A stretch of 60,849 nt of DNA, filler included, from Dugesia japonica (Eukaryota), in assembly GCA_001938525.1 (NCBI GenBank). It is 5 parts of 5 records of this genome, joined end to end, with 100 filler letters (N's around TTAATTAATTAA, not from the genome) between each part and the next. Parts side by side here need not be neighbours in the genome. Positions count along the whole stretch, not along the records: positions 49,955 to 60,849 come from MQRL01622172.1; 4 more parts are not named here. One strand, given 5' to 3'. A model generated the notes under the pieces. That model saw only the letters and a program-made list of their open reading frames with translations. It was not told the origin of the DNA and did no database searches. A program made the translations under genes and the position numbers. Of the stretch, positions 1 to 60,849 are shown piece after piece. Positions within the stretch are counted from its first letter, which is position 1. Every line of letters starts with the position of its first letter.

Positions 1-351
1 TATTCTTTTATTGATTTGCCACAAAAAAATTCCCCGAATCAATCTGTCTATTTAATTTACCTCACAATCACTATTTTATTCTTCAGCTTTTTTATTTCAT
101 TAAACTTTTACATTTTTTAAAAATTGCTTAATTATGTAGAAAAAAACGCTAAATATGGGTAAAACCATATAATTCGAAAATATAAACTTAATATAAATCA
201 AGTAAAATTTTTTTACATGAATTAAATAAACATTAAATTTGACGTAAAAGATTGGGGAGTTTCCTTGAAATTACTTTTAATAACCTTTAATTATCCAGTT
301 GTGATTATCTTATCACTGATATTTGTTTAAATATTTCAATTGTTTACATAA

Positions 352-775
352 ATGGAAAAGAATTTAAATAAGCATTTGGAAAATTTGTAAGTTATTTAAG
401 AATTAATTCTTATTAATTAACTAGAATTAAACAGAATCCTTCCATATGTAAAATGCAATGCATTGATGCTGATGGAATGAATTTAGGTTCTGTTATTTCA
501 AAAGACGATTCAAATATTCCGAAGTTTGAATCTGGACTTTTAAGCAGTATATATAAAATATCTCAGTCACTATCTACTTCGGGAGAGTGGCCAATAATTG
601 CAATTAATTGTGAAAATTTGTAATATGAATAATTTATTCTTTAATCACTATAAAATTAATTCTTAATTAAATTTATTAATTAATTTATTTTATGACTTTT
701 AGACAAGTTACTGTTTCCGGAGAAAATCATATTTTAACTGCTTTATATAAAGTTACTGATTCAAAGTCAGATTAA
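352..775 (+). CDS. LAMTOR5: Ragulator complex subunit LAMTOR5 (HBXIP), complete 3-exon gene (352-386, 425-619, 703-775), 100 aa
   Basis: GT-AG introns of 38 and 83 nt join in frame to MEKNLNKHLENLIKQNPSICKMQCIDADGMNLGS...WPIIAINCENLQVTVSGENHILTALYKVTDSKSD*. This matches recalled human LAMTOR5 ([32 protein letters not shown]...). AATAAA at 801. Confidence 0.9.
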
Positions 776-892
776 AGATATTTTGGTGAATTTCTTTACG
801 AATAAACTGTTTTGATTTATGATTAAAAAATATAATAAATTTGGTTTTTTTTATTAAAATAATCAAATCTCTAATCATAAGTGCATAATAAT

Positions 893-3800
893 TTATTTTT
901 TCGGAGTTCCTCTCGAACATGCTAAAAACCCAGCTTCTGTTGTTTTCATTTTCTTAACCAATGTTTCAGGTATCGTAATTTTAGTGGATGTCGACTTCCT
1001 AGAAATTAACGAATAATCAATTACTTTTAATTTTAGATTTTAAAAGTTCGTATTTTATATATTTGTAAATAAGAAAGTTATTTGAGATTTAATTTTCTAA
1101 AGCAAATAAATAAATTCGCCTTCAACATATTTTATGCAATCATATCATGGCTATTGAGTACGTCGTGTTATCAAAATTTCCCATATAATCAAGCCCGAAT
1201 TAAAGGGATCAATTGTCCAGTGCGCAAAAAAACTAGAATTAAAAGCACTGGGTTAGGTACACTAGTACACCGAATTTTTAAACCAGCACCAATAATGAAT
1301 AAGCAAATCAAAATTTTATAAATTCAAGAGTGACGATATACTCCATTGAGATGCTGTTGTTACACAAACCAATATTTTAAGAATATTTCTCAAAAATACT
1401 TCAAAAGGNNNNNNNNNNNNNNNNNNNNNNNNNNNNNNNNNNNNNNNNNNNNNNNNNNNNNNNNNNNNNNNNNNNNNNNNNNNNNNNNNNNNAAAAAAGT
1501 TTAAAACAAAAAACCACGAAGCGAGAATTATCTGGGATACAATAGAAAATATATAGAAATTATCGGCTTAGGATAACCCGCACATGTCGAAAATGAAATA
1601 AAATTGTATTTACGGTTCTATATAAATTATGTAAGAAAAACATTAAATTTTATTTATCAAAGAAAAGGATTCTATTTTTATCGGTTATTTCTTCAAGATT
1701 CGGAAAGTTAATATGAATCATACAAAATAAATTACTTATCGAAATTTTAAAACAGCTTTTTTAAGCTTAGAAACACCTGGTTAATAAGATTATCATGTAT
1801 AATTTATATACTGAAATACGAATTAATATTTTATTAAAGTGTATTTTTGAATATCGATACTGTCATTTTTTAATTCCAAAATTTTTTTTACTCATGAGTC
1901 CATGAAAATTCAAGTCGCAAAAACTTTAAAGGGTTCGAGTTTTTAGGTACGGATTTCAAAAGCTTCTGATTGCATATTAGAGGATTATTNTTTGAACTTA
2001 GATATTCTATCCAAACTGCAAAATTTAGACTGACTGCGTAATAAAAATTTTATAAACAATTAAATCACAACCATATAGGAAAATGACTTAGTAACTTTAG
2101 CTCCAAATAATGGATGATTTTAAAATGTTTTAAGTTATTCTATAATCAGTAGAATGCAGGATGAATCTTATATTTTTGTTAAAATCAAAAAAGCGTGGAT
2201 CATATCGTAGCTTTCTGAATTCTAAATCTGGTCACCTTAATTTACCGTAGTATTCACAATCACTTATGCTCAATTGAAAAAGTATTATTGAAAAAATAAT
2301 TAACTTTAGGAAAAATTTAAGAAATTTTTTTTATTTTGTTTTGAAAATTAACTAATTGGAAATTTAAAATGTTATTCAAAATACCTATTTAATGCTTTCT
2401 CTAAATGTTCTTTCTTTGATCCAGCTGTCGCTGATAATGATCGAGGCCTAATAACCTCTGAATGTTTAGAATATGTACTTTGCGATATTGATTTCGGTGT
2501 TACTACTTTGTCATTAGTTTGAGCAAACGGTGCTTTAGAAACTGATTGTTCATTTGTAACATTGAGTGCTGTATCGGAAGCGAACAGAGATTTTTCAGAA
2601 GATTTATTGGAAGTTTTTAGATATTCGTGCAATTTCAGACCAATATCAAGGGCTTTCAAATACTAAAAAAAAACTTTAGGCCGACAAACAAATTCAACAT
2701 TTTACAGCAATAACTGTGATAGGACTCTTATTGTATTCTGCTGGAATATCCTTTAATGGGCAACCATTGAGACTCAAAAAGTTAAGGTTTTTCATTCCGG
2801 CTAAAGTGACAGGAAGGTTATTAAGTAAAACATTATCTTTTAAAAATAAGTGCGTTAGTCGATCCAACTCATCTGTAAACAAACAAATATATCATCGAAA
2901 ATCTTTTATTCTTAAAATAAATAATAATTCTTTAGCAAAATGTAATAATTTAACACAAACTACTTACTGATAGTTTTTGGTAATCCTGATAGAAGATTTT
3001 CTGATATATTAAGCATTTCCAAATTTTTTAATTTTCTACAAATTAGATTATATTAAAAATAATAATATTAATAATGTTGAAAGAGAACCAAAATGCCCAA
3101 AAGTTAAATCAATAATCACATAGCTACCAAAATGCTCAGATACCCAAATGAATAAATATCAGAAATAAATATAATAGTAAGACAGAAGAGGAAAGATAAT
3201 TTAAAAAAAATAATGTTAATAATAATAGAAAGTAATAAATACCAAATTGTTGGAATTTCATGTAAGAATGTGATAAAAACTATCCTCTAGGTTTTATGAA
3301 GGAGTGAATCCATAAAGTTCTTTCAAATATTTACCAATTAGATCTTAAAATTAATCTTCGGAAGGGTCGAAATGACATAAAAGAGGTTTGTAGTTCACGA
3401 ACAATTTCTTTTGTTTCGAGATAGTTCAGAGCATGAAAACAACAGAAAATAGAGAATAAGAGAAAACAATTCTTAGCAAAAACTTCATAGATAATTACAC
3501 GTAAAGACTGTTAATTATTAGAAAATAATTATTTAATAAATTATACTTATTAAACATCAACGGTTTAGTGGTTAACAAAATAAAAGATTACTATATATAC
3601 TTCAATAGAAAAAGTATTTTAAAAGTAAAATAATTTATTAACTTTATTATTATGTTACGATAATAATGTGAGATTTATTTGAATGTATTTACTATCAAGC
3701 AAATCCACAAATGTAAATGAATAAAACTGACGTTTCGGTAGATAATTCTATAAACATCATTTGTAACAAATTATATCGGAAATAATCGTTATTATCAAAA

Positions 3801-6800
3801 TGAATCTGAAGTTTTATACTCAATTTAAATACTAGTATGTGTTAATTATTGAATTATGTCTTCAAAAACAAGCTCCTCTAAATAAGCTGAAAATGAAACA
3901 ACCAGACGGAATGAAAAAACATAAAAGTCTAAAGAAGTTTGCTAAAATAAAAAGAGAAGAAGAGAAAAAGAACAAAATCCTCAAGGTCAAATATATTAGA
4001 GAAAGTTGTAACAAATGATCACGTGGATCCATATTTGATTATAGTGATCGGATTGGGAAAAAACCTTTTGACAAANNNNNNNNNNNNNNNNNNNNNNNNN
4101 NNNNNNNNNNNNNNNNNNNNNNNNNNNNGATGAATAAAAGAACTGCAGTGATTCCAAGATGGTATTTCACCCTGACAAAAGAAAATCATACATCAATCAA
4201 TGATACAGCGACAAACTTTGAGTTTGGAAACATTTCGAAAATCTTCACGGTTATACATATCAATAGCAATCACTGGTTTTATTTGTTGTACACAATTCCA
4301 AAATAATTCAAAATTGGAATCCTAAAATTCATTCCAAAAATTTAATAAAACACGCATGATGAAATGCCTATTCGAAATCATAAAATCCCTAAAACACCAA
4401 ATTCTTAGTGTAGATTGCTCAACTAATTTTGCCAAGAGCAATTAGGAATTTATTAAGGAGAATATTTACTTCAAATAGTTCAATTTTAAAACTAAGAGTA
4501 TTATACTTTTATAGTAAAATTTTAATTATGCAATTATTCAAGTAATTATCCCAATAAAAATTCAAGTTGATTGAGAAAGATCTTGTTATTTGTTTATTTA
4601 CATCAAACGAATCAAGATGGAGTATTTTCTTTTTTAATCAAAAACCCGAAGATCTTACCTTATACCACCAATAACATTCCTAATGAATGACTAATGGACA
4701 GTGTTCCTTCTCTAGAATTCTTTCTCTAGAAAATTTTCGATTTCACGTTTATAGATTCTCGAGAAATTTTATGATTTCTCGAGAAAAATAAATGAACTTT
4801 TTGTATTTTTTAACAACAGAAAAGATTTTACTACCTCAAAATATATTAATTTCGTGTATAATCATTTTTTTAATATTTTTTAAAAGGTTCTGAAAAATCA
4901 ATTGAGAAATAACTTTACTAACAACTTGAATAAATGTAAATATTCATGCACCACATCTACCCATAAATTGTTTTATTATTTGATTTGTTCATTACCTAGT
5001 AGAAAGTGTGAACACTTGTCATTAAAGAATGTAAGAAGTGGGATACGTACACACTGTGCCACTTATGAATGAAATTTGTTCTATTACATAATTGATACAT
5101 ACATAATTAGAGTGGTATTTACCCTATTACATATTCACCTTCATGAAACTCGACAATAAATAAAAAAATACATTAAACAAGTCATTATACTTTTTATAAA
5201 GAAGAACACATAAGACAATAAATATTTCTTATCTTATTATTACTATATACATAATCTATAAAAAATAACGAATATGTAACATTTATTTCAACATTTAAAG
5301 ACAAAATAGCAATACATAGTCATCGTTTTGTCGTCTTCATTTTCTTCTTTGACAATCAAAAATCATTAAAACAACGATTACATACTTATTATTTAATTTT
5401 TTAATGACCATAGGCCATACTTGTATTTCTTCCAGTCCAAAAGCGCTTATCATCCAGACATGCCAATACACATTTCTTACTCTCTACTGTGTAAACTTAG
5501 TGATTTATTGACCGAAAGCTAGTCTGCGCAACCTTAGTTTGACCCGTTTTCTCTTCGTCTTCATCTTTATTGTATGAATTTAAATAGTTTTGATGATTGA
5601 TATCTGTTTTTAAACTAATTTCTCTCGCCTTCATTGCCGTAATTTCATCTTCTTTCGTCAAACTAGAACATTTTGGCCTTAGGAATATCCATTCGGTATA
5701 ATTTTTACCTTGTCCTTCATCTTAAAACAATCCAATTCTGTTGGCCACATTATTAGAATAAAGTTGATGTTTTGGGTAATTGCTTGTATCCAGCAGACCA
5801 TACAATTTCATTTGGGACAAAAGTTGGTTTTTATCTACTCCAGAACATGATAAGAAAAGACTATTCGTATCTCAAGCAATAATATCAATTTTGCAATAAA
5901 ATTGTTGACAGTATTCTTCCCGTTCTTCATATTAGAGCCTATACATTCACAATTTACTCAAATCTAGAACCACCTGACCAATATAACTCGGTCTATCTAG
6001 ACATAGTATTTTTTCTAACAATACAGCCTTTAGCCTTTCTGCAATATCCATTGTTTTCTTAAATATAACTTTGCTAGTGAAAGTTACAAATTTCTTCTCA
6101 TTGTTACATAGCCAGAGATCCATGTGATTCTTCGAATTTTCCATTGTCCTACCATATAGCACGTTGTTTAATAGAAAATTTGTAGAAATCCTTTTCAAAG
6201 TTGGACTTTGATTCAGCTCTTCTCCCAGAATTTGCATTAATGTAATTGGCAAATATTCCCGTTTGTTTGAACTGTATTATTCTATGCACCACCGTCACAC
6301 GAGCCCTGGTATAATTCTAATAATCGCTGATATACGATATTATGCTGTTTTGACTCATTTGTCATCAGCAACATCTTGAATTTCAATCAAGGTGAGTATT
6401 TTTGTACTTGAGACCTATATATTGTATGTTATATTATTGATTTAACTATTTTATTGATTTTCTCTTCACTTCATGCTCACATTGTTGTTTATTTGGCTAA
6501 TCATTTTATTATTCATTTGGTTGTTTATAGTCTAAAATAAAATTAAATTGAAGCAAACATTTGAAAATGTAACTTTCTTAGTTTTCAAATTATGATGAAA
6601 CACTAAATTTATTTACCAAATTATCAATACAAACCTGTTCAAATAAAATAATTGTCACCCGTCAACACTGCAATAATAATAAAAAAAACTGTATTGAAAA
6701 TTAACATGTTTTTCAGAATTTTACTACTACAATTATTGTGAGAATAATTGTTAGACTTTACCATTAATCGGTTTGGAGATTTAATTTAATTTAAAGCTTT

Positions 6801-9800
6801 GATCTAAATGTAATTTTGTTTTTTGTCTTTTTTTGACAGTTACCCAAAATTTAGACTATTGTCTTCTTCAGGAATTTAACTTTTTAATTTAACCTAAATT
6901 AGATAAATTTACAAAATAATTTTCATTTTATTGAAATTCTATTGGATATTGTTTAGTTAATTTTAATTTAATTTATTTAAGATTATTTTAATTATTATAA
7001 ACTACATTGATTTTAGATTTTATCCTCTTCGATCAATATTTCTTCGTCTTTCTTCCTGCAAAGTGTGAAAATATATCCTGTTCCTAATAATATAATGTTG
7101 TTCTGGTAACATATTATGTTTGCGTTGAAAGTGTTTGAAGACTTTACTTTCTTTCTGTTTGAGATGTTTCTTAATTCTTGTACGGATAGTTCTGCATGTT
7201 TCTTCTATATACGTATTCCTACATAAAGTGCATGTTATTTTATAAGTGATATTTTTCTTATTGCATATATTTCAACCATCAAAAATGAATTTGGAACCCC
7301 AAATGTTCTGTCTAGGTTTCTGTAATTGATTTCTATAATATAACTCTTGCATTATGTTTGAGTTTCAATTTTTTAATTAAATTTTGGATGATTTGGCTAC
7401 ATTTTTTATTAATAAAAGGTAATTTAATTATAGTGTTTATTTTTTGTTTGATTTTATTAAATATTGCATTCGAGGATAAATATTTAGATATAGTTTTATT
7501 TCAATATCCGTTATTTAGGAATTTATTTTTTACCAACATGAGGGAAGTCAATCTCATTTCTTCATTTGAAGATAGTCTTTCAGCTCTTATTCTTTCACTC
7601 TTGATTATTCCAATTTTCTGTCTGATTACTACTCCAGGGTAATATATGTCCACTGTGAAATGGTTTCACATATAATTGAATAGTTAGTACTTCAACGATT
7701 TCCTTTGAATAAGAGTGCCCAGAAAATGAATCTGAAAGTCAATTGACTTCTCTAAAGTAAACTTGATTTTGTAATTAATACTATTGACTACTTCTAAAAG
7801 GTTCTCTAAGGAGAATTAGTTACTAAGAAAATATCATCTATGTATCTAAACCATAGACGTCTTTTCTTGTTTGTTTTGAGAATAATTTACATTTTCAATG
7901 AAGTTCATAAAAATTATCGCCAGAATTCAGGAATTGAATTTTCCAAAAAAAAGGGTTTCAAATAGTTAAATATTTAAAAAAATCAAATGAAATAAATAAA
8001 ATATTTACACAATACAATTGGGAAAAGTTTTCATTTGATTACTGCTAATATTGAGATTTTTCAGTTTCTCTAAATTACTGAATTCATCCGGTAAATTTGT
8101 TAATATATTTGATTCTAAGTTGAGAAATTTTAAATTTTTCAATTGCCCAATTTCTTTGGGAAGTGTCTAAAATAAATGAGCGGAAAAAATAAATGAATGA
8201 AAATCACAATAAAATTTTTACACCCAAAATATTATTTGTTAAATCCAAACTTTCCAAATGAGAAAGACAGGAAATATCTTTCGGTAACTCAGTCAGATTA
8301 TTGAAAGCCAAATTAAGATCAATAAGAGAAACCAAGTTATTAATATCTGGAAGCAAATAAAATTTTTAATAAAATAAAAATATTTAAATTAAAAATATTT
8401 ATAATTTTAAAAAAATTAAATATTTTCAAAATTACGAAAATACACTAAGCGTAAATCAAAAAAGTTTCAAAAAATGTTTCTTTTTAAAATTTTTATTAAA
8501 GTAACAAAATGTTTTTTATTTTTTTGAAAAAGATTTTGTTACTTTAATAAAAATTTTAAAAAGAAACGTTTTTGATCTACGCTTAGTGTATTTTCGCAAT
8601 TTTGAAAATATTTAATTTTTTAAATTCACAGATCAATAGTTAAAAATTTCAAAAAAGTGAATAATTGCATAAGAGTAATTTTCACAATAAACAAAAAAAT
8701 CTATAATATTATTTTTTAAAATACAGAAATTTTGGTAGTAATATTTTTTCTTATGAACAGTAGTTTTTGTAAGGGAAATTTGCATCTTGAAAACCTTTTG
8801 GGTATCATGGAAAAATGCGATCCAAATGGAGAGTTTATATCTCAAGCACGAAGAGCATTTGGAAAAGACAGTATTAAAAAAGACAGAAGAAATGGAGGGA
8901 TTCAATTCACTCGGGAAAAGTCAAAAAAAAAACCATACCCTATTACTAAATTTGAATGAATATTGTTCGTATATTGATTGAATATGAGTTAATAAATGCT
9001 TACTGTTTATTGTTTATTGCTTATTGTTTACATAATTAATGTTTTGTATCCTCTATTTTGTAATTGTAACATTCGTACACATGTTCAGGAACCAATTATA
9101 TACGAAAGTCGAGGTGCACCTGAAATATTTAAGTGATTTTCAATACAAATTACCCTTTAAATTTGAAAATAATTACGATCGCAGCTTTTATGCATTGGTA
9201 GATAAAAATATTTTATTTTGATATTTATTTAAAGAATTTTGTTTTTAAATTTGGAAAGCAGTTTTTCTAAATTCCTCAGTAATGAATATAGGAATATTTA
9301 TGTAATCATTTTCGGAAATTATTTTTTTTGATAAGGTAGTTAGTAAAATCAGTTTAAATAATCATTTAAATATTTCATTTACAATTATCTATTTTATTGA
9401 AATCACATTTGATTTTTGATTTTACAAAAGTAATATACCGATGCTCTGTAATTGAGCTATTACTATACATTTTATTTACATATATTTCAGCTCTTAAAAT
9501 CGTTTTGTTATGTCTTATTTTTGTTGTGAGAATGTTACGTCCACCAGCTAAATTTCTTTGTAAGACTGAGAGCGGTAAGATATTATCGTGATACTATTTC
9601 AATAAATAATATAGGAGCGTTTCTAAACTAATTCTGTCATCATATTATTTGTTTTATTAGCGTAACATTTTAGTTTTTAAACGTATAATAACAATAAATT
9701 GTAATTATATAAGAGTTCATTTAGTTAATTTCATTATATTTATTGATTATATCTAATAATTAATTAATTAGTCACCTAATTAATTCCGAGTCAGATAAAT

Positions 9801-12800
9801 TTTCATATTTAAGTTGGGCATAATTTATGTTAAGCATCTGTTTGGTTCTCGTACAATCCCCAATCCAATCCAATCAATTAATTATTTAGCAATTGACAAT
9901 ATCATTTATTATGGCATTCTTTAATCCCCCTGCGACTACTTTATCTATTATTTACTATCATTTATTCAAAATTTGTTATTTATTGATTTTTGATTACTTT
10001 TTAAAATTATTGATTGTTAATTGATTTTAATCATTGATATTGATTTTATTTATTGATTTTCATTTTATAATTGTGAGTGGTTTTGAAAAGCAAGTTGAAA
10101 TTTTTGTGTAATTGGTGATCTTATTTTTAAAATCTTTTGTTTAAAAGAGAGATTTAAATTATTGATGAAAAATTTAAATAAATAAATATTTGGTTTAAGG
10201 ATAAATTAAAATTATTGAAAAAAAAAATTTTACTTTTTAATAAATAAAATTTTAAAGTAGTTAAAATTTTGCAGTAAGTTTTTAAATGGAAATTAAGAAA
10301 ATAAATAAAATGTTTTTAAGTGGATAAAATTAATTTTAATAAATAAAATTTTAAAAGTAGTTAAAATTTTGTTGCAAATTTTTAAAATTAATTTTAATAA
10401 ATAAAAATTTCAATTTTTAATTTTAGAAAAAAGATCACCAATTAAAACACGGGATTTTAATTTGTTTGATTAACAAATACTGTTGGTTATAGTTTTGATT
10501 TTAATAAAGTGTTGTAATGAATTCGAATTTTGATATTGGTGATACGAAGAGTTTTCCAAACCCAACTAACAATAATTATTAAAATTATATTTTTAATTTG
10601 TAATTTTAATTATTTAATTATTAATTATCACTAATTTAGGTTAATTCGACTATCCTAAATTGTAGGTAATAAATTGTTAATTAATTAAAAACAAATTAGC
10701 TCAACAAATCTAACAATAATGTATATGATTTTAAAATAAATTTAAATAGGCTTTTAATTTAAATTATTTGTATATTGAAGTGAATTTAGAAGTATGAAAT
10801 TTAATTTTTAAAATATCGAACATCTTCATTAAAACAAAAAATTATATTTCATTAAATTAAAAGCTTTGATTAAAATATTGTTTTTCTTTTTTAGTTCTTG
10901 ATAGTATTCAATGAAGACAAATTCAAAATAATATCAAGAACTAAAAAAAATAATATAAAAAAAGAAAAACAATATTTTGATTGAAGCTTTTAATTTAATG
11001 AAATCTCAAATACGATCAATCGTTAAGAACAACATTTATTCTCATCAAAATTGTAATTGTAGAAAACAATTTTTTTTTCAAAAAATGCTTACCAAATGAT
11101 TGTAATTCTGATAAATTATTATAACATAGGTTTACAATTCTTAAATTCTGAGCATTAATTAAAGAACCGGATATTCTTGATATGTTATTGTATTCTGCAT
11201 TGAATCTCTAGTTAATAACAAAACTTATTATTGTCGAATTTTTCTATCGAACTTACTTCAATCTTTGAAAACGTGTTATTAGGAATATTTGGTAAAGTGA
11301 TAAATTTGTTGCGAGAAATGTTCAACTTGACCATTTGATGAAATTTCAATATTATACTATTCTGAAACAAAACTGAAAATTTAATGTTTCCTTTTGATTG
11401 AAAATAAAAATTTGTAATAACTATTATTATCTATTTTTTTTAATATATGACAACATTAATATTAAATCAAATAGGCAAGGAACTTAAATTTTATTTCTTA
11501 TAAATATAACAGGGTTATTCAAATCTATAGATCAATTATAATTTTGAATTCCTTTTAGGGGATAGTGCATCCTCTGTCATAATTTTGAGGAAAAGTTAAC
11601 GGAGAATTGAATTAATTAAAGAATAATAATTAAGTAATAAATAACAGCAACGAATTAATAGTAAACAATAGGTACAACTTCAATAAAAGGTGACGAATTA
11701 ATTTCTAATAGTTTATTCATAACAAAATTGATATACTTTTCCTTCTTATAAGAACTCTTGAAAAAATATTGATTCCAGCAAAGAATTGTTTTCAAAATCA
11801 AATTCCCAAAATCAAATCTTCTAATTAAATTTCAAAATCTACCAAACAGAATTATCAGTCCAATAATTATACACTTTCTCAGATAAGTGACGCATGAAAG
11901 ACTGAATGGGAAGCTGTTTGCAGAATCCTTCAAAGATTTTAGAGTAGAAAAAGATTTATTCCAGTATCTAAAAAGTACAAAAATACATGAAAGAAACGTA
12001 TAATAATTTTAAATGAAATTGAGCAAACAATATACAACTCTATTGCATGAAATAGTTCTCTAATTTAAGAAGAGATGAAAGAAATCGTCAGAGAATAACA
12101 CAATATCATTATTTCACAACCTTTCATATCAAGAAAACTTAAAAAATGAATCTTGGTAGAAAAAGATTAACTCTTGTTCCACAAGAGCTTAATAGTGTAG
12201 AAAACTAGCTGCTAGAGACGTTTATTCCTCAGATATCTCAAGATTTAATGATCAAAGTTTGGTATTTCTTTACGAGACAGGCTTTAATGATTATACTTGA
12301 CGTAGCTACGACTATTCGACATGAAATACCAAAGCATATCTCAAAGGGCCTGCAAACAGGAATGTGAATAAAAGTCTTATTTGTATGATAGAACTTNNNN
12401 NNNNNNNNNCTTTCAGCTAAAAATTGGTGCATATAATTCTAATGGAGTTTATTAAAGAAAACTTATTCTTTATTTTGCATAAAATTCGAAAGAAGTTTTG
12501 ATAACAGGCAATGCGCGCATATATAAAGTGGAAAATGTTTTAAATGTATTAGACTTTAAGAATATTGTCTTCAAGTTTCTCCAGCCCTACTCTCTACAAC
12601 TTAATCCCATTGAAGAATTTCTTGCTATGATTAAGTCGAGATTTCACTAATACACAAGACTTTATTGAAACTTTTTTAGATCTAATCTTTAACGCTGAAA
12701 GCAATTGATCAATTACGTGTATAGGCTTTTATAGAAACATGAGAAGATGGCTACAAAAGCGTAGTTAACGAGCCTTTTTTTATAATGTATTTGTAATAAA

Positions 12801-15800
12801 AATTTTTTTAAGTTTTTATGTTTCAATTATATATAAGTCAATTTGGTATAGATGGATCTATAGAATTGAATAACCCTGTAACTAAGTTGATCTGTTCCCT
12901 AGTGCTTAAGGCGCCTAACTCTCACTGAATTTTGACATTGTATGCAAATTCTCCTTGAATTCTGATGACTTACTTTTACCTATCATTTCAAGAATTTCGT
13001 TATTGAATATATGAATAAAAATACAATGTGTATATAAGAGTCACAAATGAAATATATCAAATTTATATAAGAGTTTTTTTATATAACCATAAAAACTTTA
13101 CCACTAAATTGTCCATTAATGAAATTCTTTTAGTAAAAACTTCTTTTCATTCAATAATTTTAAAACATTTAGAACTTTGCATCTTTACATTTGCCTTCGA
13201 ATGAAATCTTGATAATACAACACATACGGCTATGGATAGATAACATTTGNNNNNNNNNNNNNNNNNNNNNNNNNNNNNNNNNNNNNNNNNNNNNNNNNNN
13301 NNNNNNNNNNNNNNNNNNNNNNNNNNNNNNNNNNNNNNNNNNNNNNNCAATTCAAAGAATGACAAAAAGCGTAATATAATAATTTTCAGATTTATGATTG
13401 TCTTTTTATACAGAAAGATAATCTAGTTTACTAATAAGTAGTAGATTTTACAATTCTTTCACGTTTTCCCTAAGGGTTGGGATTTTTTTGCCATTCATCA
13501 AATAGCTTTTCTTTTTGCTTTACAATTCTTGAAATAACGCTTTGGTTAACACCAAATTCTTTTGCCAAAATAATTTGACTTTCATTATTTNNAAGTGTTT
13601 TAAGCACATCAATGTGTTCGCGTAGCGTTAAGGCTTTACATTTGAGTTTTTCAGCCATGAAAAATGAATTTAAATCACAAGAGAAGGCGTAAAAAAGGCG
13701 TACTTTCTAGTTGGTTTGGAAAAGCATAAGGCTATTAATTACCAATAAGTGGACCAATAAGCAAATTTCTTCCTTCTTCGTTTGATAATATTTGCATTGG
13801 TTTTGTAGTAAGGTTTGACTATGTTTTGTGCAATATTCTCAACTTTCATGAGAAAATGTGATACATAGTCATAAACCACAAACTGCTGATTTTTTAGTCA
13901 TATTACTGATAAGTAAAAAACCTGCTGATATCGGTAAATGCTTTCAATGAAACCTTTCATCAGTAGGTAAAACCGATTCGAAATCAACATATATTACATA
14001 AGCTTGAGTCACCTGTTTGTGTTACACTATATATAGATTGAATACGAGTGCTAAATATACATTTCGAATTTAATAATCGATTCACTACAGCAATGCAGTG
14101 GAATTTATTATTTTCCTACAATATTATATACATTGGATGATCCTCGACTACTTTAGAGCGATGGATAATGTCGGTTGAATACGTTAAATATTATATGGAG
14201 CTAAATTTTAATATTAAATTTAATATTTTAATTAATTTTAATATTATCTTGAAAATTCCGATTAAAAAACTAAATTTGAAATAATTCTAATCAGAAGCAT
14301 GTATTGAAAAGTTTGCTTACATTATTTCCCAATCCAATGTTTGCATTTTTAGGGTTAAAGAACACAATGTGGCAATCAATAAAAAAATAGTGACGGCCAA
14401 ATAAATGGCTGTAAAAACAGAATTTATTAATCAAATTTCTAATTGCAAAAAAGAAATTAAATGGTCTAAATTCGTAAAAGTAGCCAGAAACAATGAAAGT
14501 TCGATTAAATAGTTTAACAGCTACTAACCAATTCTACAAATGTCGCCTGAAAGCAGAAAAAAATATAAACAAATGCTGATTTATTCAAATTTGTTAGAAA
14601 ATATAAAAAATGAAAATCTATAAATTTCATCTTTACACAAAAATCATAATCTTTATTTATTAATTCCAGGGATTTTAACAGTGATACCTAAATCAGTGAT
14701 TATCAAATGGGGATATATAACCCCCTGGGAGGCTACAGAAAATATTTTGGAAAATAAAGGGCCACGAAGACAAAAAAAAGCCACAAAAACTTAAATTGTT
14801 AAAATAAAAATCGAATAAAAAACATCAGCATTAAACAGAAACCAATTTTTTTAAAAACCTTAACTAATCATTTGAATTGACAGGTATTTTAAAATTTTAA
14901 GAATTAATTTAAAAAGAATTAAAGTTAATTATTTTGTTAAAAAAAATAATTAATCTGTTTAAATTAATTTTTTTTAATAAAAAAAATATTTTTTAAATAT
15001 TAAAATCCCGTAAAGTAATTATTTGGGAATATATTTTTAAAAAACAGAGTTCACTTTCAGATTATTTAGGTTGGTATGAAATATTTATTTTGTTTGAATA
15101 AACAAAATAATAAAAAAATTCTTTTTGTTTTAAATAAAATGATGGAGAATAAATATAATTATTTTGGATTCTACGGTGAACGACTCTGACAAAATCGTTT
15201 GGTAGTTTATGTTCAGTAGAATATGGAATACTTATCAACAAATATTGACATCATAATTCATTGAAATTTTTTCACGAATAACTTTATAATTGATTCTTCA
15301 TACTTTTCCATACTTACATTATAATATAGGACACAAAGTCGATTTTTCTCAACAATTCATTTGCCAATTTTTAGATTTTATGGATCAAAATATAATCAAC
15401 AATAAAAATAATAATTATAATTTATAATATCAATAATTTATTGTTCATTACAAGTGGATTAATTTTGTATAGAAAAATATGAAATGGGAATATTAAAATT
15501 TGTCAGTGAGTATTAATTTTGTAATAACTAATTGAGATCTCAAATTATTCTATCAATTTTAGAAATATTTATTCCCAATTCGATTACAAAAACAACTTAC
15601 ATGTAGCTCTTCAATAGCATTACTTTCGATATTTAATTCTTTTAATAAACTGCAATTACTGAGTGATTCCGGAATCTTCTCTATTTGATTATACCTAATA
15701 TAAAAAAAATTAATCAAGGTCATTTAACTAAAGTATAATATGCGTATTTTTCGGATAAACAATCCTCTTTTAGATATTGAACAGTAACGCATTTATAGAT

Positions 15801-16021
15801 GATTATTACTGTCAACCGGATGTGACATGTTAAAGTGTTTACAAAATTGAATATACAATATTCTCAACGTTCAATTTTTACCGAAAAATAATATCAATGA
15901 ATTCAAACAAACTTGATTCCAATGAATTCTAATTCTTTTAAATTTCCAATCGTTTCTGGTAATTGAATAATTTGATTATATTCTAAATTCAACCGTTTCA
16001 ATTTATTGCAATTTCCAAGTT
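893..16021 (-). CDS. SHOC2/Sur-8-like leucine-rich repeat protein, 5'-partial; exons 15913-16021, 15601-15694, 11257-11361, 11093-11207, 8222-8346, 8009-8166, 2968-3035, 2706-2872, 2385-2662, 893-998
   Basis: Ten phase-compatible GT-AG exons encode LRRs collinear with the recalled SHOC2 C-terminal half (ELGNCNKLKRLNLEYN; YNQIEKIPESLSNCSLLKELNIESN; LFLKDNVLLNNLPVTLAGMKNLNFLSLNGCPLKDIP...VIAYLK versus SHOC2 [32 protein letters not shown]...IIQFLK). 5' exons were not found before the contig break. The last exon (893-998) is inferred from phase only; read-through gives a stop at 2372. Confidence 0.8.
5401..6300 (-). pseudogene. Polinton/Maverick (adintovirus-type) protein-primed family B DNA polymerase, C-terminal remnant
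   Basis: Motifs in the expected order: NNVLYGRTMEN (KxxxNsxxGK-like), DRPSYIGQVVLDLSKL, *DTNSLF (YxDTDS-like), DTSNYPKHQLYS...IGLF*DE, FLRPKC, FRSINH*VYT...LDDKRFW...MAYGH*. Internal stops are present. Lies in an intron of the SHOC2-like gene. Confidence 0.85.
6740..7890 (-). mobile_element. Penelope-like retroelement remnant (RT C-terminus, GIY-YIG endonuclease, 3' pLTR)
   Basis: Minus strand reads WFRYIDDIFL (about 7822-7853), then QLYVKPFHSGHILPWSS, then YKITCTLCRNTYIEETCRTIRTRIKKH (GIY-YIG with Cys pair), then a degenerate hammerhead core near 6850-6876. Confidence 0.85.
8405..8625. repeat. Long foldback inverted repeat (about 90-100 bp arms)
   Basis: aaaattacgaaaatacactaagcgta...taaagtaacaaaat is mirrored by attttgttacttta...tacgcttagtgtattttcgcaatttt. 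Confidence 0.85.
10845..11005. repeat. Inverted repeat probably derived from Penelope pLTR sequence
   Basis: ttcattaaattaaaagctt...aatattgtttttc pairs with gaaaaacaatatt...aagcttttaatttaatgaa. The arms resemble the gaagcttttattttaatgaa motif of the pLTR copies at 44829 and 49087. Confidence 0.55.
11510..12878 (+). mobile_element. IS630/Tc1-superfamily DNA transposon, full-length but decayed
   Basis: TIRs CAGGGTTATTCAAATCTATAGATC / GATCTATAGAATTGAATAACCCTG. Internal DDE remnant VLITGNARIYK...FKFLQPYSLQLNPIEEFLAMIK. Confidence 0.88.
13470..14015 (-). mobile_element. pogo/Tigger-like transposon 5' fragment (CENP-B-type HTH)
   Basis: ORF MAEKLKCKALTLREHIDVLK...LAKEFGVNQSVISRIVKQKEKL resembles the CENP-B N-terminal HTH. 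Candidate terminus CAGGTGACTC near 14015. Confidence 0.7.
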
Positions 16022-16299
16022 CTAAAATTTTATTCGAATAAATATTATTTCACATATTATATTTTAACTAATATTTTTATTTTAATACGAGCTACAGTCA
16101 ATCGATTTATTATTTTATAGATTTTCAAAGTACAAAAATTTAAAATAGAATATTTACTTTATTATTTTTATCATTTTTATTGAGTTTCCGATATTCATAA
16201 AAATAAAATCAAATCGAAATTAATTTCAAAGTTAACTTTTTAAATTTTTTAGCTTATTTAATTTGTTTAGAAAAACCAATTTATATCTTTTATTAATAA

Positions 16300-17190
16300 A
16301 AACAGGGTGTTCAAAAAGTCTTAAGACAATTTCAAAAATTTATTAGGGTTGGAAATATACTAGAAAACTCTTGAAATATATTGTGTAATAAACATTGATT
16401 AATAAAGTTTTTGTCCATTTAAAATAAAATTTCTATATTCAAAAAAAAATTGAAAAAAATTTATAAATAAATAAAATAAAAAATATTAGAGGGATAGAGG
16501 CAAATTTTTTTTTTAATTTCCCTGTGTATTTAGTTTGGAAAACTTTTTGCACACAAATTATGTAATGAGATTAATTTCATCAGTGAAANNNNNNNNNNNN
16601 NNNNNNNNNNNNNNNNNNNNNNNNNNNNNNNNNNNNNNATAATTCTATTAAGTTGATTAGTATTTTATTTACAATAAAAATTTACAAACATAATAATTAT
16701 TCAATTCGATGATTTTTATAAATTATCATTTTACGATGAAAATTATGTTCTTGTTAAATGAGTTTTTGAATTCATAAAAAACACAGTGTTCAAAAAGTCT
16801 TTAGACAATTTAAAAAATTTAATAAAATTGGAAATATACTAGAAAACTCTTNAAATATATTGTGTAATAAACATTGATTAATAAAGTTTTTTGTCCATTT
16901 AAAATGAAATTTCTATATTGAAAAAAAAATAAAATAAAAATTGAAAAAAAATGAATAAATAAAATAAAAAGTATTAGAGTGATATGGGCAATCTAGAACA
17001 CCACATATTCAGTAACCTCCCTCCCCTCGATCATGGCGTAACGAAACATAGTCCTAATGCATTTATTTGGGAATTTATAAATTGCATCATTATGTAACTA
17101 TTGCATTATTGTTTTTAAATTTCCCTGTGTATTTAGTTTGGAAAACTTTTTGCACACAAATTATGTAATGAGATTAATTTCATCAGTGAA
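16300..17190. repeat. Near-identical tandem duplication of a segment starting CAGGGTGTTCAAAAAGTC (Tc1-like terminus)
   Basis: 16304-16587 is repeated at 16783-17190 on either side of an N gap. Possibly an assembly duplication. Confidence 0.6.
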
Positions 17191-17371
17191 ATCTTATGAA
17201 ATGGNATTAACTGTTTTTAATTTTTTCCAATGTATTTAGTTGGGAAATTTTTTTAGGTTTTCTAAGCAGCAATATTTTTTCAGGTATTTTAGGAAGGAAA
17301 AAATATTTATGTTGATAAATTTTAAATTTTTTAAATGATTTTTTTATGGGAATCTGGGTGAACAGTCTACA

Positions 17372-17471
17372 NNNNNNNNNNNNNNNNNNNNNNNNNNNNN
17401 NNNNNNNNNNNNNNNTTAATTAATTAANNNNNNNNNNNNNNNNNNNNNNNNNNNNNNNNNNNNNNNNNNNN
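17372..17471. other. Artificial contig-join spacer (N44-TTAATTAATTAA-N44)
   Basis: Six-frame stop linker at 17416-17427 centred in an exact 100-nt gap. Confidence 0.95.
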
Positions 17472-17803
17472 AAATTTTTGTGCTTTGATTCAAAAATTTT
17501 TTTTAAAAAAGTCGAAAGTCACAAATGAAATAATTTTATACACAATTTATTGTAGATTTTTAGAAATGACAATTTTGTGGTGAAATTTTGGAAGATTTTT
17601 AAATGAAATGTTATTAATATATAATTATGTTCTGTAAATTTTAATCTAAAATTTTAAATTTATTAAAAAATAATTTCCAATTAAAGCATGGAGTTTTAAT
17701 TTGTTTAAATAAACAAATAATTGTGGCATAGTTTTGTGTGTGAACATATTTTCAATGGAATCACGTTTTGATATTAATGATCCGATGAGTACTTCAGACT
17801 CAT

Positions 17804-18632
17804 CTAACATGGTGGCAGCGGTAAACACCGATGCGATCAAAGAGAGATTGTTGCCAAAAATATTTTGCAGAGGCGATGATCTAGAGAATTTTAATCAACG
17901 GTGTGAAATATACTTCGAAGCAAAGGACATCGTTACTAAGAAAGATCAGGAGAGTTGGATAACATATATGCTTCATGAAGATTTAATTTAGGCATATGTG
18001 AAAATATTGAAGAAAGTTGGCGGATATCGAGAGAGATTTGGATTAGCTTTTGAGAGCAAGATAGATGTAATGAAAGACTTACATAATCTTGAAAGCTATC
18101 GACCTGGTGATAATGACCTTGAGATGGTTTTTAAAAAAGTGGAATATTTGGTGTATAAATATCTAGCAAATGGAGAGCCGACGAAAGAAAAACAATGTCA
18201 AATTGCTAATAATTTGTGTGGATAGTAAAAAAGTAGGAGAAGAGAGGTATGCAAGAAAATAACATCTATAATAAAAGAAAAACTAATACCAGATCTTATT
18301 GGTGGAGTGGAATTTCAGAATTTATTTAGGTATCATCTTCAAATAAAGTGTAGGGTAATCATCAATAATCATCGAGACAAAATTCGGAACGCAGATACAG
18401 ACGGATAAACGATTTAGACATGCAAAGGAGATTTTAGAAATTGACAAAGATTGACTGAGATTATCTCGACGATATTCTCATATTTACAGAAAAAAGAAGC
18501 AACACTATGAAATAGTCAATAAATATTTGACAGAAATTTAGAATGCTGGTCTAAGAGTTAATCTGGAGAAATGTCATTTCATGCGAAAGGAGATCAAATT
18601 TTTGGGACACATTATCAGTAAAGATGGTGTCA
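17804..18632 (+). mobile_element. Ty3/gypsy LTR retrotransposon remnant (LTR end, PBS, gag, RT fragment)
   Basis: CTAACA followed by TGGTGGCAGCGGT, complementary to the recalled tRNA-Leu 3' end. Gag-like MVAAVNTD...CEIYFEAK and RT fragment VNLEKCHFMRKEIKFLGHIISKDG. Confidence 0.8.
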
Positions 18633-18659
18633 ACTAAAATATAAGCAATTAAGAACTTT

Positions 18660-20480
18660 GGTAAACCAAAATTATCAAAAGTAACGCTTATTTCATCTGT
18701 ATATTTTAATTTCTTGCTGCCTGATCCGTTACATAACTGCTCTAAGATCCTTAAATTTCAAACGTAGTTTTTCTAAACGTCTTGTAATAATTACAAATTT
18801 TCAAGAAACTTCGTAACTTCTTCACACAGTTAGGTTTGGTAAATGTTCTTATTCCTTCTATTTTAGACGGATCAGTTCTAACACCATCCTTGCTAATTAT
18901 GTGTCCAAGAAACGTGATTTCGCGTTGAAGAAGCGGACACTTTTCTGGAGTAATTATTAAACCAGCCTTCATTATTTACATCAATACTATGTCAATGACT
19001 TCATAGCGTTGATCTTTATTTTTCGTTAATATGAGAATGCCATCAAGATAAATGGTGGTTCCATTGATTCCGCCTACCACTTTTGTCATCATATCTTGAA
19101 ATGTCCCTGGTGCTATTGCGATGCCAAATGGCATTCTATTAAAACAATGTTGTCCGTGTTTCGTTGAAAACGTCATTATTTCTTGAGATTCTTCTTCGTG
19201 CTCTCTCTGATAGTATGCATTTCCTAGATTTATTGAACTGAAATATTTGGCTCCATCTAATTTTTCCAGCATGTCATCGACATTAGGCATAGGAAATGCT
19301 TGACTTTTCGTTACAGCATTCAATTTTCTGAAATCCAAACATATTCTTATGTCCTTCTATTCTTTTTTTCTAAACACAGATCAGTGGGGTATTCCATGGA
19401 GAGTTGTATTTCTGGATAATATTATTCTCGTATAGGTTTTGGATAGCTTCTTCAATTTGAGATTCTAAGTTTATTGGTTGTCTATACGGTTTTACATTGA
19501 TTGGTTCACCACTTAGATTATTTTGTGTCTTGTCAGATGTGTGCGTCTTACATAATATTTATCTGCCATAAAAACATCTTCTTTACTTCCAATTATTTTC
19601 AATTATTTTGGATCCTCTTTAATCTTCAAAATATTTAAGGCTAATGTCAATTGTTCTCCTTTTATAAATTTGTTTCCCAAATTTTGCTTCAATATTACAA
19701 ATGTAATTTTCATCTACCTTACTATCAACCTTTTGCATAAACTGATATCCAAAAATCTTCTGCATATTTATTCATGCTATCAGATCTGGTTTCACTCTTT
19801 CAGTAACTAAAAAGTAATCTCTTTGCAAGCATTATCAATTATCACTACCGATCTAACTTTCCCAACAATTTCAAGTGTGCTATTATTTACACAACACAAT
19901 CTTTCATCACTCATTTATAAATATATTTTTTGTAATTAATGAAAACAATTCAAACTCATACCGTTAATTCCAGCCCATTACATTCAACTTACATAAACAT
20001 TCAACTTTATTTCCTTGAATTGATACCGTAACACTTGGTCTGGTTTACAATTTATGATACAAAATATTTGTTTTCTTTTTTGCTTCAACTGTTCCAACCC
20101 ATTCTACTTTTCTATCATCCGCAAAATTTTCCCTCTTTAAGAACTTTAATTTAAATAAACTTGAATCTCTTCATTTCCACGCCTGTAGTTAATCAAATTT
20201 TGAAAAACTTTGATAAAATCTTTTTCTTTCTCAAATGTCACACTTAAGCGAGCCTGAAAACCTTCAACTTTTTCAACGTCTTTGCAAATTTTTCTAACAA
20301 ATCTTCATCGAGCAAACAAGATACTAATATATCATGTTGTTTTGTTTAGGTGATGTTTTTAGCTTCAAAATACAATTCACACTGTTTGATAAATTTCTCA
20401 ATATACTCTTCTCAGTAGAACACATTCGGTAATAACCTCTTTGTAATAAAATCGGTATTTACCGCTGCCACCATGTTAGG
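18660..20480 (-). mobile_element. Ty3/gypsy LTR retrotransposon remnant (PBS, gag, RT), same family as 17804 in opposite orientation
   Basis: Same LTR-end/PBS at 20461-20479. RT segments DFRKLNAVT...FSSINLGNAYYQ...RMPFGI...IYLDGILI and EITFLGHIISKDGVRTDPSKI. Confidence 0.9.
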
Positions 20481-21049
20481 TAGATCTTCAATTGGAAATT
20501 TATTTTGCAAATCACAACTAATTTTTTTAGACATCATTTATTTTACTACTACAACGCAAGTTTAATAAGATAAAAATAAATGAAATAGAAGAATGTCAAT
20601 CTTATTATTCAGATAACTCTATTTCTATTGGATGAGATAATTATTTCATAATGTTTTCCTTATACAAATTAATTAAAAAATTAAAGTAAATTAAATAAAA
20701 CTTTTTGTACGAAAATTATTTAATACGCAATGTATTGTAGATTTTAGAAATGATAGTTTTGTAGTAAAATCCTGGAAGATTTTTAAATGGCATGTTATTA
20801 GCAAATGATCATTTTGTTTTAAAGTTTTGTAAAATTTTAAATGAAATGTTATTAACAAATAATTATTTTCTCTAAATTTTCGAAATAATTTAAATGAAAG
20901 TTTTAATCTAAAATTTTAACTAAAATTATTTTTCCAATTAGAGCATGGAGTTTTAATTTGTTTGAATAAACAAATAATTATGGTTGTAATTTTGTTAGAG
21001 AATAAATTTTCTATGGAATCGAGTTTTGGTTAAAAGAAAAATTAATAAA

Positions 21050-22975
21050 AGAAAAGTCATTTCTCCCAATTATTGAAGAATGTAGTGGAATTCGACAAAA
21101 AGAAAAGGAACGTTTCAAAAACTTTGAATTAAAAATTTTAAGATCATTCAAAGAAATATTTAAATCAGGATTGACTGTGGAGGAAACTGCTAATCAAATA
21201 ATCAAGAAAAGATTTGGTTCAGAAGAACTAAGAAATCATTTACTCCTAAACCAGAAATAAAGCCGGATTAAATAAGAAAGTTGGTTGAAAACGTTGAGAA
21301 TAACGATAAAAATAACACAGATTAATAAGTTGACTTACTCAGAAGTACAATTGCATGTTACAGTACAAGAATTAAGAAAATTGATTTAAAAGGTTCTAAC
21401 TATAATAAACCTAGAAATAATATAATCGAAAAAGCAATTCCAATTGCTGAAAAATTTAATAATTCAAAAAACAGCAGAGAATGTCAATTTAGAAATATGC
21501 CAAGATCAATTTTATTGGAAGAAAATTGTACAATAGATCAAAAGGACTCCTTCCATCAAAAGAAGAACAATTTCAAAAATGTTAATGCTTTTGCTGTGGT
21601 CTGATGGGTCATATACGTAATAACTGCCGTTTTAAATCATTTTGCCTAATTTGTGGTAAAACGGGTCACAGTTTAAGAAACTGTCGATTACTTGGAAATC
21701 AGATATATCACAACCATAATTCTGTGAAATGCTTTTCAGAAGAAGATGGCAATGTAGATGAAAGATATTAAGATTTAAAGATAATTAATAATAATATTAG
21801 CTATTTAAACGAAAGAAAATCGATTGTTTCCGTTTTGTTGATCGAGTCAATACAATAAAAATTGAAAATCAGAATTGTGATATGTATAAGAAGAGTGGCG
21901 TAAGAATTCGAAGTATGGTCAAAGTTAGAAGTAAAATGTTCGAAATTTTGTGGAATACAAGTGTTTCAATATCAGTGTGGATATTTTCCATTGGATAAAT
22001 GCAATATTAAATTGAGTGGCGCATTTTCAAAATAAGCAGTGAATTGTTCAGTAATTGGAAAATTTCTAATAGAATTTTGAAATGTGAAGAAAATTGTTTG
22101 GATTGTAATTGTTGATGGAATAAAGCCAGAATTTATTGGTGGAATTGATATGTTTAATGCATTTAATATTCAATAAAAAATTCTTAATATTTTGGACTCA
22201 GAGAACATGAACGACAAATTCACTGATAATTATCTTTGTAAGGCAGCATTAGCCGGATTTGTACCGAAAGATAATGATTTCAAAGAAAGGCTTCTAAAGT
22301 TTTCAAATATATTTATGGCAGGTACTTTTGATCTTGGAAAAACACATGTTGTAAACATTTTATTCCAACAGTTAGTGACCCTATTATACAACAGCATGTG
22401 TATAAAATTGTATACAATGTATACAATTTCGAATGGGATTTTATTTAAAAGTGTAATTGTATACATTGAAATTTTAATATTTGCAAAAATTCGATCAGAA
22501 CATGTCAAAATACTTGAAAATGTATTTCAAAGAATTCAGAATTCTGTTCTCAAAATCAATCTAAATAAATATAAATTATATCAAAGTGAATTGTTATTTT
22601 TAGGCCATACAGTTTGCAAAACACTTATATGCTGCAACGGAGGGCGATAAACGAGAAATCCAATGGACTGGATAGTGCAAAACAAGCTTTAATAAGATCA
22701 AGTAGGCTTTATGTACTGCACCAATATTAGGTTTTCAAATTAAAGCAACTAGTTTTTATTGGATACTGATGCTAACTTTAGTGGAATCGGTGCAGTATTG
22801 AGCCAAATTCAAAACGTTCCTGAAGTGGTAATTCCATATGGCTCAAGACTATTAAATGCTCCTGAAAAATGCTATTGCGTGACACGTAAAGAATTCCTGG
22901 CGTTATATGAATTCATCAAGCATTATCTGCATTATTTATATGGGAAAATGTTGTTGCACGAGCCGTTCACAAGGA
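21050..22975 (+). mobile_element. Ty3/gypsy remnant: gag zinc knuckles, protease, RT and RNase H fragments
   Basis: CFCCGLMGHIRNNC and CLICGKTGHSLRNC knuckles; LWNTSVSISV protease-like motif; LLFLGHTV; DTDANFSGIGAVLSQ...YCVTRKEFLAL RNase H. Confidence 0.85.
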
Positions 22976-23020
22976 ATTATTATAATAATAATTATTATTA
23001 TTAAAATTATTATTATTATA

Positions 23021-23067
<47 letters not shown>

Positions 23068-23075
23068 TTAATAAT
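22975..23075. repeat. (ATT)n microsatellite
   Basis: Direct reading of the sequence. Confidence 0.9.
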
Positions 23076-24759
23076 TCATTAATTAATAAATTAATTAATA
23101 TATTCATTAAAATATAAATTTTAAATAATTGATTTAATAAATTCAGAAAAATATTAAAAAAAATTAATATAATTTATTTACATTAAAAACGTAATTTTCA
23201 TTAAAGGTTGTCCTAATATCCCATTGAAAATGAATTTAACGCTATTGAGTGGTACAAAAACATTTTCTTAATAAAACATTTAATAAACATTGCAAAATAA
23301 AAATTTCGTCTTACTTTGGACTTTGTTTAACGTTTCTTCTGAAAATAAAATTTATTTTCCACAAAATTAATTATTTTGAAATTATTGAAAACAAAATCCT
23401 TTTTATTTTTTTTGAATTTTAATTAAATAAATTTTATTATTATTTTCATAAAATAACAAACGGAATTAGATCAGTACCTTAATAAGAAATAATAAATATA
23501 AATAAAATGAATATTTAATATAATTAAAATGATTTAACAAACTTTTCTTGGTTAAGAACTTTAATTAATTTAATTTGAATTCCAAAAAAAAATGAAAATT
23601 ACAAAATATCAATGTAATATTTTAATTCATTTAAATAAACAAAATAAATGAAATAACAATCAAAACGTTTATAGATTGGAAAAGCAAAAATTCAATTATG
23701 AAGGGTAATATAATTGATAAAATAATAAATCGTTATTTAAAACACTTGCCTAAAAGGTTTGAATTTTTTTTAGAAAATGTTTCAGCATCCTGCCAATTAT
23801 GTGTAGTGGAGTAATGAGTAAAGCAATCACTTCCTTAAGAAAACAAACAGAAAAACACAAGAAAATCGGAACAGGAGCATCAGCGATTAATATGCTCGTT
23901 CTACGCCACAGCATATCAATTTTGAGAAAGAGCAGAAGCCCATGTCTGTCACAGATTGTCAGGCAAGCGGTAAATATGATAAGTTAATAAAATAAAACAC
24001 ATTTTTCGTATTTTTGTATATACTTCATTTATAAAAAAAGATAAATAGAAACTAATTATTTAATGATCATTAAATTGATTTAATTGTTAGTTTAATTTGT
24101 TATTATTTATTTTACATGTATAAAGTTTTTTGACAAATCAAATCATACATATTCCAGCATTCAAAATAGCGTTGTCTCAACGGGGCTCTACAAATTGCCG
24201 CCCAAACAAAACTAATTGATTATTAATACTAATAATATTAAAATGTTATAAACCAGGAAAAATTAGAAATCTAATAAATACATCGAAATCCAGAAATTTA
24301 TTAAAGTCTCCATTTTAAGAAACTACATTTTAAAAATTTATGTTATTCCCACTTAAATACTTTTCTGAAGTATGAAGTATTATTTTTGCCAAAATTTAAA
24401 ATAGAAAACTAAAAAAATTTCATTAGGGAAACACTCGATAACCTTTGAATATTTAAATCATCAAGACTAATTGAATACCAAAAATTTCATTTAAATAAAA
24501 AAGCAAAATAATTACAAACTACATTTAATATATCATTTCTAGTCAATTTAAATATAATTTCCTAATATATTTGTACAAAAAATAATTTTAAAGAAAACAA
24601 TATTTTAAATATAAAAATAGTTTAAAAGTAAAATATAAAAAAAGTTAAAAATAAAACCTAAAAATTGTATTGATAAATACAGTCTTGCTGCACAATTAAC
24701 AATGTGGCATTGCACAAAACAAGATTATATTGCACATTTTCCGGCTGTTACATTTGCTA

Positions 24760-25100
24760 CTTCTTGAAGTATTAATGTAGACAGATAAACTTCATATTAG
24801 TTTATCAGTCCGGATCTATCTTAACTTTTAATTTTCGAAAATACATTTTTAATCGGGTTTATCAAGTACGAAAAGGTGATTTAAACATTTAAATTGAAAT
24901 CTTAATTAATTTGTTGTTCTTTCTAAATCATCTCACACATGAACTCGGGCATTGTTAAAAATTAAGGACGCATTTTTAAACTTAGCAAAATCGAGCAAAT
25001 ATGTACACAATTCATTTAAATATTCTGTACAAATTGCACCATTAACAGTAGACTCAGTAATATTTTAGACAACCACTTTCCGCTGATTGTAATGCTTGAA
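24760..25100 (-). mobile_element. IS630/Tc1 DDE transposase remnant
   Basis: Minus strand reads STVNGAICTEYLNELC...ASLIFNNARVH (DNARxH-like), followed by a frameshifted NPIxNVFSKIK-like segment. Confidence 0.65.
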
Positions 25101-25859
25101 ATCAAAAAAAAAGATCTTCATTTCATTGCATATGTTATGTGATTATTCTCATTGGTTTAATGTTCACTTAAATTTTATGTATTATATTTACTATTTATTA
25201 AGTAGGTAAGAAAGTAATGTCGTATTTGAAACTATATTTTATTAATCAAGAAAATAATCATAGATTTTGTTAATCATAAAATAATTTTCATGACTTTTGA
25301 TGACTTTTGATAATCTGTTAGGCAAAAACTCAATGTTCTTTGAACTGATCTTTCAACTTACTAAACATTATCATCAACGCCTGAAAAAAATGCGGGACGA
25401 TCGCTATCTACATAATTTCCCCATCAAAATCGATCAATCAATTACCGTTTAATATTATTATTGTAATTAATTTCATCATTCTGGTTCAGTCACTGTCTGA
25501 TTAGGGTGAAATGCAAACCGAAATCAGAAACAAACACGTTACTCACCCTAACCCAGACAAAGAATTCACATAGTGACAACCAAAATTCGTCAGAGGTCAT
25601 ACGAGGTGACCAACAAAATAAAAGTCAGTGCAAGAAGAAAGTGTGCGAGAAAATGAACACTCGAAGCGGTAGAGTTGCACACAAAATGAGAAAAATGCCG
25701 TTTCAATTGGCATCAGCATCTCACTTTCCCTACTTTCCAGCAGTAATAAAACCGGGAGGCACGAAGGAAAAACAACACTTTTTTAATACTATTTTTAATC
25801 ATTTACATTACCATCCGAACTCTAAAAACATTTTCGACATAAATATCATTAAATAGCTT

Positions 25860-26570
25860 CATTTCCTTTTCAAAATAGTTGTTAAATCAGCTGAGCTCAC
25901 TCCAGTCGTCTTCTGCTTTGTTGCGTTCATTGTAAATTCTATTGCCACTAAAAATCTGCCCAATCTGTGGTTTTCTTTTCCTAAAGTGTTGCATTAATCA
26001 AATCTCGAATTGCCCTGAACTGTCTTTCAATTTGTCGGTTTGCATTATGATAATAGGAACTCATAAAATAAAGTTTAATATCTAACTTTAGTTCAAACTC
26101 TCTCATAACTTTATTTTCAAAGGTTTTTCCACAATCAAGTCTTATTTCTCTTGGACATCCAAATCTCAAAATCCACTTTTCGAAAATAGCTTTTTGTATT
26201 GTTTCCTCGTCTTGTCTAGGCAATAGTATAAGAACCAGATTTTTTACTGTAATGGTCGATTATTCCAAGAATGTATTTTTACGTCCACTTGTTTCCTCAC
26301 TGGTCCACATATATCTGTGAATATTACTTCAAACAAATTTGAAGCTTCTAATCTCTTTTTCTTCTCTTTAGTTGCTGTCTTCACTGCTTTGATTTTCGTA
26401 TAAATTTCACAATAACGAACTATTTTCTGTATTTGGCTCTACAAATTCTTCGTATTTGTTTCTCAAGTATTCAACCACCTTCTTACCTCCTGCATGATAT
26501 AATAATTTATGTATTTTTTCTATTGTATTATGTAATTTTGTTCTCCGAAAGTTTTATTTTCTTGATTATG
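25860..26570 (-). mobile_element. Ty3/gypsy integrase core remnant
   Basis: WILRFGCPREIRLDCGKTF...SSYYHNANRQIERQFRAIR (rve DDE region). Confidence 0.85.
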
Positions 26571-27434
26571 TTGGGATCTGAAAAGCCAACATACATAAGC
26601 ATACATGATAAATCTCCAATGTGATTCAGAATCAGAAATCAACTCATCAAATATACACAAATATATATAGACATAACGAATTCTCGGTGTAGCGAAAATC
26701 AGTCAATCTTCAGTCAATCCCAACAATCCAATCCCAACAATCCAGAATAAATCATCAATCAATTACAATAAATTGTAAATTCCTGACATTTGTATCAATT
26801 CCAATAATTTTTATATTTTGATATTTGTATATTGAATATTTCCCATAACAATTTGTAGTGTAAATACAAAAAATATTGACTTGAAATAATCTATTGACTT
26901 TATTTTTTTTGACTTTATTGTGAAAATTTATTGATTTTATTTTGAAGTTATTTTTCGGTGAAAAATGTGGAAAGTTTATTTATATTTTGCGATATGGACT
27001 TTATTTTCTGTGAATAATTTTAATTGATTAAATTAGTTCAACAGGTGAATTTTATTTATTTTGTATTTATTTATTTTGTTTTTATTGGATTGTGTAAAGA
27101 ATTTCATGCGAGTGAAATCCGTATAAATACAGTAACTTTTAATCAGTTGACATCCAACCTCTCTGGGCGGCATCGTCAACCTGATTTACAATAGTGCTGA
27201 TAAGGTTTTAAGATTGTACTTACATTATTTGTATACATCAAAAATTATTATTATAAAAGGTACATCTTTGATTTATTGATATGGGATACTTACACACATA
27301 TTACATTTTTACAATTGCAATTATTGCGAGAATAATTTTTGGACTTAACCATTGATCGTTTAGTGTAGAAATGTAGCCTGTTCCTAGTGTTTTCCATGTA
27401 ATCTGATGTTGTTCTGGTGAAATTTTATGTTTGT

Positions 27435-27534
27435 NNNNNNNNNNNNNNNNNNNNNNNNNNNNNNNNNNNNNNNNNNNNTTAATTAATTAANNNNNNNNNN
27501 NNNNNNNNNNNNNNNNNNNNNNNNNNNNNNNNNN
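27435..27534. other. Artificial contig-join spacer
   Basis: N44-TTAATTAATTAA-N44. Confidence 0.95.
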
Positions 27535-28990
27535 CTGGGATTTTACCAGTTTCTCTAACATAAGACACACTATTTGCAGCTAAAACCCCTATATTCGCTA
27601 ACTTATCTATAAAAGGACTAAAAACAACTTTCTTCAAACAAAAAATATCGCTATCTACACTCGCTAAATCAGTTACTTCCTTTTTTCTCAAAATTGTAAC
27701 TGTATTCTCTAATATAACTCTTACTGTACACATTTGAGCCCTCTTCACACTTCTCGTACTATTATCTGGACCCTCGGATACAGTGCTCTAAAGTTTTCTG
27801 CTAACTCTCTTATTTTGGATATGAAAGGTACTTTTATTTCATCTACAGTTACACAGTCTAGTTTTGGTAAAATCNAAATNTTCATTTTTTTCATATCTCT
27901 TATTCCTATTATGACTTTTGGGAACAATTTATCTACAATAGTCATTCTAATTCTATTAGTTTTATTTCCCATAGTTACATTTATAAAAGAATATTCAATT
28001 ACCTTAATTGGTGAGCCATTTGCACATGTTAACGCCTTGTTTGATCGAAGCAGCTTGACTTTTTCTTTTTCTCTGATCATTTGAAATAGTTTGAAATCGA
28101 TGATGCTAGACTCTGCTCCAGAATCTATAAAAATTATCTCTTCTTCTTGTTCTACTTTGCATTTGATTATTGGTTTGTTTGCTGCGAGTTCGCTTCTTGT
28201 ATCTGATATCATTGTTCTTTGTCCTTTGTGAATTAGAAATTTGTGTCTTGAACATCGAATATATTTATCCAACTTAATAATATCGTCTGGGTAGTTGATA
28301 TTTATTTTTGTTTTTTCTTGTCTTTTAGTTTTCATTTCTTTCGAAACAATTTGGAAAAATTCATTATTATCTTCAGATTCGTTTTCATAATCACAACTGG
28401 CTTCATCATATTCAATATTAGAATTGTCATTTGTTTCTTCTAGTCTTCGAAAAGCTTCTTTCTGAATATTAGATCTTTTTGCTGCTTGGAAAAATCGAAA
28501 TATATGCCCGGCTTTGTTACAGTTCCTGCATAGCAATGGTTTGTTACAATATCGAGCAACATGACCTTTTCTGTTACAATTATAACATTTTAATTCTTGT
28601 TTGAACTTTTGAACTGCATACTTTGGAGAATATGTTTCATGGTTTCTTTCCAAATACTTTATACGATTTTCAAGCTCAATAATTTTTCGTTTTAATATTT
28701 CCATTTATTGCTATTTTTCTGTGTTAACATCATTGCTAATAATTCGCAATTTATCATTTTGTCGAGTTTTATCTTCTTTTTTTCAGAAAATTTCCGTGGC
28801 TCTGTCTGCCAAACGATTATTAACCCCTTTCAAAAATATTGATAAGAGAGTCTTTTCTCTATCAAATTCATCATAATCTGGCATTTNNNNNNNNNNNNNN
28901 NNTCTGATAGCAGTTAGATACTGTCTAAGAGTCATATCTTCCTGCTTCAAGGATAAAATATTAATTATTGGAGTTACCTTGGTTGACTAA
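27535..28990 (-). mobile_element. Ty3/gypsy gag-protease region
   Basis: ORF 27745-28704 carries the CYNCNRKGHVARYC knuckle, a second degenerate knuckle and the aspartic protease motif FIDSGAESS. Confidence 0.9.
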
Positions 28991-31589
28991 AATCTATTTA
29001 AAATCTACACAAATTAATTAATATTAATAAAACACATATCACATGAACCAAATTTAGCACCATAAATTAATCATCATAATATACAGTACATTTGACAAAT
29101 CCGAAAATATTTTTCAAATGCACAGGAATTAAACATAATTCTGATTTTAGTAAATATACTGAGAAATTTTTTGAATAAATACAAATTTCTTAATTTGTTT
29201 CGAAATATGTTAACCTAAAATAGTTACAGTTAATACTCGATTAAATAAATGAGGTTTGGTGGTGAAAAAAGTTTAAAATTCAGAGTTTAGTGGTCAGATT
29301 TTTGTGTGCAGATGACAACTATTGACTCAAGTTTGGTATTACTTTACTCAGGAGACATTTAGTCTCAAATTTTAAACGATCAATAACGTTAGCTTTCAGT
29401 TGAGTCCATTCAATTATGAACTTATCGATCTGATTGCATAGATTTAACTAGGATAAGCTCGATTACCTGATGTACATCTCCAAATTCAATTTACGTATTA
29501 AATTTAATTAAAATAATAAAGACAATAGTAATCAAATGATAATAAAATAAAACTAAATAAAGAACAAATGTTCTAAATTATTAAATAAATAGCAAATAAT
29601 AAATTATTAGTTAATTATTTTAATACATTGTTTACAATAATAGTTTATTTTTTCCATATCATTACATTACCTCATCCGGTTAGTACAGTCAAGCCATTAT
29701 TCCAACTGTTCACATCCAGTCCCAAATTGTTAACGTTCAATACCATTAGCTTCCAATCGAGTCCGTTCAATTTTGAACTTTTTGATCAATTTGCGTAATT
29801 TAAACTAGGCTAAGCTCGATTACGAAATTTGCATCTCTAGTAGTAGTGATTTCAACCGTTCACATCCGACCATGAATTTACTCCGCTACAGAATCTTTAT
29901 GAAATAAAAACAGTTGGTCATCATCGCCAATACTTGACTAGACACGGATCCGCAAAATGATTTGGACTTCCAACTAACTTTTATCAAATCTAATGTTTTT
30001 ATGTATTTAATGAAAATGAAATATTAAATAAGGACAATAATAATGAAATAATAATAGTAAATTCATAATAAATTTAACAAGTAAAAATTCATCAATAATA
30101 ATTAAATAATAATAATAATAATAAATGGTTAATGATAAATGGTTAATTATGATAAATGTGTAATAACAAAAATAATAAAGAAACATTTAAATCTAATATC
30201 GATATTATAATTCAAAAAGTAATTCATATTCATTCATAAAAATCTTTTTTCGAATTTTTATTAAAATTGTAATTCTTATTTCAAAATTATAATTCTTAAA
30301 TTAATTCATATTTCTAAAATCTTATTTCAAAAAAGTAAAATTTTCGTTAAAAAATCTAATTTGTATTTCTANNNNNNNNNNNNNNNNNNNNNNNNNNNNN
30401 NNNNNNNNNNNNNNNNNNNNNNNNNNNNNNNNNNNNNNNNNNNTATTTAAATAATTTTCCAAATTAAATATGTTGATTAATTTAAATTTTATTAAGTTAA
30501 AAAATAGTACAAATAATTATTTGACTAATAATAAATAGATTTCATTAAAATAAAGAAAAGCTTCGATCAAAATAAAATGTGTTTGTAAAGAAATTCAAAT
30601 TTTCAACAATTGTCTTAGTAAGGAACGATAACTTTCTTATAATTCAAAAGGACAATTTATCTTTGTTACAAAATTCTTTATATTTTATCGAAATTTTATT
30701 GGTTTATTTAAAGTATAATGTTTTATTTTAAAATTAAATCTCAAAACTTTTTTTTATTAATATTAAAATATTACAATATTAAAACTCTAATTTTTAAAAA
30801 TCATGTAAAAAAACATGAACAAATATAAATTAAAGAGGAAAATCCTAAGATAAACGTGGTTTTCGATAATTACAATTATTCGAATTTTTTTTCAAAAATT
30901 ATTTCAATGATTAAAATTATCAAAGATTTTCAATAATTACAAGGGTAAAGTGCATACTATTTTACCGTTTTACCAAAATTTACCCTATTTTACCATATTT
31001 TTACTCTAATTTACCCTTTTTTAAATAACCTTTCAAGAAAGATTGCACGAACCTTCAGGTTTACTTGATAGTTATTCTGTATATTTATAATTATCTTTGG
31101 AATAATTGTTGGAATTAAATGTTTTTTTTCATTTTATTTATTTTGAAAAGTAAAATAAGATAACAAATTTAAAAAATCTTGATTATTTAAGATTTAAACT
31201 TTTGGAAATTAATTAACTTTTTGTGCATATGTTAACAAGCATACATAAATACTTGTTAGCACACAAACGTTGTTGTTTAATTGTTTACAAGAATAGCTAT
31301 TATGTTAATTTTTCTCTTTGTTGATTGTTTGCATTTGATGATGAAAGTTTTAATACTGCAAGTAAATTTTTGAGTAAATATTATATTAAGATTATTTAAT
31401 AAATTTTTTTAATCTTCTTAATTAATAACTATTAATTTGNTTTTAATTATAACTAATCAAATTTATAATAATTAATGATTTTAATTAATAATTCCAAAAT
31501 AACTTTTTAATTAATATTAAATAATTTTGCATGTATTCAGGCCACCTCTGAGTTGATTTTAGCAATTATCATTTCGAATAATTTATAAA

Positions 31590-32735
31590 ATGAGGTTAAT
31601 TTAAAATTTTTAATTTTGATAATATTAATTTTGATTATCAGTGATTTTCAATTATTTATTGATTCAATTAAATATGATTCTGATGAAGAAATTGAAAATA
31701 AATTTAAAATTGAATTTCTAGAAATGGAAGATGTTAAAATAAATATAGAATAATTTTCATAAATAAGTATTTAAAAATTAGAAAGATTCGTGCCACCCTT
31801 TGCATCATGCATGTCGTTATGGTAGAATTGNNNNNNNNNNNNNNNNNNNNNNNNNNNNNNNNNNNNNNNNNNNNNNNNNNNNNNNNNNNNNNNNNNNNNN
31901 NNNNNNNNNNNNNNNNNNNNNNNNNNNNNNNNNNNNNNNNNNNNNNNNNNNNNNNNNNNNNNNNNNNNNNNNNNNNTGAAAATATTGATTGATAATAAAT
32001 GTGATATCAACGCACTTGATAAAGTGATTTATTTACTATATAATTTGTAAGTAATTGTTAATTTAGGTGGGAGATCAACCTTTGCACTTTGCTTGTGAGA
32101 ATGGTCATATTGATATTGTGAAATTATTGATAACAAACAAATGTGATATCAATGGCTTTTATTATGTACTTTTTGTTATTTACAAATAATACGTATAACA
32201 AAATGCTAATTTAGTGGCGGTATCAACCGATACATTTGGCATGTAAGAAAGGTAATATTGATATTGTGAAAATATTGATTAATAATAAATGTGATATCAA
32301 TGCATCTGATAAAGTAATCAATTTGGTATTTACTACAAGTTTATTAATATGTTTATTTAGTGGGGATGTCAATCAATACACATAGCATCTAAGAAAGGTC
32401 ATACCGATATTGTGAAAATATTGATTGAAAACAAATGTGATATGAATGCATCTGATTATGTAATTTATTTGTTATTTATTAAATAATTTATGAATAAATG
32501 ATAATTTAGTCGGGATATCAACCAATACATTTGGCATGTGAGAAGGGTCATATTGATATTGTGAAAATATTGATTGCAAATAAGTGCAAAAGAAATGTTA
32601 AGACAAAAGTAATTTTTTAACATTAATTATTACAAATATAATCAATAATAATCAAAGTATGGAGAATTACCAATCGATATTGCTAAAAATGAAGGACATG
32701 ATCAAATAGTTGATATTTTACTTAATGCTGATCCG
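31590..32735 (+). CDS. Ankyrin-repeat protein, one 33-aa repeat per exon; partly in an N gap, 3' end unresolved
   Basis: Inferred start ATGAG|gt at 31590, exon 31642-31732, then an exon from 31782 (HPLHHACRYG). These are followed by 99-nt phase-0 exons such as 32067-32165 (VGDQPLHFACENGHIDIVKLLITNKCDINGFYY) and a capping repeat YGELPIDIAKNEGHDQIVDILLN. Confidence 0.88.
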
Positions 32736-32958
32736 GTAAATACTAATTTTATTTTACAGAATATTTCGGTTTGCTATCGACATTTGTTTGAAATAAGTCG
32801 AAAATAAATTATTCTTCAATAAAATGATGGCGACAAATTAATAAGCTTTTTAAACAATTTCCACGTGAAAATTAAATAGAAATAATTTATCGATGTGATA
32901 ATGATATTTCAAGCAAATCCAAAATAAATAAATAATTATCAATAAAAATAATAATATT

Positions 32959-32992
<34 letters not shown>

Positions 32993-33395
32993 CTATTAAT
33001 ATTAATTATTATTATATTTTATTCTTGAATAATATCGATTATAAAAAATGGTTCAGTAAAACACTAGATAAGAAAAAATTGAAAAATTAATAAAACAAAA
33101 GTGAAAAATATCTAAGAAATTCATCACGAACAATGCAAAAAACAGTTTTTAATAATAAAAAAATTAATGAAAAATTGAAAAGTAAAAATTAACAATTAAG
33201 ACAGAAGGATAAAATATTGTAATTTGTCTGGTGGGTCAGAGAGGATCTGCTGACAAATATTAATAGGAGAATCTGTTAAAACCGCGCCATAAACATTATT
33301 TGAAATGAAAAATCACTCCTAAATTAATAATAAATTAATTCATTAAACACTTTTCGTAAAAGATGAAAATGGTAGTGAACGTTCAACTATTAGAG

Positions 33396-35800
33396 AGTAG
33401 GTAGATGTGAGCNCACAAACACAGATGAGTTATCGCGCACCCCCTNCCCTCCCCCCTCNCCCGAGGAGGGGGGTTGAGTTTGAATTTGTGTTTGATTTGA
33501 TTGGTCGAATTTTGATTAGATGCGGGGACATGTAGTTTTGTTTTAATTTGTAAAGATTTTGACTGGAAATTTATTTTGATTTTTGTGATTCATTAAAACA
33601 GAAAATTAATTTTTTTATCAAGGTTCACTGTGTTTGTTCGATTTCATCAACCGTATAAGTTACTAGCCATCTTAGATTTAAGAATTTTTTCATCAGATCG
33701 AATTTCTGATCGGATCACATTTTTGATCGGATCACATTTTTTATCAGATCAGATTTTTAATCGGATCTGATTTTGTATCGGATCAAATTTTTTTGATAGT
33801 TAATTTTTCTTTTCCTTTTTTTAAAAACTTTAAATTTTTTAAAAAAATTTTTAAAATTTTTTCTATATTACTATGAATGATCCATGATAACATATGGCAC
33901 AAAATCAAACACAGGGTTATCTGTTATCGAGCCTCCTCCGGGGGGTTGTGTTTGAATTTGTGTGTGATTTTGTGTTTGATTTTGTGTTTGATCATTGGTC
34001 GGATGGTGATTGGTTGCGGGGAGATCTAGTTTGTTTTAATTTTCTAGTAATTTGGTAGTAAATTTAAATTTTTTTTTCGGCGGGATTTTTGAAAAAAAAT
34101 TCTTTTATTCTTATTTTTCTTTTCTCTATCTTTTATTTTTTGGCGCGAAATTTTAAAATTTTTTGTTGATTTTTGTATTGAATGAAAGAGGAACACGTGA
34201 GACATGTGCCGATGTAAAGTTTTGGTATTTTGGAGGTGATGGTGTATGTGTGTGTAAAAATTTATATTTTTCAAATGAAAATCGCGACAGAATGGGTTGG
34301 GTCATAATTCTCGGGTTCCGATTGTATGTTTGAGTTTACTATCGAAATCGACCTATAGGTTGCCAAAAGAAACTATGTGCTAAAATGTTTGTGTGTTGAA
34401 TTAATGCAGTTTTTGTGTTTCAAAAATGACTTTCATGTGTATTTTGATCAAAAAAATAACAAATAGTATCCTACTAGTATCATATATATATAATACTAGT
34501 AAGATAGAATTTATTATTTTTTTTTTTAAAAACCAAGGATACAAAATAGTAGTATATTTCTATTATATATTTTAATTAAGTCAAGTTATAAGAATTTCAA
34601 ATTGTTTTTGTTTTAATTATCAAAAAAATTTAGCGAGAAAATCAAATGTCAATAAACTTTTGGCGGGAAATTCAAATTTCATGAAAATTTTTTTCGAAGG
34701 AAAATCCTTTTCTTTAAAATTTTTTTTGGCGCAAAATTCAAATTTTTTTTATAAAATTCTAAGCTCTTGATTTTAATGTGTTAGTAGATAGATAGTGGCA
34801 CACGGGCACAATTATTTTTAGGCACAGTTTTCTAAATCACCCCCCTTCCCCCGGGAGGGCTCGGAAACACATTACGCTTGTGCTGCATTTTTTTAGACAT
34901 GATTTTTGTGCTTGTTTTTATTCGAAGATTTTTGAGATCAAAAAATATTTGATCGGATCAGATTTTTTTGATCCTGGATGTGTGTGTATTTTTAATTTTT
35001 AAATTTTGTGTGTGTTTGGGCTGTTAAGGTGGTTTTTAAAAAGTAGATCAAATTGTGTTTGTGTGTGTGATTGTGTGTTTTTGTAAAAGACTTGAAAAAA
35101 CGAGGAGGAGAAGCCTGAGATCTTGGAGATAATTTTTTTGTGGTTTTGAAGATTTGTTTGTGGTTGGACAAAAATTTGGTCTATATATTGTCTAAAGGAC
35201 TTATGAGTCTGGATGGATGGTTTGTCCTACAAGGGTAGTGGCACACGGGTACAGTCATATGAGTTATCGTGGGTAGTTTTTGTGGAGGCTGTAGGTTTGT
35301 ATGTGGTTGATGGAACTTGTTGGTTGATGGTTTGTTGGAGAGGTAATGTGATGGGGAAGATGTTGGTTGTCGAATGTGCTTTGATTTTTTATTTTAAGGG
35401 CTACTGTTTGATTGGTGCATTTTGTATGTAGTATAACAGTGTTTAAAGAAATTTTCGTGAGGTGAAGGTTGGTAGGTGTGGAAAGAGAATTAATTATCAG
35501 ATTTTATAAGATTTATTTGAAATTTTTCTGTCGGGGGGTTATGACGTCATTATTTTTTTAAATATTTATTTTGGTTAAAAATGCTGTATCTTGCTTAAAT
35601 TGATGACTTTAATGTAAGTAATGTTATTTTAATGTATTTGATTTATTATTTTTGGTTACCTTTTCGGTATTTTTATCGGGGAAGTGTTGTTTTATAAGAT
35701 TGTCGAACAGGGAAGAGGGGAGTCTTGATATTTTTAAAAACATTTTGGCAGGAAATTCAAAAAAATATTTTTGACAGGAAATTCAACAAAATATTCAGGT
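33396..35800 (+). mobile_element. Repeated terminal modules of a putative Polinton-like element (AGTAG-initiated) with internal tandem repeats
   Basis: Related modules start at about 33396, 33890, 34783 (AGTAGATAGATAGTGGC, identical to the left TIR of the 41343 element) and 35233. GATCGGATCACATTTT tandem repeats lie at 33690-33790. No coding sequence seen. Confidence 0.45.
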
Positions 35801-37059
35801 TCTAAATTTTCTATTTCAATAGAGAAAACTTTTATTATAATTAAATTAAATATCATTAAATTAAATTAAATTAAATTATATTATTTATGTAAGAGATGTG
35901 GTATTCTTGATATTTTGCATGCAGATTCTCTATATTTTGCATAAGATATTTTTTAAGATATTTTTTAAGATATTATTATAAGAAATTTATGCTTGGTATG
36001 GGCAGTCTTGATATTTTATAAGATATTATTACAAGATATCGGGCAGTCTTGATATTGTTTAAGATATTATTACAAGATATCGGACAGTCTTGATTGAAGC
36101 ATTATTGATTACTTCTTTATATTTTACTTTAGATGGCTCAGTCTTGATATTTTTTGTAAAAGATTGAGGTATTATTGATTTTTTTAAAAATATTTTTGCT
36201 TTAGATGGGAAAGTCTTGTTATTTTGCAAGGAATGAACAGTCTAAAATTCATAGGCACGTGATTTTCAGTGTATCTCTGTTGCATNNNNNNNNNNNNNNN
36301 NNNNNNNNNNNNNNNNNNNNNNNNNNNNNNNNNNNGTCTTGATTGAAGCATTATTGATTACTTCTTTATATTTTACTTTAGATGGCTCAGTCTTGATATT
36401 TTTTGTAAATGATTGAGGTATTATTGATTTTTTTAAAAATATTTTTGCTTTAGATGGGATATTCTTGTTCTTTTGCAAGGAATGAACAGTCTAAAATTCA
36501 TAGGCACGTGACTTTCAGTGTATCTCTGTTGCATCTGAGTTGCATACCTATTTCATTTATTGAGTTTTAAAAATCAAAATGGTGGCTATGTTGAGTTCTA
36601 AAAATTCTCAGACTTGTGATTTTCAGTGTATCTGTGTAGCAGCTGTAATGCTTCTGAGTTGCATTTATGAAAATATATATCAAAAAACTTTAAAGAGTGA
36701 TATTTACATAATAAAAATATAAGGTTTTATTGATTATTTTTTAGGTAAAGCACAAGCAATCGGTGGTATATTCTAATTTTTTTCTGCTAATATATTATGT
36801 ATCAATTTTATTAAAATTAGCTTGCCATCAATTAATATCATTAAAACAATTACATTCAGTANNNNNNNNNNNNNNNNNNNNNNNNNNNNNNNNNNNNNNN
36901 NNNNNNNNNNNNNNNNNNNNNNNNNNNNNNNNNNNNNNNNNNNNNNNNNNNNNNNNNNNNNNNNNNNNNNNNNNNNNNNNNNNNNNNNNNNNNNNNNNNN
37001 NNNNNNNNNNNNNNNNNNNNNNNNNNNNNNNTAAATTACAACAATAAACCTTATCAATC

Positions 37060-37629
37060 GGAAACAGATAAACTTAATGAATTAAAATCAAACTTTGAAA
37101 ATGAAAATGTAATAAGATATACTGCACCACAAAAGTCACAAGAGGTATATGTAATAAATGGAGATACTCCTAGACCTACCATGACAATATCAATAAATAG
37201 ATATAACATACCTTCATTAATAGATACTGAAGCCGCATGCTCAATAATTAAAGAGGTATTCCTTAACAAAAAACAACAAGAGAATCTTGATACGAGACTC
37301 TCAGAGGAATTAAAATCATTCACGGGTCACAAACTACCTATAAAAGGGATAATAGACTGCAATATTACCATAGAAAATGAAAATATACAACACCCTTTCC
37401 GAGTTGTAGATCAAGGGGTACAAGATTGAATTTTGGGGATGGATTTATTATCAAAATTGACAGGATATGTTATAGATTTACGAAATAATAAATTATCAAA
37501 ATCAGCCCCCATAAATAATGAAAAAGCAAATAACGATTTATATCTAAAGTCCAATGCGAAAATAAAATATTCATGCGAATGTATAATGCCTGTAAAATTA
37601 GGGTTCAGTAGTGAAAATACTTACTTTTT
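37060..37629 (+). mobile_element. LTR retrotransposon protease remnant
   Basis: IPSLIDTEAACSII (DTGA-like) ... LKSFTGHKLPIKG ... *ILGMDLL. Confidence 0.75.
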
Positions 37630-37729
37630 NNNNNNNNNNNNNNNNNNNNNNNNNNNNNNNNNNNNNNNNNNNNTTAATTAATTAANNNNNNNNNNNNNNN
37701 NNNNNNNNNNNNNNNNNNNNNNNNNNNNN
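37630..37729. other. Artificial contig-join spacer
   Basis: N44-TTAATTAATTAA-N44. Confidence 0.95.
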
Positions 37730-38274
37730 ATAAAATTTGAATTTATTTTATTAATTAATTTATAAAGTAAAAGAAATATAAAAGTTAAATAATAAATGCT
37801 TGATTCTTTTAATAATTATGAATGTTTTAATTATTTTCCATATTTTTTCTCGAACAATGTTCCCTTTAAGCACAACTCATTAATACTGTTATCACAGAGA
37901 CGTAACCAAATTTGCGTGCTAATTCTTTCTTTCAGCTTCGGAGGAATAGTTAATAGATGACTATAGCACCATTTTAATTGTTCGCCACGAACCTACCATT
38001 TCCATTTTCACTGTGTTCCCTTAGTTACTTATAATTTGTTCAAAGGGTACTCTAATAGTTTCCAAGTGCTTTGTTCATTTGCTTCTTGCATCGTATATTC
38101 CTTGGGTTTTGATCGCACGCCAAACTCCAACAATAAAAACACAATTCCATTCCAATCGATTTATAACATTACAAAGCCTACCATGCCCAATCCCCAGAGG
38201 CTAATATTTTACCTAGTGAACGCATCTAATTTGGTGACTCCCGTTACCTACATTGTTCTCAGACTATATATGAA

Positions 38275-38490
38275 CTATATATAACCATGAATAATTAATT
38301 TATAACCATGAATAATTAATTTATAACCATGAATAATGCATATATAGCCACGAATAATGAATTTATAATCATGAATAATGAATATATAACCTTTAATAAT
38401 GACTTTATAACCTCGAATAATGAATTTATAATCATGAATAATGGATTTATATCCATGAATAATGAATTTATAACCACAAATAATAACCAT
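38275..38490. repeat. 21-bp minisatellite (consensus TTTATAACCATGAATAATGAA), about 10 units
   Basis: Direct tandem periodicity of 21 nt. Confidence 0.9.
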
Positions 38491-38703
38491 GTAAGAAAAA
38501 TAAGAAAAATCCTTGTGAAAATTAATTTTGCTAAATACGAAATAAACAATAAATTAAAGAGAAACGATGAAAAATGACCAACAGAATTTAGTTTAAAAAT
38601 TTTAATTTATCCAAACTTATTCACTTAATGAATTAATAAAGTTATAAAAATATGAAAATCAATTTTGTAAAGGGAAACAAAATAAAACAACACATATTCC
38701 TAG

Positions 38704-39660
38704 GTTGGTCAATCGTCACACGTGGAAGTCGCCAAATTTAGTCCGGACGGTCAATATCTGGTTACTGGAACATTAGATGGATTCATTGAAGTTTGGAATT
38801 TCGTTACTGGCAAAATTCGTAAAGATCTCAAATACCAAGCCCAAGAAAACTTCATGATTATGGAAAAAGCCGTTCTGAGCCTCGGTTTCAGTCGTGATTC
38901 AGAAATGCTTGTTGCCGGCTCTCAGGACGGTAAAATCAAAGTGTTCCGAATACAAACCGGACAATGTTTGCGTAAATTCGAGAGAGCTCACGTGAAAGGC
39001 GTTACGAGTGTTCAATTCTCGAAAGATGGAACGAATATCCTGTCGGGGAGTTTCGACAAATCTGTTCGTATTCACGGAATGAAATCCGGCAAGTTATTGA
39101 AGGAGTTCAAAGGGCACGCTTCATTTGTCAACGATGTTATTTACGCACCGGATAATCAACACATAATCAGTGCGAGTTCTGATGGTACTCTCAGGCTGTG
39201 GTCGCTGAAAACCGGAGAAGGCACGATCTGGCGGGCGTATTCTGGGCTGGTGGGACAGGAGGCACCGATTCACACGGTTATGCCGGTCCCCAGGAACACA
39301 GATCAGTTCATTATCAGCAACAAGACCAACACTGTCGCTATTATCAATATTCAAGGACAAGTAAACCGTTTCTCTATGGATTTGATGAGTTAAAATCGAT
39401 TTTAGATTGTCAGGAGTTTCTCGGCACCGAAACGAGACGGATCGAATTTCGTATCGACCATCATCAGTCCGAAAGGCGAATGGCTCTATTGCGTTGGGGA
39501 GGACAAATTGTTGTACTGTTTCAATTTAATGGTCGAGAACAAGTTGGAAAGAACCATTCCGATTCATGATAAAGATGTTATTGGACTTGTTCATCACCCC
39601 CATCAGAACTTGATTGCGACTTATGCTGAAGATGGCTTGCTCAGATTATGGAAACCGTGA
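38704..39660 (+). CDS. SMU1: WD40 repeat spliceosomal protein SMU1, last two exons (38704-39360, 39406-39660), 5'-partial
   Basis: [40 protein letters not shown]... and the terminal [22 protein letters not shown] match recalled SMU1. 45-nt GT-AG intron; AATAAA at 39681. Confidence 0.96.
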
Positions 39661-39699
39661 TTACTGTTGTGTAGTAGTTCAATAAATTCTTTGTATTTT

Positions 39700-40500
39700 C
39701 TACTTATTATTAATTAATTTTTATTAATTAACTTTTATTAATTACTTTTCATTAATTACTTATTAATTAATTTTTATTAATTAATTTTTCTTAATTACTT
39801 ATTATTAATTAATTTTTCTTAATTACTTATTATTAATTAATTTTCATTAATTACTTTTTATTAATTACTTGTTTTTAATTACTTATTAATTAATTTTTAT
39901 TGTTTTATTAATTTTTATTAATAAATTTTTTTTAATTACTTATTATTAATTAATTTTTATTAATTACTTATTATTTATTACTTATTAATTAATTTTTATT
40001 GTTTTATTATTAATTAATTTTAATTAATTACTTATTTATTAATTACTTTTTATTAATTACTTATTATTTACTTATTTATTAATTACTTTTTATTAATTAC
40101 TTATTATTTATTGCTTATTAATTAATAATTAATTTTTATTGTTCTATTATTATTTAATTTTTATTTATTACTTATTAATTAATTTTTTACTGTTTTATAA
40201 ATTAATTTTTATTAATTATTTATTATTATTAATTACTTTTCCTTAATTAATTTTTATTGTTTTATTAATTATTAATTTTAATTAATTACTTACTAATTAA
40301 TTTTTATTAATTACTTTTCATTAATTATTTATTACTTATTAATTGATTTTTATTGTTTTATTATTAATTTATTTTTTTAATTACTTTTCCTTAATTATTT
40401 ATTAATTAATTTTTATTGTTTTATTATTAATTAATTGTTATTAATTACTTTTTATTAATTACTTATTATTTATTACTTATTAATTAGTTTTTATTTGTAG
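39700..40500. repeat. Low-complexity ATTAATT/TTACTT degenerate satellite
   Basis: Almost exclusively A/T reiterations; resumes at about 41260-41900. Confidence 0.85.
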
Positions 40501-41342
40501 CCTACTTATTTATTATTTATTAGTAACCAACTCATGTGNACTTTAATTTTGAATTTCTGCCAAAAAATTATCACATTATTTTTTGAAATTAATGTAGTAC
40601 CTCTGCATTAAAAAATGGAAAAAAACATTTTCAGTGGGGTAGTGTTATTTAGTTGGGTGGACGAATTAAATTAAATTTTTTTTCCATTTATTTATTTTTT
40701 GTGACTAATTTTAAATTTTTATAAAAATTATCAGGGGCGTAGATAAAAAAAACAAAATTACTTCGAAATATTTCATTTATAGAAGAGTAGAAAATATTAA
40801 AAATTTTATTTATATTAGCAATTTAATCAACTTTACTTATTTATCAAACAAATGAAGACAGTTTAATTTTTTGGTGTTTCGATACTTCTTCCCACATCTA
40901 TGTTCTAGTAGAAAGGATACATTCATCCCTGTCTCCTCGGAATGGTTCTGTTCCCGAAAAGTTGTCCGTAAATCGAATTTTTTTTACGTACATAATGACC
41001 ATTTCTCTATGTAATATTATTAATTAATATAACCATAACAGAGGCAATGGTTTAATTTTTCAATTCCGTTATAGTGAAATTCCGTATAAAGAGTTTCCGT
41101 GTTTTTTTACAGAAATTTGAAACATGCTAGAACCGGAAACGAGCAAGTAAAATTTGTTGAGGAGATATAAGGACGCCGGTGATATACATGAGAGTGTGTA
41201 AAATTGCCATTAAGCAGTGCCCGTGACAGTCACGATCATTTACACGAAGGGGTTAATTGCTTGTTATTAATTACTTATTATTAATTAATATTTATTAATT
41301 ATTTATTATTGATCAATTTTTATTAATTAATTTTCATTACAT

Positions 41343-41568
41343 AGTAGATAGATAGTGGCGCATCATGACAAAGCTCCCCACTCGGGGTAGAAATTTTTTT
41401 AGGCTTAAACACATGATTCCGTTGATTATATTGCTCGAAAATCTGGTTGTGATTACGTAATTGAGTCGGTAGAAATTTTTTAGGCTTAAATTTGATTGGC
41501 TGCACATATATTCAAGCGATTATCTACCCCGGTGCTGGGTTGTTACGATGCACCACTATCCATCTACT
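41343..41568. mobile_element. 226-bp non-autonomous element with AGTAG-initiated TIRs
   Basis: Left TIR AGTAGATAGATAGTGGCGCATCATGACAA; right TIR (reverse complement) AGTAGATGGATAGTGGTGCATCGTAACAA. Internal duplication of GGTAGAAATTTTTTAGGCTTAAA. Confidence 0.8.
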
Positions 41569-43759
41569 TTAATTACTTATTATTAATTAATATTTATTAA
41601 TTAATCTTTATTAATTACTTTTTATTATTCACTTTTCATGAACTAGTTGTTATTAATTATTTGTGATTAATTACTTATTATTAATTATCTATTATTAATT
41701 ACTTTTCATTACTTATTATTAATTACTTATTATTAATCACTTTTTATTTATTTTAGTAATTTATTTTTATTATTTACTTATTAATATTTCCTTTTTATTA
41801 ATTACTTTTAATAATTTCTTAATTTTAATTACTTATTAATTTATTATTTTAAATTACTTTTAATTTATTAGTACTAATTCCTTATTATTAATTACTTATT
41901 ATTAAATAAAATATAAAAGAGCAATATTTTAAAAAATTTATTTTACAAATCTGTGTCCATCATGAGTTGCTGTCGTAAATCAGATAACCTGCCAAGAAGT
42001 CCCCAGATTTGAATTTAATTATTTATTAAGTGTTTTATTTATTTAAATATTTTTATGGCTGTTGAAATATTTATGAAATATTCAACTCAGGAGAAATTTT
42101 GTTTTAGATTTTCAAGAGAGAAAACATTTTATACATTGTTAAATAAACCACGTTGCGAAATCAATACAACAAAATAAGACTAAAATAAATATAAAATTGA
42201 ATTCGTCAATTTTAGTATTAAGAACCAGGTTATGTGACTCATCTGAAAGTCTCGCGTTCAATTCTTTCAAAATTATTACCAAAACCGTAAACTCACCACT
42301 GCTTATTTTAGCTTTTCTATATTTACAGCATGATGTATAATATAAAACCGAACTTTTCCTACTCAATTGTTTATNTTTACNAAGTATNTCTTATCTTCTA
42401 ATTCTTAAATCCTACTATTTTTATTCATATTCCTGTAAATACTATACACAGGATTTAAATGTTAGGTTGGACTAGGGTAACCCAAAAGTAGGGTTGTTTT
42501 GCCTCAATGATAGGTTCAATATACTGAAGCAGCTCCCAATTATATTAATGTTGAAATTCTTAGTTACTCACTTACTCTTTATGTAAGATCTGTAGCAATT
42601 TTCTGATTAGCACTTTTTGTTTAATTCTACTAGGACCTCACAATTTTTTAACTACGTGATTATGTTCATAGCGTATGATCTATAGTAGTCTTAGCGACGC
42701 AGACCTCGTTTGTTTTAACCATGATACTTGGTATATACCAATAATATTAACAGTAAATTAAAAGCGATGACGAAAGATCTTACCGTATTTTTAGTAGCAT
42801 AACATATCATATGAAACTACATTTTATTTAGTTACTTGAGAAATATAAGGGTTTACATCTATAATCTTATTGATGCCTCTATGTATATAGTCTTTTTATA
42901 GTTATAAAAATATTAAAAATTATTCCAGTTCAACTTCCTTATTCTTCCAACTTTGTTTATGGTCATTGAATAGTGTTAATTTAATAATTTTTCTTCTGTC
43001 GTTATTTTTCATTTCTTTGTGGGAGTTGATATATTCTTGCAAATCACTGAAATGATAAAAAGCACTCATGGAATTAAGTAATGCTATCAAATTATTTACT
43101 AATTTATTTAAGTATTTAACCGAAAGATAAAAATTCAACAATACACAATCATATTTATTAGTATTAATTGAGAGAAAATTAACGTAAACAGAGTTAATTA
43201 TTTTTATTACATAGTTGCAGCTCAAATAGAATTATGATTTGTTTTTTTACTAGGCGTTCATAGTACCAAAGACTAACTGATTCTAATATGTATTCTCGTT
43301 CTGTATTCACTAGTTTTCTATCTGAATGAAACAATATTATGTTTTTGTGATTATTTTTATTAGATGACGAGAAACTATTTAGTTAAAGTATGTTCAATCA
43401 CATCAGTTAAATCATAAAAGATCAGTCAAGTAAACTAAATTGTCATTACAAAAACATAAATTAATCCAGACTATTCTACATAAAAAGAAAAACAATTTTC
43501 TCTCTTAAATTAAGACAATCAGCCCTTTGATTGATATCTTCTAAATATCTGAAATTATCCAAGATTTTGAGATCTAAAATTGTCAGATTTTGGTTTTTGA
43601 TATACAAGTAGTTATTGAAATTTACGTTTTACTCTTGTGAATCGTCATTAAATTAAAATTATTTGGATTTATAACAGTCACTATTCCACTTTTATAATGA
43701 ATTATTTCTAATAAGTAATTGTGTCTTTAATTATATATTTATAACAAGATGAATTATAT

Positions 43760-44660
43760 ATTCTCAATCTGTATTGAAAAACCTGAATCCATCACTGTTT
43801 TAGAGCTTCACTGCTCAAGAATTCCCGTTTTCTTGAGTTGAAAAAGGTCAGGATCTGTTTCTTTGATGGCTTCTTTATCTTGGAACTACTGCCAATTCAA
43901 ATGGTTTTGAAAAGATCGGCATAAATAATAATTCGATGGTACTATGTCAGGAGAACATGGTTTATGTGATAAGACCTCCCATATAAGCTTTTGTATCTTC
44001 GTCTGAGTCAATCGAGCAGTATGCTGTCATACATTATCGTATTGTACGACCACACTGTTTCTGTTAGATAAAGAAGGCCAGATAATTTGGCGTAGTCTCT
44101 CTAATTGTTGAGCATACAGTTTAGCATTTATAGTACGATTCACAGCCAGTAGTTCCCAATACACATGGATATCTTCGCAAACAGACAATAATATCCTTTT
44201 AGGATGTCTATCATATTTAACAGTTGGTAGAGGGTTTTTTTAGCATTGAACCATCGCCTATCTCTATGTTGTTGATATGCAGAACCTTAATTTTCATCTC
44301 CAATTATTAAGCGATCAAAAAATAGGTCAGTTTGTATTCTGAAGATTAGTGCAGCACAAGTGGATCTTCTTTTATTAAATTCTCATCTGCCAGAATGTGC
44401 GGCACCCAAACATTTAGCTTACAGATTTTTTATGCTTTTCAAATGATTCCAGATCGTATTTTAATCGCAATTAAATGTGTGGTCCAAATCATATGTCGAT
44501 TAACGGAGGTTTGATTCGTCGCTTGCTTTCAAAATGTCGTTTTCCACTTGAGTTGATGTCCCAAATTTGGATTGCCCACTAAATCAATTTTTAATTTCCG
44601 AAACTTTAGGAATTGATTCGACCATTGTCAGACACTAATGACATCTGGATATAGGGCAGA
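43760..44660 (-). mobile_element. mariner (DD34D-type) transposase pseudogene
   Basis: LNVWVPH (WVPHEL motif); QYDNV*QHTARLT...WEVLSHKPCSPDIVPSNYYLCRS (HDNARPH...YSPDLAPSDY). Confidence 0.88.
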
Positions 44661-45106
44661 AATATTATTTGTTGGACGTAACCATTGATCGTAATTCAAA
44701 TAAAAGAAAAAAATAAATTTTACTCAAAATAAAAAAAATTGTTAGTAATAATGATAGTCAATTCCTAAAGAAAACAAAGTCTATATATAAAATTATTATC
44801 AAAAACAAAAAAAAAACAAATTTTGATCGAAGCTTTTATTTTAATGAATTCTAATATTAGAACTTCAGGCACTTTTTAAATTTACAAACAAAAATATTTT
44901 GATGTACAACAACTGTAAAACAAAACTTACTAAAAACATAATATACCTATTTTTACTGCATTTTAGCCAGACTGTATAACTAGGTTTTGGTGTACATATA
45001 TATTTTCATAATGATTAATAATCAAATTATAAAGTATATTGATGTGTAAAAATGTAATAATATATTGATTGCTAAAAATGTTTTAAATATTAAGCCTTTG
45101 TGTAAA

Positions 45107-48100
45107 ATGTCGAATAACAAAACAAATAATTTCTCTGTTATAGATGTTGATAAGAATTGTGTAAAAGCAAATGTGTCAGAAGATCAACGACCTTTAATAA
45201 ATTCCGGAAGATATAATGTTAAAAAAATGCCGGAATTACGAAAAACACACGCTAATCAAAGTAATACATTATATGGAGATGGTCATCATTTACGTCATCA
45301 GAATCACACTTCCACTGATCCGATTCTTAAAAACCGTTATAAATCCTATGACTATTTGCCAGCGAGGCAACCTCATATGAATCATTATAAAGGTAACACT
45401 CATTTTTATCAAGACGGATACAATGAATATAGTGATTCTGGAGGTGATGTCAATGAAACGTCTTATGAAGCACTTAATAAATTTCGTAAATCTTATTCAT
45501 ATGGTGGTATGAAACCATTTTCTTCAAATGAGGAATTGGATAATTCTCACATGTACGATGTTGAACCAAATCATTCATCCGATAGTTCAAGACGATATCA
45601 ATACAAGTCTAGGTGTTTCAAAGATAATCATAATGATTATCATAGAAAGTCTCGACATGCAGAATTTGAAAATAGAAAATATACTGGCGATTCATGGAAT
45701 TATGAAAATACTTCGAACTATCAAGATCCTCAAAGATATTCAAGATATTCTCCTGTAAATACATACATAAAAGGCCAATGTGAATCGAGAGTTAAACATA
45801 ATACAAGAGGAACTAGTTATCCAAGTTATCTTAATAACAACAGAAGTGATACTTTATCCAGAAAATCACATAATACTCCATTATCAACAGAATTTCAATC
45901 ATCTAGATACACTGACGTTAATAATGATAACTATTCTACTTATTGCAAGGAATCTCCAAATAGAAATATGCTAAGTCTGAAATCTACTTACAGAAAAAAT
46001 GAAAACATTCCTCATTCTGGTACAAAACTAGAAAATCATAGGAAACATTTTGATAAATATTGTACAGGACGAACTAGGGAAACAAGATTCAACGAATCAA
46101 ATAATTGTGATGATTTACGAAGGCATAATTCCATGATTGTAAACAAATCTAGTAAAGGGTTTAGATCAAATCTACCACCTTCACCTAAATATTCAGCTAC
46201 AAGAAAGAAATACAGCGATCTAGGAAATATTGAAAGTAATAAATATGGCAGTAGAGAAACTTATACCACACCTCGTCGATCACAAATGTTTTCTAATGAG
46301 CGTGGTAGTGACGAAAGTTGCTATTTTGAGAATTGTTATAATACTAATAAGTAAGTTAATTTTTTGATGTTTAATTTTGATAAATTTAGAAATAATTAAA
46401 TCATTTAATTTTTAAAAATAAATTTTCAATTTTTGAAATCATTAAATTTAAAAAATAAAAACATCAAAATTTATTTTTTATTGTCCATAATCTTTGTTGA
46501 TTATTTGATTTTCAGATTTTCACTTTTTTTCTCAAGGAAATTAAAATTTTTGGCTTACATTTTTTAATTTTATTGAAAATTAAAATAAAAAGAATATTGG
46601 TTAATCCAAAATTTTTTAAAGAAATAATTATAATTATAAATACATTTTATCGTAGTTAAATGATAAATTATCGTAACTGTGGCAAGGGGAGAGATAAGTT
46701 TTAGCAAATTTAAAATCATTAAAAATTATTTGCGTTTCTTAATGAAACAAAATCGTGGAAGTGGATTAGCTATTTTATAAATTGAATATGATTTGTTTGA
46801 AAAAACAAATTTCGATAGCATAATAAACGAGTTTGCTAGCATTAAAGTAAGAAAAATTAAATTAAAATGCTAACTATTGGGTTTGTAGAAATGATTTAAT
46901 TTGAAGTTAATACATGTTGAATATATGAATAAATATGTATGTTGAATTTATAAATAATTTATCTTTATACCTTGTTTTTTTATAACAATTTAAATAAGTC
47001 AAAATTAAAAATTTTAAATCAATTTTTTGTATAAGGGGTCATCCATAAATGATATCACACGATTTTTGGATAATTCTTTACACCCCACCTTCTCACACTT
47101 AGTCACAAAAAGTCAGAACCCCTCAAATATGACGTCAAACATTTATTTCTANNNNNGAAAATTTACAGGTTCCAAATTAATATTTGTCATCCTTTTTAAT
47201 TAATGAAAGACAGAGATAGCGATGTTCAGCCCAGAGTTGTGTCCAGCCTCAAATATGCTTCCCTGATGCTCAACAGTGCACTATTTGGCTCAGGTAGAGA
47301 AATATATTAAAATAGTTAAAATTCAATACTCTCATTTATTTTGATGTGACATCACATATCTTAGAACCCTCTCGCACCTCGTCACAAATGTATGAACCCC
47401 CTCCTCTAATCGTGTGACATCATTTATNGATGACCCTTAATGCATATTACATAGTTATGATAGAGTGTGCCATTTTAAATGTTTGTCATAGGCGCCATAA
47501 ACTCTAGATATGGCTCTGATGATAATTAAATGAAATGGAAGTTATATTAGTCAATAATTTGAAATTCAATACAACAAAATTTATTGATTTTTATCCTTAA
47601 ATATAAGTGATTTTAATTTAAATAAATTTAAGATAGAAATTTAAAATTTTAATTCACAAATAAAATAAATAAAAAAATTAAAATTAGAAAATTTCTTAGT
47701 TATAATTTTCTATATTATTCTGAGTTTGTACAATGTAGACATTGTTTAATTTTAAAAATCTGGTTTTTAAGTCCATTAATTATGTTAACAATTTTCATGA
47801 AATTTTTACCCCTTCCCATTTGTCAGTAACTCTCAAACTTTTAGTGACCCTCTAATAAAATTATGTCAAAAAAGTTTATTCCTACCCCCTAAATTAATAA
47901 TATTTTAACTAAATATTTTGATTTGTTAAATTTATCGTAAAAAATTGTTGATGTCAATTTATCTTGAGCACCCTCCTCCCTATTGTCAACAATTGTCAAA
48001 TTTCTTCAAACCACGCCGATTTTGTTGAAATAATTTATGGAATGTCCTTTCTATTTACATATTTTATATTAAATAATAGTAAATCTTTTAATTTAAGAAT

Positions 48101-49712
48101 TGTTTTTTAAATCTATTTTTACTATCTTTCCACATGATAATATTGATCTGTTAATAACATATAAGATAGCCAAAAAATTGCCGTTTTTAATTTTTTTATA
48201 GATATCACAATAATACAAGAATATAATATACAATACAGTATTTAAATGAAATAGCAAAAATTAATTCTCTTATCAGAAATACAGTTCTCATTACACTCGA
48301 TAACATCGTCAGGATCTTTCAGCAACTTCTTTCATTCATCTCGCATCGTATCAGAAGACAAATTATTGAAANATTCCATTAAAGTTTGCTCAAGCTGCAC
48401 ATAATTCTGAAATGTTTTATCCCTGCGATATATTTTCATACCAGTACAGAATTCCGTAGCAATCTGTTTTACTCTTCTATCTTTAATCATATAATTTTCT
48501 CCCCATACATTTATCAAGTATAGCGAAAAATCAGCAGCGGGAAACCCCCTGTGTTCCATTTTTACAGTAAAATAGTTTAAATATTCTAAGTGCATTAATG
48601 GCATATTTGAAATCTGAGACAATTTTTTACAATAATGATAAACGAAAACGAGATGACTTTTATAAATATGATATTTTATTATATATTAATAAAAAGAATT
48701 AACAATTGCAATTTTTGCGAGAATAATTGTTGGACATAACCATTGATCGTTTTTCAAGTCAATTCCTGACAAAGACAAAGACGAAAATTAGAATTATTAT
48801 CAAAAACAAAAGAAAAGTTTTGATCNNNNNNNNNNNNNNNNNNNNNNNNNNNNNNNNNNNNNNNNNNNNNNNNNNTAATTGTTGGACATAACCATTGATC
48901 GTTTTTCAGAATTCATTTAAAATAAAAACTTCGATCAAAATTTGTTTTTAGGTTTTTGATGAAAATTCTATATTTCGACTTTGTCTTCCTCAGGAATCGA
49001 TTTTTCAATTCATTTCAAGTCAATTCCTGACAAAGACAAAGACGAAAATTAGAATTATTATCAAAAACAAAAGAAAAGTTTTGATCGAAGCTTTTATTTT
49101 AAATGAATTTTAAAAATTTGGTTAAAAATAAATCAGTTTTCAATTAAAGAAAAAGTTATTTAGGAATAATTATTCCTTNNNNNNNNNNNNNNNNNNNNNN
49201 NNNNNNNNNNNNNNNNNNNNNNNNNNNNNNNNNNNNNNNNNNNNNNNNNNNNNNNNNNNNNNNNNNNNNNNNNNNNNNNNNNNNNNNNNNNNNNNNNNNN
49301 NNNNNNNNNNNNNNNNNNNNNNNNNNNNNNNGAGTTTTGTCCTAATAATTTATTCATATTTCTTGTTGAATTACCAACTATTGTTTTTAGTGATTGTGTC
49401 TCAAGATATCACAGAAATACTAAAAGAACAAATAAAGATTATTGTGGATCAAATTCTGATGAATTGAGCTCGTCTAGTTTAGTTCTGTCGCAAGAGAAAC
49501 CAACAGAAAGTATAGCACTATCAATATCTTCTCCCAAATTAAATTCAAATATCAAATCACTTAATCAAACCTTTCATCGATCAAGTAATTATAGAGATGA
49601 TTCCACAATACCATCAACACATTTATCAAAATCTTCCCGCGGAAAGGAATCACACATGTATTGTAATCATGCACAAAAATCTTCAAGGCATAACAATAAA
49701 AAGCATCATTAA
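45107..49712 (+). CDS. Hypothetical 521-aa low-complexity S/N/R/Y/H-rich protein, two exons (45107-46350, 49391-49712)
   Basis: A 1.24-kb stop-free frame in very AT-rich DNA ends at a strong AA|GTAAGT donor. A phase-compatible acceptor tttttag|T at 49390 continues with the same composition to TAA. An extra exon inside the N gaps cannot be excluded. Confidence 0.7.
46670..47518 (+). mobile_element. hAT transposon 3' remnant (dimerisation domain), interrupted by a MITE
   Basis: KIIKNYLRFLMKQNRGSGLAIL*IEYD...IINEFASIKVRK; candidate right end ...TAGATATGGCTCTG. Confidence 0.75.
47035..47437. mobile_element. PIF/Harbinger-type MITE
   Basis: 30-bp TIRs GGGGTCATCCATAAATGATATCACACGATT / AATCGTGTGACATCATTTATnGATGACCCT, flanked by a TAA direct repeat. 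Confidence 0.85.
48715..49115. repeat. Penelope-like pLTR fragments in inverted arrangement
   Basis: The AATAATTGTTGGACATAACCATTGATCG motif also occurs at about 6743, 27331 and 44667. Hammerhead-bearing segments face in opposite directions (48965 minus, 49023 plus). Confidence 0.65.
48965..48997 (-). ncRNA. Minimal type I hammerhead ribozyme motif in a Penelope-like pLTR
   Basis: Minus strand ATTC-CTGAGGA-A-GAC AAA GTC-GAAA-TA-TA-GAAT: stem I ATTC/GAAT, CUGANGA core, stem II GAC/GTC, GAAA, vestigial palindromic helix III. Confidence 0.65.
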
Positions 49713-49854
49713 ATCAATTCATTGAGTTGTATAATAATAATTTGGATTCTAATTCCATATTTGATGTCAACAATGAATTTTATTTTTTGACAATAAAAAT
49801 TTCTATTATATTATATGTAATTTATGTAGTTTATGTAATTTATTATTATAGGTT

Positions 49855-49954
49855 NNNNNNNNNNNNNNNNNNNNNNNNNNNNNNNNNNNNNNNNNNNNTT
49901 AATTAATTAANNNNNNNNNNNNNNNNNNNNNNNNNNNNNNNNNNNNNNNNNNNN
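49855..49954. other. Artificial contig-join spacer
   Basis: N44-TTAATTAATTAA-N44. Confidence 0.95.
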
Positions 49955-51565
49955 ATTAAAGGTGGTGGCTGCGATTTGCCTGAGCACTCTAGCCCCGATC
50001 CCTTTGTCCCAGATCTTGATATCGCTGCTGACAAAGTAAGGGATTTTGCAAACAGTCTCATACCTAGTAACCAATATCTTGTCGCCGATTTAGCGCTTTC
50101 AAAGGCTTGCATCCACATGGATGATGATTATATCACCGATGTGGTTGCTTTCAGAGACTTCAAATCTCTTTCGATGATTTTCTGCCCCTTCCTGGCCTCG
50201 GCCCTCTTTGTCTTTGATATTGCTGGCAAGGTCTCTTACTTTATTGACCCTTAGGCTGATCATGGTGGTGTGGTCGCAAATGAGACAGTTCTCTGACTCC
50301 ATCTGTGCATGTCTGAGTTCTGTCGCACAAAAGACATCACCCTGATCGAGGCTCCTTTCACTCTGACTACTTTCCATAGAAATGACAAAGAAAGTAGTCT
50401 GATGGTCTGTGGCTACGTCAGCTCGCTGTCGAATTTTAAAACAGTGAACAGAGTTGACTAAGCCCGCCTAAGGGTAAAATTCACAAATTTTAATAACACC
50501 CATAAAATTAAAGGGGACATTAAAATTAAAGGGAGGGATGAAAAACATGGCGCTAATAAAACTACTCAGGGTAAAATTAGCGACATGTTATCCACAATCG
50601 ACAGAAGTGATGTTAATTCAGCTGTAGACTCATTCTACAGCTTTGTTCACTCTGTTCGATGTATGAGGCCCAAAAATTTGAATTTTAAAATTGGCGAGGG
50701 CAAAACTGGAAAGCGCGCCGAGTTAGACATAAACCTGCGAGATCGGTTNNNNNNCTCACAGAAAGCAGTCTTTGAGCTGATTACAAATGAAGTGACAGCT
50801 GACTGCTTTCCATCGTAGGTTGATCTCGAAGGGTATTTCCAGTCTAAAGCTGATGCTGGACCCCTTACTAACTGGGATTTTCGCCCCCCTCATAAAATCT
50901 GACGAGGATGGTTTCGAATTCCACTGTCCGGATGCACCTCAAATAAGACGCATATTTTATGGACTATCTGTGTCAGCTCCTGGTCTTAATAACATCACAT
51001 ACCAGGATCTGAAATCCGCAGACCCAAAATGTGCTCTTATTCACCAACTTTTAAAGAAGATCTTATCTTCTGGTGTCACTCCGAACAGCTAGAAAACATA
51101 CTCGACGCTGATGATTCCGAAGCCAGGCAAAGCTGGGTCATACCATGAAGTCTCATCATGGTGACCCATTGCTTTGCTGGATTGTCTGTACAAACTCTTT
51201 ATGGCTTGTCTGACATCTCATTTGTCGAGTTGGGTGATGAGGGAGAAACTGCTACATAACCTCTATAAAAGTGCTGGTGAGTTGGAAGACTGCTGCGAAC
51301 ATAATTTTCTGCTGCGATGTCTGCTGGATGAGCCGAGCCGATATTTCAAGTTAACTTGCATATTGGCTTCCTAGACATTGCGGATGCTTTCGGCAGCATC
51401 ACCATAGAGCACATTCTTGGTCTGCTCACCAGAATGGGTGTCTATGAGAGTTCCATCAAACTGATACGAGCTCTTTACTCCGACTGCTCCAGCTACTACA
51501 CTTGCAATGGAACTTCCACTAGTCCCATTGCAAACAAAAGAGGCGTCCGACAGGGTTGTCCCTGA
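49955..51565 (+). mobile_element. R2/NeSL-like non-LTR retrotransposon ORF remnant, truncated in RT
   Basis: APGLNNITY (SPGxDG-like), LMIPKPGK...W*PIALLDCLYKLF, CCEHNFLL, FLDIADAFGS, RGVRQGCP. Contains stops and frameshifts and ends abruptly after QGCP. Confidence 0.85.
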
Positions 51566-52859
51566 CTTAAGCAAAAAAGAGTGTCAACAAATCTATAAAT
51601 TTTGAATTCCGCTAACTTACTACAAGGATATTGATTCAAGTTTTGAAAAATAACCACTATAATCAGCCACTATTAAATCAAGTAGTTAGTTGAAGACACA
51701 AAATTTGTTTTCACCATTAAACAATTCACTTTAGAAAATACATTGATTCCAAAGAGATTGAAAAAAGAGATCATAGTGACAACTAAACGGAAAACCAGTT
51801 AATTCCTCAAGATAAAAGAAAGAAGTGATTAGCCTCACAAATTATTCATCTCCAGGTTTCCAATATTTACCCGTTGCAGAATCAAATTTTAATTAAAAGT
51901 AAAAATTTGTGTATCATTTATATTATAATGTTGTGTCTGTTATATATAATAAATGTTATTTAGAAAATAAAATATATTACGTTATAATAAGAGAAAAATC
52001 AAGTTAATGATTGAATTAAAATACCAAATTCACGATTAGTTTTATTATTATCCAATAAATATCCCACTGCTTTCTTTTTATCCTAGATTTCATAAATTCC
52101 AAAGCGACACGAACCGTCTAATACATTAATTCCACCACCAGAGAAAATAATCGTGAATAAAATTTTTTTCCTTGATAGGATAGAGTAAGACGACAATATC
52201 ATCTCGCAAATTTATGCTCCTGCGAATATTGTATGAATGTTAATGGTGACGTGTTATCTAGAAAAATATCTTCCACCTATCCACTCTAGTTGAAAATTGT
52301 GGATTTTGTGTCAGTAAATCTCTTATAGACTTGATCAACGATAGATATCCTTGTTTGCTCAATCAGAGTCAAAAAATGATAGTTTGGCTGATACACGATG
52401 GGTATCTGATGACTAATATTTACGTTCTAATGAGTGTGTGTGCCACCGGTAGTTGAAAGTCAAGGAAAATTTTTGTTTAACTGAGTTGCCAAGCAACCAG
52501 GCTGCGTGCAATTTCAAAAACCTAATAGCAGTGATGTAATAAGTAGTAAGCTTCATATGATCGCAATAATCGTCTATGACTTCGATATTATTATTATCGC
52601 TCTTAAAAACGTTGTTATATTTACTAGCTCCCTCAGTATTATGGTTAATATCACTCTGGCTATTACCATCACAACCCGTCACTATTTAGCGTTGCTAATC
52701 TTTACTATCCACACTGCTATTAGCAGGGCTATTTTTATTAATTCAATATTTAGTAGGGATATCCTTTAATTATGTTGATTATTAACGGAATTGTTGTCAT
52801 TATGGTTACCAGCGGTAGTATTATTGACTCTATCTTAATTATTACTATCATTATCACCA

Positions 52860-52867
52860 TTAACATA

Positions 52868-52935
<68 letters not shown>

Positions 52936-52985
52936 NNNNNNNNNNNNNNNNNNNNNNNNNNNNNNNNNNNNNNNNNNNNNNNNNN

Positions 52986-53022
<37 letters not shown>
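52860..53022. repeat. (ATT)n microsatellite inside cassette copy A
   Basis: Direct reading; same relative position as the tract at 55760-56110 in copy B. Confidence 0.9.
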
Positions 53023-53265
53023 CGTTTTATCACGGGTAACATTTGGTTAACATTATCGTCCCGTCTAAGATAAGACAGACTATGACGCGACAAACCATCT
53101 TAAATTCCTAATAGGGATCAATAAGTATAAGATACAGTTAACCAGCAAGCCAAGAGTGCGTTGTGTGAACGAATTATTTTATAAATAAAAATCAGCAGTA
53201 ATGATGCGGTAGTTTATAGGAATTTGAATCACGAGTCTGATTTACCCTTCGTTTTTTCTATTTAG

Positions 53266-53462
53266 TCATGTCAACTGAGTTACGTCGTACCCTTCAATGG
53301 ATAAAAAGGCAACGTCAAACTGTTCGGGTAAGACAGCTCATTGCTCATTTGTTGACTAAGGGGAGGATTGAACACCCAGATGTGACCGATCTTTGCTGTT
53401 TAGCGGAGAAGTTTCCCTCCATGGTCCCCGTAGATCTAGATGCAGAAAATACGCCTTTCTAG
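53266..53462 (+). CDS. Cassette A ORF1: small basic protein with a DLCCxxE motif
   Basis: Acceptor ttctatttag|TC; homologous to 56413-56609 with many synonymous differences. Confidence 0.7.
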
Positions 53463-53590
53463 CCGGAATGTACTTTGCTACTTATTGTTATCCGTGTAAA
53501 TATAATTAGCCTTGTTGTTTATTCTTCCAATAATACTTTTTTTAAAAGAAATATATACCTATTAGGAATTAAACAAATTTTTTTTATTAG

Positions 53591-53935
53591 GAATGGAGTC
53601 TATCTGGGAGAGTCGTCGATAGGAGAACTCGTCGAATAATCTTTCGAAGACACCACAACCCGCACAATCGGGAAGCAGGCATCTTGGCCGACAGGTCTAA
53701 TTTGCCTCCGGTAGAGTCTATAATATCTCGTATAAGAGATTTTGGGGAAAGACAGTAGTACAAAAACTGGACAGGACCTGCGACCTCCTTCCACTACCAA
53801 GCTCCACCTCCACTTCCAGCTCCTGCGGTACAAGCTTTTATAACTAACCTACTCTGGGGAGTTAGGGAACTAACAGGGGTGACGGACATTGAAAACACCG
53901 CCCCTAGTGTTAACAATAATGTGAATTCCCAATGA
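53591..53935 (+). pseudogene. Cassette A ORF2 (frameshift near the start and an internal TAG)
   Basis: ttattag|GA ATG GAG TCT ATC TGG. Aligns with intact 56764-57117 (DRRTRR, HNPHNR, ILADRLN, QAFIxNLLWG). Confidence 0.75.
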
Positions 53936-54090
53936 TGTTTGTCTTGTGGTTACAAAATAAATTAATAGGTGTCTTAATTATTGTCAGTCTATGTTATGTT
54001 TACATATGTTTGATAAGCTAAAATTTCGTTGATTAAAGAGTATCCTACTAGGCTTAGTAGTAATCAGATTTTAAAAAAATAATATTTTAG

Positions 54091-54449
54091 TGCAATCCTC
54101 CCTGAAAAAATCCCAGGCTCCACATAAAAAGCTACGTGAAACAAGTGAAGACCTGGAACTCACATGGGATCTTTATAGACTAGCTAAAAGGCGATGGGAA
54201 GCGGAGACCGCCGTGGCCGAGTCTAAGGTGAGACGCTATAAGCTGAAATGTCTAACCTTTAAAGCAGAGATGGCGGCCACCCAGAATCAAGAGAGCGTGT
54301 GGAAGTCCCAAGTCGAAACTTTTGCCACGATTATCATATCTTACCAAGAGCGTGAGAATCAGCTCTTCGATAATATATTGAAGTTACGGGCCGCTATTCC
54401 TTTAGCCCCCCTCTTGATCGATAAAGGTACTCAGACTAACCGCTCCTGA
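54091..54449 (+). CDS. Cassette A ORF3: coiled-coil protein with C-terminal KGTQT
   Basis: Acceptor attttag|TG with no ATG at the 5' end of the exon; homologous to 57360-57718. Confidence 0.72.
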
Positions 54450-54565
54450 GTTAACATATCTACTATTTTGTTGCTTTTAATAAATTATTTTATTTGTATC
54501 TTTTCTAATTTGTTTCTCCAATTTCAAACTTGATACTCGCCAACTTAACTATAATTTTTATTTAG

Positions 54566-54945
54566 TGACTCGAATTAATTTCCCCAACAGCATCCGAAGG
54601 TGCCATCGTATTATGCGACGTCTTCTTATTGAGAGACACCTAAAACATAAGGCGGATAGGGCCATATTAAAACATTTAGACCAACGAGATCAACTTATAA
54701 AAAGATTGGATTTGGTAATACATAAACAAAATGACTTAGCAATCCAAACCAAAGCCCTAGAGGCAGAGAACAAGAAGTTACTGTTGAGAAAAATAGATTT
54801 CTTAAAACAGTATATCGCGGATCTTTCCCGACAAATTGGGAATCCAGCTTGGATTCACTGGAATGACGACAATGTCACCGCTTTCAACTTTACAATGGAC
54901 GAACCAGACCAATGGCTAGATCCTAGCGTATTAAACGACCTATGA
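54566..54945 (+). CDS. Cassette A ORF4: basic region, coiled coil and acidic/aromatic tail
   Basis: Acceptor tttatttag|TG; homologous to 57850-58055. Confidence 0.72.
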
Positions 54946-55008
54946 ATGTTATGTTAGTAAATATTCCGAGAAACATTGGTTTAACTTTTTGTGAAAAATA
55001 AGGGAAAA

Positions 55009-55188
55009 TATTGAACCCGAATGCAAAGGTTTGTGGGCGCGCACCTCCTATTAAGAGTGAGGTCAACCAACATGAACTGAATACCTACCCTAGAGGCAGT
55101 AGGTTAAATTCTTGAACGGGTTCCCCTGAGGGCTGTTTTTACCTCAGCCGCAATTTGATTACCCTCCAACTCAGGTGGAACCCCAACA
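55009..55188 (+). mobile_element. Putative 3' LTR (180 bp) preceded by a polypurine tract
   Basis: AAGGGAAAA followed by TATTGAACCC...GGAACCCCAACA. Homologous copies at 58113-58246 and from 60702 (minus strand). Confidence 0.7.
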
Positions 55189-55759
55189 AGTTTATTATAT
55201 TGAACCACGTCAAGTTCATAATTATCATCGCTCAATCGAGAATGTAATTCAATACCGGTGTGTCATGCAGCGTGTTTAGACGATTTGGACACTGGTAGTA
55301 TCTGAGCATGTGTGTATCACCTGATCGATGAACGAAAATATCCAGGTAACCAAGCAACTATGTTGCGCGGTAATTTAAACCTCGGATTTCACTTAATTTA
55401 ATAGAAATGTGATTAAATAAGTTTTTTCATTAAGTATCAGTTTGAGGGGTGAAAACATTCAAAAATCATTATTATAACATCACAAGTTTAATAAATTTTA
55501 CGGAATACGATTACTTCGGTTAATAAGTATATTGTTAATACTATTATTAGTATTATTGGCTTTCTTAACATTGTTCCTGTTCATAGTATTTTAATTAGTA
55601 CTATTCAAACCTAGTTATTATTTATTATTATTATTATTTATTATCCCTCTTATTGGTAGGGGTATTATTATTAATTTGACTATTAGTGTTACTATATCTA
55701 TAGTTAGGTTGATTATTATTATTATTATCATTATCCTTATTACCCTTGGTATTGTTGTT

Positions 55760-55765
55760 ACCATG

Positions 55766-55805
<40 letters not shown>

Positions 55806-55956
55806 NNNNNNNNNNNNNNNNNNNNNNNNNNNNNNNNNNNNNNNNNNNNNNNNNNNNNNNNNNNNNNNNNNNNNNNNNNNNNNNNNNNNNNNNNNNNNNN
55901 NNNNNNNNNNNNNNNNNNNNNNNNNNNNNNNNNNNNNNNNNNNNNNNNNNNNNNNN

Positions 55957-56014
<58 letters not shown>

Positions 56015-56110
56015 GTTATTATCATTATTACTATTATCAATGTTATTGTTATTATCATCATTCTTATTATATGATTGTTATTATTATTATTATCATTAAT
56101 TATATCGTTA
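55760..56110. repeat. (ATT)n microsatellite inside cassette copy B
   Basis: Direct reading; includes an N gap. Confidence 0.9.
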
Positions 56111-56412
56111 ATATCATTATTACTGTTGTTGTTGTCATTATTATTGTCAGTATGATCACCGAAATTCATAGATCATTATCCCTCATAAGAAAACAAAGTA
56201 TTTGGTTGTCCTTACCATCGTTACGACGAGTGTTATAAATACTATTAAAATCCCAATAGCGACCATTAAGTCTAAGCTAAAACTATTTAGTAAACCAATA
56301 TCGCAGTATGGGAATGAGCCGTTATATTGATAATATTCGGCTCTAATGTTAAAATTGTTCTGTAGGAGTCTGAACCACGAGTTATGATTTACATTTCATT
56401 TTCTCTATTTAG

Positions 56413-56609
56413 TCATTCCAGTCGAGTTGTATCACACCCTCCGATGGATAAAGAAACAGCGTCAAACCGCTCGATCGAAACAGTTAATCGCCCACCTATT
56501 AAACAAGGGAAGAATTGAACACCCGGATGAAACAGATCTTTGCTGTTTCACGGAGATGTTCCCCTTAGTGACTTTAGTGGACTTAGATGCGGAGAGCATG
56601 CCTTTCTAA
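56413..56609 (+). CDS. Cassette B ORF1
   Basis: Acceptor ctctatttag|TC ATT CCA GTC GAG... with no 5' ATG. WIKKQRQT...QLIAHLL.KGRIEHPD.TDLCC is conserved with copy A. Confidence 0.7.
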
Positions 56610-56763
56610 ACAGGAGTGTAATTCGCCCATGACCGTTAATGGGCTAAAATAAATTATTGATTCGATTAATTCTATTTGTTGTTTATTATTATTAACATTA
56701 GTTAATCAAAAAAAAAAGATGATTATAGACGATACTTTAAACCGAATTCCTGTTAATTATAGA

Positions 56764-57117
56764 ATGGACTCCATCTGGGAAAGGGTGATAGATAGAAGAA
56801 CTCGTCGACTAATCTTACGAGGATATCACAATCCACACAATCGGGACGTGGGAATTTTGGCTGACCGATTAAATTTTCCTCCGGTAGAATCTATCGTTGA
56901 ACGCATAAGAGATTTCGGCGAGCGACAACGATACCGAGCATGGACAGGCCCTGTTCGCACCCTGCCAACACTTTTCCAGTATCAGCCTACAATGCCACCC
57001 CCAGCTCCCGCAGTGCAGGCCTTTATCTCTAACTTGCTCTGGGGGATAAGAGAGCCTTCGGATAGCGAAGACTCGGAAAATACCACACCCGTACCGGATT
57101 CATCAACTCCTCCTTAG
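56764..57117 (+). CDS. Cassette B ORF2: Arg-rich N-terminus, Pro-rich middle, acidic Ser tail (117 aa)
   Basis: attatag|A ATG GAC TCC ATC TGG; intact frame, homologous to copy A ORF2. Confidence 0.72.
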   Translation: MDSIWERVIDRRTRRLILRGYHNPHNRDVGILADRLNFPPVESIVERIRDFGERQRYRAWTGPVRTLPTLFQYQPTMPPPAPAVQAFISNLLWGIREPSDSEDSENTTPVPDSSTPP

Positions 57118-57359
57118 TGATTAAGATGTGTGACCTATAACTTATCTGGATGTTATGTCCTTGTTTAAAATATATGTTCGATGTTCTGCGTAAATTTTAA
57201 GAGATTTTTTGTTTATTCCTCGTTCACAAGTCATTTTCTAGGTTTGTGAATCAATTTGGGTGGTTTAGAACTTAATAATCAAATTTGTGACTACTGTGTC
57301 GTTTTAGAAACTTAAAGTTATGAGAGTTATTGTCGAGATATATATATTTTTCTTTTTAG

Positions 57360-57718
57360 TGCATTCCTCGTCCAACCGTCCTCCCGCCCCTACTAAGAAA
57401 TTCCGAGATACCAGTGAAGAGCTCGAACTCACTTGGGATTTATATCGACTAGCCAAACGTCGATGGGAAGCTGAAGTAGCCGCGGCCAACAGTAAGGTAT
57501 TACGTTATAAGAAAAAATGCGCCCTCTTTAAAAAGGAAGCAGAAGCCTCACATTCCCAGGAGCGCCTTTAGAAGAGACAAGTAGAGTCTTTCTCGGAGAT
57601 GATCTGGTCCAGCCACGACCGAGAAAATAAACTGGTTAGCGATATTTTACTCCTTCGGGAAAAAATCCCTCTCGAGCCGTTAATGATCGAGAAGGGCACC
57701 CAGACCCCCAAAAGCTAG
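57360..57718 (+). pseudogene. Cassette B ORF3 (internal TAG at 57569 in place of TGG)
   Basis: Acceptor tctttttag|TG. Homology to copy A continues past the stop to LMIEKGTQTPKS*. Confidence 0.75.
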
Positions 57719-57849
57719 TCATTTGGAAATATTTTCTCTTTGTTAATAAACTTATTGTTCAACTTTTCTTATGGATTCCGTTATTGTTTTAATGTTTGCT
57801 TGAGATCTGTGGTCGAGCGCTGGTACATTTAACTTATCTTATTTTTCAG

Positions 57850-58055
57850 TGCCTCACATCAACTTTCCCAATAACCTCCGTAGGTGCCACCACATCATGC
57901 GCCGACTTCTGATCGAAAGACATTTGAAGCGTAAGACAAACCGGGCTCTGCTTAAGCATTTGTCTCAGAGAGACAGATTGATAAAGAGGTTAGACCTAAT
58001 CGTGAAAAAGCAGAGTGATCTCGCAGTTCAAGTGAAGGCCTTGAACGTATTGTAA
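57850..58055 (+). pseudogene. Cassette B ORF4, 3'-truncated relative to copy A
   Basis: Acceptor atttttcag|TG. INFPN..RRCH.IMRRLLIERHLK is conserved; similarity stops after KAL. Confidence 0.7.
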
Positions 58056-58112
58056 TAAACGTTTCCAGTGTAACTGAAAAAGATTTGAATGTTAGTATAA
58101 GATAAGGGAAAA

Positions 58113-58246
58113 TGATGAACCCAAATCATGAAAGGTCAAGAGGTCAACCACCATAAGTTGAAGACCTAACCTGGGGCGTTAGATTAAATTCTTGAAAGGG
58201 TACCAGCCACCATGATTTTTCACTCAACTCAGGTGGAACCCCAACA
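58113..58246 (+). mobile_element. Putative 3' LTR (internally deleted copy) preceded by a polypurine tract
   Basis: AAGGGAAAA followed by TGATGAACCC...CTCAGGTGGAACCCCAACA. Confidence 0.7.
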
Positions 58247-59699
58247 CTATTATTCAGTAATTTAATTTAATTGTAAATGTTGCGTTCTGAATCTAAACAC
58301 ACACATATAATATAACATAGCATGCAGACATACAAAGCAACATCTTTCAGAATCAATGTACGAGCCAACACAAGATCAGATCAACCAATCTCACAACCAA
58401 TCTCAAAAACCAAAGCAATAAAACAATTCTATTTTGTGAATTAATCGGAAACATTTGTTTATTCTTATTTCATTGGAAACATTCGCTTTATTTTAATCTG
58501 AGACATTTAATTGAAAACATTGTTTTATATTATTGTGAATATTTATTTTATACTTTAATTTTATTTTTATTATGAATAGTTATTTTATGGATAAAATTNN
58601 NNNNNNNNNNNNNNNNNNNNNNNNNNNNNNNNNNNNNNNNNNNNNNNNNNNNNNNNNNNNNNNNNNNNNNNNNNNNNNNNNNNNNNNNNNNNNNNNNNNN
58701 NNNNNNNNNNNNNNNNNNNNNNNNNNNNNNNNNNNNNNNGAATCCAACCTCTCTGGGCGGCATTACTAGTTCGTAATCTAATATATTGCTTCTAAGTTGT
58801 AGAGTGTTGACATTTATATTTGATATACATCAAAAATAAAGTTTTATAAAAGGTATTGCTTAATCATTTATATAAGGCATATACAATATATCACCATATT
58901 TATAAATTGTCGTAATTATCATTTATATAATATTGTATTCACATAACGAAAATACAACATTCATAAAATCAATAAAAATATTTACTAGATATAAAATAAG
59001 CGAACCATAAAATCTTTTTGTTGAGTTGTAATACCCAACATAAAAATTCTATTTTTTTCTTGACATCGACCATTTTTATTTAAGATTTTTATTCACAAAT
59101 TTTAAATACGCATAGAGCCTTAAAAACTACAATTCTGGTGTAATTTTAAACAAACTTGTTGGGCTATAACAGCTGGAAAAGAGAAATAAAGTATGATAAA
59201 TAATGAGATCGGTAATTTAAATAGCAGTACGAAAATTTTCACTTTAAATGTATGCTTGATTGATTATGATTACGATGATGATGATGATGATTATGTCTAT
59301 TTCGTCTATTAGCGGTGTGATTTACTAACATAGTAGGCACTTGTTTATAAAATAATAAATTTCTGTTATTATGTAGCTGATTAGAGAGCCTTAGAGGATC
59401 TACCTTAGTTTTACTCCATTGTTTGCACCAGGCCTACAAAAAGTTAATCCGGCACTGATTAACTAGAGGGAGCTGGTTTCCCTCTTGCATCACTTTTGTT
59501 TCTATTAATCAAGGAAGCGGAATAGCTTACTCAGATCAAATTTTATTTAGATACCGATTTCATAATTATTTAACAATATTACTGTTTAATTTTTTCCAAA
59601 CGACAAAAAATGCATCAAATTAAATCCTTTTTACTGACGTTTTATGAATGTTGTTTTAGCACTAACCGAGACTAATAACAAGAAGACTTGATAACTAAT

Positions 59700-60600
59700 T
59701 CAATAACCTATACCAAATAAATTTGTAATGATTTGGGAATAATTATGGGACATCGATGTAGAAAGAAAACACGAATGACTGGTGAAAAATGAAAGGATTT
59801 AGGATTGCCATAAAGTATTAAGTAAAGGCGAGAAAAATTTTCCTCGTTGGATAATGGGATTCAAGAAAAAACTTTGAGATTTTAACAGCTTCATGTTCTT
59901 GCTGATAAATATGCTTTTTTTTAAACCGTTGAATCTTTTAAATGAAAATTATGAGTGACGTCTAAATAAATAAATTTGACTATATTGACCAGGAGAAATT
60001 TCTCGTAGACAGAAACTGATTGCAACATTTTGTTGTTGATGCTGCTAAGCAAACTAAAACAGAAACACAGATGGAAAGTCCTTATAAAGTTTTGCAGTTT
60101 ATTCAAAATTATAGTCTCAATGTCAAATATTGTTATATTCTTGAGAATTTTCCTCATTATTGTTGCTAGTGTAGACACTTGAAAGAGGAGTTTCTCAAAA
60201 TTAAAATTACTCAAAACCTATTTAAGATCCATTATGAGTAGCTTGTGGTTAGGAAATCTTGCTATACTCTCTATAGAACACCAGCTGACAGAGAAGATAG
60301 ACTTTGACGATGTTAACGAGGATTTCGCAAACATGAAAGCAAAAAAAGTAGTATTATACCGTTAAAATGATCTTTTTGCCTTTTTGTATTTTTGCATAAA
60401 TTTATTTCCTTTTAATTTTTATTTTATTTTTACTTTAGATGTTTTTCACTAAAACAAAACATTTTTTAATGAAATATTTTTAAGAAGAAAATTGTTTTTA
60501 TAGTTTTGACTTTTTGTAAATATAAATAATATATATTTGATTGAGGGGCGTCAAATTTTAGGGACCTCCCCAGGCGGAATATACCGTCGCTACGCCACTG
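59700..60600 (+). mobile_element. hAT transposon 3' remnant with right terminus
   Basis: RSFSKLKLLKTYLRSIMS...LGNLAILSIEH...FANMKAKK dimerisation domain; terminus GCTACGCCACTG (CAGTGGCGTAGC-type TIR). Confidence 0.85.
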
Positions 60601-60701
60601 ATTTTTACGAATGACAAGCTAGCTACGAAGTCATACTATGATATCAGAAATCTACATAAATGCCAAGGTCACATTAATATTCCAAAGTCTTCTAATACAA
60701 T

Positions 60702-60849
60702 TGTTGGTGTCCCACCTGAGTTGAATGACGAAAACGATGGCTGGGGAAAAGCAGCGCTCAGGGTAACCCTTTCAAGAATTTAGATACACCGCCCCAGGGT
60801 GGATTTTCAGTTTATGGTGGTTGACTTCTCCGTTAATGGGAAGTGCGCG
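60702..60849 (-). mobile_element. Third copy of the same LTR, opposite strand, cut by the window end
   Basis: Reverse complement reads ...GTCAACCACCATAAACTGAA...AAATTCTTGAAAGGGTTACCCTGAG...CAACTCAGGTGGGACACCAACA. Confidence 0.75.

Follow-up and report, generated by a model that had tools for sequence, protein, structure and literature searches.

Complex retroviruses such as HIV-1, HTLV-1 and the foamy viruses carry several small extra genes near their 3' ends and express them from alternatively spliced mRNAs, and in foamy viruses the accessory genes are expressed from an internal promoter (PMC3185809, available portion). In the springer subclade of Drosophila errantiviruses, the env gene lacks a complete start codon and is spliced to an AU dinucleotide, so that the start codon is split over the junction (AU/G); this concerns one envelope gene, with experimentally mapped junctions (bioRxiv 10.1101/2023.08.03.551782, in the part accessible). 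Small accessory ORFs under purifying selection, sORF1 and sORF2, are described in LTR elements of the Drosophila MDG1 group, where they lie upstream of gag and are unspliced (PMC11952523, in excerpt). In planarians, the giant Gypsy-like elements Burro and GYPSM1 reach thousands of copies and contain tandem repeats and accessory ORFs; the accessible sections of their description (PMC6431247) mention no spliced cassette of small ORFs.

Here we describe a four-ORF cassette of the planarian Dugesia japonica, present as two diverged copies (A and B) in tandem. The window is the whole stretch of DNA that was analysed (60,849 nt, assembly GCA_001938525.1), of which positions 49,955-60,849 come from MQRL01622172.1. 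The features are as follows.

52323..53022, plus strand: copy A upstream region and TAT-rich tract with an assembly gap (copy B counterpart at about 55195-56145)
53100..53265, plus strand: copy A conserved non-coding block before ORF1
53266..53462, plus strand: copy A ORF1, encoding 64 aa behind AG 53265, with an ATG of its own at 53268
53591..53935, plus strand: copy A ORF2, after AG 53590, own ATG at 53593
54091..54449, plus strand: copy A ORF3, 118 codons, opening with TG after AG 54090, first ATG at codon 60
54566..54945, plus strand: copy A ORF4, 125 codons, opening with TG after AG 54565, TAAC at -19
55000..55008, plus strand: copy A purine tract, PPT-like, the same nine letters as in copy B at 58104-58112
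55009..55188, plus strand: copy A terminal segment, 180 bp, LTR-like, ending CAACA, very high copy
56245..56412, plus strand: copy B conserved non-coding block before ORF1, with donor-like sites at 56270, 56290 and 56381 and an extra AG at 56365
56413..56609, plus strand: copy B ORF1, 64 codons behind AG 56412, lacking an ATG at the position of the copy A one
56763..57117, plus strand: copy B ORF2, unbroken, with an ATG of its own (56764) behind AG 56762 (phase 2, weak tract)
57360..57718, plus strand: copy B ORF3, opening with TG after AG 57359, premature stop at 57569
57850..58055, plus strand: copy B ORF4, shortened to 67 codons, opening with TG after AG 57849, TAAC at -19
58104..58246, plus strand: copy B purine tract at 58104-58112, then an LTR-like terminal segment of 134 bp that ends in CAACA
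60702..60849, minus strand: third copy of the terminal segment, ending CAACA and running off the window end

Judged by their sequence, ORF1 to ORF4 encode conserved proteins and belong to a mobile element present in many copies. Between A and B, the only two copies compared in full, saturated silent sites stand beside conserved amino-acid sites in all four ORFs, a sign of purifying selection. Third codon positions retain only 41% identity; pS and pN are 0.77 and 0.18 for ORF1 and 0.75 and 0.29 for ORF3, and the ORF2 mismatches by codon position number 8, 3 and 25 of 49. Spacers 2-3 and 3-4 are no longer alignable, scoring like shuffled sequence (z 0.4 and 0.2). Further upstream, 52323-52594 and 55195-55475 share a weak similarity that was reached by none of 300 shuffles, yet was not significant in a wider search. 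Coding selection, a conserved AG with the two letters behind it, a common phase, the multi-copy state and a sharp 3' end are all properties that can be read from the cassette directly. In copy A, a frameshift near 53605 and a stop codon at 53756 interrupt ORF2; copy B lacks an ATG in ORF1 and has a premature stop in ORF3 and a shortened ORF4. By inspection, the copy A ORF3 product looks helical and coiled-coil-like.

No protein family was found for any of the four ORFs. Pfam at curated cut-offs gave no match for seven cassette ORF pieces, nor did word-based homologue searches with ORF4, ORF2 and the ORF3 alignment among sequences of near length; the Atlas held no usable match for ORF4 or ORF1, and among PDB sequences the best ORF1 match had an E of 0.11 and ORF2 had none. 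An ORF2 profile matched 2 of 1.84 billion sequences: P0001 (E 3e-10) looks real and begins at a methionine matching ORF2's own, while P0002 was rejected as repetitive. Predicted folds were of low confidence (pLDDT 58 for ORF2, 56 for ORF1). Related loci were absent from the viral and metagenome contigs searched, and Rfam and ARAGORN detected nothing.

In LTR retrotransposons a purine tract typically precedes a terminal repeat that runs from TG to CA and has short inverted ends. The cassette is followed closely by a purine tract and then by a short terminus that is LTR-like; all three terminal segments finish in CAACA, and the starts agree with the inverted complement of CAACA at 4 of 5 letters, with a TG start in copy B only. 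Depth in X1, whose reads behave like DNA (X2 to X4 are only guessed to be RNA), reached 6718 for bin 55100-55182, compared with about 100 across ORF3, with loose ends behind 55188. The mobile element carrying the cassette is likely an LTR retroelement. Neither copy is adjoined within the window by gag, pol, a primer-binding site or a second LTR, and A and B may be truncated or solo repeats. In a 2.9-kb search for a target-site duplication, copy A gave a single exact 5-nt match, ahead of TG at 51644, together with a single 4-nt match at 52385; copy B gave no exact match.

The original prediction was that each ORF starts at a conserved splice acceptor, and this observation proved mostly real and is partly confirmed. 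Its letters and coordinates were borne out in both copies: the AG is followed by TC at ORF1 (ending at 53265 in A and 56412 in B) and by TG at ORF3 (54090 and 57359) and ORF4 (54565 and 57849), the last with the branch-like TAAC 19 nt upstream. Homology between copies was said to begin at a pyrimidine tract plus AG. Before ORF3 and ORF4 the spacers are randomised, the sole YAG shared at aligned places in either spacer is that of the ORF start, and the AG with its two following letters is kept in 3 of 3 pairs (ORF1, ORF3, ORF4). For ORF1 the statement does not hold, as the two copies are already homologous at least 165 nt before the AG. Spacer 1-2 has no YAG at aligned places in both copies. 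The eight letters from -5 to +2 are identical between A and B at ORF1 and ORF3 (8/8, P about 8e-4 each) and nearly so at ORF4 (6/8, P 0.055).

The tracts themselves are present at most starts, the exceptions being copy A ORF3 (54090) and copy B ORF2 (56762), 2 of 8, each with fewer than 6 T. When a tract is defined as 8 T or more within the 11 letters preceding the YAG, a threshold picked after the table had been seen, 6 of the 111 plus-strand YAGs in the two cassettes qualify and all 6 are ORF starts, compared with 0 of 96 on the minus strand. A tract, a YAG and a branch-like motif occur together beyond chance at ORF1, ORF3 and ORF4; across both copies ORF2 does not follow. The expected phase 1 was found for the long frame at 6 of 6 ORF1, ORF3 and ORF4 starts, where phases 0 and 2 close within 0-34 codons, and at copy A ORF2, but copy B ORF2 is in phase 2, its ATG standing 1 nt behind the AG rather than 2 (the 1-2 nt foreseen). 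Further copies, about 83-87% like A, agree at ORF3: 4 of 24 listed contig pieces, probably representing two distinct copies (X2 and X4 come from one study), begin to match exactly at 54085 (TTTTAG) after 10-68 unaligned letters, and the loose end has TAAC at -17. Taken together, the reading of these AGs as putative acceptors is well supported by sequence comparison.

An absence of start codons had also been claimed, and it stands for ORF3 and ORF4; ORF1 has an ATG in copy A and lacks one only in copy B. Two caveats attach to it. Codon 16 of ORF4 is an ATG in A (54613) and in B (57897), and translation could begin at this Met16 instead; copy B ORF3, with no ATG between the AG and its premature stop, has an in-frame ATG upstream of the AG (57320) that is absent from A. 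Coding selection starts at the AG, before any methionine, in both ORFs. In ORF4, codons 1-15 (pS 0.89, pN 0.15) are under purifying selection; for ORF3 the values are 0.88 and 0.35 in codons 1-15 and 0.58 and 0.21 in codons 16-59. The remainder of an ATG stands directly behind the AG in 4 of 4 ORF3 and ORF4 starts, at the point where pS begins to exceed pN by far. By comparison, TG follows 107 of 1761 YAGs in window positions 1-49000 and 11 of 111 in the cassettes, the four ORF starts included.

We propose, with a probability of roughly 0.6, that the ORFs are reached through alternative 3' acceptors. An upstream exon would be spliced to the acceptor of each ORF in turn, placing that ORF at the head of its own mRNA; an exon ending in A would complete the start codon of ORF3 and ORF4 (A/UG), and for ORF1 and ORF2, each of which would start from an ATG of its own 1-2 nt past the AG, phase need not matter. 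Use of the AGs, the A-ending donor exon and one donor for all are the presumed steps. Full-length ORF3 and ORF4 products could then not be made from unspliced RNA, and the choice of acceptor would set which small protein is made. The mutually exclusive terminal exons first envisaged keep their acceptors, although alternative 3' acceptors on a transcript running through the downstream ORFs are likelier. Between the two starts offered originally, a leader peptide or a split A/TG, the latter fits better, because both ATG-less ORFs start with TG in both copies and the phase of ORF2 is not kept. The model must regard the ATG-less ORF1 of copy B as decayed.

The donor may sit in the conserved block before ORF1, with an internal promoter of the kind known from foamy viruses, or in a 5' part missing from A and B. 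The 150 nt 5' of the ORF1 AG are 67% identical between copies (z 12.6), similarity extends back into the TAT repeat, and the last 51 nt match at 42 positions. A coding role was rejected, as mismatches by codon position (15/14/12) lack periodicity; the block is a candidate internal promoter or leader exon, branch point and tract. Three A-preceded donor-like sites are common to both copies (53125, 53145 and 53235 in A coordinates; GTATAA/GTCTAA, GCAAGC/GTAAAC and GTCTGA/GTTATG in A/B, the second thus GC in A and GT in B), along with an extra AG at 53219. No strong donor was found among the shared GT sites of the block, nor a single shared donor serving all ORFs among these three candidates. As for RNA, none of the 12 listed joints is GT..AG. 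The raw reads numbered 55, from four partly read runs, too few for a test; none of these reads was at least 95% alike, and the acceptor bins had almost no depth. Contigs crossing the ORF3 and ORF4 acceptors are unspliced there, as expected for genomic DNA or for ORF1 or ORF2 messages, and lend no support.

Other explanations account for parts of these data. A shared upstream exon with its own ATG could fuse a short leader peptide to all four ORFs through a phase-1 donor, as env is joined to a short peptide in ZAM and Beagle and to a Gag peptide in idefix (bioRxiv 10.1101/2023.08.03.551782, same portion). Such a leader would explain the common phase of the six frames and copy A ORF2, and the missing ATG of copy B ORF1 without decay. 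We consider it unlikely: TG at the two ORFs without an ATG, found in A and B alike, is not predicted by it; the G would there be a mostly silent position, and silent sites are saturated. The scheme also sits poorly with the phase of copy B ORF2 and with the methionine start of P0001. Moreover, the frame opened by the one ATG common to both upstream blocks (53201/56346) ends 3 codons on in A, and in B it is out of phase 1 when it reaches the donor at 56381. Lower still we place real acceptors served by several donors or small promoters, a scheme in keeping with the donor-like sites and extra AG of the block and with the want of one convincing donor; spacers 2-3 and 3-4 keep only the acceptor, leaving no conserved promoter or donor between ORFs, and the same phase with TG in two ORFs suggests one donor.

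On a further account there is no splicing: ORF3 and ORF4 would be translated from polycistronic RNAs, or from RNAs initiated separately, beginning at an in-frame GUG made up of the last letter of the AG and the TG behind it, or at ATGs further downstream. The conserved AGTG does yield an in-frame GTG, no junction was seen, and the MDG1-group sORFs are expressed unspliced (PMC11952523, as excerpted). Yet the T-rich tracts and AG before the ATG-bearing ORF1 and ORF2, and the TAAC at -19/-17, would be left unexplained. With T at -3 and C or A at +4, the GTG lies in a poor initiation context, and we judge this account improbable. Trans-splicing, in which a flatworm spliced leader ending in AUG, which can act as initiator (PMC9851317, in part), supplies the start, is very improbable, since a terminal AUG would read phase 0, closing after 0-30 codons at 6 of 6 acceptors. 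Equally hard to credit is coincidence, with an AT-rich element happening to contain T-rich AGs. At the background rate of the window, a sequence of this length should hold about 2.4 T-rich YAGs; two of eight starts have weak tracts, and the shared phase of three ORFs alone is a 1 in 9 event. But all six T-rich YAGs coincide with ORF starts, have been preserved in both copies despite saturation and stand where coding selection sets in, and further copies already indicate conservation of the ORF3 AG.

If alternative acceptors with a split start do operate, an invertebrate mobile element would, like complex retroviruses, use the choice of splice acceptor to control a set of novel small proteins, two of them accessible only through a start codon that splicing creates. 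Split-start ORFs escape gene callers, which may explain the near-empty protein searches, and exact junction positions are now available to be sought in existing RNA data. Among the possible roles of the four new protein families, in an element as abundant as this, are regulation and counter-defence. More tentatively, an invertebrate retroelement could have independently evolved a complex-retrovirus-like accessory region comprising at least four novel small proteins, an acceptor switch from one leader whose last base completes two start codons, an internal promoter, and a 15-nt micro-exon (53220-53234) as possible A-ending leader.

The split-start mechanism itself has precedent, making the surprise moderate. 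The cassette shares start-less ORFs with springer env, and differs in splitting A/UG in two of four ORFs, in having no env likeness and in being known from DNA. Unlike complex retroviruses, it has no sequence or family likeness to their genes, an AT-rich invertebrate-type genome and no linked gag, pol or env. Compared with the MDG1 sORFs, its four ORFs stand before a PPT-like tract, each with an acceptor-like site, and it resembles Burro and GYPSM1 by description only, in its family's copy number, tandem repeats and accessory ORFs. On the reading we prefer, the cassette would work like the accessory genes of complex retroviruses combined with the split AU/G of springer env, as a new version of both.

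The window, eukaryotic DNA with assembly gaps, is AT-rich (mostly 15-32% GC), and GC is 35-43% across the ORFs of the four-gene cassette and the region just upstream. Two diverged versions, 67-80% identical in aligned blocks, lie in tandem, and the end of the cassette recurs once more:

~53100-55188, copy A of the four-ORF cassette, in tandem with copy B
~56245-58246, copy B of the four-ORF cassette, in tandem with copy A
60702-60849, minus strand, third copy of the cassette 3' end

The cassette family has multiple copies: a single contig set yielded 267 pieces, most less than 95% alike to the cassette, with depth maximal over the ORFs and the 3' end and minimal in the spacers between ORFs and in the upstream block before ORF1. 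Copies A and B alike are preceded by a TAT-rich tract (52413-53046 and 55595-56172), which translates as Ile-rich in plus-strand frames and Asn-rich in minus-strand frames; both tracts have non-repeat codons interspersed in these frames and are possibly a decayed antisense ORF.

Judged by their substitutions, the four ORFs are real genes. Between A and B, mismatches at codon positions 1/2/3 number 11/16/33 of 64 (ORF1), 8/3/25 of 49 (ORF2), 37/25/69 of 112 (ORF3) and 19/8/43 of 62 (ORF4); pN is 0.17-0.29, with silent sites at saturation. Decay is seen in copy A as a frameshift and stop in ORF2, and in copy B as a stop within ORF3, a short ORF4 and an ORF1 head without ATG. Protein-family, homologue and PDB-sequence searches found no family, fold or named relative; one unnamed 94-aa protein resembles ORF2 and begins at the same Met.

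The original prediction was that each ORF opens at a splice acceptor, and the six AGs assigned to ORF1, ORF3 and ORF4 of both copies are indeed present in the sequence. Phase 1, as proposed, is the sole phase staying open long at each, and the TAAC motif noted upstream of ORF4 lies at -19 in A and B. Homology does not begin at the AG for ORF1, where its onset is far upstream. Pyrimidine tracts are generally found, those of A ORF3 and B ORF2 being weak, and the AG just before the ORF2 ATG opens phase 1 in A and phase 2 in B, and the two AGs do not align. ORF3 and ORF4 were said to lack a 5' ATG; ORF4 keeps one at codon 16 in both copies, and B ORF3 has one upstream, unconserved, at 57320. The observation is partly confirmed and its interpretation partly supported.

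Comparison of the copies indicates that the ORF-start AGs are under selection. In spacers 2-3 and 3-4 the A/B alignment scores no better than shuffles, and the one YAG (pyrimidine plus AG) common to both copies at aligned places is the ORF-start YAG. Identity over letters -5 to +2 is 8/8 for ORF1, 8/8 for ORF3 and 6/8 for ORF4; third codon positions give 41%. YAGs preceded by 8 T or more, a threshold chosen post hoc for which ~2.4 would be expected anywhere, number 6/111 on the plus strand, all six of them ORF starts, and 0/96 on the minus strand. Among the matches listed, 4/24 contig pieces, probably two distinct copies, begin exactly at 54085 (TTTTAG before ORF3), with TAAC at -17 within their unaligned upstream letters. 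Listed pieces over ORF4 begin at 54543-54557 and therefore include the T-rich tract.

Conservation in ORF4 extends to the 15 codons ahead of Met16 (pS 0.89, pN 0.15), and in ORF3 it runs from codon 1, the first ATG in A being codon 60; a start must therefore be provided at the AG itself or upstream of it. TG directly follows the AG of ORF3 and ORF4 in both copies (background 6-10%), while ORF1 begins TC and ORF2 GA or A, with ATG directly behind these letters in 3/4 cases. A single upstream exon whose last letter is A would account for both the TG and the ATG pattern in one step, and we prefer such a split start codon (A|UG), at a probability of roughly 0.6. A leader peptide fused to the ORFs from an upstream exon would account for the phase and for B ORF1, but it leaves the fixed TG and the phase change of ORF2 unexplained and is less favoured, as is an unspliced GUG start, which agrees with the letters but not with the tracts. 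The flatworm spliced leader is disfavoured as start supplier, since it terminates in AUG (PMC9851317) and would impose a phase 0 reading, which is closed at these AGs.

No donor was found for these acceptors. The 165-nt block before ORF1 is conserved between A and B and codon periodicity is absent; its last 51 nt are identical at 42/51, exceeding every ORF. It contains:

53125/56270, 53145/56290 and 53235/56381 (A/B), donor-like sites with preceding A in both copies
53219/56365 (A/B), extra AG with TAAT ~19 nt upstream

AG 53219 and GT 53235 would delimit a 15-nt exon whose last letter is A. None of the donor-like sites is strong and A is common here, so they are candidates only. Four raw RNA runs, read to 6-26%, gave 6, 36, 4 and 9 reads, none at least 95% alike, leaving the acceptors nearly without depth; GT..AG joints were 0/12 of those listed in these sparse data, and the loose read ends listed were 11 of 127 and 18 of 276.

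All three 3' ends terminate in CAACA, and other copies diverge directly after 55188. A purine tract identical in A and B precedes a terminal segment of 180 bp (A) or 134 bp (B), whose first five letters are the inverted complement of its end at 4/5. Such a tract and a segment with short inverted ends are LTR hallmarks, which suggests an internal cassette immediately ahead of a short 3' LTR; complex retroviruses carry accessory genes at this position too. Alternatively, the cassette may lie inside a long LTR: a 5-nt duplication, which would make copy A a 3545-bp unit (51644-55188), agrees with this, and the similarity of B to the A upstream region, weak in a wider search, begins right behind the A end, in keeping with a fixed 5' edge; the duplication could be a chance match, and copy B is without any. 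The nine opening letters of the A terminal segment (55009) recur just past its end, at 55198-55206, where the copy B upstream region begins. Because no gag, pol or primer-binding site was found adjoining the copies, membership among LTR elements is likely only. Possibly the terminal segment is structured: three copies (55060-55188, 58138-58246 and, minus strand, 60702-60829) share a closing stem, and the arms of an inner hairpin differ yet still pair. Against shuffles, copy A alone is better (z -2.5; others 0.8 and 0.15), and Rfam gave no match.

Two pieces of other LTR elements are without link to the cassette:

27745-28704, minus strand, Gag-protease-like ORF with zinc knuckle
18976-19356, minus strand, RVT_1 fragment

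Elsewhere, GC-richer fragments at 49960-51565 resemble a non-LTR retrotransposon; frame 51332-51565 stops without continuation at GVRQGCP, which we take to be an RT motif. A host-gene exon with WD40 repeats (Pfam WD40), presumably SMU1-like, occupies 38704-39393, with GC unusually high for the window, and is followed by a 14-bp AT-rich satellite. A 434-codon low-complexity ORF without Pfam match (45050-46354) has a good donor-like GTAAGT after its stop. About 100 bp past the end of the third copy, a short GC-rich stretch (60540-60602) looks like the inverted end of a miniature element derived from a DNA transposon.

Planarian giant elements carry accessory ORFs (PMC6431247), the MDG1 group has small, unspliced ones (PMC11952523), and retroviral accessory genes use alternative splicing and internal promoters (PMC3185809). 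No flatworm element with a spliced cassette of several ORFs was described in the literature searched, mainly open-access main texts, including passages of PMC8532177, PMC11410931 and PMC13524379. The DNA evidence here is strong, the RNA step being unseen, and the split-start mechanism has precedent: split start codons are known from env of the springer subclade (bioRxiv 10.1101/2023.08.03.551782).

Follow-up and report, generated by a model that had tools for sequence, protein, structure and literature searches.

Genes that overlap the U3 region of the LTR are known from retroviruses, namely HIV nef, MMTV sag and foamy bel2. In complex retroviruses, the accessory genes are expressed from spliced RNA. 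Descriptions of invertebrate LTR elements, to our knowledge, usually go no further than gag-pol with env or with one or two additional ORFs. Complex retroviruses and the foamy-like endogenous retroviruses of fish combine long LTRs with small 3' accessory genes under purifying selection (PMC5210030). For the giant Ty3/gypsy elements Burro/GYPSM1 of planarians, an internal region of up to 25 kb and a total length of more than 30 kb are given, which implies LTRs of kilobase size; their extra functions are described as domains of a huge polyprotein or as an upstream ORF, and the account of these elements does not mention genes in the LTR (PMC6431247). In the springer subclade of Drosophila errantiviruses, env is reported to be spliced to an AU dinucleotide (bioRxiv 10.1101/2023.08.03.551782). 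The MDG1 group of Drosophila Ty3/gypsy elements carries sORF1 and sORF2, two unspliced accessory ORFs of 70-110 aa that lie upstream of gag and are kept by selection (PMC11952523). Finally, bdelloid rotifer and plant LTR elements are reported to have, towards the 3' end, extra ORFs that are shared across the family; some are spliced, some are coiled-coil, and their origin is often obscure (PMC5408684, PMC7264820, PMC11963269).

We analysed a stretch of 60,849 nt from Dugesia japonica (the window), and comparison within it confirmed the two collinear units that had been claimed, A and B, which lie head to tail on the plus strand (Table 1). An accessory cassette of an LTR element is the probable nature of both units. 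The reading that we favour, with a probability of about 0.5, goes further and places the genes inside the LTR itself, with A and B left behind as solo long LTRs. Unit B starts within 120 bp of the CAACA end of A. Because it is bounded by that end, B holds no gag-pol, unless the assembly gap within it is mis-sized.

Table 1. Features of units A and B and of the third terminal block
Feature	Position	Strand	Remarks
Unit A, minimum extent	52434..55188	+	
A weakly conserved non-coding block 5' of ATT tract	52434..52538	+	matches B 55308-55416
A (ATT)n tract, degenerate and pure	52586..53024	.	assembly gap 52936-52985 inside
A conserved non-coding block 5' of ORF1	53042..53236	+	matches B 56201-56382
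A ORF1	53266..53462	+	64 aa; acceptor-like AG ending 53265; own ATG 53268
A ORF2	53591..53935	+	acceptor-like AG ending 53590; early frameshift, stop 53756-53758
A ORF3	54091..54449	+	118 codons; TG directly after AG; first Met is codon 60
A ORF4	54566..54945	+	125 codons; TG directly after AG; first Met is codon 16
A purine tract AAGGGAAAA	55000..55008	+	PPT candidate
A conserved terminal block	55009..55188	+	end CCCCAACA; short LTR or 3' end of long LTR
Unit B, minimum extent	55308..58246	+	
B (ATT)n tract, degenerate and pure	55511..56150	.	assembly gap 55806-55956 inside
B conserved non-coding block 5' of ORF1	56201..56382	+	
B ORF1	56413..56609	+	64 open codons; no start codon after acceptor
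B ORF2	56763..57117	+	117 aa; frame intact; own ATG 56764
B ORF3	57360..57718	+	starts TG; in-frame stop 57569-57571; C-terminal EKGTQT
B ORF4	57850..58055	+	starts TG; early end 58053-58055; 3' part of A absent
B purine tract AAGGGAAAA	58104..58112	+	
B conserved terminal block	58113..58246	+	end CCCCAACA; two internal deletions vs A
Copy C, third terminal block	60702..60849	-	reaches window edge about 30 bp short of purine tract

The proteins encoded by A and B were identical at 43/64 residues for ORF1, 62/84 for ORF2 (two ungapped blocks), 71/118 for ORF3 and 47/66 for ORF4, and the stop positions of ORF1 and ORF3 correspond between the units. The original prediction of conserved proteins with many synonymous changes held for all four ORFs, each of which had an excess of such changes (pooled pS 0.796 and pN 0.213 over 330 codons; per-ORF ranges 0.68-1.09 and 0.14-0.30). 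In the other two plus-strand frames, used for comparison, pS was 0.14-0.39 and stops were present. With pS well above pN in every ORF, the rate test agreed with the proposed past selection: by this codon comparison, all four ORFs were formerly under strong purifying selection. Both copies have since been disabled, A in ORF2 and B in ORF1, ORF3 and ORF4.

None of the four ORFs had been recognised as gag, pol or env, and none matched these or any Pfam, PHROG or PDB family. Large collections were searched with the ORFs other than ORF4 and returned one distant relative in total, P0002, of B ORF2; a named relative was not found for any ORF in the searches with this set of queries. The predicted structures were uninformative (pLDDT 53 and 56). 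ORF3 of unit A contains a heptad-like helix, and ORF4 of the same unit is basic and heptad-like. No hydrophobic stretch was present in the six frames tested (all except A ORF2 and B ORF3), for which the top 19-residue hydropathy was 0.05-1.36, without a transmembrane helix. Purifying selection and acceptor-like sites would also suit the exons of one host gene, or a tandemly duplicated host gene or cluster. We regard such an origin as the least probable of those considered, given that the ORFs are stop-terminated, that donors are not shared, that both copies are disabled, that no named relative emerged from the above searches, and that the terminal block recurs as a third, inverted copy with flanks diverging right after CAACA.

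The units do not start at the (ATT)n tracts, contrary to what had been proposed: both tracts are gapped, and A-B homology resumes beyond them. Homology across the gaps puts the unit size at about 2.8-3.1 kb. The homology upstream of the tracts is weak. The block concerned gave nhmmer E values of 0.044 (query B) and 0.54 (query A), was the sole non-self match in each direction, and had a score reached by 0/2760 control windows. The ATT flank scored 357, and another ATT stretch of B was nearly equal at 343. The GC content is 0.14-0.24 upstream of about 52100 and 0.34-0.39 downstream of it, a step which suggests that the 5' end of unit A lies near 52060-52100. Unit B may reach back to 55189, its first 119 bp being borderline (score reached in 34/500 shuffles and 23/915 windows). 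Upstream of ORF1, the units run for at least 0.8 kb (A) and at least 1.1 kb (B), and no pol remnant was found over these lengths; none of the six frames of 49960-52933 matched Pfam at E<=0.01. The block directly 5' of ORF1 was well conserved without codon-position bias (nhmmer E 3.9e-10; z 12.1) and is a candidate regulatory region. The spacers between the ORFs had been described as diverged, which applied to spacers 2 and 3 (shuffle level, z 0.7 and 0.5), whereas spacer 1 was weakly conserved (z 4.1).

At the 3' end, conservation began abruptly at the purine tract (82% identity, z 15.7, versus z 0.8 just before). The units end with GGAACCCCAACA at 55188 (A) and 58246 (B), and a further copy of this end was detected on the minus strand from 60702 (3 matches versus 0 in 100 shuffles). 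The CAACA end is common to all three copies, and the flanks diverge right after it. These features support the view that the repeated unit is mobile and that its CA end is LTR-like. The claim that a PPT together with TG...CA marks a 3' LTR was borne out for the CA end, but not for the TGTTG start, which is in neither copy: the purine tract is followed by TATTG in A and by TGATG in B. Purine runs of at least 9 nt are also common, with seven in each unit region. No 5' TG end could be fixed upstream in A or B, and no convincing target-site duplication of 4-6 bp was found for either; the candidates (AGTT before TG at 52381, AGTTT at 52038, and a 3-bp match at 55361) were at chance level, the expectation for AGTTT being 0.19 per 100 nt. 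A PBS-like TGG followed none of the three terminal ends, and no gag-pol adjoining the units was found in the window. Solo LTRs are expected to be without gag-pol and PBS.

That the final 134-180 bp constitute the whole 3' LTR is unproven. In such a layout, the genes would lie between pol and a 3' LTR of about 180 bp, AAGGGAAAA would be the PPT, A and B would be 5'-truncated, and splicing would be the same. Conservation does set in at the purine tract, as a PPT-LTR junction would give, TATTG and TGATG are each TG-type-like in copies that have both decayed, and a short solo LTR is a possible reading of copy C. In plant Retand elements, the regions from pol to the 3' LTR are reported to span 2.9-6.6 kb and to contain tandem repeats (PMC11963269). 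The parent could lie concealed upstream of A, where the sequence includes an unsized gap and a decayed piece that is non-LTR-like. However, TGTTG is missing from both copies, purine runs of this length are frequent, and two independent truncations of like size, without a pol remnant, would be needed. We favour genes inside a long LTR, and an internal accessory region followed by a short LTR is a possible but doubtful second choice. The head-to-tail arrangement would also fit 5'-truncated 3' ends of Penelope-like or Terminon-like retroelements with coiled-coil accessory ORFs, and Terminons are reported to carry coiled-coil ORFs and to form head-to-tail arrays (PMC6431247). This is highly improbable: Rfam yielded no match at E<=1 in 52000-60849, none of the eight hammerhead-core motif matches in the window was inside the units, and all three copies share the CAACA end without a telomeric or A-rich tail.

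An acceptor-like AG directly precedes each ORF in both units. When the 155-160 AGs per unit were ranked with a crude score of our own, seven of the eight acceptors were within the top 7 of their unit, the exception being that of A ORF3 (55/160). Two bases separate acceptor and coding frame at 7/8 sites (all except B ORF2), a shared phase that rests on 3-4 sites because A and B are not independent. No strong GTRAG donor common to A and B was found in the units. ORF3 and ORF4 start with TG and are constrained ahead of their first Met, with 41/59 identical residues in ORF3 (20 encoded by differing codons) and 10/15 in ORF4 (7 by differing codons), so that splicing probably provides their start. 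An in-frame upstream ATG is present in the spacer before B ORF3 and absent from A. The acceptor-like sites of the predicted spliced cassette were found, whereas splicing itself is inferred from sequence only. The presence of acceptors without shared donors could also reflect an operon-like transcript with spliced-leader trans-splicing at each AG, which would be compatible with either LTR layout. Both flatworms and cnidarians are known to trans-splice, and the leader of flatworms has a terminal AUG that can start ORFs (PMC9851317). Nevertheless, with direct joining, the leader AUG would not be in the conserved frame at any of the eight sites, leaving the conserved N-termini of ORF3 and ORF4 without a start, and we consider this mode unlikely.

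Under the favoured explanation, A and B would be decayed solo LTRs of roughly 3 kb that carry four accessory genes. A transcript started in the 5' LTR of the full element would carry one upstream donor, located outside the window, and the 3' LTR would offer four alternative acceptors; the choice among these would yield four subgenomic mRNAs. ORF1 and ORF2 would be translated from their own ATG; for ORF3 and ORF4, the start would form at the joint, either from a donor ending with A, joined to TG, or from a short in-frame leader. ORF1, ORF2 and ORF4 would be basic and soluble, and our guess, by analogy, is that they are regulators of element RNA or of host silencing. ORF3 is a predicted helical dimer. 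Its conserved C-terminal KGTQT (DKGTQTN in A, EKGTQTP in B) is a putative LC8 dynein-light-chain-type motif; binding to this host hub would stabilise the dimer or aid transport. Over all six frames of the window (121,694 residues), KxTQT occurs twice, each time in ORF3, and 4/5 codons of KGTQT differ silently between A and B. The motif fits the LC8 consensus [D/S]-K-x-T-Q-T (PMC3078936) and the reported preferences at -4, -3 and +2 (PMC6607443): it has the TQT anchor, K/R at -3 and an H-bonding residue at -4, beside the putative dimerising helix, although the N at +2 in A is outside the favoured strand-breaking residues. Many TQT peptides are reported not to bind LC8 (PMC6607443).

The likeness to complex retroviruses that had been predicted applies to the layout, namely four selected genes with acceptor-like sites, and not to membership. 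No sequence or fold likeness of the proteins to those of complex retroviruses and foamy-like fish elements was found, RT, integrase and env are not linked to the units, the repeat would contain all four genes in full, and the host is an invertebrate. With Burro/GYPSM1, compared by description only, the units would share the type of a large invertebrate LTR element with accessory ORFs. Like springer env, they would have 3' genes with a start codon completed by splicing; however, springer has one env gene and AU joined to G, whereas here two of four non-envelope genes would have A joined to TG. The MDG1 ORFs resemble those of A and B in size and selection, but number two instead of four behind acceptors, and sORF2 is described as a membrane protein, in contrast to the six frames tested here. 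Rotifer and plant elements usually have one extra ORF, between pol and the 3' LTR and outside the LTR, and it is often enzymatic, membrane-bound or antisense (PMC5408684, PMC7264820, PMC11963269). No description of such a four-gene array was found in the literature searched, the scope of which excluded most subscription journals, and absence from print is not implied.

Tentatively, and with less confidence than in the placement of the genes, we propose an independently evolved complex-retrovirus design in an invertebrate LTR lineage: a kilobase LTR with at least four regulatory genes of no known family, served by one splice donor, with splicing-built start codons for two of them and LC8 hijacked by one. 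If true, a selected four-gene spliced array, with silent sites saturated between lineages, would represent regulatory complexity of retroviral grade outside the vertebrate retroviruses. If the genes sit in the LTR, every solo LTR would spread them, and they would escape pipelines in which LTRs count as non-coding. The LC8 motif of ORF3, a sequence match, would be the first concrete host contact open to test.

The four-ORF feature of units A and B, the two collinear and decayed repeat copies that the original prediction had placed in this region, is real and was formerly functional. Between the copies, 43 of 64 residues were identical in ORF1, 62 of 84 in ORF2, 71 of 118 in ORF3, and 47 of 66 in ORF4. 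In each of the four pairs synonymous differences far exceeded non-synonymous ones (pS 0.77, 0.68, 0.74, and 1.09 versus pN 0.18, 0.14, 0.30, and 0.18 for ORF1 to ORF4), in agreement with the past purifying selection that had been proposed. For these counts, two stop-containing codon pairs were removed, and ORF2 was represented by its ungapped blocks and ORF4 by its shared 5'-part. ORF2 and ORF3 gave dN/dS ratios of 0.09 (bootstrap upper bound 0.20) and 0.11 (upper bound 0.31), respectively; for ORF1 and ORF4, saturation left the ratio undefined. The other plus-strand frames contained stops and lacked a synonymous excess; one reverse frame mirrored the synonymous signal, as expected, and also carried stops. 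Spacer 1 aligned weakly between A and B, and spacers 2 and 3 aligned no better than shuffles. The synonymous excess of the ORFs, the stops in the other frames, and the diverged spacers together thus indicate purifying selection on the four proteins during divergence of the A and B lineages. Both copies have since decayed: ORF2 of A has a frameshift and a stop, and in B ORF3 has a stop, ORF4 is truncated, and ORF1 lacks a start codon.

None of the four had been recognized as gag, pol, or env, and this was borne out, as all nine ORF pieces lacked a Pfam match above the curated cut-off. No PHROGs match was obtained (0 of 8 searched), and none of the four ORF alignments matched a PDB sequence below E 0.1; for ORF1, faint similarities to MarR and nsp10 (E 0.11-1.8) were rejected. 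In large protein collections, no candidate was obtained for ORF1 and none of 33 candidates was accepted for ORF3. ORF2 had a single match among 1.84 billion representatives, P0002, which is 42% identical (E 8.5e-10). This distant, unnamed relative lies on a 512-bp contig without context, and it was again the only relative among 42 candidates of a profile search. The ESM Atlas yielded nothing for ORF1 and only unnamed clusters for ORF3 (0.92, low recognition). In DNA collections, 0 of 212 candidate stretches held ORF2, and the one candidate of 69 for ORF1, locus L001, was rejected because it matches the search motif only, in an unrelated GC-rich frame. The structure models of ORF1 and ORF2 are of low confidence and without a useful fold match: ORF1 (pLDDT 56) was modeled with three helices and an uninformative best Z of 4.3 (rmsd 2.0, 45 aligned), and ORF2 (pLDDT 53) had no Foldseek match at E<=0.001. 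No membrane segment was present in the six frames tested. The profiles of ORF3 and ORF4 are not alike, and a crude count revealed heptad-like patterns in both.

ORF3 ends in DKGTQT in A and in EKGTQT in B. KxTQT occurs twice in 121,694 six-frame residues, both times at the ORF3 ends, and four of its five codons differ silently between the copies. This end fits the motif of the dynein light chain LC8, as described in the available text of PMC3078936 and PMC6607443, making it a candidate binding site; according to the same text of PMC6607443, many TQT peptides fail to bind LC8. Our best guess is that ORF3 would form a helical dimer clamped by LC8.

A T-rich stretch and an AG precede each ORF. 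In a crude score of our own, the acceptors of ORF1 to ORF4 took ranks 1, 3, 55, and 2 in A (160 AGs) and ranks 3, 7, 1, and 2 in B (155 AGs), and some minus-strand AGs scored equally high. Because no strong donor common to A and B was found and the stops of ORF1 and ORF3 lie at matching positions, the ORFs are read as putative alternative last exons, not as exons of one gene. At seven of the eight acceptors, two bases are left before the coding frame. An ATG lies directly at the acceptor for ORF1 in A and for ORF2, and ORF3 and ORF4 open with TG in both copies. Ahead of the first Met, 41 of 59 residues of ORF3 are identical (20 silent codon changes), as are 10 of 15 of ORF4 (7 silent codon changes). 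Given these TG openings and constrained N-termini, the predicted start codons of ORF3 and ORF4 must be supplied from upstream. Splicing from a donor whose last base is A could complete the A|TG start, or a short in-frame leader could provide it; both routes occur for the env of Drosophila errantiviruses, according to the available text of bioRxiv 10.1101/2023.08.03.551782. Alternatively, a spliced leader might be trans-spliced to the AGs, and the flatworm type ends in AUG (PMC9851317, available part), but such a leader would be out of frame at all eight acceptor sites. We infer this whole expression scheme from DNA. An AATAAA follows ORF3 in both copies, likely by chance in the AT-rich spacers; the source genome is itself AT-rich.

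Both units terminate in GGAACCCCAACA, and their similarity ceases directly after CAACA. LTR elements are expected to show such a loss of similarity just past the end on which integrase acts. No other non-coding part is as well conserved as the terminal block, the last part of each unit (82% identity, z 15.7; preceding 50 bp, z 0.8), and a third copy of this block is cut by the window edge. That the cassette is internal and precedes a short LTR, as first proposed, is favored by the start of conservation at the purine run AAGGGAAAA, as would suit a polypurine tract. However, purine runs this long occur seven times per unit region, and instead of the predicted TGTTG the tract is followed by TATTG in unit A and by TGATG in unit B. 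We regard this arrangement as less likely than a cassette inside a long LTR. No match to the terminal motif was found in viral and metagenome contigs, and a conserved RNA structure in the block was rejected (16 pairs, two-sided change in only 1).

Unit starts at the (ATT)n tracts, as formerly drawn, had to be abandoned. Assembly gaps lie inside both tracts, and A/B homology extends upstream beyond them. The inner match (nhmmer E 1e-8, with strongly biased composition) was equaled in 0 of 900 trimer shuffles. It scored 357 versus 343 for B's other ATT stretch, and three unrelated ATT-rich places scored 203-222. The outer match (E 0.044 one way, 0.54 the other) was the only non-self match and was reached by 0 of 2760 control windows; the first 119 bp of B were borderline (34/500 shuffles, 23/915 windows). 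Since homology extends beyond the tracts, A is at least 2.75 kb and B at least 2.94 kb long, with B starting at most 120 bp past the end of A. TGTTG at 55361 was rejected as the 5'-end of B, as homology extends past that point, and neither a 5' TG end nor a target duplication of the units was found above chance. Coding in the terminal, pre-ORF1, ATT-flank, and pre-ATT blocks was rejected for lack of codon-position bias (p 0.25-0.80). The pre-ORF1 block may serve as an internal promoter or in the control of splicing. Upstream of about 52100, GC drops from ~0.35 to 0.14-0.24, and all 12 frames of 49960-52933 and 58247-60849 lacked a Pfam family at E<=0.01.

Coordinates of units and other features
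Feature	Position	Strand	Observation
Unit A	52434-55188	+	minimum extent
Unit B	55308-58246	+	minimum extent
Third terminal block	60702-60849	inverted	
Outer A/B match	52434-52538 (A), 55308-55416 (B)		
Inner A/B match	52611-52826 (A), 55543-55757 (B)		
ATT flanks	52586-52935, 55511-56150	-	Asn/Ser/Asp-rich frames, possible antisense ORF; no codon-position bias
Pre-ORF1 block	53042-53236 (A), 56201-56382 (B)		conserved, non-coding, directly before first acceptor
Cys-rich frame	52170-52290	+	short (CSCEYC); preceded by an acceptor-like AG; lies upstream of the ATT tract of A and is missing from B; possible additional small gene
Decayed stretch	49955-51570	+	GC-richer; no Pfam match at E<=0.01; motifs, judged by eye, presumably non-LTR reverse transcriptase-like
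RVT_1 fragment	18976-19290	-	reverse transcriptase, E 4e-13
RVT_1 fragment	22207-22650	+	reverse transcriptase, E 5e-7
Gag fragment	27745-28704	-	zinc knuckle and protease-like, another LTR element, cut by assembly gap
WD40 exon	38854-39393	+	host gene; best natural PDB match over nearly whole length human SMU1, E 2e-67
415-aa ORF	45107-46354	+	Ser/Asn/Tyr/Arg-rich, no Pfam match, ends near GT donor-like site; probably host exon
Tandem array	32045-32630		unit about 148 bp
Tandem array	33685-33793		unit about 17 bp
Tandem array	38235-38530		unit about 21 bp
Tandem array	39620-41700		unit about 14 bp

We consider the units to be an accessory cassette of an LTR element with a probability of roughly 80%; whether the cassette is located inside a long LTR is an evenly balanced matter. 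As the two units are of like size and without a pol remnant, the simplest reading of A and B is as solo LTRs about 3 kb long, the alternative being 5'-truncated element ends. A Penelope or Terminon origin would be another source of such units, but the hammerhead test speaks against it. A link to the gag-protease fragment was rejected, as no terminal sequence is shared.

In complex retroviruses, some genes overlap U3. The cassette would be like complex retroviruses, and like foamy-like fish elements (PMC5210030, available text), in the workings of the 3' accessory region. This likeness does not by itself make it a retrovirus or a Burro element (PMC6431247, available text). According to the available parts of PMC11952523, PMC5408684, PMC7264820, and PMC11963269, LTR retrotransposons that have an extra ORF mostly carry just one, placed either ahead of gag or between pol and the LTR; those of PMC13238120, PMC8532177, and PMC13524379 contain nothing on LTR-borne genes. 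Literature searches turned up no description of such an array; its novelty may also depend on what is recorded in Repbase, in Dfam, and in the original Burro paper and supplements. Three diverged copies of the family lie within 8.5 kb (52434-60849), two of them head to tail, and this clustering hints at preferred insertion near its own kind.

Follow-up and report, generated by a model that had tools for sequence, protein, structure and literature searches.

Two copies of a repeat carrying four small ORFs

The window, i.e. the whole stretch of Dugesia japonica DNA analysed here (60,849 nucleotides, filler included), is AT-rich, gapped, animal-type DNA with a GC content mostly between 15 and 32%. 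Two diverged copies of a repeat lie in it, copy 1 at 53100-55188 and copy 2 at 56245-58246, with 67% identity across their initial 800 bases. Each copy carries four small ORFs in a row and is preceded by a (TTA)n tract with an assembly gap, and the adjacency of the two copies holds only across the second of these gaps. Elsewhere, the window contains an exon of SMU1 and scattered retroelement fragments. The tracts and ORFs are as follows.

52869..53022, strand not applicable: (TTA)n tract with assembly gap, 5' of copy 1
53268..53459, plus strand: ORF1 of copy 1, 64 aa, preceded by an acceptor-like AG that ends at 53265 and starting with its own ATG
53593..53935, plus strand: ORF2 of copy 1, with a frameshift near 53608 and a stop at 53756-53758
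54091..54449, plus strand: ORF3 of copy 1, uninterrupted, its 118 codons following a TG that lies directly 3' of a T-rich ...TTTAG acceptor-like site
54566..54945, plus strand: ORF4 of copy 1, 125 codons after an AG/TG junction, basic and then Leu-rich
55712..56145, strand not applicable: (TTA)n tract with assembly gap, 5' of copy 2
56413..56606, plus strand: ORF1 of copy 2, start without ATG
56764..57117, plus strand: ORF2 of copy 2, open, with its own ATG
57360..57718, plus strand: ORF3 of copy 2, 61% identity to copy 1, with an in-frame stop at 57569-57571
57850..58055, plus strand: ORF4 of copy 2, shortened by a deletion

Both copies are partly decayed, as ORF2 of copy 1 has both a frameshift and a stop, while in copy 2 ORF1 lacks an ATG and ORF4 is truncated. 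We compared the ORFs between copies for synonymous (pS) and nonsynonymous (pN) differences. The pS/pN values are 0.77/0.18 for ORF1 and 0.68/0.18 for ORF2 (dN/dS 0.11); for ORF3, pS is 0.72 and pN 0.30, with a third-position identity of 0.39 and a dN/dS of about 0.16; for ORF4, pS is saturated and pN is 0.18. Judged from this pattern of selection, the four ORFs are real genes, and ORF3 has evolved under purifying selection. A 114-base block 5' of ORF1 is also conserved, and codon periodicity is absent from it (0.66/0.63/0.63). A plus-strand ORF0 and an antisense Asn-rich gene, both considered within this block, are without such periodicity and hence unsupported.

Each of the four ORFs begins just behind a T-rich tract followed by AG. 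In ORF3 and ORF4, a TG directly follows this acceptor-like AG and no ATG is nearby, and both would therefore need an upstream exon. For ORF3, the start lacks an ATG in both copies (first in-frame Met at residue 60 / residue 80), and a spliced RNA would express the gene, the upstream exon providing the start (phase 1, possibly A/TG). A comparable arrangement is described for the spliced env of the springer subclade, whose start codon is split between exons, the upstream exon giving part of it (bioRxiv 10.1101/2023.08.03.551782). We rejected the flatworm spliced leader as the ATG donor, as a whole ATG placed at the acceptor is out of frame with ORF3 (frame determined by eye). No splice joints onto the cassette were seen in RNA reads. 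Of the 63 RNA reads placed on copy 1 from three raw-read runs, each covered to 6-25%, not one reaches 95% identity to it. The RNA reads placed on copy 1 are relatives with <95% identity only, almost none of them over the C-terminal motif of ORF3 (RNA depth at the motif bin ≤0.14).

The ORF3 protein and its KGTQT tail

ORF3 of copy 1 combines a basic patch, a heptad-repeat helix, a Pro-containing linker and a C-terminal LC8-type motif.

54126..54137, plus strand: basic patch KKLR (KKFR in copy 2), ORF3 residues 12-15
54153..54206, plus strand: block of 18 residues identical in both copies, ORF3 residues 21-38, the most conserved part of ORF3
54417..54440, plus strand: LC8-type 8-mer IDKGTQTN of copy 1, core KGTQT at 54423-54437
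57686..57709, plus strand: LC8-type 8-mer IEKGTQTP of copy 2, core at 57692-57706, 3' of the internal stop

The basic N-terminal patch described in the initial annotation was recovered, and the helical core is also predicted by modelling. The patch lies at residues 12-15, and we take it to resemble a putative monopartite nuclear import signal. The AlphaFold2 model of ORF3 (mean pLDDT 83.7; pTM 0.41 on a 2-sequence alignment) consists of a single helix of ~90 residues (model residues 12-102), followed by a tail without secondary structure (model residues 103-119; pLDDT 69 then 52). A heptad repeat runs continuously to about residue 102, with a hydrophobic fraction at positions a and d of 0.77 and 0.73 vs. 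backgrounds of 0.44 and 0.40 (P = 0.0004; 5,000 shuffles each). The ORF3 product is thus predicted to be a coiled coil of ~90 residues with an unstructured tail. No signal or membrane segment was evident in ORF3 on inspection by eye. The invariant block, basic and aromatic in character, hints at a partner that is either a nucleic acid or a protein.

Translation bears out that both copies of ORF3 end in KGTQT: copy 1 terminates in PLLIDKGTQTNRS (KGTQT at 54423-54437, stop at 54447-54449) and copy 2 in PLMIEKGTQTPKS (KGTQT at 57692-57706, stop at 57716-57718), the shared ending being I-[D/E]-KGTQT. The motif is encoded with different codons, as had been noted: four of the five (K, G, T at -1 and T at +1) differ silently between the copies, and the Q codon is identical. 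The earlier statement that the motif is kept in both copies stands for the sequence, but not for the protein of copy 2, which cannot be translated as far as the motif owing to the in-frame stop at 57569-57571, 46 codons upstream and previously overlooked. From its reading frame, ORF3 of copy 2 is dead and its motif is therefore a relic; the letter-by-letter reading of the motif covers these two copies, one of them a pseudogene.

The most serious alternative to an LC8 site, which we nevertheless consider unlikely, is that KGTQT is a chance match and the tail around it is conserved on other grounds (a different partner, TQ phosphorylation or an RNA signal), without any role of LC8. The motif was chosen post hoc among many possible short motifs and read in two copies only, and TQT alone appears in 4% of ORF3 shuffles. 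Moreover, the entire 102-115 segment is conserved, 11 of its 14 residues being identical, whereas residues 61-100 share 18 of 40 (P = 0.03 in a one-sided Fisher test; post hoc window). The linker PLxPL[LM]I is likewise conserved between the copies, and the tail may therefore be retained for a partner other than LC8. On the other hand, the silent changes at four of the five codons argue against a constraint at the RNA level. When the residues of all four ORFs of copy 1 were pooled (413) and shuffled 60,000 times, 1.4% of the shuffles contained [KR]xTQT and 0.04% the complete 8-mer that obeys the rules, both being post hoc figures. In the 121,694 six-frame codons of the window, [KR]xTQT occurs three times, and two of these three occurrences are the ORF3 pair. 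KGTQT is also the sole identical run of five residues between the ORF3 copies outside residues 21-38. The expected retention of a given 5-mer is 7.9% at the ORF-average identity and 1.8% at the identity of the C-terminal half, and in simulation the neutral retention of KGTQT ranges from 3.5e-5 to 3e-3. Finally, both copies conform to the position rules of LC8 binders, and the changes between their flanks stay within the allowed classes.

These rules were taken from two published accounts, against which the ORF3 sequence I-D/E-K-G-TQT-N/P was checked and found to agree (PMC6607443; PMC3078936). LC8 binders have a polar residue at -4, a large or basic one at -3, no aromatic at -2, a strand-breaking, non-hydrophobic residue at +2 and no internal Pro; many TQT peptides are non-binding (PMC6607443). 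The natural consensus is [D/S]KX[T/V/I]Q[T/V][D/E], with Gly or Ala selected at -2, and Val or Ile at -5 boosts affinity (Kd of 0.07 uM for Ac-VDKSTQTD vs. 5.6 uM for Ac-DKSTQTD); the motifs are found in disordered segments flanked by coiled coils (PMC3078936). In ORF3, positions -5 to +2 are I, D/E, K, G, T, Q, T and N/P, with the TQT anchor at -1 to +1 in both copies and no internal Pro. The residues that vary, D/E at -4 and N/P at +2, remain in the allowed classes, the N at +2 of copy 1 not being one of the favoured D, E or P. The motif is set in the predicted unstructured tail right after the heptad-repeat helix (model residues 103-119). By sequence, it is a real, selected and rule-perfect LC8-type site in an orphan accessory protein.

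Abundance and class of the repeat

To follow the motif across the repeat family, we used contigs from sequencing runs. Three genomic-type runs have 200, 180 and 146 contigs that match the 72 bases around the motif at ≥80% identity, and one putative RNA run has 9. In one run (X2), 3,818 contigs were placed on 2.6 kb of copy 1, with a summed depth of about 1,100-5,900 across ORF3 and 176,000 over the terminal bin. The summed depth peaks at 11,371 on the motif, vs. a mean of 1,140 in the preceding 86-base coding bin (about tenfold), and this peak is 1.9-fold above the best other bin of ORF3. Loose contig ends are concentrated in two places, up to 54408 and from 54451 onwards, the latter directly behind the ORF3 stop, where similarity ceases. 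Short and longer contig placements give agreeing depth profiles, and the peak is largely not an edge effect, because the profile matches the bin means of the longer placement. Summed depths and contig counts are not copy numbers; set against individual contig depths of about 3-35, the summed depths suggest hundreds of cassettes and thousands of terminal ends. The repeat is dispersed at high copy number. The motif is present in both of the two readable copies, and its conservation across the family is judged from depth and contig counts.

Downstream of ORF4, both copies show a purine tract followed by a segment of 130-180 bases ending in CAACA.

54994..55008, plus strand: purine-rich, polypurine-tract-like tract, common to copy 2 at 58098-58112
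55009..55188, plus strand: LTR-like terminal segment of copy 1, ending in CAACA, with very high summed contig depth
58113..58246, plus strand: LTR-like terminal segment of copy 2, TG...CAACA
60702..60849, minus strand: a third terminal segment of this kind, extending beyond the window

The CAACA end is found in all three terminal segments of the window, and after the purine tract, copy 2 continues with TG and copy 1 with TA. There is no paired 5' LTR within the window and no convincing target-site duplication next to a TG start. No Pfam match to reverse transcriptase (RT), RNase H or integrase was obtained in six minus-strand read-throughs upstream of or overlapping ORF1, the plus-strand frames 5' of ORF1 having been read for gag-pol by eye only; this absence is weak, because the (TTA)n assembly gaps cut both copies. 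The repeat is likely an LTR retrotransposon, and we read the ORF cassette as a 3' accessory region ahead of a short LTR. The previous description as a retroelement is supported by high copy number and LTR-like ends, but not by a linked RT or integrase. An Rfam scan of 49000-60849 gave nothing credible and no hammerhead; for this reason, a reading of the terminal segments as Penelope pseudo-LTRs was dropped. Compared with its shuffles, the terminal segment has a marginally better fold (z = -1.7).

Searches for relatives of the encoded proteins were negative. For ORF3, one candidate of near length was found (none at E ≤ 0.01), and an alignment search over longer lengths gave 730 candidates (none at E ≤ 0.1); two candidates were found for ORF2, none of them confirmed. 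HMMER over 1.84 billion representatives gave no match at E ≤ 0.001. Among metagenome and viral contig loci, 158 and 35 pattern matches were obtained, none confirmed, and the terminal 22-mer had no match in these two types of collection. The three matches of ORF3 in a PDB sequence search all have E ≥ 0.86 and are attributable to chance. In Pfam, ORF1-4 gave only weak matches below the cut-off, with no capsid family for ORF3, and an Atlas comparison was weak (best 0.92 to unnamed clusters for ORF3, recognition 1672; best 0.82 for ORF4). No ORF3 relative was found in any of these protein and DNA collections, which may lack the repeat proteins of this animal. The element itself may already stand in a supplementary repeat library or in Repbase.

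LC8 as a proposed clamp of the ORF3 dimer

LC8 is an abundant protein with over 100 clients, which use the same LC8 groove as the dynein intermediate chain, and its hijacking via a TQT motif is well documented in exogenous viruses. The initial annotation had read KGTQT as an LC8 site; this reading is supported by agreement with the binding rules, by selective retention and by the position in the tail, all features of the sequence, and across the three readings that involve LC8 we consider it quite likely that the ORF3 motif binds it. Our main reading, to which we give a probability of roughly 0.6, is that ORF3, a small gene kept by purifying selection in a likely LTR retrotransposon, encodes a predicted coiled coil with a KGTQT tail, and that LC8 clamps the dimer. 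ORF3 would form a parallel two-stranded coiled coil, and the motif would enter the LC8 groove as a beta-strand, in a 2:2 complex with avidity. The LC8 dimer would thereby clamp two ORF3 tails together and stabilise the ORF3 dimer. The clamped dimer may then act for the element, with the conserved N-terminal half (basic and aromatic) as its working part and the nucleus or the element RNA as the most likely site. Where one motif adjoins a coiled coil, this is the usual arrangement: two tails are taken up as beta-strands by the LC8 dimer, and a parallel dimer is stabilised (PMC3078936).

Rather than clamping a dimer, the LC8-bound motif could couple particles or RNA of the element to dynein, which would carry them to the centrosome or nucleus. 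The precedent is prototype foamy virus (PFV) Gag, which binds LC8 via its coiled coil CC3, a contact needed for capsid traffic to the centrosome (PMC3705263), whereas the single motif of ORF3 beside a coiled coil has the layout of a dimer clamp (PMC3078936). The basic patch of ORF3 could bind RNA, but ORF3 is a separate small protein without a capsid family match. Transport is also at odds with the sharing of one LC8 groove between clients and the dynein intermediate chain, and we hold it to be improbable. Between the two roles proposed initially, dimerisation or trafficking, dimer clamping fits the anatomy better.

Least probable is that ORF3 is a decoy, drawing LC8 off a host silencing complex and so weakening transposon silencing: titrating so abundant a protein would be hard, the invariant 18-residue block speaks for a role distinct from that of the motif, and no LC8-dependent silencing complex was found for flatworms, the listed literature being on ciliary dynein only. 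The idea draws on the high-affinity features of the ORF3 motif, on Drosophila, where LC8/Cut-up acts through motifs of Panoramix to dimerise the PICTS piRNA complex and the control of transposons requires it (PMC7861614), and on SMEDWI-2, a nuclear PIWI protein, which silences planarian LTR elements (PMC8532177). Against it stands also the broad distribution of LC8 (PMC6607443). The wider picture of a flatworm retrotransposon with a spliced accessory cassette resembling that of complex retroviruses, one gene of which would take over, through an LC8 motif of high affinity, the hub responsible for dimerising the fly piRNA silencing machinery, possibly as an anti-silencing decoy, is also improbable.

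The dimer-clamp reading of ORF3 has its closest parallels in viral proteins. Rabies virus P, Ebola VP35 and HPIV3 P resemble ORF3 in being proteins of mobile elements that pair a coiled coil for oligomerisation, only predicted in ORF3, with a TQT-type motif close by, which in ORF3 would recruit host LC8; they are polymerase cofactors of negative-strand RNA viruses with demonstrated binding (PMC8615749), ORF3 being a candidate. Unlike these phosphoproteins, ORF3 has about 119 aa, no sequence relative found and a motif three residues from the C-terminus, and it belongs to a genomic repeat. Among host proteins, EML3 and the phage-selected peptide VSRGTQTE share with ORF3 a beta-branched residue at -5, a basic one at -3, Gly at -2, TQT and an adjoining coiled coil (predicted for ORF3), and EML3 8-94 binds LC8 with a Kd of 50 nM (PMC3078936). 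EML3 is a microtubule protein, and ORF3 instead has D/E at -4 and N/P at +2.

For retroelements, our partial coverage of the literature, by titles and abstract openings, contained no transposon-encoded protein with an LC8 TQT motif. A combined search for LC8/DYNLL, TQT and transposons gave only host silencing-complex and unrelated work; in a wider search, foamy virus Gag was the nearest case among the papers listed. Like the role proposed for ORF3, PFV Gag is a retroelement protein using LC8, but it is a capsid polyprotein with its site in CC3, and no TQT motif is named in the part of the account available (PMC3705263), whereas the motif of ORF3 is linear and canonical and lies in a small accessory ORF. 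Extra genes are known from other LTR elements, such as the spliced CERV gene of Cer1 in C. elegans, a functional analogy only (PMC10309623), and those of planarian Burro/GYPSM1, an LTR retrotransposon that encodes a giant polyprotein whose domains include Gag, BIR, BCL2, ankyrin, env and pol (PMC6431247). Unlike CERV, Burro and springer, the cassette described here strings together four small ORFs that lack family matches, every one of them following a separate acceptor-like site, and no gag-pol was found linked to it; the available parts of those accounts name no LC8 motif.

Taken alone, the finding is one motif in one orphan protein. If binding holds, it would provide the first molecular handle on the unnamed accessory cassette of a very abundant repeat family, and would extend the mimicry of host short motifs from viruses to genomic parasites.

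Host sequence and joins in the window

Each of four sites (17372-17471, 27435-27534, 37630-37729 and 49855-49954) consists of two runs of 44 Ns around a 12-base spacer, which at 49899-49910 reads TTAATTAATTAA. These paired runs are scaffold joins, and the window may therefore comprise several unlinked pieces. Three further features are:

31977-32575: tandem array of about 4 copies of a 146-bp unit, adjoining an assembly gap
38704-39393, plus strand: exon of the host gene for SMU1, a spliceosomal WD40 protein, matching SMU1 chains at E 2.6e-94
45050-46354, plus strand: open frame of 434 codons, low-complexity and rich in Ser, Asn, Arg and Tyr

The 434-codon frame, for which Pfam gave no match, is probably a large host exon.

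Retroelement remnants

49955-51560, plus strand: decayed non-LTR-type element with a reverse transcriptase (RT) fragment (Pfam RVT_1, E 1.6e-4)
18976-19356, minus strand: Gypsy-type fragment
22177-22650, plus strand: Gypsy-type fragment
27745-28704, minus strand: Gypsy-type fragment
36845-37429, plus strand: Gypsy-type fragment

The RT fragment breaks off abruptly past GVRQGCP, and its element seems unrelated to the four-gene cassette. Among the Gypsy-type fragments, a zinc knuckle and a protease were found by Pfam; an Asn-rich linker with a protease-like piece and two RT-like pieces were recognized by eye.

Organization and terminal segment of the cassette

Upstream of ORF1, the first cassette gene, an ungapped block (53093-53206 and 56238-56351) shares about 64% identity between the two copies and displays no codon periodicity; it possibly has a regulatory role. 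Degenerate (TTA)n tracts occupy 52480-53022 and 55340-56145, their minus strand giving Asn-rich frames with many stops.

In both copies, ORF3 (54091, 57360) and ORF4 (54566, 57850) open with a TG directly 3' of an acceptor-like AG, and none of these starts carries an ATG. The start codon would become whole with a terminal A contributed by an exon lying upstream. In ORF4 (54566-54945), a basic stretch is followed by a Leu-rich, helix-like one, a layout that by eye looks bZIP-like; a Pfam search of ORF4 returned no bZIP match.

Summed contig depth on copy 1, which is not a copy number, reaches 176,240 at 55094-55179 versus 1,140-5,889 across the ORF3 bins, and a GGGTTCC...GGAACCC stem lies within 55094-55179. 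The terminal ~100 bases of the repeat are thus far commoner than the cassette, and this excess may represent solo short LTRs or an end common to many families.
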